From Utricularia gibba (lineage: Eukaryota > Plantae > Magnoliophyta): a stretch of DNA of 64,000 bases. Of the stretch, positions 1-64,000 are shown piece after piece. Below the pieces are notes generated by a model. The model searched no databases and was not told where the DNA came from. It saw only the letters and a list, made by a program, of their open reading frames with translations. The translations under genes were made by a program, and so were the position numbers. Positions within the stretch are counted from its first letter, which is position 1, and every line of letters begins with the position of its first letter. Location: the NCBI GenBank assembly GCA_002189035.1, contig NEEC01000024.1, forward strand, positions 310,001-374,000, read 5' to 3'.

Positions 1-504
1 TTCTTGATGGTTTCTCTATGCCCAAGTATTAAATTGGAGGGTGTCATCTACACAAACACTTTGGAACCTTTTTTATAAGAGCATTTCTTTTTGGATACTT
101 TCTTCTTGGCTCTTCCTTTGGGGAACTTTTTTTTCAAGCACTTCCTATCTTGGTCTTCGTCTATGCAGGTGGTCTTCCTTGGGTGCTTCCTACTTAGGAT
201 TTTTGTGTACTTTTTACCTAATTTTTGCTATGCTTATCCTTGTTCCAAGAATTGTTTCTCCGAGTCTCTGCATCTTCAAGCTTACTATGATGCTATTCTG
301 CTTGGGCAATTTCCTATTATGACTTTTCTTTCTAGACACTTTGTCCAAACATATTTCTCTCAAGGGTATTTTTCTGAATTGGAGCTTTCTAGCATCGCTC
401 ATAAACTATTTTCCCAGAATTTTTGTTTGTGTTGCAACATCCAGTATATCAATAATGGTGAAGGTGCCCCAAATAATAGAGACATGCATAATATAGTCAA
501 TAAT

Positions 505-1073
505 GGGTCTGTTTGGAATTGATTCTATTTTTAAAAAGTAATTTAAAAAAAGTAAATTGCTATCAAACAGTATAAGCTTTTGCTTCAAATGAAGGAAAAA
601 TCTGGAAGAGTTTCAAAAAAAATTGAACCTTCCATAACCCAGCTTTTTTTATATTTGGAGAGCTTCTTTTTATAAAATTACCATATCATTCTTTTTATTA
701 TATTTTATTTTCCAGTATATTCTTTTTTTATTCTTTTTTATATTGAGATTTTTCCTAATATCCTCCGATCATATTAGGATTAGGGTTCTTAATAATTCTT
801 CAACATAACTCTCGTTTTCCCTCATTCTCACCTCTTTCTAATTCCAACATTTTTGTCTAAATTTCCTGATTTTGTGGAAATGATAAACTTATAAGAAGGG
901 TAAAATCATAATTAAAATAAAAAAGTTAATTTTATGGAGTTAATTTTATCAAACAGGTTTTAACTTCTTTAGAATTGAAGTATATTTTGAAAACACTATT
1001 TGCTCCCAAAAAAAATACTTCTTAAAAAGTACTTTTTGAAATTAATTAAAATGAATCACTTCCAAACAGACCT
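505..1073. mobile_element. Tourist-like (PIF/Harbinger) MITE, ~570 bp
   Basis: Terminal inverted repeats GGGTCTGTTTGGAA (505) and TTCCAAACAGACC (1060-1072); TAAT/AAT on both flanks; AT-rich non-coding interior. Confidence 0.75.
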
Positions 1074-1538
1074 AATATAAGCTTTTGATGTTGATAATTT
1101 ATCAAAAGGTATCGAGACTTTCATAGGGTTTTAGGATTTGTGATTGTTTTCATTGTGATTTATATGACATCAAGTGACTTTGAGGAATTTTGGAAAAGCG
1201 AAAAAGAAGACAAAGATTGATGATCCAAAAAAAAAGAAAAAATTGGGGTCTGGGGATGTTCTCACACCAAAATAAAAATCTTAATCCTTCTCCATTAAGT
1301 GATACCATGCAACGCACATAGAAGATGAATTTAGAAAATCATATATGCTTATTTTATTCTTCAAATGAAACACATTTTTTGTTAAATCCAAGATAATTAA
1401 GCCTTTTATATGGATATCATACAAGTTTTCTGCTATGTAACTTGTAAAAGCCAGTTGCTACTCGCAATTTTACAAGAGTGTGGGGAGGAGGGCAGATTAA
1501 CGACAACCTCTCTTCTAAACCACACCCACCTCAATCAA

Positions 1539-4396
1539 TCACACCACAGGACACACGCGGGAAAAAGAGCTCCTCCGCTCTCGCAGATCATTCTCCAGGG
1601 AAATGCTGGGACAGACGCTGCTCACGGAGAGCGAGTCTTCGTCCACACCTAGCAGCGCAAGGTTTAAATGGGATTGAAGATTACTAGGCGGCGATGCATC
1701 CTCTTGGAATGCCTCCGCCTCTGTGATAGCTTGATGCCTAGTCCAATTTGTCATCTCTTTGTCGCCTCGAAGAACTTTAAGAACCTACGGAGTTCAAACA
1801 TTTTTTGGGATTAAAAGCATGACAGAGAGGCCAAAACCTTGTTTCAGCTAGAATTGTATGTAATTGCAAATTACGAGACTCATTTTGGGTCGTGCTTGTT
1901 GTGAATGCCGCACACAAAGTGACGCAGCAAGAGCCATCCTTTCGACTTGTTGACGGTCGTAATTGTTACCCATTTTTGGGTCAAGGAGCGTGGGGAACTT
2001 GTCCGAATTCAACAGCGGCTTGGCCTGGGAATGGACGATAATTTGTTAGTTTCTATGTGATAAACCAACTATTGGCTGGAAGTAGACGTAATAAACGATA
2101 GGCGTACCCAGAGAACAAGGCTCTCTTCACCCTTAGGACAATCTCTTCTGATAGGCTTCCTCCCAGATAGCAGCTCCAGAAGAACTACCCCGTAGGCATA
2201 TACATCTATCTTCTCGGTGACTTTCCCGTACATGAAATACTCAGGAGCTAAGTACCTGAGGTAATTGAAAAAAGGTCATGAGCACCATTGGTTCCAATAC
2301 TCAGCAAATATATATATATATACTGACCCAAAAGTCCCTGCCACATATGTAGAAGGTATGCTAGTCGAAGTAGAGCAAGTCCACTGAGCAAGTCCAAAGT
2401 CAGAAAGCTGAAAGACATTAGCATAAAACTTGATATTAGACGCAGAAAGATCAGAAGGCTCTGTTGATTATGGAAAACACAGGAGCACCAGGGGCTCAAA
2501 ATCATTGGAGAGGAGTATATTGGAGGATTTAACATCCCGGTGGATCACAGGATCGACTTCTCTGTTATGAAGATAATCCAACGCCCCAGCCACACCAATG
2601 GCGACATGATATCTCATATCCCAACCGAAGGCCATGGTATCCTTCTTGTAACCTGAGTCATTGTTTCTTTGTAGTCATCATTCTGATGATAACACAAACT
2701 AGCTGCATCATTTCACTGCTTACCATGTAGAGTGTCTTCAAGGCTGCCTCTTGATAGAAAATCATAAACCAGAAGAAGCTGTTTTTCTTCAAAACAAAAT
2801 CCAAGGAGGGATGTTATGTTTTTATGGTGTAAACTGCTGACGATCTCAATTTCATGGACGAACTCTTTTAAGGCATCTTCTGATGGCTTCAAGATTTTGA
2901 CCGCAAGCTCCTCGCAATCAGGAAGGCAGCCTCTGTAAACCTGACTACAGCCTCCTTTGCCTATCATATTCCCTGGGATTTCGAACGTTTCAAAAAAACT
3001 TCTAAAATATACGTAAATAGAAGATGTTGGAATCCTTCAACATATTAGTACCTGGAGCAAAGTTACACGTGGCTGATGCAAGTTCGTGGAGGTTAAAGAG
3101 TCTGCAAGTGGCAGAGTATTTCTCGTGAAGGTCCTCCAATTCCTTTGGCATGGATTTTGAACATCTACCAGGAGATAGTAGTACAGGAATAGAAAAATCT
3201 CCTATGGGAACGATAGCACCACTCTCAGGATTCAAATTGCTTCCAGTTTTCCTGTATGGTGAATTTGAGACAGGCAAGCAGTTTCTGTCCGGGAGCCTCA
3301 GTACCCATTGGATTACAGAAATCTCCCTTATCTTGCAATTGTTTAAGCATCTATTATTCAGTACAGATGTTTGATGGAGAAAAGGCCACCCAGGTTTTGT
3401 TTCAGGCATATTCATGAACATTAGATTGGATGAAATGGATTCACTTGTGTTATCATTGTCCATTCCCGGATCATGTGCCAAAGATATCTTATTTATTGTA
3501 GAATCAGATGAAGAAACGCAATCCAGAGCATTGGCGAAAAGGTCATGAGAGGTTGAAGATCTGACCTCGGAAGCCACCATCCGCTTCGGTGAGTCACCAA
3601 CTTTCAATTTAAAGCTCTTGATGAATGATTTTTGGAGAGCACCCAGTAAGCTGTTGCAGCTTGGGTATTCACTCTCTGTTCAAAAGCAAATGAAGAAAAC
3701 TTTGACTTATGAATCTGAGCACTCATGTTCCAATTAAGCAGTAGTAGTATGTACCTTCCATGTCCAGAGGAAATTTTGACTTGAATTTGGATCCCCTGTG
3801 AAACAAGATCTTCCCATCGTTGAAGCTGATCACCGAGCATTCCTCAGGCAACTTCTTCGCACAGTATTTCGCAACCGAAACAGATGAGCAGATTGCATGA
3901 CGGATTTTAGAAGCACCAACAAGAAGCTCTGTAGCCCCTTGAGCTTTGGCCTCATGAACAATGATTCGTCGGACGGATGAGCCCCGGCAGATCTTGAGCT
4001 TGAGATCTACCTGTATCAAAAATAACAACATGCCTTCATGGAGAAAACTGAAAATTTGTGTAAGAGGAATCGAAATTACCTGTCTGAGATTGCAGAAGCC
4101 TTCATAAACAGCAAGAATAGAATCAAAAGCTTTTACTAAAGAGAGAAAGGATGATTTGCCTTGACGATCCACGATCTCTGTAAAACCAATTTGATGGTCG
4201 AAAAAAGATGTTTGTTGATTTGAAATTCAGATCCCATACCGTTGGTGTCAAGAACATGAAGAGCAACCACACGATCACCGGCGTGGGCAACTTTCATAAG
4301 AGCCCATGTGAGCATCTTTCGTCCGTGGGAATCCAGCTTCACAGCCACAACCACCGCCCTTCTCCCGGAGTAGGCTTGCGCTGCCGCGACCACCAT
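1539..4396 (-). CDS. Cytoplasmic receptor-like Ser/Thr kinase with N-terminal USP/adenine-nucleotide-alpha-hydrolase-like domain (At1g21590/At1g77280 type), 723 aa
   Basis: Ten GT-AG exons with compatible phases: 4396-4240, 4177-4080, 4010-3755, 3675-3052, 2972-2724, 2652-2489, 2407-2328, 2255-2108, 2024-1875, 1784-1539 (2172 bp, no internal stop). Motifs: VVVAVKLD...LTWAL...DRVVALHV (USP-like), [47 protein letters not shown]-terminal [12 protein letters not shown]. Confidence 0.93.
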
Positions 4397-5399
4397 CGAA
4401 GCAGCTATTGACCGGGTATTGGAGGGAATCTTTGGCCGGGGTTTCCTATCTTTGGAATGGAGATTTGAGATCAACGAAAAAAAAAAGGTTAAGGCAAAAA
4501 ATGAGTAATTTAAGGCACCTTGGCACGGGCACTGGCAGTGGGCATGTTGCGGGAGTAGAAAATAGGTGAAATAGCTTAAGTTTTTAAATTGATTTATTTT
4601 AATTTATATAATTAAATAAATATAAGAATTTGATTGATAATCCTACATATATTATTCATTATTGTGCCAATTGATTTCGAATACAAAAAATTGTTAAAAA
4701 AACTATATATTTAAGATAAATTATCAATCAAAATGAATATTTAAATTAATTACTAATAAAATTGTAAATAAGTAAATATTTAAAGTCAATTATTATTAAA
4801 AATGTAAATAAAGGTAAATTACCAATAAAAAAATTTAAAAAATAAATAAATAATATTTATATTAAAGAGAGAAAGATAAATTAATAACAAAATTAATCTG
4901 ACAAGAGTATTTTACCAAATGACGTGTTACTATAGTTACCTAAAAAAATAAATACAAGTAAATAATTTGATTGAACTATGACATGGGCTGTGAGCAAACA
5001 TAACTTGGTGGGTTGGGTCACTAAAAGAAGATTATATCGGGTCTCATTTCGGGGGCCCGGCTTTATTTCAACTTTGATTATTAGAAAATGTGAGGTCGGT
5101 TAATTAAGGGTTGGGCTCTTTCCGTCAATGTTTAAAAGAGTCAACTATCAAGTAGGGACGCGGTGAATTTTGTTTTCCGTATATGGTTTTCCTTTGTGTG
5201 GGCACGAAAAAGTGGCCAGCTTCATTTTTGTCATCTACAAGATAAAACCTTGACTTGGTTTGGATTGTGGTGGTTAAGAATTAAATGCAATCCGTGGTCC
5301 AATTGTGATTATAATGAAATCATGATTATGAGCAATGTGTACATAAGGAGTACCCACAAGGACATTATTACATAAACACGGCTCGTGCAAGAAGTGCTT

Positions 5400-5885
5400 G
5401 AGAAAATTTCTCCAGGTGTGATGCACATAATGTTCGACTAAATAGAGCTTGGAAAGCCAACTACTTCCAAGGTAAAGTAATGGTTACATGAAAGGAAAAT
5501 ATTGTCTGCAACCCATGGTCACAACTTCTAGCGAAGATAGAACCCGACGAGTAGGACATCATGGAGACTACTGACGTTGAATGCCCAATGAGGCTCTGTT
5601 ACGATCAATAGATGTTTAAGATCACACAGGAGATAGCCAACCAATTACTTGAGGGATTTAAGAGATCCAAGGTGAGGAGATGGTTCCATAGCTTCACAAG
5701 GTACTTTTTCTTATGCTCAGCCTTGTCGAAACGCAATTCTACTCTTGTCCATGTCCTTGCACCACTTATTGGTAGTAAATCATTTTCTCCAAAATGAAGG
5801 AATATGTCATCATGGCAAAGATATAGACAGAAAAGAAGAAAAGAAGGACTGACTTTTTAACGAAGAAGGCCACCTAAGAAAGGAA
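5400..5885 (+). pseudogene. Heavily deleted MuDR/Mutator transposase relic
   Basis: Scattered motif remnants in order: NRAWKA, a possible 'IDGCFLK/DANNQ' relic, SWIM-like PCRNAI and a basic RQKRRKE tail. Frames are broken and the match is weak. Confidence 0.4.
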
Positions 5886-5892
5886 AAAGTAA

Positions 5893-6545
5893 GAGACTGT
5901 TTGGAACCGCTTCTAAAATTAACTTCAAAAAAAGTGATTCTGTAGAAGTGCTTTTTTTGAAGCAATTTCTGTTTGGTCCATCAACTCCAAACAGATAGAA
6001 ACAAAATGTGTTTGGTGTAATTTGCTTCATATGAAGTTTTTTTTGTATTGATATTACTAATATACCCTCAATGAATTTTTTTTCAATTACTCTCTTAAAT
6101 TCATACCTACCCTTACTACTACATACACTTGTTTTTCATCTTCTTGATTTCTTTTGTTCACGAACGACAATACACATCCATGGCTTTTGAGATGGAGTAT
6201 TCATTGTCTCCTTTGAAGTCATACACGGATGATGATCAATCTTCAAGAAGAAATAAAGAAGTTTCAAAAATGGTGGTTAGTGTTGTATCTTTGATTGGTA
6301 GTTATTATGCTAATCGGGTGCATAAATTTCCATGTAAGAATAGGAAGTTTACGGGTGCAAAATTGTTGAAGGAGATGTTAGAAGGCAATCCAATTAGGTG
6401 TTATGATAAGTTAAGGATGAGAACTCATGTTTTTTTATCAACTTTGTGAATTATTGAGTGAGTCTTATGGGTTGAAACCTATTGGGGGTGTCTCCATTCG
6501 GGAACAACTTGTTCACTTTCTTCAATATGTTGGCCAAGGTCACAA
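5893..6545 (+). mobile_element. 5' end of a PIF/Harbinger element with truncated, frameshifted transposase
   Basis: TAA followed by TIR GAGACTGTTTGGAA at 5893. ORFs 6129-6449 and 6427-6645 join (1-bp slip in a T-run) to give RCYDKLRMRTHVFYQLCELLSESYGLKPIGGVSIREQLVHFLQYVGQG, typical of the PIF transposase N-terminus. The coding sequence breaks off at ~6545. Confidence 0.8.
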
Positions 6546-6607
6546 TCTAATATATCCAAACGTTTCGGTACAAACCGTGGTTCCGGTTCGAACCGAACCC
6601 ACCTCTA
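6546..6607 (+). mobile_element. Orphan 3' terminus of a hAT element
   Basis: CGGTTC/AACCG subterminal motifs ending in AACCCACCTCTA, identical to the 12-bp hAT right end at 61911-61922. Confidence 0.65.
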
Positions 6608-6612
6608 CCCAT

Positions 6613-6760
6613 GTGTATCCTGTATTAATGCTACCTATGAAATAAGTAATTTTGTAGAAATCTAATACACGAACATAGGTTATGCATAAACCACGCTTGT
6701 GTGTATCTCACATTAATGATACCTACGAAATAAGTAATATGGTAGGAGTCCAACACATTT
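6613..6760. repeat. Degenerate ~88-bp tandem duplication
   Basis: TGTGTATC...ATTAATGcTACCTAtGAAATAAGTAAT at 6613 and TGTGTATC...ATTAATGaTACCTAcGAAATAAGTAAT at 6701. Confidence 0.6.
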
Positions 6761-7049
6761 GTGTATTATATACACAAATATAATGTACCTTTAAGTAGTC
6801 ACTACAGTGAAGCTGTTGTATCTTTTGTTTCAAGATTCTATTTTTTATAATACAAATGCTTGTTTTTTTATGTTTCTGCAATGTTTCATCGTAAGTGATA
6901 TTATATACTTGTAGGATAACAAAGCTGCACGTTATTACAAGAATGCAATACCAATTTTGCTAGAAGAGCAAGAGGTAATGTTTAGCGATATCTAGCGATA
7001 AATTAGTTATTACCAATATGTTTTTTTCTACAAAGAAGAAGAGAATAAC

Positions 7050-10000
7050 CAAAAAACATGAGTTTGTCATTTCCCCCTTTTAAAAGTTAAGAATTCGTAA
7101 ATTAATCTCTCTTCTACCTCCAATCCTTGAAACATACTTGGCATGCAAGAATGTTGTTCACCATTGTACTTTAGTTCTAATCCCATAAGCAAACTGTACA
7201 TAATTATGGGTCACAAACAGTCTCGACACAATTTACCCATTGTATCTCCTATTTAGCAATTTCAGCTTGAATGCCTCCTATCTTAACATTTAGTCCATTT
7301 CCCGGTTCTACATGGAGAACTCAGTCTCTAACTGTAAAAGCATCTAGAACAAGGAAATAAAGCAAAAACACAAATATTTGCATTTTCTAATAAATATATT
7401 TAATTATTTAAATTAAACACCTAATTAGAAGACACCAATCATATAAACACATGCATTAAAACATAGAAAAGTTAAATTAACATATTCTCACTTAAATCAT
7501 GTTGTAAACTATAAAAATAACAACAGTCATGAATCAACTACAACTAAGTCATGAGACACCAGTAAGGGTGCTATATTCTATCCTAGCACACTTATGTCAC
7601 TCTGTTTCTTTCTCTAGTCCATCAATTAATTCAAGATGAGCCTCTCGAAATGAACTTGAAAGGGCAGCATCCCTTAGAAGTTCAATAAGACATGCATCCA
7701 AAATAGAGAATTGCACTAATCATCCCCTAGAAGTTCACTCTGCCTAGGTTCAAATTGAACACGAAAGAGTTGCATCTATAATCACTTATTTAGTAGGGCC
7801 CTCGCTTTAGGAAAGACTCACTTGGATTACAAAACCTCATGGGTGGCTTGTTGATAAAGAGTGTATTGACACAAATTCGAGAGGAAATTCTAAACTCGTG
7901 GCACCCTAATTCTTTTTTTTAAAAAAAAAAAAAGCAACCTGAATTTTAGAAAGCAATCTAGGCACATAAACATCTAGTAGATCATAGAGCTATCCCTTAT
8001 CTATGCATGCATGACGTAGGAATTTAACATTACAACTAGAGAAAAAATTCGATTGTTTTCCTAGGAAATAAGCCAGGTTCAAGCGCCTAAGGTGAACATG
8101 CATAACCTAAGTAGAATATAAAATGTAGAAAAAATATACAAGACATAGTTTCAACTAGGGCATAGAAGAAAAACAATAAACACCTCCCTCATAAGTGATT
8201 CTAAGGATGTTCTCATCATCAGAATGGGAGAGAGTTCCTTAGTCATGGGACAATTGAGAGGGATTAAATACGATGGAAAGAGTTTCAATTTTGAATAAGA
8301 TAAAAGGACTTTTTGTCAGGACCCATGCCTAGGGCCCAAGAGGCATGAGGCATGATTGCCAAGTCCCATCAAATGTTAGAACTCAAGGCAACTTAACCCC
8401 TTTGTAGCTTGGAGAAATAACATTAAGATGGATACATATATATTAACTCACAACCGTTCAAACATGCAAAAGGAACTATGTCCAGGCTATTAAACATAAT
8501 CCTCACAACGTAGTTAAGGTTCCAAAAGCTATTCTTGACCTGCCGCAACTTCTACAACTAAACCCCTACTTTGGTTGATCACCAGACCTTCAGCCATTCC
8601 CTTCTACACCTGGAACAAGTTAAAACATAGAGTGGTCATGCTACTGAGGTTTGGTAAAAGATAAACATGTATGAAGTGAAGAAAGAGTGTTTAAGCATAA
8701 AATCTCAAAGTCAAGGACATATCCAAGTAGTGAGTCCCATTGTCTATCTTTGCCCAATCCTCTTGACCCTTCAGCTTAGGCATCACCTCCAGATCTTAGG
8801 AAATGGGTCATGTATTGCCTAAGTCCTTTAGTAGTGTTCAAAAGAGCCACCAACCGAACACCACCATTAAACTCAGACCATAGCATGCTTATAACGTGTT
8901 CCCTGGCCTTTCTTGACTGGCTTACCCCATAGGGATGCTTCAGACATGTTTGACATATTTAGCCATGAATCCCATGGTTAAAACCATGTTTCTAGGAGTG
9001 TGGGTCCACACTCCTCTCCATTTCCTAACATATATTCACATAGCACATAGAGAAGGAACATTGAGCACTTCATACACTTCGAAAAGGAACACCTGTTTGG
9101 AAACCGACCAACAAGGGCACCTAATCCTTGGAAGAAAACAATTTAGGTTTTGAAAGGAGAATTTTAGGGACTCTAAATAGATTTGAGACACCAAGACTAG
9201 AAGGACGTGCCCTACTGGACTCTTCACACAATGAAGAACTGGGAGGAAAAAAAACAAGTTAATGAAAACAAGGAAGAACTCTTTCCAAAACAACATATAA
9301 TAACACATAGGCAATCAATCACATATGTTCCAGAGAAGCATCAAAACATGCTTCCCAAATGCAGTAGCACTCATCCCACTTACCTTATCCCCTACAGAAG
9401 TAATCACTTCCTACAACTAGAATCAAGAGTTTCCCCTTCTCACTAGCTGTATTTCCTACCCTCCTCTTTCTCTTCAACTATGATTCTCCAGGCTTTTTCC
9501 AAAATGACTCCATCCATCTGAACCTAAGAGACACCATGAGTCAGCATCCCCCTTATCTTGAGGTTGCCATGTGGTCCTTCCTTTAGATAGCACCTACTTC
9601 ATCTCCATTGGTTGATAAAAACAACCTCAATACCGGTGTGGGCACCATCCTTTATTGATTTCATACATAACTATGATCATTATAGAGGCATTATACTAAA
9701 CTCCAGCAATGGATATTGCAGACCATAACACTTTTTGACCTTCCATAAAGTGCTTTGCATGCAACCTATTATAATGAAAACATCTTACCTTCTTCTTATA
9801 GTGGATGTGATTGGGATAGGCATTGAGAGAAATTTCTTATAATTCATTGAAATCCAATAGTCGCTTTTCTCTAACTACATCAATAGTCATATTGCATTCT
9901 TTAACAACCCAATATGCCTTGTGATGACTTCTATAGAGAGATAGCATGGTTTGTGATGCCTTGTGATGACTAAACCCCAATATTGCATCCTTATTGGGTT

Positions 10001-10590
10001 TTTATGGGTTGTGTATCATGCTCACAAGGCATCAAGCAACTAAAATCTCTAATAGCGCCTATCAGGATTCATGGTCCACTCCAAAATTTTATTGATCTCT
10101 CTATTTGAAACTTCCCCCTTTCCATTTATTTCAAGATGTCAACCTGTGTGGAGTCCATGATAGACTCCATATTTTGCTGAGGTAGCCTTGATAAAATGAT
10201 TCACAAAATGGGTGCCTTGATCTGAAATAAGTATTTGGGATAACCAAACTTTAGGGATATATTGGAAGTTGAGAAATAAATCAAAGTCATGGTGTTTTTA
10301 TTCTCACATGCCATGGCTTCGATCAACTTGGCGACATAGTCCAAAATGAGGAGAATGAGGAATTTCCCTTTTGAAGGAGGAAATAGTCCCATGAAATCGT
10401 TTTGTCACGCGTGAAAAATGTTACGCATCATCATTGATTGAAGAGGCATTTGATCCTTAGTTCCTATGCCTCCATCTCTTTGATGATTCAAACAAGCCTT
10501 GCATTGGAAGCATGCATCTCAAAAGATTGTGGGCTAATAAAACTAGCTTCCCTGCCATGGCTGACAATCACCCTTGCATCAAAATGCCAT
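7050..10590 (-). mobile_element. Degraded Athila-like Ty3/gypsy fragment: integrase, 3' non-coding region, PPT relic and partial 3' LTR
   Basis: Integrase remnant DFMGLFPPS...ILDYVAKLIEAMAC...KFGYP (10201-10392). LTR start TGTTAA (minus) at 7482 lies next to TATTCTCACTTAAATCATG, the same PPT-side motif as at 58966. Left boundary is approximate. Confidence 0.7.
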
Positions 10591-10594
10591 CTAG

Positions 10595-13500
10595 GTTTTT
10601 TCCAAATATAGTGGATGCTTTATTTTGTGTGAAAATTGGTAGTATTTGTGCTGTTTTTAGTGTTAGGATAAGGAATTAAATGAGTTAGAATAGATAAAAA
10701 TGTTAAAAATAGAATTAGCAAATTTACTTCATTTAAAAACTTGTTTTGGGCCTGTTTGGAGATGATTTACTAGGTGTTTTATAGTTGTTTTTTTTTAAGG
10801 CGTTTGCGTTCTTTTGTTGGTGAAACTCTTCTCCCCTTGACCTAGAGATTGAGAGGACCACAAGAGAGAAAAAAGAAGCATGCAAATAAGGAGTAGTACA
10901 AGGCATCCACAAAGGCCATAAAAGGAGCTACTACACACGAATCAATAATGGGTGCAAATGGAGTGGAAACAACTTTGTAGAAGTATGATTGCCCTGATTA
11001 TTCCTATCAAGGGATTTGCATAAATTTTCTAGAGGAAGCAACTACATTTGCGACAGATCAAGAATCATCAACCTTTTTCCAAAATTCTACAAAAATGGGA
11101 AAGAGGATGCACAATAGTGCTTGGATGGGTGTCTTTCAATCAGTGCTGTGGTCAAAGCGAATGAGGTATCAGAAGATAGCATGCTACTATGAGTTCTTCA
11201 GTTTACTCTTAAAGTAGGTGCGAAGGATTGGTTCAACAAATTGGAATCAAGAAGTATTGGGAGCTGGACAGAAATGAAGGAGTTCTTGAACAAGTATTTT
11301 CCATTCACAAAAGTAGAGGAGCTAAAGAGAAAAAATGCAGATATTTATCAATTCATGTGAGACCCACTACATTAGTATTGGGACAAGTTCAATAGATTGC
11401 TAGCGATTTGTGTCCACCATGGGTATGAAGAAGAATACCCTTGTGAAATTCATTTTGGGAGGATTGTCACCACGTATCAAAACACAGTTAGACGTTGTTG
11501 CTAGAGGGAGCATGAGCTCACCCCTACCAAGCATGGACAAAAATTAAAAAAAAGGTTGAACATTCTAGTCAGTTTTACTCTAGAAAAAACATGTACAATC
11601 ATGTGAATTCTGTTAGAAGAAGCTCAATGCCATTTGGAAAGATGAACCAAGGCTTTAAGAATGTGAATGAGATGGACAAGAAAATTAGTGAGCTACAAGA
11701 CATGATGAGAGAGTTATGCATGACACAATCTAAGATAGTCCCATGCAAGCTATGCTCTGTTCTAGAGCATACAATAGAAACATGTCTATTGAAGGAAGAC
11801 AATGTGAGAGTCTATCTTGGCATACATTAGAAACATGGGTGTTAAGTGTCATTTTCTAGTTAATTATTAGGTATTATTATGTGTTAATTATGTATGAAGT
11901 CGCCCAAATTAGGAGTCTTATTATTAAGTATTTGATTTTTACTAGAAAATTCCTATTTTCCCATTTTGTGTATATTTTATGTCTTTTTTTTCACACTTTA
12001 ACCGAGACATGTCAAGAGACTGTCATAGAGTGTTGCAGGAGTATTGCAGGTGGTCAGACTCTGAGTTTTCATGCCTTGTACGTGAGTTGGAATGATTGTG
12101 GGCGGAAGACTGACACTGGTCAAGGCCCATGTTTTGCGGCATGTCAAAGTCTGCACCAATGATTGGGCACAAACTTGCACGCAAAGAAAGGCTGCTGGCA
12201 CACACAAGACAGAAGGAATGATGGGAAGGGGACCCAAAGGAGTTAATGCACGTGGGAAGTCATATAAAAGCCACTTGGAGCACTTGGATTCGGACTTTTG
12301 AACAATTTCTTTTGTACTTAGAACTTTTGAGTTCTTCCTCCTCTCAAGGAGGAAGAACACTTAGTTTCTTTTAATTGCTGTTTCCATGGCCCTTTCGGGC
12401 TAAAAACCTTTAGTTTATGGGAAGTAGATGAAGTTTCCTTCCAAGTCTTGAGCAATACACTCGGTTCTTCACTGAATTCAATTCGGATTCTGCATACTTC
12501 CACGCGTCTTGTTACAGTCTTTTTGTAACGACTCTTAGTCAAGGTCCATGAGTAGCAAGCCACTTCTCGCGGATTTTTGTGAAGATCAAGGTGAAGAGCA
12601 CCAATTCCAACCCTGCTGGTTCGAGGGAAGTAGCAGATTTTTTGTGGCCTAGGTACCGCGACAGTGGACAAGTTGCGACCTCGGACCTACCACTGGCCAT
12701 TGGCAACAGCTGGGCACACGCGCACAATTTGGTTTTGAAGGCAATCGAAGACAATCCTCTTTTCTTCCTAAACGTTCAAGGGGGAATCACATGAGGCTAT
12801 TCCCGTGCCTCCTTGTCAATTTGAGTGTAAGGGAGAATAGGCTATTCCTTGCTCCTATAACCAGCTATTTGGAAGAAATCAATGAAAACCGAGGCAAGGA
12901 TGGACAAAGGAAGGAGATGGAGTCTTATTCCCAAGAATTGCGTCCCGTAGTCAAGGCCCATCACTTAGGTTGCATCTTTTATTTCTGCATCTTAAAAACC
13001 CCCTTTTACAAAGCCGTGACATTTTGTGAAAGTTTCTTGCAAACACTTTTCACGAAAAACAACTCCCTGAGATTGATACTCATACTACGCTTTCTAGTGT
13101 TTTACGTTTGAAAATATTTAAAATTTGTTGAGGAAATGACACGCAACAATGGGATATGCTGAAAATTAAGGAGGATGATGCCAATCTTGGCATTATGCCC
13201 CAAACATCTGAATCTCAGCTAGAGGAATGGGAATGTACTGAACCAGCACAACAAACTCATTCGTAGGGACATAATTGCAAAAATTTCCAGCAGAAGTAGT
13301 TGCAGCAATGAACATATCAACCGCCTCATCAATAGAATGATCAAGTGAAACCAAGCCCAGTCACTGAGGAGAAGATAGAGGTATAATCGAAAGAAAGTTG
13401 AAGCATAGAGAATTATTTCTACACTAACCTCAGCTATGGTGACAATGAAGGCATTCGACTATTTGAAACAGGTTCCAAGTGGACTCAAAATTCTAAGGAA

Positions 13501-15345
13501 TTGTGCTCAAATTTGAAGTTTGTTCTTATTGGAAGGGAAGGCATGAAGATTAATGAAAGTATTACTGGTCTAATTGAATAAGGACTTCCCTCAAAATGTG
13601 GAGACACATGAACTTATTATATTTCTTCTAAGATTGGAGGAAGGGAAATCCCGAGATCAATGGCTGATCAAGGAGAAGCAATAAACATGATGCCATCGAA
13701 TGTCTATGAGTCTCTTGAGCTCAAACCCCTAAGGAAGACTAGTATGAGACTGATTCTGGTGATGAGAATGATTCCCATTCTAGAAGCATTTGTCGAGAAT
13801 GTGCTGGTGCAATTGTCAATGACCTTGCACCTAATTAAATTTGTTGTGGTGAAGATCCCTCTAACGAAAGCAAATGATAACACCATTATTTTAGGGAGGC
13901 CATTCTTAGACGCAGCCAATGTGCACATCAGATGTAAGAATGGAGAGATGACTCTTAGATATGAAGACGATTTTGTGACTTCAAGAGTTGGAGAAAAAAA
14001 GGTGGGCATGTATGGAGTAGGAACAATGATGGAAGAAGAGAATACTGAAGAAAATGCAGCTGATGGCCACAAGGATATTATTGATGATTTGGTAGAAGAG
14101 GTCTACGCCCAGGAGATGTAACAATCAATCATCTTGGCAGAAGTGGATGAAGAAGTGAGTTCGACACCCGAGTTGGATGTCAAGGAGCCTTCGTATAAAG
14201 TAGGAGTTGCAAAAGTGTCTTGTGAGAATAAACCAGATTTGAAACCGCTACCTTAACACTAAAGTATATTTTTTTTGGGAAAAAGTAATACTTTTCCTAC
14301 TATTGTGAGTGCACATCTAATTGCTTAGCAGGACGAAAAGTTGTTGTAGGTGTTGAAGAAACATAGGAAGGTGATTTTTGGGACTCTTGAGGACATCCAA
14401 GGGATATGCCCATTAGTTTGCATGCATCATATATTGTTGGAGGATGATGCCAAGCCACTTAATAGGCACAGAGATGACTCAACTCGATGTTGATGCAAGT
14501 TGTAAAGAAGGAAGCAAAGAAGCTACTGAAGGTGGAGATAAATTATTCCATTTCGGACAGCAAATGGGTCAGTACGATTCATGTGGTGCCTAAGAAAACG
14601 GGAATCACAGTTTTCACAAACTATGAAGGGAAACAAGTCACTAACTGAGTGCAAAACAGATGGAGAGTTTGTATTGAATATAAAAATTCAATGATGTCAT
14701 GGGAAAGGACCATTATCCTCTCCCCTTCATTGATCAAATGGTTGATAAGCTTAGTGGTAAGGGATATTATTGTTTTCTTGATTGATATTTAGGTTATAAC
14801 CAAGTGGCGATTGCACATGAGGATCAAGAGAAGACAACATTTTCCTGCCTATTTGGTATGTTTGTTTATAGGAGAATGCCGTTAAGTCTATGTAATGCTC
14901 CTACTACATTTCAAAGATGTGTGACGAGTATATTTTCTGATTTTATTGATAAAAGCATGAAGGTTTCATGGATGATTTTTCATTACATGGATCAAACTTT
15001 GATGAATGTTTGTAAAATTTGAATAAAGTTTTAGGAAGATGTGTTGAGAAAGATTTGGTACTTAATTCTGGAAAATACCATTTCATGGGTAGACAAAGGA
15101 TTGTGTTAGGACATATGGTTTCGACTGATTATTTATCTGTTGGTCCTACTAAAGTCGATATGATTTCCAATCTCACCCTAGCTCGGATGTCAAAGGAATA
15201 CGATCATTTTTGGAGCATGTAGGTATCGCCGACTCATCAAGGATTTTTTAACTTTCACTTAACCCTTGAATGAGTTGTTGAAAGAGGATGTCAAGTTTGA
15301 ATTTTCACATCATTGTAAGGAGGCTATCAACAAGCTAAAGGAAGC
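10595..15345 (+). mobile_element. Degraded Ty3/gypsy (Athila-like) gag-protease-RT, interrupted by a solo LTR
   Basis: gag remnants (EVSEDSM..LQFTLKVGAKDWF..SIGSWTEMK..FLNKYFP, 11100-11310); protease SMADQGEAINMMP...IILGRPFL (13650-13930); RT KDHYPLPFIDQM, EKTTFSCLFGMFVYRRMPLSLCNAPTTFQRC (14700-15220). Many stops and frameshifts. Confidence 0.85.
11840..13148 (+). mobile_element. Solo LTR (Athila-like family A), 1309 bp
   Basis: TGTTAAGTGTC...GACACGCAACA with perfect 5-bp TSD ATGGG (11835-11839 and 13149-13153); ends homologous to the LTRs at 44501-45797 and 57619-58964. Confidence 0.92.
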
Positions 15346-16940
15346 AATTTCCTTACTTGCAGACTTCTTCATTGGCTCGGGTTGCTCCTTTTGCAACTCC
15401 ATTTCCAGTTCAGGTTCCAGCTCCTCAGCCTTTGGTACTTGGTCCTATTTGTCTAGTACATGTTCTGGTTTATTTTTCTGCTCTTCATCTACTGCTTCAA
15501 TTTCACTTGCTTCCTCTAGTTGTGCATCCTCAACTTCTTCCTCAAATTCTTCCATTGTGTTGGGCAATTGTGCAAACTCGAATTCCATCTACATCTCTTC
15601 CAAGGTCTCTTGGCTGGTGGTTTTATCTTCCTATACCTCTTCCTGCTCTTCCTCTAGTTGCTCTATTGGAACTAGCTCTGATTCTTCCTTTGGAACACGT
15701 GCAGTTTCTTCCATTGGAAGAGTGTATGGTTCAGCAACAAAATGCATTGCTTTCTTTTCTTTTTTTGGTGGTCGTTATGGGAGTCCTGTTGCCTTCCGTT
15801 TCCTTTTTCCGATATGTTCTGATATGGCTTTTGGTGCCTTTCCATCATGCTTTTCTCAATCGCTTTCTTCTTACTCGTCAGTTTTCCCTGGCTCACTGGT
15901 CCCTATTTTTTTGCCACAATCTCCTCAGATCTGGCTTTTGAAAATGTTGTGCTCACTGAAGTTTTCTATGATCACTAATCACTGGCTTCATAGTCATTGC
16001 TATTTTCCTTTGTCCTTCCTTGAGCCACCTTTTTTTTCGGTATCCTGCTCATAGTTATTTTTGGCCCGGCGTTCCCTATTCCCATTCTTTGTGTGGGAGT
16101 TTTCTAGATAGTTTTAGCTGGATCAGCCTTCTGTGGAACAATTTTCGCGAGATCCGCCTTTGGCGAAACAATTTTCACTAGTCACATTTGCAAGGGTTTC
16201 TTTCACCGGTGGTTTTGCCACTTGTTTTGGTTGATCATTTTTCCCTTTACTCAACCCCCTACAGTCAGTCGTGAAGACATATCAACTACAACGTTTGGGA
16301 TCTCGGGGAAGACTGGTGCTATCAACAAGTAGTAGTTGGTGATGCATACACTATTCTAGATGTCACTGGTTTGTTCTTTGGAATGGACTTCACGGTGGTT
16401 GCTTTCACTTTCACCATTCTCCTTTTTGGCACGGGTCTTTTTCTTAAAGGTAGTTCCCAGTTATAGAGGGATAGTGGGCGCACTTCCTTCATATTAACGA
16501 GACACTAATCTAGGATTTCTACCATTTTAACTTCCCCTCTTAATTGCATGGGTAGGAACTCCTCTATGACATGCAACTTCCAAATGTACCCTTCTCTCAT
16601 TTGGCATCAGCGTTTTGTGTAGTCTGACAATTCTGAAGACTTACACAAGACAAAAAGATAAACTAAAAAGAACTCCCAGTAGTGCCCTATTTATTCATGT
16701 CGATTGTAGGACTTTCGTGACATGCTAAGTCAAATCTACGGTGGGGAAGAGATTCTCTACTTCTCTTCCTTGTTCGTCATTTGGACCTATTTGAAGATAA
16801 AGTTTCAGCCTATGACCATTTACAATAAATGGGTAAGCATCAAGATTTTTATCAAATAATTCAACTATTGAGCTTAACACTTTTTTCCAACACACGCTTA
16901 ATCTCACAATTGGACACCTCAGCTTGCCTATTAGTCGGAG
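15346..16940 (-). mobile_element. Gypsy 3' fragment: integrase C-terminus plus decayed acidic extra ORF
   Basis: FIVNGHRLKLYL integrase end (16725-16907). Downstream on the minus strand is a Glu-rich frame (EETARVPKEESELVPIEQLEEEQEEV*...ELEPELEMELQKEQPEP, ~16080-15350) with several TAG stops. Confidence 0.7.
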
Positions 16941-16942
16941 GT

Positions 16943-19900
16943 TGATAAGTATTGGAAGACTTGTACCTCATGAACGTTGAAACTTGATACTACATGTCGC
17001 AGTCTAGCGTGTTCAACGCATCATAAAAAATTTATGAAACTTGCCTATATTTCTACATAAATCACAAAAATTAAAGTAGCATGCCAAGCAATGGTTGAAT
17101 CCATAGAGAATGGTTGATATTTCGTGAAGTCCTTTACATTTACTAAAAACAAGGGGGGGGGGGGATTAGGAAGTTTAGGTCTTATATGTGTAGGACATAA
17201 AACAATAGGAGTTGAAATGAACAAGTTACAAGGGTGAAGAAGCACATAAAATAATAGAAATGCGTAGAAAATGTAAAGCGGAGATGACTTGGCTAGGTTT
17301 TACAACAGGATCAGACTCTTGTGTCACTTAAGATAGTCCATAGGCGTAAACCCAGCTTTATCACACCAAAAAACAGAGTAAAGAGGTGCATGAATAGTAG
17401 ACATGTTAGGCTCAATAACTAGAGATTGAAGAACTCAGGCATAAATAACTTCATAAGCAGAAGAGAACGTCTATAGGAGGATTATCCTCCACAACTTGTA
17501 TTAGAAATGCAACAAAAGCATGGAAAATGCAGGAAATATAGGAGCACGTTCAATGTCAGAAATAGAAAGCTAAAAAATGGAAATAAAAATGTTAAGCTAC
17601 TATTGTGTGTCATAGATTTACTGGATCTGCAAGTTATGAACTAAAATATAGTCTAGAGATGTGGATTTGGAAGCTAGCCAGAGCTATTCGCTAGAGAACC
17701 ACTATTTTGCCTGCTTCACGCTCCTCTCATTCAATGTATGCTCTTCTCTCTCCTCCTTCCTCTTTTCTTTTCCTGCTCAAAGGAAGGGTATCTCCATCAT
17801 TTCCTTGGATTTCTAAAAAGAAGATCTCTACTCCAAATCTTTTCTTTTCAGTGGGCAGCGACTTTCAGCTAAAAACTACTTTTTCACAACTTTTTTGTTC
17901 CTTTTGACTTGTTAACGTCGAAAGGTCACTGCCTGTACTAGCTCTTAACCTAGTAAAACTTAGAAACAAACTAGAAAGAAAAATTAGAGTTTTTTGCCCA
18001 ATTATTGCCATTTGAGCCTATTTTCACAATAAATACATTTCTATAAACTAAATACACAAAAAAAAAACAACTAAGCATTAATAAACAATATTTTACCGTA
18101 TAAAACACACCTAAAAATACATACAAAAACACAATAAGAACATTGTTATCATACATTCCTACAATGACTTTAGACTTGTTGTCAAGTCTAAAACAGAAAA
18201 AGAGAACAAACGACTACCTAAGATTGAGCCTACTGAAGCAAAGAAAATTTTCCGGTTGATGTTATCCATGTAATGAGTGATGATAAGATGTTGCAAGTGC
18301 GGGATAGAACAATTTGATCAAACATAGAGAATAGAGGTTACTTGCATGCTTCAATTGTTTAAAAATCACGTTTGCACCAGTCCTAACTTGATCATAGCAA
18401 GTAGTAGCATACTTGTCCATGTTATTAATCCTTATTGAGTCCAGCACCAATTTCAAAAAAACAGGAGATAAGGCAAGGATTTCATGCAGGGGGCTACATA
18501 GCAGACGTGCAGCACACCAGAAGGGACAATGAGTGCACTTCTGTCACAACAAACTGTTGGGTTTCTCGCATACATCGTATGCCACAAATGCAGCGAAATT
18601 TTAAAATTTTTCGAGAAACCCCAACGTAGATCTCGGAACACGGTATACATCAGACAAAGGGATGTTGAAAATACCTTTTAGAGGACTCCGTTGTTCACCA
18701 ACCGCCAATAGCAGACGGCCTCTATGGTATCCACACGTGGAGCACTACGTCAATAACCTCTCAAGGCTGTAGAATGCTAGTCGATCTCCTCAGGTGCTAG
18801 TAGAGAAAATCACCCCCTTGTGGATCAATCTCAGAGAGTACGAAGATATAGAACCAGATGTATAGATCTAAATCTTTTGATAGATACATGGTAACATATC
18901 AAATCAAATCTCCATAAAGATCTTATCTTGTAGAGATATGTATATATCCCAAATCTTATCTATGCAAGATCTTTTATTTTGAGTTTAATCAATATTAATC
19001 TCAAAATAACTCTCTATTTAATTTATCCACTTTACCAATTACATCTCATGTAATTGTGCCATTCTATTTTATATCGATGAGTGACTCCACTATTGTGTGT
19101 GACCCTATAGGCTTTTTCAATCAAGGCCGTAATAATGGATTTATTAATTAAATCTTAATTAATCAAATCCATCATTATCGATCATGAGTGATGTCTAGCA
19201 ACATATCATGATCCCCAAGATGTAAGAACAATCAGGTGAACTGATTGAGCCTTTCCATGACCAGCCACCATACAATGAACAGCTTTCATCATGCTTATAT
19301 CTTATTCGATACCAGAACATGGGTGTGTGTCTTTCTGATGTATCGAACTTATAATTACATTCAAACACTAACACTCAATGACCTACTCAAACAATTCGAG
19401 TGTCATTACCCTGGGCCCAGGACTTACTGTTAGGCTTTGATATAATTACTTGAGATATGATCTCATCGCTAACATGAGTGATGAATCCTTTATTGATCAA
19501 TCAACTATCTCCAATCTTAGGGAGTCACATTCCTACTCATCCATACTAGGCAAGCCATGGTTAGGCTCCCATTAGTAATGAGCGAAAATTTGAGCTTAAG
19601 ATCAAGATAACTTTGTTGACCTCAAGTCTAAGCTTACTTGCACGGCTGTCATATTCGAGATTTTGCTACTGACACTTGGTTTGCTTCCCATAGTAGCCTC
19701 TCGAAGATGAGTCATCCATTGAATCGATTCTCTAATCGACACCCACACATAGGTTCTAGTAATCTCATTACGTCAATTGTGAGAACCATTGCCTAAACAG
19801 TTTAGGGAACTCAATGTGTGCCAGCTTATCCGTATTTGTGATATTCTCATTTCACAAACACTCTAGCCAGGGAGTTTTTTAAATTGAACATAAATGCTTG

Positions 19901-22900
19901 AAGAATCTCACATTATGATCTCATCATAATTTCTATACCACATAGATCAAGTAGAGGATTTTATCAATGATGTAAACTTGATCACAATTCAAGGTAAACA
20001 TCAAAGGATAAGATTTTCCAATGAGTTGATTGTCTCTAGAACACATACACTAACACTTTGTTTCTACAATTCTTTCCTTCGTTCTTCTTTTTACAACACA
20101 ACTTTTCTGTTGTGCCCGCCTTTTGTACCACTTCCTAATTTTGTTTTTTTTTTGTTATAGCTCAGCTTTTATAATTAAACTTGCCTTTTATAATTCAAAT
20201 CTTTTATGTGCATCAGCTATAGTCTATGCGTCTAACTCAGTGAGACCCACACAGCCACATATTATTAAGCTACATATAAGCTATTCACAAGTAAATCCAA
20301 GAGCAAACAAAGCAAAACACAAGCAACATGCATGCACTTCTCTACAAATCTTGCCACCCTCATACAAGTCTTAAGTAGGTAAGAACTAAAATGCCTAGGT
20401 TCTCACAAAAGAGAAGGGATAGGATCTTACATTTCTAGCACCAACCGAAATTCCTAAACATGCACAGTAGTATTCAAGGCAACAAAAGAAAGACACAAAA
20501 CTACAAACCACATGCAATGAAAAGTATATAAAAAAAAGTAAAACACATAAGACACATATAACAAAAATTTACAAAACACATAGGGTAAGAGTCTAGTCAA
20601 GGTTTAGAAGGGGCAATAGGACCTGCATTTGTCTACAAATCAAGTAGAATTTCCAAATACATCTTGAAGGTTCCTATAGTACCTCTCAACTCACGAATTT
20701 CTATCAGGCAGCAACAATCTCCACTTTTCAAAGGTATTTTCTCTGCCTTAGCAAATGTAGAAGCTTCCTGAGCATTGAGCAGGGGCTGCCCCACAAGGTT
20801 TATATCACCTTTGCTCAATACAAATACGATATTGCCTTCGGCAAATTGAATCATGCCAATGTTCACGAGGAAAGACAAGTCAATGAGGAGATGAGGGGGT
20901 CCACATGCCAGTTGGCATTCTCTAAGACATCAATGCCAAATTTCTTCAAAGCTAGATAGGAAATCCTATTCTCAATCTCAAAGTTAACATTGTTTCTTCT
21001 TTCTACTTCCTTTTTCATCAAATCAGTAAGTAATGCACCAACAATTAAAGGTCCTTTCATCATGAAACTCCACAAAATGAAAGTTTCATTTTTAATAGGG
21101 AGTTAAAAGCATTTTGATGCTAAATTTGCAAAAAAATTCATAGCACAACTCTACGCAAGTAGGAAGTTTAGTCTGAAGAGTGTCAAAATCCTATCCTTTA
21201 CCTCCTGCTTTATACCAAAGTGCTGAAGAGTGTCAAAATTCATGTAGCATACCGGTTCTAATCCTACTTCTAACATTGTTTCCAATTTCTCTATGTGCGT
21301 TCTACTACCAAATTGAAGGTGCTCTTTGAGGATTTTAGAATCGTCTTTGCTGAAGAATGCGCACCCTTTTTCTATCATTCTCCTTAAGCAATCTTCCAGA
21401 TCCACCATGATGATGTCTCTGTCTGCAAACATAGTGGATCTAGCAAGGGGATCAATCTTCTTCACCTAACCCTTTTCCTTCTTTCTCTATTTAGTTTTTT
21501 ATCCTTTCTACATTGTGCTAGTCTCCTCTTCTCGTGCCCTTTTCTTCTGTTCCTTCTTGACTTGCTCTGATTGTTCCTTGTGGATAGTAGAATCCTCCGC
21601 CCTTGCTATCTCGGTGGATTTTGGGGTTTCTGTAGCGCTCTTTTTTGTAGGATTCTTCTTGCTTGTTTTGGTCATTGCCTTCTTCTTGTTGGTGGCATTC
21701 TCCTCCTCCCACTGTTTAGCAACAAGGTCTTCTTCTAATGCTCTTTGTATTCACATGTTGTAGGTCCTGTGGGTTACTCGCTCCTTAACCATGCTTCTCA
21801 TTCCAGTTAAAGGTCTCACCACCATATTACCTGGTGAAAAAGTTCTCATGGGTGAGTTTCAGGGCGACATCTTGAGTGGATCTGGTAATAGAGGCCGTCA
21901 TTTTGGAATTAACCCACTTCGAGGGTTCATGAGTTTCGTTGACCTCAAGGAAATCAGCATAAATAAAATTGAGCATTTGAGGGTTTCCAAGCGTGAAATT
22001 CCCTGGTGGCAAAGGAGTAGCAAAATAGTCACCACCAAAGGGGGTGAAGGGGTGCATTGAGTTCAAGGGCAGTAAGGCAGTAGAAAGGTAGGGAGTGGCC
22101 AAAGTGAGGGAGAAATCAACAGAATCCCCCAAATCTAGTAATAAAGGGACTTTGGGCTTGGGAGTGCTTTGGCACAATGATGTAGCAATGGAAAAAGAGG
22201 GTGGCTACGGTGTGCGGATGGGCAACGAGGCGCTGGAGGCAAGGGTGTTAAGGTGTTCCACCCGTAGGGCCAGCAGCAACTTCAAAATATCAGCCTCAAC
22301 CTGCACCGTGAGCAGCATTTAATCAGAAGAGGGCCTAGGGTTAGCGATAGAGGGTGTGATGGCAGATTGGGGGAAAAAATAGGTAGTATGCGAGATGCTA
22401 GAGGGTAAGTCGAAAGGCATGGGTGCTGCTGCAATAAGTGGGTGTTCGAGGGTTGCCGGCGACATGGCGATGGAGTCAGAGGAGGGGGTGATCGCCATGT
22501 TTGGAAAGATGCATCAGTTCTGTGAAAGGGGGAAGAGTGGGAGACAAAGAGGCACAAAGGGTAAAGTAGTTGTTGGGAAAAGATTTTGCCACCCTTTTCA
22601 AAGAAACCCAAAAGTGGTGCAAATTCCAATGAAACAACAGATTGCAACTGCACATAAGGCAAAATGCATAAAGAGAAATTGCATAATGGTAATAAAAGTG
22701 CATAAATACTAGTTACCTCCCAGCGAGGACTCTAGGATAACTCTAAGGGTAAGACTTATGTTCAAAGTCACGTACAAAAGAATTTCTATGAATGTTACAA
22801 CATCCACAAATCGTCATCCTTCATCAACCAAGAATTCATGAAGACTTTTAACTAATGAACATTATAGTGAAGGAGCTATGCATGTCTCTATTAAACAACT

Positions 22901-25900
22901 CATTGGAATCGATAGGATTCACATTTTTAATCACAAAAGTCCCTACCATCGAGACTTCAATTTATTGGGGTAAAATTAGAGCTTTTGAAAATAGTATCTT
23001 TTGACCAGGTTCAAAGTGCATTCACAAGATCTAATGATCATGGATTTGCTTTGTGCGTTTTTTTGAAGATCTCAAAATTCATGTAGGCCTCGTGTCTTAA
23101 TTCATAAATCTTTGAAAGTTGGAGCTTTCTCAAATCACCACTGCCTTGAATCTAAAAGTTCACCAATTGGATCACCCATCTTGACTTCTACTCTATTTCT
23201 ATGGGCAAACGGCAATGCTTACCATATACAATTCGAAAGGAGGATATACCAATCGGGGTTTTGAAGGCTAATGAATTGCCCAGAAGGTGTCATTCAGCTT
23301 GGAGCTCAAGTCCTTGCGAGAGGAAGTCATAGACTTCTCCAGAGTTTGCTTGATCTGCCGATTAGAAACTTCTACCTACCCATTGGTCTAAGGGTGTTAC
23401 TAGTTGGAAGGTTTATACTAGACTCCATAGTTTTTTAGTAATCTCTCCAAGGCCTTGTTGAAAAAATGGCTACCACGGTCACTGATCATGGCTTTGGGTG
23501 TTCCAAACCTCACAAAGATGTTATTCTGCAAAAATTGAATGACTGAATGAGTATCTTGGGACTTGGTGAGGATAGCCTCTATCAATTTTGAAATATAATC
23601 CACTCCTACCAAGATATGCTCATAGCCATCAGAGTTTGGGAAAGGGCCGATGAAGTCTATGCCCCACACATCAAACACTTTTGGAACAACAATTGGTCAC
23701 ATTGGCATTTCATGGTGATATCAGATGTTCCCTATTCGTTGGGAATTTTTGGCATCATTGAAAACTATTGACCAATAATTACCACAATTCAGCACTTTCT
23801 TGGTGGTATGGTTAGGACCATTGTGCCCTTCACATGGAGATGCATGAACAGAATGCTAGCACTTGGTGAATGTCATCTTCACCAACTAGGGGTCATCCAA
23901 GAAATGGTGCATACAATCACTTTTCAAGAAAATGCCCCCTTTAAGTTTAATGTCATCTCTCCGGTGCACAAATAGTTGGCTATGCCAGCGTACCATGGCT
24001 CACTAGTCTTCCCTATATCAGTCTTAATTGCAGAGAGTTGTTCATTCAAAAATTCTTCAATAATTGGTACACCATCTATGGGCTACTCGATACTACTAAG
24101 ATGAGCTACGACTTCACTAAGATTCCAAGGTTTATTCTTGATTTCCCCATTAAACTCTTGCAACAATAAGACCCACCTCATAAGCCTCTATTAGTTTCCT
24201 TCTTAGACATGAGGTGTTTGATGACAACATGGTCTATGTCCACAATCACTTTCTTTCACAACAAATAGCTTCTAAACTTTTGCAATGCAAATAAAATAGC
24301 TAACATCTCCTTCTCGATTGTAGTGTAGTTTGCTTGAGCACTATCCAACGTTTTGGAGGTATAGCTAATGACTGTGTCTTTTCCACAAAGTTTCTTACCA
24401 AACACAGCTCCTACTACTTAGTTGGAAGCATCACTCATCACATGGAATGGCTCATTCCAATTGGGTGCTTGTATAATAGGAGTTGAAGTGGCAGCCTTAT
24501 TGAGAGTATCAAAAGCATGTTTACATTCATCTCCAAAAATAAACTCAACATCCTTTTGCAAGAGGTTAGTCAATGGTCAAGCAATCTGAGAAAATCTTTT
24601 AATAAACCCCCTGTAAAATCCAACATGGCGTAGCAATGCATGAACTCCTTTTTCATCATGTGGATAAGGTAAGCCAGAAATAGTACTTACCTTACTAGGA
24701 TCTACCATAAGAGTTGCCACAGAAACATGTCCAAGTACAATTCTTTGGTGTACCATGAAATGACACTTTTCAGAGTTTAACACTAAATCCTTCTCAACAC
24801 AACTTTTCATCATAAGCTCCAAATGGTTCAAACAATCATCAAAACTAGTCCCATGCACAGTAAAGTCATCCATAAGCACTTCTATGAAATCATCAATATA
24901 ATCCGAAAAAATGCTAGTAACACACCTTTGAAATGTCACTGGGGCATTGCAGAGACCAAATGACATCTTCTTGTATGCATAGGTTCCAAAGGAGCAGGTA
25001 AAAGTTATCTTTTCTTGATCGTTCGATGTCATAGCAGCCTGGTTATACCCTGAGTACCTATCAAGAAAGCAATAAAAACTATTACTACTCAACCTGTCCA
25101 ACATTTGGTCGACGGAGGGTAGAGGATAGTGATCTTTCGTTGTTACTTTGTTCAACTTCCTGTAATCAATACATACCCTCCAGCCATTCTGAACTTGCAT
25201 CGCCACCTTCTTCCCATCAGCATCTTCAACAACTGTAATGCATGTTTTGTTAGGGACTATGTGGATAGGACTTACCCACGTGCTATCAGAAATCAAATAG
25301 ATCACTCCAGCCTTAAGTAGCTTCTATATTTCATTCTTCATTGCCTTCATGCAGGTAGGATTCAGCCTTCTTTGAGGTTGTCTAACTAGTTTTGCTCCAT
25401 CTTCAAGATAAATCCTGCATTGTGATAAGGGAGCTGATTCTGGTTATGTTGTCTAGTTTCCAACCAATGGCTTTGTTGTTGGCTTTAAGAACATCCATTA
25501 GCTTGATTTTTTTTTTAGTGGAAATATCAGCATTTATAATCATTGGCTTTGAATTGTCATCATTAAATGCATACTTCAAATGTGAAGGCAAAGGCTTCAA
25601 CTTTGGTGATTCAACACTAGTCACTTCTCCAAGCTTCACCAAGTCTTTATCTTCAATAAAACATTCCATTATTAAGTGCTCAGCATCCTCCTCATCGAGC
25701 TCAACTTCTTGTCTAAAGACTTCAAGAATATCATATTGCTCTTCATCCAAAACTTCCTCTACTAGCTCATCAACGACATCAACTCCAGTTATGGGTGCAA
25801 AATCATTCTGGAAGTTCTCAGCTTCATTGGTCTTCAAAATAGAGATATCCTCAGCATAGCTAATCATAATAGTTTCTTTCTTACAATCAATCTAAGCATT

Positions 25901-25952
25901 TGTAGTAGCTAGAAAAGGCCATCCCAAAATCAAAGTATTATCATTCACAGTG
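16943..25952 (-). mobile_element. Athila-like Ty3/gypsy element lacking gag and 5' LTR: protease end, RT, RNase H, integrase, extra ORF, 3' LTR
   Basis: RT ORF 24577-25305 (WVSPIHIVP, WRVCIDYRKLN, KDHYPLP, FGLCNAPVTFQRC, EVLMDDFTV); integrase ORF 23418-23678 ([13 protein letters not shown]...[16 protein letters not shown]); extra ORF ~22320-20630; 3' LTR starting TGATAAC at 18151. LTR left end is uncertain. Confidence 0.85.
18555..20055 (-). mobile_element. Solitary copia-type LTR (family C), 1501 bp
   Basis: TG...CA termini (TGTTAGTGTATGTGTTCTAGAG...GAGAAACCCAACA on minus); closely similar to 25953-27453 and 51062-52560. No TSD (CAAAC vs CTTTG). Confidence 0.88.
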
Positions 25953-27453
25953 TGTTAGTGTATGTGTTCTAGAGACAATCAACTCATTGGCAAATCTTAT
26001 CTTTTCATGTTTATTTTGAATTGTGATCAAGCTTACACCATTGATTAAATCTTCTACTTGATATATGTGCTATAGAAATTATGCTGAGATCATAATGTGA
26101 GATTCTTCATACACTTATGCTCAAGTTAAAAACTCCCTGGCTAGAGTATTTGTGAAATGAGGATATCACAAATACGGATAAGTTGGCATACATTGAGTTC
26201 CCTAAAATGTTTAGGTAATGGTTCTCACAATTGATGTAATGAGATTACTAGAACCTATGTGTGGGTGTCGATTAGAGAATCAATTCACTGGATGACTCAT
26301 CTTCGAGAGGCTACTATGGGAAGCTAACCAAGTGTCAGTAGCAAGATCTCGAATATGACAGCCATGCAAGTAAGCTTAGACTTGAGGTCAACAAAGTTAT
26401 CTTGATCTTAAGCTCAAATTTTCACTCATTACTAATGGAAGCCTAACCATGGCTTGCCTAGTATGGATGAGTAGGGATGTGACTCCCTAAGATTGGAGAT
26501 AGTTGATTGATCAATAAAGGATTCATCACTCATGTTAGCGATGAGATCATATCTCAAGTAATTGCATCAAAGCCTAATAGTAAGTCTTGAGCCCAGGGTA
26601 ATGACACTCGAATTGTTTGAGTAGGTCATTGAGTGTTAATGCTTGAATGCAATTATAAGTTCGATACATCAGAAAGACACACACCCATGTTCTAGTATCG
26701 AATGAGATATAAGTATGATGAAAGCTGTTCATTGTATGGTGGCTGGTCATGGAAAGGCTCAATCAGTTCACCTGATTGTTCTTACATCTTGGGGATCATG
26801 ATATGTTGCTAGACATCACTCATGATCGATAATGATGGATTTGATTAATTAAGATTTAATTAATAAATCCATTATTACGGCCTTGATTGAAGAAGCCTAT
26901 AGGGTCACACACAATAGTGGAGTCACTCAACGATATAAAATAGAATGACACAATTACATGAGATGTAATTGGTAAAGTGGATAAATTAAATTGAGAGTTA
27001 TTTTGAGATTAATATTGATTAAACTCAAAATAAAAGATCATATATAGATAAGATTTCGAACATATACATATCTCCACAAGATAAGATCTTTACGGAGACA
27101 TGATTTGATATGTTACCATATATCTATCAAAAGATTTAGATCTTGTGATATGCTCCAAGGGTCTTCATGCTCTCAGAGACTAATCCACAAGGAGGCGTTT
27201 TTCTCTACTAGCACCTGAGGTATTCGACCAGCATTCAAGAGCCTTGAGAAGGTTATCGACGGAGTGCTCCACATGTGGATACCATAGAGGCCGTCTGCTA
27301 TTGGCGGTTCGTGAACAACGGAGTCATCTGAAAGGTATTTTAGAATCCCTTTGTCTAATGTATACCGTATTCCAAGATCTGCGTTGGGGGTTTCTGAAAA
27401 TTTTTAAAATTCCGCTGCTTTTGAGACATACGATGTCTACGAGAAACCCAACA
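25953..27453 (+). mobile_element. Solitary copia-type LTR (family C), 1501 bp
   Basis: TGTTAGTGTATGTGTTCTAGAGACAATC...GAGAAACCCAACA. No TSD (CAGTG vs CCTGA), and the two flanks come from unrelated sequences. Confidence 0.88.
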
Positions 27454-27469
27454 CCTGAACCATAAATCA

Positions 27470-28222
27470 TTCACCTAACAAGTAAAGACTTAAATCTATC
27501 TAAACCCTTGTTTTCCCTAATTTTTGGTTTACCTCTAATTAGGGTTGTTCTTGTGAGCTTCACTACTTCCCCCTCTTGAATTTATCCTAGTTTGCTAAGA
27601 AAATAATGTGATTATGTGGTTAATGTGGTTTAGTGAACAACAAACATGTTAACAATCTTTGCCCCAAGGCACCACTAGGTACTTAGCTATATATAACAAT
27701 AGAAAGGAACACACTTTCATGACATATCATAAGCATCATCCTAGTGCTAAAGTTCAACAACAACAAAGTACATATAACAAAAAAAATAAACTGTAAATAG
27801 TTCATGCAAAAAATCTATGTTCATCCTATAAGTTTTTTCCTAGATCTCTGCCCTAGAAGTTTGTGGCGTGTTGTTCTAACTCTTAGAGATGTTTTCTCTC
27901 TCTCATTATGTCCAAAATCCATCTTTTTATCTCCTTGGATTTTGGTGTACTTCAGTTCAACTTTTTTCCACATCTTCTACAATTTCACAATTATTTTTCA
28001 GTTCCTTGGGATTTGGGATGCTAAAACGTGCAGCATTGATCAAGCGAATGATTAGAACTAAGATGGGACTAAATCATGTATTTAGTCCCAACTAGGAATA
28101 AAAGATGCAAACAATGGTGTTAGTCCCAAAAACACAGAAATACACAGCAAAATTTGAGTTTTGTAGAAAAATAATAATCATTTACCTATCCTTAGACACT
28201 CAAAAATACGTGTATTATGACT
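27470..28222 (-). mobile_element. Partial LTR related to family B
   Basis: Shares TTGTTTTCCC.TAAT...TACCTCTAATTAGGGTTGTT, TGTCCAAAATCC..CTTTT, TTTAGTCCCAACTA and CACTCAAAAATA.GTG blocks with 32340-32934. Confidence 0.6.
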
Positions 28223-28524
28223 ATACCTAACTATTGCTCCACCGAAGGGCCACCCAAGCTTGAGATCATATCGAAAAGCCTTGTGTCCACTAGGTATGGA
28301 GATTGGGCACACATTTTCGGCAAAAAAGTGAGAACAAACATCCAGTTCATCTTTCAATGACAAAATGGCTGCTCAACTACCTATTGGAGGTCCCCATGGT
28401 TCATAGAGAACAAGAGCAACAACATCTTGAAACGTTTCCAATTCTCTCAATCACTAATGATGGCCCAAAACAAAGGAAAATTAAGGAAGAAATCACTACA
28501 AACCATGCTCACCGACTACACTAA
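28223..28524 (+). mobile_element. 5' UTR/gag-start fragment of the family-A gypsy element
   Basis: CCGAAGGGCCACCCAAGCTTGAGATCATA and AAGGAAGAAATCACTACAAACCATGCT match the reverse complement of 44080-44350. Confidence 0.7.
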
Positions 28525-31500
28525 CACAACTTCGTTCCTGTTCGTCTTCCTCCTTCTTCCTCCCCCCCCCCAGAAAACCTTTTCCAGAAAGAATATTCGT
28601 GTGTCTCCAATGGGGGAGATATTTTTCTCTCTCCATCTTGTCCCCCTTTTGTCCAAAATCCTATTTTTTTCTTCCTTGGATTTTGTGTGTACTCCTTTTC
28701 AAACTTTGGCCCCATCTTCTGCCACTACACTATTCATATACGGCTCCATGGGATTTGTGTTGCGACCTATGCTGCATTGCTCAAAGAAAACTATTAGAAG
28801 GTTGGGACTAAATCTAGATTTAGTTCCAACTAAGATTAAAATAACACAACTATGGTACTTATGCGCAAAAATATAGAACTAGGCAATAAAACTTAATTTT
28901 TGTAGCACAATATCAATCTTTTCTATGTATTTAATCACTCAAAAATATGTGTTATCACATTATACTATAGCGACAATAGACTTGTCCTCACGTCGTAACT
29001 AAGACTAACAGGAGGTAAATAGTTAGTGAATCTCCTACACGGCGAAGTGGATGCTTAACATTCAGCTAAAAATGCATGAATTGCAAGGGTGCTAGTGTGC
29101 ATGTGAGTGTGCCACTCAAGCATACATGGAAGTTTCATCCTGAAAGGTGCATTTGAAGATCAAATGAGCAAGAAAAGCATATGCTGACCTCCAAAGAATG
29201 CTGTTTGTTACTACTATTTTTCCGTTCTTTTTTCTTTTTTTTTCTTTCTTTCTTTTTTCTCTATAGAGATTGAGACCAGGAGGAATTTAGAGTTCAACTC
29301 AGGTAACTGTTGCTTCCCCTCTTTGTATGTGAGTGTGGGCAATGTACTCTCCTCCTTATTCCTCTAGGGGTCCCTTCTACTCCTCTGAGTTGTTCTCATA
29401 ACCTCCCTGTGCTCTTTACCCTACCATCTACAAATGCCCATTTGTTGTGTGCTGCTTTTCAAGACATGGGTCTCATCGCTTTTCTGGTGATGATGCTTTT
29501 CTGACCCTTTTGTTTTTGCTGTCTATCGATTTCGTGATCACCAGTCTTCCATAGATTAACACATGCCATCTTGCTTAAAAAAAATCTTGAACACACTAAT
29601 TCGACTACATTGAACATGTTGCTACCTCATGAAAATAATCAAAGGAGAACATGCTCACAAAGTCATAAATGGCTATAAAAAAATTCATGCATTTCGTGCA
29701 TCATGAAAAACATCCACACTTGCAACAAAATTCCTCAACCATTCACAAAATTCTCTTGACCCTAATGTTGCACTACTAAATTACTCCTAACTTAGACTAA
29801 CGCCATAAAAATAAAATAAAAATAAAAATAAAGATAAAGATAAGGCAATGCAGCGATGTTACTTGATCAAGGAAGGGTCCTTCACTACTTGTTTCAGTAC
29901 CTTCACTTCCCTTAGCAAATCCCCAAGCCTATCATATATCATATCAATTTTCTCCTGGCAGCAGCAATCCTTTCCTTCCTTTATTTTGTCTGATTTTTGC
30001 TGAGAAGTCCCTGCTTTTGCTTTCTAAGGAGGGAAACTGTTTCAAATTCCTGCTAGAGATCTAAACACAAAACTACTCCCCCTCCTTGGATTAATCCAGC
30101 GGTTTTAAGAAAGTGAGCATTCAAAGGGAATATTTTTGTCTCCACATGAAAATATTCTAGCTCAGAAATTCAATCAGCACACAGTCTTTGAGCAAGGAGA
30201 GTAATTATGTTACCAAACCCGAGACGGTTGATGGTGCTTCGCCTATAGTCCCTGTTCATTTGCTCTGCTAAAATCACCCCTAAATTCAATGATTTCTTGT
30301 GCAGCAAGCAACACATAACAAACAATTCACGTTTATATAAGGTATTAAATCCTAGGGCTCTTCCAAATAACCCCTTGGGTTTAAATTCTATAACATGCTG
30401 ACTAGTTAATATCTTATACACTTCCTTAGCATTGAAATCATTAAGATAATCAAATAAGGAGGTGGCAAACGCATGCGAGTCAACATGCTGCTCAGAACAT
30501 AATCCTAAGGTTACACACCATTCAGCAATCGAGAGGGAAAATTCTTTTCCTAACAGTCTAAATGTATTTGCTCCTGGTGTAGTCACAGTTTTTCAAAAAA
30601 GAATGTGGAAGCAAATTCATATACAAGTTCAACATATGAAGGGTAATTCATATCACACAAAATAAGCAGCCCAGAATTTTCTAGTAGTGAATAAACTTCA
30701 GTAACTATTCCCAATTCCACCAAGATCTCGTAATCTATGATGCGGCAAGGCATCACCTCTGTCCCTTTTACCTCATTATACCAGGTGGCGAATTCTTCAT
30801 CCTCAAACTGAAGATATTTCAGGTTTAGCATCCCTACATGCTGCTTAAAATAAGGAATACCCTTGCCGGTCAATCTTCGTTTTGATTTCCCCTTCTCTTC
30901 CTCTTCAAGCTTACCTGAACTCAAGAACAATGGGACAAGGTTAGGTAAGAATTTTTCTCATTTCGTTTGTACCACCTGTTCCTCCTCACTGGCATTATTC
31001 TCCAACTCCTCTATTTCTTGTTCAGGTTTATGCTGCTTCTTTGTTCTGCTCCTTGTTCTCTTTGCAATAAAATTCCTCTCGTCCTCCTCTACTGCTGTAC
31101 CGGCATCCTTGGCCATTTTCTCCTCTCTTGTTTGAACTTGTTTTACCTCTCCAGACTCTGCTCCCTTTTCTACAGTTTCTTGCTCTACAATTTCTGGGAT
31201 TTCCTCAACCCCTTCTGGTGCAATTTCTTCTCTTGATTCCAAGTTCTCCTCCACGTTTGCAATCACCTCTTCAATTGTAGTGTTCGTTGTGATTTCTTTC
31301 TGCTTCCTCTGGCCCTTTCTCCCCATCTTCTTCTTCTAGTAAACAATCTGGGGTGGCTCAGTAGATGCTTTTTCAACTGCAAATTTCCCTTTTCCTTTGT
31401 AACTCCTCTACAGTTCCCTAAATTTATGTTGAAGGTCAGGGCTGATGGGTGCCTTCAATCTTGGACTCCTTCGTTCTACCACAGAAGGTTCTGATGTTTC

Positions 31501-32934
31501 TTGATACGGAGTTCCGCCCAGATTTGCTACATGCAAGAGAGCATCTACACCCTGAAATGCTTCTTCTGTTGGGGTTGTGACCTTGATCTGTTCCTGGTTA
31601 GGAGTAAAAGTTACTGCCTTCCTAGTTTTCTTGCGCTTGTTGCTTTCAGCAGTGATCTTCTTGTATGATTTTGCAACAGTAGCACTCTGATGTTGGCGTT
31701 TGGCATGCATCTTGTGAGATAATCTTTCTGCAATTCTCAAGAGCAAGGTGAAAAGTTTGAAACAAAATGAACATTACAATGGAATTTACCCCCAAATTCA
31801 CCAAGGGTTTGAGGGTAAATTTGTAAAATCTTGAAAATTAACCGTTACCCCTGTAAAAATCTTGCCTGTAATCGCAGATTAAATCCCCATTTTGCAAAAG
31901 GAACACAGCAAAAACTGTCCAAAATAACTCCTAGCTAAGTCTAAAAGTGCAAAAGTAAAATGACAGGAAAATAAAACTAACAGAAATTCAACATGAGTTG
32001 CCTCCCAAGAGCGTCCTTGTTTTTCAGTCCTTGACTAGACTTTCAGCAATTTCTACATTGTTTCTGTGTCCCTTAGGACAAGAACTTCAACTTCTTCAGC
32101 CACCCTGTCTTGAAGATTTTCATAAAAAATTTTCAACCTATGTCCATTCACAATAAAACTTACATTAGATTTTCCATCATAAACCTCCACTATTCCATTT
32201 GGGAAAACTTCTTACACTACAAATGGTCCAATCTAACGAGATTTGAGTTTCCCTGGATGTAACTTCAAATCATTTGATAGTGGACTAGGGTTGAACATAA
32301 GGAGCAGGGTGCTTGCTATGTGAAGGTCAATGCAACGAATCAGTGTCACGTTGGTAGAATTGGTCTTAACTAGGACTAAGGCAGAACTACAACGGAATAC
32401 AGTAAAGAAAAGTAATAAGTTTTGGAGCTTGGTTGTTTCTGGAATGAAATGGATGATGTCTTGGGATTCCTAGGGGATGTATGCTTAGCACTAAACACGC
32501 TCACACAAACCATAAATCACACAACTAACTCACAAGGTCTAGGTCTACCTGGACTCTTGTTTTCCCCCTAATCATTGGTGTACCTCTAATTAGGGTTGTT
32601 AAGCTGGGTTTCACTACTTCCCCTTCCTAGATCTATCTTTTGTCCAAAATCCTACTTTTTCCTTCCTTGGATTTTGTGTGTACTCCTTTTCAGACTTTGG
32701 CCCCATCTTCTGCCACTACACTGTTCATATACGGCTCCTTGGGATTTGTGTTGTGACCTATGCTACATTGCTCAAAGAAAACTATTAGAAAGTAATTTAG
32801 TCCCAACTAAGACTAAAATAACACATCTACAATACTTATGCGCAAAAATATAGAATTAGGCAGTGAAACTTAATTTTTGTAGCGTAATATGAATCTTTTC
32901 TATGTACTTAATCACTCAAAAATATGTGTTATCA
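28525..32934 (-). mobile_element. Athila-like fragment bounded by family-B LTR pieces: integrase end plus long extra ORF
   Basis: LTR pieces end in CACTCAAAAATATGTGTTATCA at 28957 and 32934. Integrase end PGKLKSR..VNGHRLKIFY (32050-32310). Extra ORF in broken frames 31746-30170 (K/E-rich N-terminus, then IIDYEILVELGI...YPSYVELVYEFASTF, FRLLGKEFSLSIAEWCVTLGL). Confidence 0.8.
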
Positions 32935-33735
32935 ACAACCAATGCCTCATGGTCATGTACCATCACAAGGGAACCCTTATGCTATTCTTTAAAAAAATAT
33001 CACCATCCCACCTCAACCTCTGCAAATGACTGAAGCTCTAGAGCAATCTATTGTTCCGTATTTGCCAAATCACAGCCTGGAGTCTATGGTGAAATCCCTT
33101 GCTTAAAAGCACTACCTAAATGCATGCACACAAAAAGACATGATTGGACGAATTAAAAGCATCCAAACTTAAATCACCCAATTGGTGTAGGCTATGAACT
33201 GCTGGGAAATGCAAGGAGGACTACCATCCCAACAAATGAAGAACCCAGACTACATCAATGCAATACTATTGAGAAGGGGGAAGGATCCTCCAAACTCGTA
33301 CCTAGGGTTTATGACTAAGGTGGACAAGTCAGAGGACAAAGAATTAGAAGTGTTGGACAGAGACAATGAAGTGGATGAAGAGATTATTTGCAAGAATCTA
33401 AATGATACCAAAGTCCATAACACTGCTATATCAAGCCCATTTGAAGATGTGAAGGAGAGGGAGATGCAAGAAAGTCATCAACCAAAGTCTTTAGTCATTC
33501 CGCCACCCTTTCCTATAAGACTTCAAAGGAAGAGCAAGGAAAAATGTGGACTGAAACCATTCATGGAGATGATGAAGAAGGTCAACCTGAATATCCCCTT
33601 GTTGGACATGATCGGTCAAGTCTATGCAAAGATGTTGAAAGATTTGTATGATCCCAAGAAGAAGTCAAAGGAAGAAGAAGCAATCTCTTTAAATGAAAAT
33701 ATTTCAGCAATCATGCAAAGAAGAATTGCATGAGA
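32935..33735 (+). mobile_element. gag C-terminal/linker fragment of family-A gypsy
   Basis: ORF 33194-33733 (INAILLRRGKD...PKSLVIPPPFPIRLQRKSKEKC..VNLNIPLLDMI) is a close paralogue of ORF 42412-43026. Confidence 0.85.
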
Positions 33736-33865
33736 CCTTTTCCCCAAAAGGGGAGAATGTAAAATTATGAGGTTTAATGCTCGAAGTGAACAATATCATG
33801 CATGGTGAGGGTGGGTCACAACATTTGGTATTAGACTCAAACCCGAGCCTATAACCAATGGTGAA

Positions 33866-34902
33866 TGATGTTGAGTCATATTTCAATGTATTTGAGTCAA
33901 TTTAAGTGTTAGAGTATTAGGATTATGTGAGTTAGAATAGAGAAAAGGCTAAAACATGCGTTGGTCAAATTATTTTCGGTAAAAACATGATTTGGTTATT
34001 TTTCCCTTAGTCCAAGTGAAGGGTGGTTTTACTAATCTTCCAAGCCCATGTACGTCCGGCCTATTTGGGTTGGGCCACATTATTTGACCAGTCTGCAAAG
34101 TTGTTATGAGTATAGGGGCGAAACGGAAATTACAATTTTGAATGCGAAGGAAGGATAAGGAAAGTTGGTGAAAAAGAAGGCAAGAATCTTGTAACGAACA
34201 CAACTAACTATGACTGGCGCACGAGACTAGTGTGAATAATAAAAGGAAAAGATTTGTGGTCTATATAATTCCTTTCTCTCCATAAATATTTCGGGAGGGA
34301 TGGCGGAGCTGAAGCCTAGAGCCCTTGGGAGACTTTGTTTGGACTGAGAATTCTTTTGTTGTAGAGAGATTTTCTTTCCAAAGAACGTTTTTGTGATTGG
34401 AGTGGAAGAAAAGATGAAGGAGAGGCGTTCGAGTGTGCAACTAGGACTAATCTCCGACATCAAATGTGAGATCTAAACAAAAGAGAAAGAGGCTTTAGAA
34501 CCTAGCGCAAAATCGAACAATCATTTTCCTTTTCTTGCAAATCTTATTTCTTGCATCATATTTTATGAACATGCACACTATTTCCATCTTGTGTTTTCAA
34601 TATTCCACATGTTCAAATGCTTTCATTTTTTGATTTACGTACTCTATTATCTGCTTTTACTTTAGGAACTAGTAGATTTCTTTTATTGATTTGAGTTAGA
34701 GTAGAAACCACTTCTAGAAAACCCCACATTTAATCCTGCTTACCCCTCAAACCAACAACTAAAAACCATTTGCTCTCTGTGGATCGATCTAGACTTGCTA
34801 CTGCTACATTAATTTCTTTGCGAATGAAATGTGGTTTGTTTGTTCAGTTTATAAATTTCAATTGATGGACTTGCGACATCTATAGAAATTTTCCATCCAT
34901 CA
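33866..34902 (+). mobile_element. Probable solo LTR, ~1037 bp
   Basis: TGATG...CCATCA termini and a typical gypsy U5 motif (CTCTGTGGATCGA..TACT). Flanks GTGAA/GTGGG could be a TSD with two transitions. Confidence 0.6.
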
Positions 34903-35188
34903 GTGGGGCTAACCTCAACGAGGATGTTGAATTTCCAAGGGCAGGGCTGAAGGGCTCAGCCTAAGCAAGGGTGTAAGGATCTTAAGCGAATTCTACATCG
35001 GTTATGGATGAGATAGAGGGATAGTTTATATGGAGGGACCTTCACGAATCTTCCATGAGCCATTTTCCTTGAATAGGAAGAATGTAAAACCATGAGGGTT
35101 GGTCATTATATTTGGTGTTAAAGCCAAACTCAGGCTCGTGCCAATGGTGGGATGAGGATGCACTTAGTGAGGATGTTGAGTGTCTAAG

Positions 35189-35220
35189 AGGGGGAGAAGA
35201 TAAGGGGGAGAAGATAAGGG
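35189..35220 (+). repeat. Tandemly duplicated 14-bp polypurine motif (possible PPT relic)
   Basis: AGGGGGAGAAGATA x2 followed by AGGG. Confidence 0.6.
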
Positions 35221-36499
35221 CAGAGGCATGATGATGCTATCCCACATTGATTACAGATGAAGGAGGGGACATGCTTAAATAGAAGAGTCTTGCTAATCTT
35301 ATATAAGGCATTTTCCCCAGAACAGGAGAACGTAAAATTATAGGGGTTGGGTGCTTGAAGCAGACAATATTGTGCAAGCCATCCACTATCACACACATAA
35401 TATGTACCTATGACTAGGGTGGAAGTAACACATCAATGCTTGAAATTTTAGTTAAATTGAAGGAAGATCAAAGTATTTCACCTATCTTTATGAACACAAA
35501 AGCTATCTTCTCTTGACAATACATCGAGTATCACTTTGATGTCTATAGTGGAAACCTCCTTACTAGTAAAGGCACATATAAATTTCATGTTCTCAGCATA
35601 AACTACCAAAATATTTGTTGGAATTTTCTGCTTGAGGTTTTGATACCTTGTTTTTCTAATCGCCTTAACTAATATTGACACAATTCTACAACACAAATAA
35701 CAAAACCATTCTATATTAGATATTAGTGAAGGCCACTAACTTGAAATTACAAGTCAATAACAAGGTAGATAAACATCCAATTTTCACTTTAAAAATTACT
35801 ACATCCCAAAATTAAGAATGAGAAATACACAGAAAATGGGCATAAGTTATCACACATAGTGGAAAATGTTCAATTGGGCATTCAGGTAAATTAAGATTAT
35901 GTTAAAACAAAATAACTACACTAGTAAAATCTTAAAATCCATGAAGAGCATAAATAAATTATTATTTGCTCAGCTTGTCATACTCACTCACCACCTCAAA
36001 AATTGATACATGAGGTTGCTACATCATCTATCAAATAAGGAATGAGAACTAAAATGAAAATTTCGAATTGAATATAATTGCATACCAATTATATGAATCA
36101 CAATTGAAATAAAAAAGAAACCTACAACCTACAAAAAGAAAGACTTTCACCACTACTAAAAATATCAATTTACCATCTATCTACTCAACAAGAGTAAATT
36201 GATAATTTATTGTTTGAAGAGTAGAAATGGTGCCTCACTCTTCAACTTGCATTGTTTGGCTTTGGTCGAGAGGTTGTTGGGATGACTAAGGTTAATTGAA
36301 GGAAAAAAAAATTTACTGCATTTTTCAATATATCTTGTTTTGATATATGGGATAGGCAAATGCTCACACCTAGAGAATTGGAGTAGAGAGAAGTTATCAT
36401 GAGATTACTTATTTCATTAAGACTGATGATTGATAAACAATATACAAATAAGCAAGCAATTGTTGGTTATTTGTATGAATCATAGCTTACACTTCGTTC

Positions 36500-37720
36500 C
36501 TATCCCTCATTGGATAGATCTCTGTCATCGTTCATGCTGGGATTGGGAGGAATTTTCTCATTAATGTTGATCCTCATCATTTCTCCTATCCTAGACCTTT
36601 TTTTCAATTATTTGAGCATCGATAGCTCTCCATGACGAATCACTTAAGTAGAAGATGTTCATGGCTTCCTCTCAAACTATTATTACATTGACTCTCATAC
36701 TAAAAGACCATTTTCCTGGAGTACTCGTTTAACTTCCGATAGTAGGCCTACCTTGTCCTTGGTGCACAACTCCTTGCTTAGCCCTTCGCTTATTCTTCAT
36801 TTTATGGCTGCTTCCAGACATTTTCTCACCTTCTGCTTCTTGGCTTCTATCTCCACGATGCCACCATCCCTATGCTGAATATAGTATTTCTGCCATCCAT
36901 CCATTCAAAATGTAAGAATGACTTCTTAATTATTTAGTGATGTACAAAAGAAGGGGCTCCAATAATGGGACAAGACCAATAAGGTGTATGGGCCAGAGGA
37001 GGAAATTCATGTCAATGAGTGTGCACACTATGTCAAAACATAAGCTTTGATGTGTCTTTGCACTTGAGGTTCACTATTGAGTAATCCTTCTCTGCACATC
37101 ATTCTATCTTAACCTCAAGTCTTGTCCACTCTTCATTTTCATCTTCCAACCGACCTGCCTCATAATCTTTATCCAAAAACATTAACTGATGAAGCTGTCT
37201 ATCAATGTGCATTGATCTAACCGTGAAGCTGGTATGAATTGCAACACAATCATTTCCACAACCGTAGAGGACTCTTCCAAGAGTGATACACATGATGCAT
37301 CATCTACTGCTCTGGTGGTGGCAACATTGTTTACATAGAGTTATGCATGCACTACGGTGATTGTATGTCCATACTTCAGCAGCGATGAGGTTGATGTAGA
37401 GATTTGCTAGAACAACTGAAATATTAGATAGGAGACCAATTCCGTCTCAATCTATCAGCTTAGTGGCATTATAGTCTCCAATTTATTTCACCTCAACCTC
37501 ATCTACAAGCCAACTATTTAGCCCTCCACACGTACCCCTCTAGTCCTAATGCATAACCATTCACAACCTCTTACCTTAGGCACGACACAAAACAGAACGA
37601 ATGTTCAAATGATTTCAAATAGGAAAAACGATAGACATACCTTTTCAATGTGCTCAATAGTCTTTGGTTCAGTGATCTTTTGCCCATCCATATCAATTAA
37701 ACTATCGACAGCGAATGAAG
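36500..37720 (-). pseudogene. ACR: ACT-domain-repeat (ACR, ACR2/ACR3-like) pseudogene
   Basis: Minus-strand translation gives, in order: DGQKITEPKTIEHIEK|gt; [95 protein letters not shown]...[55 protein letters not shown]. These are collinear with plant ACR proteins. Multiple stops and frameshifts. Confidence 0.85.
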
Positions 37721-38215
37721 TAAGAAAATGAAACAAGCACTTTCCTTGTTCAAATTTTATGGATTACTTTATTTTTAGAGAGGAGAATATGAATGAACCT
37801 CAACCTTAAGTATACACAAGCTTGCACCAACTACTTGTGACTTGCTAATCTAGAAACATACTGCATATTGGATATTGCAATCTTGTTTCCCATGTTGCAT
37901 CTTTATTTTGATGGAATCACATTCCCTATAATGATGTACATTTTACAATATTGTTCATCAGAAAAAGACGTCTTTTATCAGTCAAATGTAGAGTATTTCT
38001 GACGGTCTTGCATATAGCAAGTTCCTACATATCTACACACTTTTCAAGGGCTGAAAACTAGAAGTAAATTAGCATAATTACCCTAACAAGAATTATATTA
38101 TTCAAATAGCCTATTTGACATTTATTAGTCAAAAGCCTTAATTTGTCAAATAATTTTGTGCAAAATTAGCCTTATTTTGTAAATTTATTTTTTAAATAAT
38201 CCTACTTTTTATATA

Positions 38216-39344
38216 TGATAAGTGATTTTGTGTCGTTCCAAAATATGTTCTTCCACTACTTTTGAGTGTTATTTTTACTTATCTTAGACCCTACTTTCTC
38301 ATTATTCTCAATTGATTTTGCATCTTTCACACTACTTTGATCTTTTTGGAGAGAAAGTGTATTTTGTGGATTTTTAGGGTACTTTTGGATCAATTTGAGA
38401 AGAAATCAAGACCCACCAAATTATGGACTTGATGGGCCACAAATCTCAACCTAAGATTCGGTCCACGATTCGTGGATTAGATAGAGATATGAAGAAGATC
38501 TTCAAAGATTTGAATAAAAGATTTGGATAGAAGATCTTCTCCAATCCCATCGAATAAGCTCAATACGAAGGCTTGGATTACTCTCCTATAAATACCCTAC
38601 CCTCTCAACCAATAGAAACGTCTTTGACCACTTTTACTTTGAATCTTTCCTATTTTTGTGTCTATTTTCATGTTAGAGTCGAGTCTGCGCGTGTAGGCGC
38701 TTGCGGCTGAGTATCTGCGGTGAAATCTTGCTGGGACAAGTCCTGCGCGTATGACTGTTTTACTATGTTTTTCGACATTTAAATTGAGGTTTGATTATGT
38801 TTTTCGCAACGTTTTCTTTACCAACGTGCTGTTTAGTACCATACAACCCTAAGGGAGTGTGGGAGAATCAAAGGTTGGCCTCAAGCATCTAAGGAGAAGT
38901 GCTCAATCGGACATCGTTGGTAAGGCACATTCTGTCTAATCTGTCTGCGAGGTGTGAGGTGTAGGGGTTAGATTTGGGTGTGGGGAAAACATGGGTTATC
39001 AAAAGAGGTGAAATGGCTCTGGTGGCGTGGTTGATTCCATAATCCCACAAAACAAGGGACGGTGCTATAACGGTCACCGAGTAGCACTACTTTAGAATAA
39101 CACCCCAGAGCTTGCGCAAGTAGGTCAGTTTTCAAGGTTTGCACACATGCAAGGGCGAGTTTTGAATAAGGTGAATCCTGGATCTAAAGCCAATTTTTTT
39201 GTTGTTTTTAAAACCAAATCTTTCTTTTGTTTTTATTCTTTTTTCAGTCTTTTTTTGAAAAGAAAATTCCAATAACAATTCCCTATGGATACGATCTTAT
39301 TTTATTACTTCGACAGTTTCTGTGTACTTGCAGAATCACCATCA
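38216..39344 (+). mobile_element. Solo LTR, 1129 bp
   Basis: TGATAAGTG...CAGAATCACCATCA with perfect TSD ATATA on both sides. Confidence 0.88.
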
Positions 39345-39501
39345 ATATATAATATACAAAACATATTTCACATAATAAAATTAATTAATTAATTATACAA
39401 ATACATAATTCAAATATAAATATAAATACATGTATTTAAAATTCAATTGAAATATTAAAATATCAATGAACCATACAAATGCATAAATCGTATAAAATCA
39501 T

Positions 39502-42500
39502 GGTTGCATGTCATTTCTTCAACAAATTTTAATTATGAAAAACGTAAAATAAAAATAAAGCATAGTACGAGCGTCAATCTCAGGGAGTTGAGTTTTGGAA
39601 AAAGTATTTTATACTGAACTTTTACAAATTGTCACGGGTTTATAAAAGGGGGTTTTTTAAACATATAAATAAAAACACTAAAATGTCCTCAATTGATGCC
39701 CATTGACCTTGATGTTTTTTGCTATCTCAAATGAACATATAACAACAACACTAGAAGGAAAAACATACACAATTTCATAAGGTCCAAGCCATATAGAACA
39801 CAATTTTCCTAAAAAGAGTTTCAAGGTAGTGTCAAATAAGAGAACTTTTTGACCAAATAAAAATTGATTCTCATGCAACATACTGTCGTGGAAGCATTTT
39901 ACCTTTTATTTGTGCAGAAGCTAGTTGGTGTAGGCATGAAGGTGAATTTCTTCCAGCTCATTCAAGTCGAAAAGTTTGTTCTCTCTAGCTTGGTCGCTAG
40001 TTCAGGTTGCATGACTTGATGGCCCAATATGTCATGTGATGAAGTTCAAGGGGAAGATGATCATGTGGTATGGAGACATTCCTATGGGATTCCTATAAGC
40101 AGTACGGTATGCCCATAGTGCATCATTGAGCCTTAAGTTCCAATCTCACATATTTGAGTTCACGGTCTGTGTCAAGATTCTCTTCACTTCTCTATTTGAT
40201 ATTTCTGCAATGCCATTTATTTGAGGATGTCTAGCTGTAGATAGACGGTGGGTTACTCCATACTTGGCCAGTGCACTCTTCATGGCATTATTCACAAAAT
40301 AGGTGCCACAGTTAGAGACAATGATTTTGAGGTGTCCAAACCGTGGGATCAAGATAGTGGTCAAGAAGTGTTCCATGGTTTTTGTATCATCTCTTTCACA
40401 AGCAATGGCTTCCACCCATTTAGAAACATAACCCACGGCAAGTCAAATGCAGAGTTTCCCTTACAACGGAGGAAGTGGTCCCATAAAGTCGATGCACCAT
40501 GCATCAAAGATCTCACATATGATAATGAGTTGAAGGGGCATTTGATCCTTGTACCCTAGATTTCCTTCTCTTTGATAATTTGGACACGCCTTGCAATGAA
40601 GGTAGGCATCCTTGAATATTGTAGGCCATATCCAGCTTCCAAGACATTCTTTGCAGTGATTTTTGAACCACAAGGTAACTCATGGCAATGTGAGAGAATA
40701 GATTGCACTTCATCTTGGGGGATGCATCTCCTAATAATCCGATCAACATCAATTTTCCAAAGATATGAATCGTCCCAGATGAAATTTTGGCTGTCACTTC
40801 TCAGTTTCTCTTTCTGGTAGTGATGGAAATCTGAAGGAAATTGTCCAGTCACTAAATAATTTACAATGTCAATGTACCTGGGACTTTCTTCATGGATCAT
40901 AAATAAGTGTTCGTATGGGAAGCTATCAGTGTACCAAGGACTGTTGTCATGGATCATGAATACCTTGTTCTATCATGAAGTGACATTTCTCATAATTCAT
41001 AACAAGGTTAGTCTCCACACAACGCTTCAAAATAAAAGACAAGTTAGCAAGGCATTTATCAAAACTATTTGCATAAAGCATGAAGTCATCAATAAAAACC
41101 TCAATGATATTTTCAACATATTTAGAAAAAATACTAATCATGCATCTTTGAAATGTTGCTAGTAAATTACATATTTCAAAAGACATTTTATGATAAGAAA
41201 AAATACCAAAAGGGCAAATAGAAACGACCATTTCTGGAAACCGAAGTAACCATCCAAGTAGCAATGGTCACTCCTTTCAGCAAGTCTTTTTAGCATATGG
41301 TCAATGAATGGAATTGGGTAGTGGTCCTTCTTGGTGGCTATGTTCAACTTTCAGTAATCAATAGACATTCGCCAGTCATTTTGCACTCTAGGAGGTAGGA
41401 GTTCCCCTTGGTCATTGGCCATGACTGTGATCCCAGTTTTCTTCGGGACGACCTGCACACAGCAAACATATGCACTATCAGAAATAGGATAAATTATACC
41501 GACAGTCAACAACTTCAGAAATTAGGGGCATCAATTTCCTTTGAGGTTGGAAAATTAGCTTTGTTCCCTCCTCTAAATAAATGCGGTGAGTGCATATGGA
41601 GGTGCTTATTCCTTCGATACCCACCAATGTCCATCCAATTACTTGTTTGTGCTCTTGGAGCACACTCTAGAGTTTTCCCTCCTATTCCAGAATTAGTGTA
41701 CTAGAGATAATAACAGGGTAAAATTTTATTCTCGCCAAGAAATAAATACTTTAAATGCTCAAACAAGGTTTTTAATTCTAATAATGGGGCATGAATAATA
41801 GAAGGAATCAACTATTTCTCAGGCATTTCCAAACTCAGAAAAGCAATATTAGAAAATTCAAGTGTCTAAGGAAAATAATCCAGATAATTCAAAAGTTGAG
41901 GGTCAAAAAATGAAATACTATTAGAATCAAAGTTTTTTATAATTTACGTGAGCAAGGGATCTTGCTTATGGATCATTCCTAAGTGTTTTACATTGACATT
42001 GAACAACTCTCATTGATCTGGTTCAGGTACTACATGGCTTTGTCCAGGCTGAAGTCCAGCACATGTCCATCAAATTGTAGAGAGATTGTGCGAGCTTGGA
42101 CATCAATTTTGGTACCTACGGTAGCCATAAACGGTCATCCCAAAATGATGGACTCCGAAATCATGGAGTTTTCACTCTCCATGGGAATAACTAAAAAGTT
42201 AGTAGGAAAAATCAAATCTTATCATGAACAAACACGTCATCAACTCTAGCATCAAGCTAAACATGTGATCTATCAGCTAATTGACAAACAACGCTAGTAG
42301 GCTCAAATTTACCTAGTTTGGAAGCAAGAAAAAGATAAAGAGACCTAAGCATAACATTAACCGATGCATCTAAATGACACAAGGCAACTGAAATTTTTGT
42401 TTCACCAATAGTCATAGGAATGGAAAACAAGCCGGATCCTTACACTTTCTTGGAATTCGTCTTTGAATGATTGTTGAAATATTTTCAGTCAAGGGAATCA

Positions 42501-45500
42501 CTTCCTCCACTTTTGTCTTCTTCTTGAGGTCACACAAGTCTTTCAACATTTTTGCATTCTTAGGCACTTGATTGATCATGTCTAGCAAGGGGACATTCAC
42601 GTTGACCTTCTTCATCATCTCCATGAATGCCTTCAGTTCACATTTTTCCTTGCTCTTCCTTCGAAGTCTTATAGGAAATGGAGGTGGAATCACTAGAGAC
42701 TTAGGTTGATCAACTTCTTGCATGTCCCTCTCTTTAACTTCTTTAGATGGCTTGATCATATCAATATTATGGACTGGAGAACTATCTGGATTCTTACAAA
42801 TAATCTCTTCATCCACATCATCATCACAGTCCAAGACTTCTAATTCATTTTCTTTAGACCTACCCACCTTAGTCATGAACCCTAGGTAAAGGTCTAGAAG
42901 ATCCTTTCCACTTCTTAAAGATATTGCATTGATATGCTCCAGCTGGGTGATTTGAGTTTGCATGCTTGTGATTCGTACATCCATGTCTTTTTTTAGCAGT
43001 AGGCATTTTGATGGTGTTCTCGACAAGGGACTTCACCATTGACTCCAGATTATGATTTGACTGATAAGGAATGAGAAGTTGCTTTAGAGGTCCAGTGATT
43101 TGTAGAGGTTGAGGCGGAGTAGTGAGAGTTTTCTGAGGAACAGCAAACAAGTTCCCTAGTGATAGTGCTAGACCAAGAGGCACTGGTTGTCTCTAGTGGA
43201 AACTAGGGTGATCTCTTCTCAGCATCTGTTAGTTTCCGTAGTTGTAGGTTCCTCATTGGTTCTAGTAGAATGTGTTCACTTCTTCTATTGGCATCTCATT
43301 AACTATGGGTCTTGGATCAAAATGATGGGAGGTTGAAGATCCTTGATACCTTCCTTATTGTTGGAGAAGTGATTGGAAGATAAGCTTCAAGGTATCACTC
43401 ATGACAACAAGTTGAGTTAAAACTTAAGAGTTGTCCATTTCATGCACTAATATTATTCGCTGGGTTCCTCCAGGTGATCGATATGACTGGTCATATCGGC
43501 TAGATGTGGAATTGGAATTAGCAACCATTTGTTCAATATATCTTTGGGCATCAGCACTATGGCAGTTCTATAGTAATGACCTATTATAAGCGGCATTCAT
43601 TTGTCCTCTAATCATGGGGGTCAATCCTTCATAAAAATGCTACAAGATTTCACCTTTAGTAAGTCCATGATGCGGATAAGTGTTGCAGATCTGGTTGAAT
43701 CAATGATAATACTCCTACAAATTCTCTCCTTCACTTTGTAGCATGAGGGCTAAAGTTCACTTTGTAGGAAGGCTCTTCCTAGGGGTGCATATCGATCAAG
43801 AAATTTTTGTACCATTTGTTCCTAGGCAGCAATAGAGGAAGGAGGGAGTCCCTACAGCCACTCCAAGGCTCACTTAGTGAGTTTGAAAGGCAAGACCCGC
43901 AACTTGAATTGGTTCTCTGTTGCACCTTTTAGATGCATGGATGCACAAGCCATGTTTAACTCTCTAAGATGATGATTTTGGTTGCTATTCTCTCTCCCAG
44001 CAAACTTAGTAACTATCTGGAACAAATATCGACATAGCTCAAAGTCCTCTTCCACATCAAAAATGATGCAAAAGTGGTCGATCAGCATGGTTTGTAGTGA
44101 TTTCTTCTTTAATTATCCTTAGTGTTGGGCCACAATTAACGATCGAAAGAATTGCAAAATTTGAGGATGATGTTGCTTCTGTTCTCCATGAACCATGGGG
44201 ACTCCAGTGGGTGGTTGAACAACTATTTCTTTGTCCGTAGAAGAACTGGAAGTTAGTTCTCACTTTTTCACCAGAAATGTGCACTCAATCTCCGTATCTA
44301 AGGGACACAAGATTTTTTGGTATGATCTCAAGCTTCGGTGGCCCTTTGGTGGAGATGATTGCATTAAAATAGAAAAACATAGCAGCAAAATAGAAACAAA
44401 AGACAAACAAGAGGAAATAAGGAAAAGGAAAAGAAAAAGAAAAATTATACATACAATAAACACAAAAATACACAACTCCCCGACAACTGTGCCAAAAATT
44501 TGTTGCGTATCGTTTCCTCAACAAATTTTAATTATAAAAAATGTAAAACACAAATAAAACATAGTACGAGTGTTGATCTAAGAGAGTTGAGTTTTGCGAA
44601 AAATGTTTTGTGCTGAACTTTTACAAATTATCATGGGTTTGTAAAAGGGAGTTTTTGAAATACAGAAATAAAACATACAATGCAAGTAATGGACCTTGAC
44701 TAAGGAAAGGAGTTCTTGAGAATTAGATTCTATTTCCTCCTTTTTTCTATCATTGCCTCTGCTTTCACTGATTCCTTCCGAATAACTAGTTATAGAAGTA
44801 AGGAATAGTCTACTCTCCCTTTCACTCTGATTGACAACGAGGCACGGGAATAACCTCATATGATCTCCCCTTAGACAATTGAGAGGACAAGAGGATTGTC
44901 GTCGATTGACCTCAAAACTGAATTCGTGTGTCGAGCTATTACCAATGGCCAATGGTGGGTATGAGGTCACTATCGCGGTATTCCGGTCACAAACAATTCG
45001 CTATCTTCCTCGAACCAATAGGGTTGAAGATGGTATTCTTCACCTTGTTCTTTGTCAAAATCCATGAGGAGTGGCCTGCTATTCATGGACTATGATAAGG
45101 AACCGTTACAGAAAGACTACATATGATACGTGGAAATACATGAAATCCAAAAGTCATTCAGCAAAGAACCGAGACTGATGCTCAAGACGAGGAAGTAAAC
45201 TTCATATATTCGCAAAAACTAAAAAGGTTTATCTACGAAAGACCATGAAAACAGGAAATAAAAACAGAAAGTTAAAGTGTTCTTCTTCCATTGGTGGAGA
45301 GGAAAGAACAACTTCAAGTGTCCAAAAGTCAGGTGGAAAATGATGTGATTCAAATTGTTCCAACTTTCTTTTAATTCATTCCCACGTGTATTTAACTTAC
45401 TCTACTCTATTTCCATCATTCTTTTTGTCTTGTATGTACAGTCAACTTTCTCATGCGTGCAATTAAGCATTTAATCATTACTGTAGACTTTGACATGTCG

Positions 45501-45797
45501 TAAGTCTGAAGTCTTGAGTAATGTCAGTCTTCTACCCACAATAGATCCAAATTATGTACAAATCACAAAATGTGAGTGTTTAATCTCCTAGAAATTTCCT
45601 ATATTACTCCAAGACTGCCTCTTGATACTTTAGATGAAAATACACAAAAAAAAACAATAAAAATATATACAAATAACAATAATAGAATTTTTCTAATAAA
45701 ATAAAATATTTATCAATATAACTCATAATTCGGATGAATTAATCCTAAATTAATACATAATAATACATAATAAATAAGTAAAAAATGACACTTTAGA
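39502..45797 (-). mobile_element. Internally deleted Athila-like Ty3/gypsy element with both outer ends, 6.3 kb
   Basis: TSD ATCAT (39497-39501 and 45798-45802); 5' LTR 45797-44501; tRNA-Asp-type PBS TGGCACAGTTGTCGGGGAG (~44495-44477); gag (43870-44284, 42412-43026), RT (40947-41663), integrase (39678-40957). Only the last ~175 bp of the 3' LTR remain (39502-39677). Confidence 0.88.
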
Positions 45798-46162
45798 ATC
45801 ATAGTGTTAAGAAATAAAATATTAAACTATGTAATTGAATTTGAATTTTAAAATTTTGACGAAGTTATTAAATATATAAAATTTCTAATAAATTTTATTT
45901 TAATATTATAAATTTACATTGCTTTTATTTTTCTAATAAATTTATTAATTATTCAAATGTATTTATAAATAACATAAAAATAAAAATAGTCAACACAAAT
46001 ATAAGATATAATAATAAAACAAGTGATAAAGTATATATCATTTTAATTATATTTTATCATATGTTTAATTAAATGTATAATAATTTAATACATAATAATA
46101 ATAATCAACCTATAAAACGTTTACTACACATGTGGGTTACATAAGTCACGTCGGTAAGAGGG

Positions 46163-46185
46163 GTGGCTTGCAACTTGCAAGCCAC
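46163..46185. repeat. 23-bp near-perfect palindrome
   Basis: GTGGCTTGCAA-C-TTGCAAGCCAC. Confidence 0.9.
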
Positions 46186-48856
46186 TCTATTTCTGTGGAC
46201 GTGGGTTCGTAGAGAGAGAATTGCTATGCACATCTCTACTACATATGTATTTTTTATTTATTTTAATTTATATGATAAATTATAATTTTAATTTAACCCT
46301 GTGGATCGAAATCAATTTGTAACCGTTCGAATAGATAATTTGAAACTATTATTTCATGGTTCACAAAATAACTAATTAGTTTGAAACCATACGGTTTTGA
46401 TTTGGGAATCAGAAAAACCAGGATCAAATAAAAACAATGATTAAAAAATATTTATACAAAATCATATATTTAATATATTTTTATAAACTTTTTCTCAGGT
46501 AATTTGTTTACCCTTTATTAAATAATTCTTTTTTTATATTATTGGTTTATAAATATAACTTTTTATAAACAATATATACATATATATTGAATAAAAAAAC
46601 ATTTTTTGTAATAATAAATAAATTTTAGTACATTAAAAAAACATTAAAACTCCAAAAAATGTTATTTATTCAATAGTCTTAAAAATATGTGTATTTCAAA
46701 AATTAAATTTTTGAAAAAATATATTTAATTAATAGAACCAAGAATCCACATGAGCTTAGTTTTACGTTGTTAGGGTTTAGTATATAAATACACATGATTT
46801 ATCAATAATTGACATCACTATAGATATCAAAAAGATAATACATGAACGAGGTTATCTATAATTTACACTCGTATCTTTATAAGAAATAGCATACGTGCGT
46901 GGATTATACATAATTGATGCTCATAACTTAGTTGGCTATGTTTTAGTTTTTATATTTGTTTGTTTAATGTTCAATTTGTATTCACTTTAAATTATATTTT
47001 TAAAAGTTAAATTTATGAAAAAATAATAAGATGTAGGATGTGTACTACTATGGCATATGTGTAGTTGTTCGTTTATATAGTCATTTTAAAGTCGTCGTAA
47101 TGGATATTGACTTTAAATACATGTATTGCAATATCTTTGTGATACATTAATTCAAAATTTTAAATTCATAATAACATACCAGACTAACCTAAATAACACT
47201 TGTTTTTACACATTAGTCATACTTTGACTAATGTAAAAATTTGTGAGAAGTGTAGATTAGCCTATTATAGGATAATTATGTAATTATTACATAAGGAATA
47301 TAGAAAAAACATGTCTAATACTTACAGTCATCGTTTACAGCTGCAATGAGGCTATCATATACGATTTTATATAAAAAAAATGTGTATATATAAGTGGGTC
47401 AAGAATAATCCACGCTGGTAGCTTCAAAATACAAGGGTGGAATATGCATAACCCACTCCCATACGCATAATAATAATACACGAACATAGTTTATATAAAT
47501 AGCTTAAGTTGGATATTCTTTGCTTTTAAAATTTAATGATCAAGGGTTGGATTTATCTTTATGTAAAATTTTATTTTTATGTAAAATTTAAATAAATTTT
47601 AAAAAATATGGGAGAGTAAAAAATAACATAGGTATAATTACATAGTCATTAACAAAAGTATGACTATATATGTCTTATAAGAAAACCCACATCCGTGTAT
47701 AGTGAAGGGAGTTTTGAATATACATCCCTATCTTATTTTCATTATGTATATATTTTATTTTTAAAAAAAATACATTAATTTTTTAAAATTTACGGTAAAA
47801 TAAATTATAGTATTCTTTAATTAAAAAATATGTGAAAATAAAATAATTACTTACATATAAAAAATTATTAAACAGTTCATTACATTCCAATTTTTATTAA
47901 ATTTTTATTTTTATTTTATAAAATATATTTTTAAAATAAAAATTGCATTATAAAACTTTAATTTATAAATACGGTTTTTATACATTAATTTAAATATATA
48001 ATGAATAAAAATAATTATTTAAAAAAAGATTTATTTTGTAAATAATTGTAAAATAGGGTTATTCTACTAAGAAATATTTTGTGTAGGACTATTACACTAA
48101 GGCAGTCCAAAAACTAGCGAAGACGAGTTGTCTCTTCTATTATATTAAAATTCCTATCGGAGCATTAGTTTAAAATTTACAAAATGAAAAAATATAAATT
48201 TACATGACATACCAAACACAATGGGATAAACAGTTCACAAGGAAGCTACTCGAAACTACATGTACGAATTTTTTACTAATTGGACATTTCTCTCGCCGCA
48301 GAAGCGTATAAACAGCCACGCCACACCTCCGCTCCTAGCGTTACCCTCGGTCATTTACTAATTGGGCCCAATTTTTTGCTTTAAAGACCCATCTTTTTAG
48401 GTCCATAAATCTCAACACGCACGGACCCCGTACTGGTTTTGTGTGTGACCCAAGGCCGAGGATTAAGTTACTGGGATTTGATCATACAGTAACTGTGGAA
48501 CGACACCTTTTACCCCTTTAAAAGTGGGGCTTGTGATTCCCCAAACTTGTAGTTATGCACCATTAATGAGCTACTTCTAGGTGAACACGCTGCTTTTTGT
48601 GATCCCGTGGCTAATGACAAATAAAGTTCACAGTAAGACAAATAAGAAACGAGGTCCTAACAAGATTCCCGTTTGTGGGGGTAGTTTGTAGTTAATCATC
48701 GCCGTAGGACAAAAGCACTTCTTCTATATGTCTTAATAGGCATCGGAGTTGCCTTTCTTCATCTATTTCTCTGCGCAAGTTTCTCTCTACACCCATCTTT
48801 TCTTGCAAGAAAAACTAGTTCCAGAGAAGCTGCTCTCGGCATTGCATTTCATCATC

Positions 48857-49093
48857 ATGTTAGGTTCCTGCAGGAACAAGTATGCCATCACTCTAACTTT
48901 TCTTGCGGTTCTTTTCTTGTGTGCATCATTATCCTCAGGGCTTCCTCCAGCAGACACGAGCTGGGGGCAGATGCTGCCAAAGCAGCTGCGCCGTCCATTT
49001 TCTGCCCCATCCAGACGGACAAATCCCGTGGCTTCATCTTCAGGCAGTGTAGAAGTGGATCAAGGAATCTCTTACTCCCATAAGAAAAGCTGA
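48857..49093 (+). CDS. Small secreted peptide precursor, IDA/IDA-LIKE type, 78 aa
   Basis: MLGSCRNKYAITLTFLAVLFLCASLSSG is a basic N-terminus plus hydrophobic core (signal-peptide-like). It is followed by GQMLPKQLRRPFSAPSRRTN, resembling the IDA EPIP motif FGYLPKGVPIPPSAPSKRHN. Single exon, open frame, GC-richer than its flanks. Confidence 0.68.
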   Translation: MLGSCRNKYAITLTFLAVLFLCASLSSGLPPADTSWGQMLPKQLRRPFSAPSRRTNPVASSSGSVEVDQGISYSHKKS

Positions 49094-50510
49094 TCTCTCT
49101 GGTTGTATTCTTACGTCGTCTAGGAACGGTGATCATGTGGGGTTGTATGATTTAGGATAAGAGCAATTTTAATTCTTCCTCCCCTAAATCCACAATGTCA
49201 AAAACAGTTACGAATTCTATTTCAAATATGCATGAGTCAAACCTAGTAATGTTTTTCCAAGAAAAAAAGAGTAGAATTCGATAATACTGTCGAACTTTAG
49301 AGGAACAGGCAGGGGGCTGGTGTTAATAGGCTTGACGTGTTCCTCTCCGGGGTGGATGTGATCGATGGGCCATGACTTCCGGAGGTGGTAGTTACATATG
49401 TTTGTAGCAGTTGAAGGGAGAAAGAGGAGAATGAGTGGGCTTTGCGATGAACTCTGGTGCAATGACAGTGCGAGGAGGTGTATTGTATGATTTGTGGTAC
49501 TGTGGAGTCGGAATTCCAGTTAATGTAAAATCAATACATAACTTGGGATAAACTCAAGTATACGAGGTTTTCTGATTTCAGGTTTTATTTATTTTTTACT
49601 TTTTTCTGTTATACAGATAAAATAAATATAGATCTGACTAAGTTTTTAAAACACTATCCACTCGACAAAGTCAAGGATTGAAATCTACCCATCTCAATAG
49701 TACGTCTGGAAAATATCTATCATTCCTTGATTTTTTTAATAACACTATATAATATACATAAAATTTGTATTTATTTGCATTTTAATAGCCTTTGTAATTT
49801 ATTTACAATTTTAAATTACTATATGATAAAATCAGCATAACTCAATTTTATTTTATTGAATATATATATAAATTATACTTAATACATTTTAAAACCAGTT
49901 CTATAATTTATAATTATGTTTCTTATAATATATTAAACTAGATTGACGAAAAAGTCCTAAACTAGTAATGCTAAAATACCTCATTTTTATTTTAGTCTTA
50001 TTTTTTTTAATAACATAATTATTATATTATAATTTGAAAAAAATAAAGAATTATAAATACTCATTTAAATATAATTTTTAATACTTTAAAACCGTATTAC
50101 ATTTTGATATAGTATATAAGTGATCCTTTACATACAAATAAAAAGACAAATGTTAAATGTATCCTAAAAAATAAAGAATGATAGTTATTTATCTAAATGT
50201 ATGATGAGATGGATAGTTTTTTAAATATAATAGTGAGATAGAAGATTTGTAAACATAATTTTATGGGGTAGGTATCTTTCTAAATGACCCAAGGCCATGA
50301 GTTGGGGTCTCTAAGGTCTGTCGGGTCTTACGTGGCATTGCCGGCATCTAGAGGTAGGTTCGCTTCAAACCGAAACTATCAGTTCCAATTCCAGTTCGGT
50401 TCCAGGAGATCAATGTCCCCGGAACCGGAACCGTACGGTTTCTGTTTGGTTCGATATAATTGGAGATATAGAACTGACGGTTCCGACCCGTGAGTGAACT
50501 GTATTGTTCA

Positions 50511-51061
50511 TGTTAGTGTAAGTGTTCTAGAGACAATCAACTCATTGGAAAATCTTATCTTTTGATATTTACTTTGAATTATGATCAAATTTATATCATT
50601 GATAAAATCCTCTACTTGATCTATGTGCTATAGAAATTATGATGATATCATAATGTGAGATTCTTCAAGCACTTATGCTCAAATGTAAAAACTCTCTGGC
50701 TAGAGTATTTGTAAAATGAGGATATCACAAATACGGATAAGCTGGCACACATTGTGTTCCCTAAACTATTTAGGCAATGGTTCTCACAATTGATGTAATG
50801 AGATTACTAGAATCTATGCGTAGGTGTCGATTAGAGAATCGATTCACTGGATGACTCATCTTCGAGATGATACTATGGGAAGATAACCAAGTGTAAGTAG
50901 CAAGATCTCGAATATGACAGCCGTGCAAGTAAGCTTAGACTTGAGGTCAATAAAGTTATCTTGATCTTAAGCTTATATTTTCGCTCATTACTAATGTGAG
51001 CCTAATCATGGCTTGCTTAGTATGGATGAGTAGGGATGTGACTTTTTAAGGTTGAAGATAG
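50511..51061 (+). mobile_element. Truncated family-C LTR (first ~550 bp)
   Basis: Starts TGTTAGTGTAAGTGTTCTAGAGACAATC and is collinear with family C until ...GAAGATAG, where a second copy begins. Confidence 0.85.
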
Positions 51062-53100
51062 TGTTAGTGTATGTGTTCTAGAGACAATCAACTCATTGGC
51101 AAATCTTATCTTATGATATTTACTTTGAATTGTGATCAAATTTATATCATTGATAAAATCCTCTACTTGATCTATGTGCTATAGAAATTATGATGAGATC
51201 ATAATGTGAGATTCTTCAAGCACTCATGATCAAGTTAAAAACTCCCTAGCTAGAGTATTTGTGAAATGAGGATATCACAAATACAGATAAGCTGGCACAC
51301 ATTGAGTTCCCTAAACAGTTTAGGCAATGGTTCTCACAATTGATGTAATGAGATTACTAGAACCTATGTGTGGGTGTCGATTAGAGAATCGAATCACTGG
51401 ATGACTCATCTTCGAGATGCTACTATGGGAAGCTAACCAAATGTTAGTACCAAGATCTCGAATATGACAGCCGTGCAATTAAGCTTAGACTTGAGGTCAA
51501 CAAAGTTATCTTGATCTTAAGCTCACATTTTCGCTCATTACTAATGGGAGCCTAACCATGGCTTGCCTAGTATGGATGAGTAGGAATGTGACTCCCTAAG
51601 ATTGGAGATAGTTGATTGATCAATAAAGGATTCATCACTCATGTTAGCGATGAGATCATATCTCAAGTAATTACATCAAAGCCTAACAGTAAGTCCTGGG
51701 CCCAGGGTAATGACACTCGAATTGTTTGAGTAGGTCATTGAGTGTTAGTGTTTGAATGTAATTATAAGTTCGATACATCAGAAAGACACACACCCATGTT
51801 CTGGTATCGAATAAGATATAAGCATGATGAAAGCTGTTCATTGTATGGTGGCTGGTCATGGAAAGGCTCAATCAGTTCACCTGATTGTTCTTACATCTTG
51901 GGGATCATGATATGTTGCTAGACATCACTCATGATCGATAATGATGGATTTGATTAATTAAGATTTAATTAATAAATCCATTATTACGGCCTTGATTGAA
52001 AAAGCCTATAGGGTTACACACAATAGTGGAGTCACTCATCGATATAAAATAGAATGGCACAATTACATGAGATGTAATTGGTAAAGTGGATAAATGAAAT
52101 AGAGAGTTATTTTGAGATTAATATTGATTAAACTCAAAATAAAAGATCTTGCATAGATAAGATTTGGGACATATACATATCTCTACAAGATAAGATCTTT
52201 ATGGAGATTTGATTTGATATGTTACCATGTATCTATCAAAAGATTTAGATCTATACATCTGGTTCTATATCTTCGTACTCTCTGAGATTGATCCACAAGG
52301 GGGCGATTTTCTCTATTAGTACCTAAGGAGATCGACCAGCATTCTACAATCTTTAGAAGGTTATCGGAGTGCTTCACGTGTGGATACCACAGAGACCGTC
52401 TACTATTGGCGGTTGGTGAACAACGGAGACCTCTGAAAGGTATTTTCAGTATCCTTTTATCTGATATATATCGTATTCCAAGATCTGCGTTGGGGGTTTC
52501 TCAAAATTTTTTTAAATTCCACTGCTTTTGTGACATGCGATATCTACAAGAAACCCAACAATGGTATCAAAGCGAGGTTGCAGAATGCGTGTATACGTTA
52601 GAATCTTTGTTGATTTTGCGAGATGTTCTCGTATGTTGCCTTGCCGGCGATCATCGTAATAGCATGTGATTTTTCAAGATGTTCTCGTATGTTGCCATGC
52701 CGGCGATCATCATAATAGCATGTGATGCACAAAACATGATCATGTTGGATTGTTTTGCTGCCATAATGATGCACGAAATTTGATTGATGATTAATGCTTT
52801 CGAAAATCATATCTTACGTGTATATGCACAGCATGTTGATGGTTTACATGTGTGTAGTCGTGGGGCATGATGGCCTTTGCACGAATTTTGATAAATATGA
52901 TCATATTGGTGATTATCGTTGCATATGATGTTTGATAATTTAGTTGTGACCAAGGCATCTAGGGTCAATTAGGATTTTCGATTATTATGTGTGAAAATCT
53001 AGGGATATGATGCGTTATGAACGAAAGGGCAAGGGTTGTCAAGATTCCTATCTAATAGACTATTGATATCCATAGTGCAAGTGTTGCCTATGGAAAAATC
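51062..53100 (+). mobile_element. 5' LTR (51062-52560), PBS and leader of a copia-type element; internal coding region deleted
   Basis: Full 1499-bp LTR followed by PBS TGGTATCAAAGC (52562-52573, initiator-Met type) and a 56-bp tandem duplication at 52621-52726. Right boundary is approximate. Confidence 0.82.
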
Positions 53101-53299
53101 TCCTACTAAATAATTAAGCTTATTCCTTCCACTGACATAAGGAGAACGAGAGTCATTTTTAGTGCATAGAGTTGTTGGCTAACGTCAATTTTTACAAGAG
53201 CTTGAATGTGGTCCCTTACCCGAACATGATGATTTTTCTAGTACTCAATAAGTGGGTTTTTCTACCTCATCGAGTCTTATTTGTCATAAAAGATCAAAA

Positions 53300-55155
53300 A
53301 AATATTAGTGATGATTTTTTGGATATTCGAGAGCATTTTATTGTTTCTAATCCCGAAAATTTTTTTTGCAAACATTGTGCTAAAGAGTACACTTTCAAAA
53401 AGGGTTGGGGAACAGATACATATAAGAGGCATTTTAGAGAGAAGCATACTGATAAATTATCTCAATTTCGTCAAACTAGATTATGTTTAGGGGGGTGATA
53501 ATAGTGTGAGATTATCCAATTTTGTTTTTAATTATAAATTTTTTCAAATGTGGTGCGTTATTTGATACTTAATGAACTTTCTTTTTCATTAGTTGAAAAA
53601 CCTTCCTTTGATGATATGTTGAAACAAGTTCAACCGGTGTACAAAAATTTTACTAGGAAAACCACATGCCATATTGCACTTGAGGATTTTAAAAACATGC
53701 GTGACTCTTTAATTTCTACTTTTAAATCTCTACAATATAATTTTTGTTTGATTTGTGATAGGTTGGAAAAGTTGTAACAATAAGGTCTTGTTTGGTTGAT
53801 GTGTTTTAGGTATTCGTGGGTTTAGATTATTTGAGTTTAACTAAACTCAAATATGTGGGTATAAAATTACTCATACCCCCCTTGGATATACATATACTCA
53901 TTTATGAGGGTATTATATGGGTATAATGATTATTATATACATATATAAGGTATAATTATACCCACATATCAAACAATATAATTTTATTAAACTTATCATA
54001 AACCAAATTTATATCCTCATATCAAACATGGCCTGAGAGTTATATTGTTATTACATATTCTTAGGTGGATAATTCTTGGTGTATGCAAAAGCGAATTTTA
54101 GCTTTTCAAGAATGGCCATCAGTACATAATGGTTTTTCTATTGCTAAAATTATTGAAAAGGTCACAATATTTTATGAAATATCTGATAGAATTTTTTCTA
54201 TTTCTTTAGATAATGCATCTCAAATACAAATCCTATTGACATTTTGAAAAGTAGCATGAATGCTATGTTGAATAGCATTTTTTTTCACACTAGGTGCATT
54301 TGTCATATCTTTAATTTGTGTGTTCAAAATGGTTTGAAAGAATGTGAAATTTTTTTAACTCCTATTCGTGATTTAGTTATTGTGATTAAAGCTACACCTA
54401 ATAGAACAGATGATTTTAAAAAGATTTGTCAAGAAAGTAATATCTCTTATCGTAAATTTAAAAGTGATTGTCCAACTAGATAGAATTCTACATATGACAT
54501 GTTACAATTTTTGATTCTTTATGAAAATGTTCTTATTAAATTTTCTGAATCTTTTACGGTATACAATTTCTTGACTCATTTTATTTTTTAAAAAATAAGA
54601 GGTTTAGTAAATTTATTAGAAACATTTTATTATTGTACTAAGATTTTGAGTGGTATTTATTATCCAACTTATCAACTTGTACTTTCATGTATTTGTAAAA
54701 TTTTGTTTGCTTTTTATGATCATCAAAGTGATTGTGATTTCTTTGGAGATGTAGTGCGAAATATGAAAAATAAGTTTTTGAAATATTTTGATGAAATCAC
54801 ACATTTGTTTCTTATTGCCTATTTTTGATCCCCGGGTTAAATCTAGAGGTGCGAAAACGTTACTTGAATGTATTTCAGAGTCATTTAGTATAGATGATGT
54901 TGCTTTTTCTATTAAAAATTGTGAAGAAATTGATGTTGATGCTAATAATGTTCTACGTGCCATGTATTCTCTTTATGCTTCTAAATATAGTGATTTTGAC
55001 AGTCGCAATCTGATGGACATAATTCATAGGAAATATAGCTCATTTGTGTTATCCTCTTCATCATCTCCATTAAATTTTGTTGATCAAATTACACTTTACA
55101 ATAATACTCCTATTGTTGAGGGTGTTGATGATGACAACTTTGATATATTGGATTG
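53300..55155 (+). pseudogene. hAT transposase (BED finger, catalytic region, truncated dimerisation domain)
   Basis: BED finger FFCKHCAKEY...GTDTYKRHFREKH; WKSCNNKSYIVIT..VDNSWCMQKRILAF; ISLDNAS; FFHTRCICHIFNLCVQNGL; DCPTR*NSTYDML; SGIYYPT; FDPRVK; ends at DDNFDILD(W) at 55155. Stops and frameshifts throughout. Confidence 0.9.
53784..54033. mobile_element. Tourist-like MITE inserted in the hAT transposase, 250 bp
   Basis: TIRs GGTCTTGTTTGG / TCAAACATGGCC, flanks TAA / TGA. Removing it restores WKSCNN-KSYIVIT. Confidence 0.8.
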
Positions 55156-55173
55156 TGATAACACATATTTTTG
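55156..55173 (+). repeat. 18-bp stub of a family-B LTR 5' end
   Basis: TGATAACACATATTTTTG, identical to 63786-63803 and to the reverse complement of the LTR ends at 28957 and 32934. Confidence 0.7.
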
Positions 55174-57618
55174 GGGAAAATTTGAGAATGTGCCACCCAA
55201 CACAAGTAATGTTAGTCAATGTGTCCCTATACTATCGAAATTAATGAATTTGCCACTGAATTCATTATGTCATTGCAAATGTGCCACCCAAGTCTTTTCC
55301 CATCTTAATTAATACCCTTCCATATGTGTGAGCAGCGGTCGTGTGTAAGGACACGCACATAAACAAAAAAATGTGCCATTGTATGTTCAAATGATTGAGT
55401 TTTGTGCCACTTATCTTAAAAAATAATATAAAAGGGGAAATGAGACAAAATACCAAACATGTATCACCTAGCAAAAGATATCAATATCCGTAGTTTTAAA
55501 CCGTTGCAAAACAAAAGTAGAAGGGGCATAACATTATCAATGACTAATTTCCTGTGCAACGCCAATATCTTCGACAAATGCCTCCAACTCCCGTTTGGTA
55601 AACCAAGTAGGAGTCATCTGGTAATGAAACAAAAGTTAGTGACTCATTTAAATATAAAATCACTCAAATATATTTGACGTACAAAGTAAGGATATCCCTC
55701 TATGTCGAATTGATCCCGAGCACTTTGCACGAACAAGTTTATGTAATAAAGCACATACAATCCACATTTACTAACTCCCGTTTGAGTAGGCACCTGATTT
55801 ATAAATGTCAAAAAATCACATTGAGAATCGTAGCATTAAATCCATACCATTGGTTTGAGTAATGACATCTTCCGATAAGTATCCTCTGGTTCAGATGGCT
55901 TCAACACTGAATATAGATTGTTAATGAACCTGCAACCACCAAAAAAATATAATGTTCATATAACTGCAACTCTGAAAAATTTCTTCGAATCTAAGGTCAC
56001 TCATACCTCCTAATCATTGACTCATTTAGTGAAATATTGGACTTCCCCAATGAGTCCAAAACAATCAAGGAATGTTTATTCTTGATACTTGGGTTGCAGA
56101 GAATCACCAAATACCAATGACTACTGCACATATGAAGTATATTGTGAATTTTTAGTAACTATGTACCTAAATAAATGAAAAAAATGTACCTTGCTACAAC
56201 ATGGATGAAAATGTATTTCTTTCTATTGAACATTTGCATCTTGTGCAGCTTCTTCATAATTGATTCCACATGTTCACCTCGACACCATGCTCCAAAATAC
56301 AAACATTCAACAAACACATACAATTTGCTGCAAGCTTGAGGTATTGATTGTCGAACCTTCCTGTAGTATATTTGATAAAATATGATAATGAAATCCTATT
56401 GAAGTAGAGCCATCATACAAAAAACATATGGGGTTGAAACTTACTCAAGCAGTTTGGTGAATGTCTCATCTTGAAGCATTCCAAATCTTTCAATACCTAT
56501 AGCATCAGGATGTGGCCGGAAATATGTAGCTCTTCTAGTAACTATAGGACTATGGAAAGGAGGGGTTTGTGATGACACATTAATTGGATTGTGTTTTGGA
56601 GTATGACAGGTACCAATCTCCTCATAAGTATGTAGAGAAGATTAGCCAACATCTTGTTTGATCTCTATTGTGGTGTGGTGACTAGCAGACTGTGTTTGAG
56701 GTGCACTGCTAACTTCTTCATTTTCTGTAACATGTGGGATTGAAACAACAGGCACTTTTGGTTTCCTCCTATTCTTTTGGGCAGGTGGAGAACTTGTTGA
56801 TTCTTCGAATGTCGCGTTCTCTTTTGCTTCAGTTGTGTCTCTAAACAAATATAACAAGAGAAGCATTTGGAATATCAAACAATAAATCACAACACATTAT
56901 AATAAGAGGATCAGTTGCAATATTAGTTATATTATTTTAAAAAAATATAATTATAAGATTTTTCAGAATCTACCTAGAACATTTTGTTGACTTTTGTGAT
57001 GGAGCATGTGATTTTTCAGGCATTTTGCATATGACTTTGTTATGCCTAGTCTCTCTACAATTACTGCACTGCATTATTCTCTTCCCACTTCGAAGCCTTT
57101 GTTTTCCAATGCTAAGGGGTGGTGGTTCATCCCGCTGTCTTTTCCTTAACTTAGGAGGTCTACCTCTTCTCTTTCGAAATGGAGGGGCAGCTATAGGGGG
57201 TTTTTCCAAAGCTGGCCAGTATTCCGAAGAATTAACTGGCATAATAATACCAGCATAACTAGTTGAATACTTCTCCACATTGTAACATTCATTGACATAG
57301 TTGTATGGATCTCTATGGGAAGCCCAAATTGCTTTGACAGCATGGGCACAAGGAATACTGCTAAGGTCCCACTTACGTCAAGCACATGTTTGCTTGTTTA
57401 AATTCACCAACACTTGCACATCTAAGCTGTTAACTTGCCATATTCCATCATTGCATGGCGTGGCTCTAAAATTCTTAGCTTTCTCAATGAATTTTTGTAG
57501 AAGGGTTCTGATTTTTGGGCAAATCCCAGGTGACCAGGTTCTAGCTTGCTCCCTACAATTTCGCATCCTCAACATAACCTTGGTCCTTATAGTTTCCAAC
57601 AACTGTATTATAGGCTTG
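55174..57618 (-). mobile_element. Mutator-like element (MULE), one end: TIR plus transposase-Ulp1 gene
   Basis: TIR-like GGGAAAATTTGAGAATGTGCCACCC with internal repeats of ATGTGCCACCCAA; MuDR SWIM domain TCA*RKWDLSSIPCAHAVKAI, PPFRKRRGRPPKLRKR and Zn knuckle CSNCRETRHNKVIC. The opposite TIR was not found. Confidence 0.8.
55537..57618 (-). pseudogene. Chimeric MuDR transposase C-terminus::Ulp1 (C48, FUG1-like) SUMO protease reading frame, two premature stops
   Basis: Exons 57618-56974, 56840-56445, 56360-56190, 56123-56007, 55929-55848, 55793-55683, 55617-55537; all six introns are GT-AG and phase-compatible. Protease motifs SHWYLVILCNP, LIVLDSL, VPTQTGVSKCGLYVLYYINLF, YPYF|MTPTWF. In-frame stops at 57378-57380 and 56642-56644. 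Confidence 0.85.
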
Positions 57619-58990
57619 TGATGCGTGTCGTTTCCACAACAAATTTTAATACTTTTAAAACTCATAAAACACAAAAGCGTAGTACGGGTGTCGAACACAG
57701 GGAATTGTTTTTGAGTGAAAGGTGAGGTACCCCGAATACAACTGTCACAATTTGTAAATGGTTTTGAAGGTTAAAGGTGCGAGAAACATTGATGATGAAG
57801 CTTGAGTAAGCGAATGAGAAGGGTTTTGAGCAAACAACTAAAATAAACATAAGCGATGAACCTTAAATAAAGTAAATGTTCCTAGGTTTGGAATCCTGTC
57901 CAGCTATGTTCATTGCGTCTTCACTCTTCCCTGGTCCTCTCGAGTACTCGGTTATAGGAGTAAGGAATTGCCTACCCTCCCTTACACTCTCTTGCAAGAA
58001 GGCACGGGAATAGCCCGATGTTGCTCCTCCTTGGACGAACGTGAGAATAAGAGGCCTTACCAGCATACCCTCACGGCCGAATTGCGCGCATGTGCCCGAG
58101 TGTTGCCAATGACTCAATGAGTCCAGATACGAAGTTACTACCTGTCCATTGATAGTGAGGTACGGCTACAAACAAAATGTTGTCTTCCTCCTATCAAAAG
58201 GGCTCGAGTTGGTGCTTTCCACCTTGCTCCTCTCCAAAATCCGCAGGTAGTGATCAATTAACCATGAACCTTAAATAAGGGGACTGTTACAGAAAGACTG
58301 CAACATAGTCGTGCGAAGACATATGAAACCTGATCGGATTCAAAGAAAATGTGAAGATAAGCTAACGAAACATAGATCTGGTGGTGTTCCAACCCAGAAA
58401 CGGAAGTTTCTAGCCACGAACGGCCATACAAACTAAAGGAAACGCAAACAAGGTTGTAGAGAGAAGCAAGAGGAAAAATCCTCTAGAGAGAGAAAAACAA
58501 AAGAGAAAACTAAACTAACTACTCTCACGTCTGAACAGAACTGGACTTCAATGAGAGTTTGAGATTTCGTGTCCCTATGATTCTGCTGAACTTGGGATGA
58601 CTTGCAGGCAAACGTCTAACACTGGTACGCTAATGATGCCGCATGTCAGAGACTCCCGTGTTCCACACGTCATGGCTCATGATTAGGCGTTTGTAGTCTT
58701 CCGGAAATCAAGGGAATGTTAGCTCGGGAAGATCCAATTTGTCGCCATTTGATGCCCTCTTTCTCTCACTTCCTACCACGTGTGCATCTCTAGAAAAACT
58801 CAATTAAAACTAGTAAAATTAATAGGTAAAATACAAGATTTAGGATAATTACCCTAAACTAGATAAAAACCTAAATCTCATATTATAGACTCCTAATTAG
58901 ACACTTCTAATCACATTTAAACATAAAAACAACCTAACAAATAATAAGCAAATGACACTTAACGTATTCCCCCACACTTAAATCATGCTT
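57619..58990 (-). mobile_element. 3' LTR (57619-58964) plus PPT stub of an Athila-like element, truncating the MULE transposase
   Basis: Ends match family A (TGATGCGTGTCGTTTCCACAACAAATTT ... GACACTTAACG); adjacent PPT region reads AAGTGTGGGGGAAT on minus. Confidence 0.85.
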
Positions 58991-59199
58991 GTCGTCAAGT
59001 ATGAAAACAGATAGAGATATGATTTTGTTAATTATTTTGAGAATATTTTAATATTTGATTTGTTTTAAATGAGTTATCAATATATATTTAGTAATTCGTT
59101 TATTTTAATTTTGCAGGTCAATAGATACTTTAAATATTCCATTGGATTGTAGTTTATTGCAAATGCAAGATCGGCATATTTTGAGTCGAATTTTGAGCC

Positions 59200-59520
59200 G
59201 TAAAGATATTTCATATGTTTATTGAAATTTTTTATTGAATATTTATATTCAATACTCTTACCGAATGTATTATGATTGAGTGTGTTTTTGTTGAATATTG
59301 GTAAATCTATTCTTATTCAATATTTTTGTTGAATATTTTCTGTGAATCTATTTTATCCAATCTACTCTTATTGAATACTTTTTTTGTGAATCTATTCTTA
59401 TTGAATATTTTTATTGAGTATTTTTTTAATCTATTCATATGAAATGTATATTTATCGAGTTTAGACTTATTGAATATTTTTATTTAATCTATTGTTAATA
59501 AATCTATTCTTATTATAGGA
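59200..59520. repeat. Degenerate AT-rich tandem repeats
   Basis: Repeated TTGAATATTTTT / TGAATCTATTCTTA motifs. Confidence 0.6.
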
Positions 59521-59529
59521 TTTGATATT

Positions 59530-60750
59530 TTGCATAAGAGGGATGTACAAGATCTTATACTAGTCTTCTCAAGTATGCAAAAGAATTTTATTGAAATTTT
59601 ACCACAATTTGTGGATGCATTGAGGACAAAACGCTATTGGTGCAATGTGTTGAAGAATCCTAGAGTACCCAAGAAGAGTGAAGATGTGTCTAAGGATGAG
59701 AGGATAGAAGAGGTAATGATGTTGAAGGGGAAAAGTACACATATGGTGTCAATGATGTGGATGATACATTTACATTTATAACAAAGAAGAATGAAGAGCT
59801 TCGCTACAAGTTGGATTGGTATGAGAGCCGTTTAGCGTATACTGGACCCTCTTTGAGTGCCTCTGAACCTCAACGAAAACTGGTTATCTTGGACATAAAT
59901 GGTGTGCTCGCAGACATTGTATACATGGCTGGACCATAAGGGTCACGAACCCCTCCAGACAAAATTATATATGGCCGATCAGGTACGTTAACACAACACT
60001 TATTTTTGTGTGTTATATGCATTAACACTCTGTGAGATATCATAAGTAGTTTTTGGTGTAATTTGTGTAGTCTTTCTACGTCCATATGCCTGTGACTTTA
60101 TTAGGTGGTGTTTGGATAATTTTGATGTAGCCTTATGGTCATCGCATGGCGGGTACGTGTGCTGCATCTGTTTTTTTTTTTTTTTTTGGTATTGCACAAA
60201 TACTTTCAAGTGATTTCTTTTGTAGGGAGCAACTACAAGCAATCACTAAATGGGTATTTCCACCTTACTTATTCAATAAACTCATTTTCGTGTGGGACTA
60301 AATGATGACTACGGACATAGGTGTAAGTATTCACAATAATCCTAACAATACGGTCTACATGAAGGAGTTGAGTCGTGTATGGGCTATCAACAATGGATTG
60401 AACATAAGATATGACTGTAACAATACCTTATTGATTGATGATTCACCTCACAAGTCAATGAAAAATCCGATAAGTCATTTTAGTTATTCTCCTATACCAT
60501 ACACTTGTTTATATATAAAAACTAAGCCTACATTTTTTAGGAAAATAATGCTGTTTTTCAAGTCCCTATTCACATACTAATAGGGCTGATACATCACTAA
60601 ATGTTGATGGTGAGATGCGGACTTTTCTTGAAGGGTTACGGTATGTTCATGATGTTCCAAGCTATGTTCATGACAACCAAATAGGACAACCCCACATACA
60701 TTAGGGACATGCCTTATGGAAGTATTACGCATGCCTACAGGATTATTAGA
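59530..60750 (+). pseudogene. FCP1/NIF-homology HAD-superfamily phosphatase pseudogene
   Basis: RKLVILDINGVLADIV (motif I); PDKIIYGRS|VFLRPYACDFIRWCLDNFDVALWSS; KLIFVWD*; MKELSRVW; NNTLLIDDSPHKSMKNP; DTSLNVDGEMRTFLEGL...IGQPHI. At least three stops, one frameshift and a mutated splice donor (ATAAGT). Confidence 0.85.
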
Positions 60751-62515
60751 GGGAGCCTCTAATATTAGTTCTTGTGAAAAATTATGTTGTAGTTGGAATT
60801 CTTTGGTTGTTGACTTTTTTTTCTAAAAGACAATTATGTCGTCGTTAGTATTAAATTCGTTAAATTCCCATATTCATCATGTGAAATATGTTGCAGTGAA
60901 TAGTGACCCTCTAGATCAATTTGGAGGCACGTATAATGATTTATAAGGGTGTCTTTGATCACTTATGAACATGCATAAGTTCTGTTAAGTGTGCTTGGGC
61001 AGCGTGTCCTTTAGGGTTGTGGTTGTCGAATTGTCAGACATTTTGATCCATTCTTGAGGGTGCCTAGGATCTTCTTTGAACAACCTTAATGATTGTTAAG
61101 GATGTTTGGAAACTGTTCGCAAAACATGTGTCAAATATGTGATGTTAATTTTGTAAATTTAATCTACTTAATCCTTTTTATTTGTTGTTTTCAAAATAGG
61201 TGAAGGTTGGAAAAATTTTATGAAATAGATAATGTTTTAATTTTAATTTGAAAAATACACAATAATTACAAGAAATTATATAAAACAACTATATAAACAT
61301 ATTTATTTTCAAAAATAAATATATAAATAATAATTATATTCGTTTTATATGATTTGAAATCTTTTTGTATTTGTTTCAAAAAAATTTAATTTTATCAAAT
61401 GTATATTCAAATACTAATAATTTAATAATTTTTATCATTTATTTTATTCATTTAAGTCACAAATTATATTGATTTTAATTATACTTTACTGGGTATGTTA
61501 TCAAATAATTTAAATTAAGGTATTTTAAAAATTAACATAGTATATTACATAATATATTCAGTTAAATATAAAATTTAATATTTTTAAATATATCATTTAA
61601 TAATATCATAAAAAAAAATTAATAATTATTAAAAACTTCGCTGTCAAAAACCCACAGTGATTCATATGGATGCCTGGAAAACACCTAAAAACAGTAATCG
61701 ATCGGTTCTGGTTACGTTTTAGTTGGCAAATCTTGGTTCTGGTTTTGAATCAAAACCATCCGTACTGTTCCGGTTTCGGTTCGGTTCAAGGTTTGGGGAT
61801 ATGGTTTCGAACCGAAACTGAAACCATTGCCTTTTGTGAACCACGGTTTCGGAATCGACAGTTCACTGGAACCGTATGATTCTGAACCAAAACCATACGG
61901 TTCGGAACCAAACCCACCTCTACCAGTATCTAAGAAGCTTCCGGGCATTCATACGCCTACTTTCCTAAGTCCTTAGCGTAGACAGACGTTGGCATGCCTT
62001 CAATACCACTACTTGCCACCCAGACAAACCACAGATCCAACACTAACAAAATTCAATATAGATGTCAAGCGAGCTACACGAAGGACTGGTTTGGTTGCAT
62101 GGAAGTGGCAAATCCAAGCTTTAATTATTATGGTGTACGTAACTTGAGTGTTACAAAAAACATTGCTTGATTGATAGTTATAGAATAGTATTAATTGTGT
62201 TCGGTTGAAAGATTTGATTACTATACAAAATAAATAATGTTAAAGACTTGATTACCCCTTTTATGAAAAATAAATAAATGCACTCTTTTGAAGAGTGCGA
62301 TGATGTTGTTTATGTTTCTCCTGTTCTCTTCATTTGTTTCTAGGGTTCGAAATTCAGAATTCATCTCTTCTATTTAATAATTGGTGATGGGGAATTAGAA
62401 AAAAGTTGCTCAAAAAGACCTTTTTTTAGGAGAAGAGAAGAATCTTATCATTATCTTGAAGAAATGTATCAAAAAGGGTTGGAAACTAGAGAGCAGACTC
62501 AAATTTTAAACAATA

Positions 62516-63414
62516 ATACCCTCACGGCCGAATTGCGCGCATGCCCGAGTGTTGCCAATGACCCAATGAGTCCAGATACGAGGTCACTACCTGTCCATTG
62601 ATCCTGAGGTACGGCCATATACAAAACATTGTCTTCCTCCTGCCAAAAGGGCTCGAGTTGGTGCTTTCCACCTTGCTCCTCTCCAAAATCCGCAGGTAGT
62701 GATCAGCTAACCATGAACCTTGAACAAGGGGACTGTTACAGAAAGACTGCAACATAGTCGCGCGAAGACATACGAAACCCATTCGGATTCAGAGAAAATG
62801 TGAAGATAAGCTAACGATACATAGATCTGGGGGTGTTCCAACCCAGAAACGAAAGTTTCTAGCCGCAAACGGCCATACAAACTAAAGAAAATGAAACAAG
62901 GTTCTAGAGAGAAGCTAGAGAAAAATTCCTCTAGAGAGAGAAACAAAAGGGAAAACTAAATTGAAAGTAAACTAAACTTGTCTGAATAGAACTGAACTTC
63001 ATTGAGAGTCTGAGCTTTCGTGTCCCTATGATTCTGCTGAACTTTAGATGACTTGCAAGCAACGTCTGACACTGGTACGCTAATGATGCCGCCTGTCAGA
63101 AACTCCCGTGTTCCGCACGTCAAGTCTCATGATTAGGCGTTTGCAGTCTTCCGGAAATCAAGGGAATGTCAGCTCGGGAAGATCCAATTTGTCGCCATCT
63201 GATGCCCTCTTTCTCTCACTTCCGGCCACGTGTGCGCCTCTAGAAAAACTCAATTAAAACAAGTAAAATTAATAGATAAAATACAAGATTTAGGATAATT
63301 ACCCTAAGCTAGATAAAAACCCAAATCTCACATTATAGACTCCTAATTAGACACTTCTAATCACATTTAAACATAAAAACAACCTTAGAAATAATAAGAA
63401 AATGACACTTAACA
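62516..63414 (-). mobile_element. Truncated LTR, paralogue of 58065-58964
   Basis: Collinear with the 57619-58964 LTR from ATACCCTCACGGCCGAATTGCGCGCATG to GACACTTAACA, with scattered substitutions. Confidence 0.9.
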
Positions 63415-63785
63415 ATAGTGTATGCTGAAATTGTATTTCATGATTTGTGATAGGCATATTATATGATTTGCCATTGTTATATGTTTTGATTATGTGTCAT
63501 TATATTGCTGTTGTAAATTTTTAAATTGTTTGTATTATGTGATTGGTTTACGATGGATGATAATTATAATATAGGATGCTGTTATTATGTGGAAACTAAA
63601 TCAGGCAAAACCACGGGTGCTTATCACACCAGATAAAAAAACTGTTCACAAATCACTGAGTTTTGAATCACACGAGCAAAACAGCTCCAAGAAACAGGCT
63701 CAATCCAGCCAAACTTTTCCCTTAGGGCGCGTTTTATTGTTGGGTAAGGCCTAAACCCAGGTTTAGTTTATTTGGGTTTAGGTAA

Positions 63786-64000
63786 TGATAACACATATTT
63801 TTGAGTGATTGAGTGCATGGAAATGACTCATATTGTGCTACAAAACTTAAGTTTTACTGCCTAGTTCTATATTTTTACACATAGTACCATAGTTGTGTTT
63901 TTTTAGTCTTAGTTGGGACTAAATTGATTTAGTTCCAACCTTACTTTTAATAGTTTTCTTTGAGTAATGCAGCACATGTCGGCAACACAAATCCCAAGGA
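63786..64000 (+). mobile_element. 5' end of a family-B LTR, running off the window
   Basis: TGATAACACATATTTTTGAGTGATT...TTAGTCTTAGTTGGGACTAAATT is the reverse complement of the 32800-32934 LTR end. Confidence 0.85.

Follow-up and report, generated by a model that had tools for sequence, protein, structure and literature searches.

Near one end of a 64,000-nucleotide window of Utricularia gibba DNA, the remains of a Mutator transposase are followed on the same strand by short exons that read as a SUMO-protease-like domain. The question raised by this locus is whether the two parts once made a single protein, belong to one element as separate genes, or merely lie side by side. MuDR-type Mutator-like elements (MULEs) with an Ulp1-like (Peptidase_C48) protease directly downstream of the transposase, on the same strand, are called C48-MULEs here. 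We consider the locus to be the dead remnant of a low-copy C48-MULE that has lost its 5' part, with a probability of about 0.85.

The gene model was rebuilt from its coordinates. It runs on the minus strand from 57617 to 55537 and comprises seven exons and six introns, which splice into a single frame of 534 codons (1602 nt) with no frameshift; every intron is of the GT-AG type. Exon 1 (57617-56974) holds the last ~215 codons of a MuDR-type transposase, including the second half of the SWIM domain and a CCHC zinc knuckle. Exon 2 (56840-56445) is a 132-codon linker, rich in Ser, Pro and Thr, that leads into the start of the protease domain. The protease continues through exon 3 (56360-56190), in which codon 400 is His, exon 4 (56123-56007), which holds the catalytic His (SHW) and Asp (LDS), exon 5 (55929-55848), exon 6 (55793-55683), which holds the oxyanion Gln (VPTQ) and the catalytic Cys (KCG), and exon 7 (55617-55537), which includes the terminal TGA. 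Two premature stops interrupt the frame. The first is a TGA at codon 80 (57380-57378), at the site of a SWIM cysteine in exon 1; the second is a TAA at codon 281 (56644-56642) in exon 2. The layout given in the initial annotation, a single frame over seven exons with six GT-AG introns, two in-frame stops and no frameshift, was thus reproduced. Exon GC is 0.36-0.43, intron GC is 0.21-0.33, and intron T content is 0.40-0.48; low GC and T-richness are typical of plant introns. An Rfam search of 55000-59000 returned no matches.

The identity of exon 1 is well established. The 134-residue piece that follows the first stop was searched against a library of 1.84 billion proteins and matched 835 of them at E<=1e-10 (top E 3.9e-31), the best at 35-45% identity. 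The named matches are MuDR-type, SWIM-domain proteins of asterids (Rhododendron, Sesamum, Erythranthe, Primulina, Castilleja). Pfam recovered the second half of SWIM in exon 1 (14 bits), and the CCHC motif lies C-terminal to it, at model residues 184-197. Motifs and homologues therefore agree with the earlier assignment of this exon to the SWIM/zinc-knuckle end of a MuDR transposase. Only this end is present. When 22 long MULE transposases were aligned to the window, they matched 57629-56973 and left the rest of the 64 kb blank; neither the catalytic DDE ("MULE") domain nor the N-terminal DNA-binding domain was found in the window in this alignment.

The transposase homology ends at 57618, and a high-copy repeat of ~445 bp that begins with TG (57619-58064) adjoins the break. 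Contigs from DNA runs of the same species were aligned at 80% likeness; by contig depth, which serves as a rough guide to copy number only, the repeat stands at 4600-8000 compared with about 30 for the neighboring stretch. Many of these contigs have loose ends precisely at 57618/57619. The repeat has the look of a solo LTR or of one end of a high-copy element, and diverged copies of it occur elsewhere in the window at 13148-12773 (reverse), 44501-44894, and 39505-39590. The Mutator fragment yielded neither a terminal inverted repeat nor a target-site duplication; its 3' flank has no inverted partner in the window, and its 5' end is missing. The borders of the element are consequently undefined, and because the 5' end is missing, the absence of a terminal inverted repeat says little.

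Several other repeats surround the fragment. An element at 58065-63413 is flanked by 900-bp direct repeats (58065-58963 and 62516-63413) that are 91% identical; no gag-pol open reading frames were seen in it, and 60302-60577 holds a weak NIF/FCP1-phosphatase-like fragment (Pfam NIF, E 0.028). On the plus strand, 53172-55312 holds the decayed relic of a hAT-like transposase in which a BED zinc finger can be recognized (Pfam zf-BED at 53172-53495, E 0.003); this relic stops about 70-220 bp short of the Mutator fragment's 3' flank. A unit of ~475 bp is present as two tandem copies at 50511-51535, with a period of about 550 bp and 93-94% identity. The block from 46001 to 48000 is very AT-rich (GC 0.22), and the GC of the remaining window is 0.31-0.43.

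The protease module consists of six coding exons (~960 bp) that lie 133 bp behind the transposase in the same orientation. The four motifs SHW, LDS, VPTQ, and KCG occur in Peptidase_C48 order, with LDS 21 residues after SHW, and the retention of the catalytic His, Asp, and Cys and of the oxyanion Gln, as first proposed, is borne out. The oxyanion Gln lies 6 residues before the catalytic Cys, a spacing that we take to be the same as in yeast Ulp1. With single exons as queries, exon 4 matched PF02902 at profile positions 95-119 (11.8 bits) and exon 6 at positions 163-190 (12.4 bits); both scores are below the gathering score of 20.7, and the two matches are collinear on the Peptidase_C48 profile. 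In searches of the Atlas, a protein-language-model resource, PF02902 was assigned to 91 of the 100 named neighbor clusters of exon 4 and to 78 of the 100 of exon 6 (top score 0.94, 190 shared features); the neighbor clusters of both exons are plant Ulp1 fragments.

Other searches with the protease exons were negative. The Atlas search with exon 3 gave only noise, protein searches with exons 3 and 6 as queries retrieved no relatives, and a PDB sequence search with the catalytic exons 4 and 6 gave no matches. The N-terminal half of the domain (the end of exon 2 plus exon 3) had no similarity detected by Pfam or by the Atlas. The protease domain had been described as complete; the catalytic half of that description is supported, whereas the N-terminal half has no detectable similarity, and a complete Peptidase_C48 domain is plausible. 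Judged by its motifs and profile matches, the protease half is a Peptidase_C48-like (Ulp1-like) module in short exons that keeps the His, Asp, Gln, and Cys motifs.

One rival reading is that the two halves came together by chance, as a decayed host ULP-like pseudogene beside an unrelated fragment of a Mutator transposase. Such an origin is favored by the failure to find a terminal inverted repeat or target-site duplication tying both parts, and by the related transposases outside this genome, which have no protease. No similar protease was found in the top 150 representatives of the transposase relatives, in 10 relatives with long C-terminal extensions, in 55 relatives of a related transposase (P0013), or downstream of the transposase in 9 fetched relative loci; in total, about 220 related transposases were without one. 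Since relatives elsewhere lack the protease, the link between transposase and protease rests on the copies within this genome.

These copies argue strongly against chance. A 656-nt paralogous contig (run X12, contig 3), about 90% identical to the locus, covers 56346-57006 and contains the transposase end, the spacer, the linker, and the start of the protease. Because this paralog keeps the layout, the layout belongs to a small repeat family and not to a chance neighborhood. It also agrees with the initial annotation in placing a multi-exon C48-like gene after the C-terminal end of a MuDR transposase, on the same strand. The transposase and protease parts have similar multi-copy depth: the summed depth over the protease exons and the transposase tail is 3-6x that of the single-contig stretch 57400-57567, again as a rough guide to copy number. 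The C48 sequence is physically linked to mudrA inside a repeated element, and we regard a chance juxtaposition as very improbable.

The copies differ in their stops. One other copy has Cys at codon 80, but its codon 65 is TAA. A TGA at codon 148 is shared by other copies and by a 98.8%-identical version of the locus (DNA run X8). A search for stop-free copies had been proposed; the relatives of the locus seen in DNA runs of this species have stops of their own at different codons. At codon 400, the other copies have Pro, and the His found here is a private change in a conserved motif; the copies with Pro read IFIPV, presumably the motif typical of the C48 family. Between run X12 and the window, C>T and G>A changes make up 119 of the 253 differing positions. 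Changes of this kind are the signature of methylated, decaying transposons, and the sister copies are decaying in this typical manner. The protease module does not behave like a conserved host gene: it exists as several diverged copies that are linked to the transposase and have stops of their own.

RNA runs X1 and X2 of the species contain no contigs with at least 80% likeness to the locus, and of seven RNA runs from this species, not one has any of the words sampled from the locus. Because only the tail of the transposase is left, premature stops are present, the DDE domain is absent, and no RNA contig matches, we judge this copy to be a relic.

Whether intact ancestors of the relic encoded one protein or two depends on the stretch between exons 1 and 2. 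This spacer (56973-56841) is 133 nt long, AT-rich (GC 0.21, T 0.48), and readable either as an intron or as intergenic DNA. Its intron-like composition is a point for the fusion. The stop codon of the transposase, TAG at 56972-56970, shares a base with a candidate AG-GT donor whose GT occupies 56973-56972. At the other end of the spacer, a T-rich tract and an AG directly precede exon 2. An in-frame ATG (56866-56864) lies inside the spacer, 9 codons upstream of the exon 2 acceptor; the first Met after the start of exon 2 is model residue 336.

The reading frame alone discriminates poorly between these possibilities. Of the 24 GT/AG pairs close to the junction, 7 would keep the frame; the in-frame junction carries little weight, because about one pairing in three matches. 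The 119 linker codons before Met 336 contain 1 stop, compared with 6.9 expected, and in 5000 shuffles the probability of at most 1 stop was 0.006. As so open a frame is not expected by chance and no Met occurs in it, translation of the linker probably began at a site upstream of exon 2.

Introns close to the end of the transposase also occur among its relatives, which favors a fusion. In gene models of stand-alone MULE transposases related to this one, from other plants, short AT-rich introns interrupt the low-complexity tail behind the CCHC knuckle. In one relative (L007), a tail intron at 7810-7890 lies 26 aa past the knuckle, and if it is left unspliced, the protein ends 8 codons later. A second (L009) has a tail intron at 3640-3724, 3 aa past the knuckle, and a third (L008) has two, at 3955-4035 and 4102-4206, located 37 and 60 aa past it. 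We also compared the linker with the tails that follow the knuckle in these relatives, as a sign of common origin; its score was no better than that of composition-preserving shuffles (about 0.1), and the argument was given up. This result counts against a fusion, as does the lack of the protease in the roughly 220 related transposases and their loci.

With two genes, the transposase would stop at its own TAG, and the protease would be a separately transcribed passenger gene, driven either from the AT-rich 133-bp spacer or from the 3' end of the transposase gene. Translation would start at ATG 56866 or at Met 336, the latter giving a protein of about 199 aa that is limited to the catalytic domain. 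Two known elements fit this arrangement: the Ulp1 of the cucumber CUMULE, the analogue described best, is a separate five-exon gene, abundantly expressed while MuDRA is silent (PMC8126186), and the KAONASHI ULP genes stand as separate genes (PMC13317346, PMC4948706). So do the in-frame ATG in the spacer, the one-in-three odds of the frame match, and the tail of 18 aa between knuckle and TAG, which falls within the range of the stand-alone relatives. However, ATG 56866 sits inside an apparent polypyrimidine tract with its AG acceptor, and a start there would give the hydrophobic sequence MLLLLYLF, whereas a start at Met 336 leaves the 119-codon open frame unexplained. The gap of only 133 bp between the genes and the frequent splicing of the post-knuckle tail among the relatives also speak against two genes. 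We consider this arrangement quite possible, if short of probable.

For the intact ancestors, a spliced transposase-Ulp1 isoform, made through the donor that overlaps the TAG, is the single most likely route, although we put it slightly below even odds; a separate start at ATG 56866 is nearly as likely. In these ancestors, translation of the protease probably ran on from a frame opened upstream of exon 2. The putative protease presumably frees some factor restricting transposition from SUMO or a different ubiquitin-like modifier. The initial annotation had proposed a single transposase-protease polypeptide. The in-frame joining that this requires is possible, but RNA runs X1 and X2 are blank and the frame match has one-in-three odds; the fusion is neither shown nor refuted.

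A more elaborate proposal holds that a FUG1-class host gene was captured independently and welded to the transposase, and that the fused transposase-deSUMOylase counters SUMO-dependent silencing at the ends of its own element. The frame compatibility and the retained catalytic motifs are consistent with it, and the module is small, with no more than the catalytic domain, which is also how FUG1 is described (PMC6117582). On the other hand, RNA runs X1 and X2 have no matching contig, every copy seen is in decay, and no SUMO or anti-silencing activity has been demonstrated for an element-borne Ulp1 (PMC6117577, PMC13317346). The spread of C48 over the MULE clades is fit as well by an old acquisition with repeated losses as by repeated capture (PMC4948706). 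We hold this proposal to be improbable, and an anti-silencing role of the protease is speculation.

A narrower combination, in which the stop-overlapping donor acts as a switch and the protease derives from a FUG1-class host gene captured independently of KAONASHI and CUMULE, also appears unlikely. If the switch were real, the unspliced message would encode the transposase alone, and the spliced message would encode the transposase-Ulp1 fusion. The donor that overlaps the stop codon is the sole point of wider interest at this locus.

The idea put forward in the initial annotation, presented there as new, has precedents in the literature: MULEs whose ULP lies downstream and co-oriented (PMC2528002), C48-MULE clades of wide distribution (PMC4948706), and transposases that end in an Ulp1 domain (PMC2836005). 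Arabidopsis, melon, and rice are all known to have MULEs with Ulp1, according to the citations of Hoen 2006 and van Leeuwen 2007 in PMC2528002. In grapevine, MULEs carry ULP in both orientations relative to the transposase, and in four families (Mutavine-3, -4, -17, and -18) the transposase was scored "including the ULP-1 region" (PMC2528002). C48-MULE clades are widely diverged across angiosperms (PMC4948706). Ginger1 transposases have a C-terminal Ulp1 domain, and Ulp1 domains also occur in hydra, lancelet, and maize Mutator elements (PMC2836005). The role of the Ulp1 domain in such elements is unknown (PMC6117577, PMC13317346).

Compared by description only, CUMULE of melon and cucumber is similar in being a MuDR-type MULE with a multi-exon Ulp1-like gene besides mudrA and many genomic copies (PMC8126186). 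The Ulp1 gene of CUMULE has five exons and a coding sequence of 1,599 bp and is expressed alone, whereas the module studied here has six exons and ~960 bp and is frame-compatible with the transposase. CUMULE also has 118-bp terminal inverted repeats and an 11-bp target-site duplication; neither was found here. The four Mutavine families and the C48-MULE clades share with our locus a downstream ULP in direct orientation, and most of their copies are old and broken (PMC2528002, PMC4948706). They come from other species and another family, and the published work, again compared by description, does not model a fusion at the level of splicing.

KAONASHI (KIU), found in the Arabidopsis VANDAL non-TIR MULEs, likewise provides an element-borne C48 protease with an intact-looking triad that is strongly silenced (Hoen 2006; PMC13317346). 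In those KI-MULEs, the ULP is reverse to mudrA and joined to VANC (PMC2528002); here, both parts are on the minus strand, and the protease follows the tail of the transposase. Ginger1 and the animal and maize Mutator elements combine a DDE transposase and Ulp1 in one polypeptide, and are a precedent for reading the locus as a fusion (PMC2836005). Ginger1 is of a different superfamily and the other elements come from different hosts; their fusion lies within an annotated transposase open reading frame, whereas here it would depend on a candidate splice across a stop codon. FUG1 (At3g48480), the fourth plant ULP class, resembles the module in being small and in consisting of the C48 catalytic domain only (PMC6117582, PMC6117577). 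By description, FUG1 is a conserved host gene, whereas the module is multi-copy, transposon-linked, and decaying. The locus is a dead addition to the ULP-carrying MULEs that are already published, and a fairly ordinary find; it adds one plant lineage and one gene layout to the long list of Ulp1-carrying Mutator-like elements.
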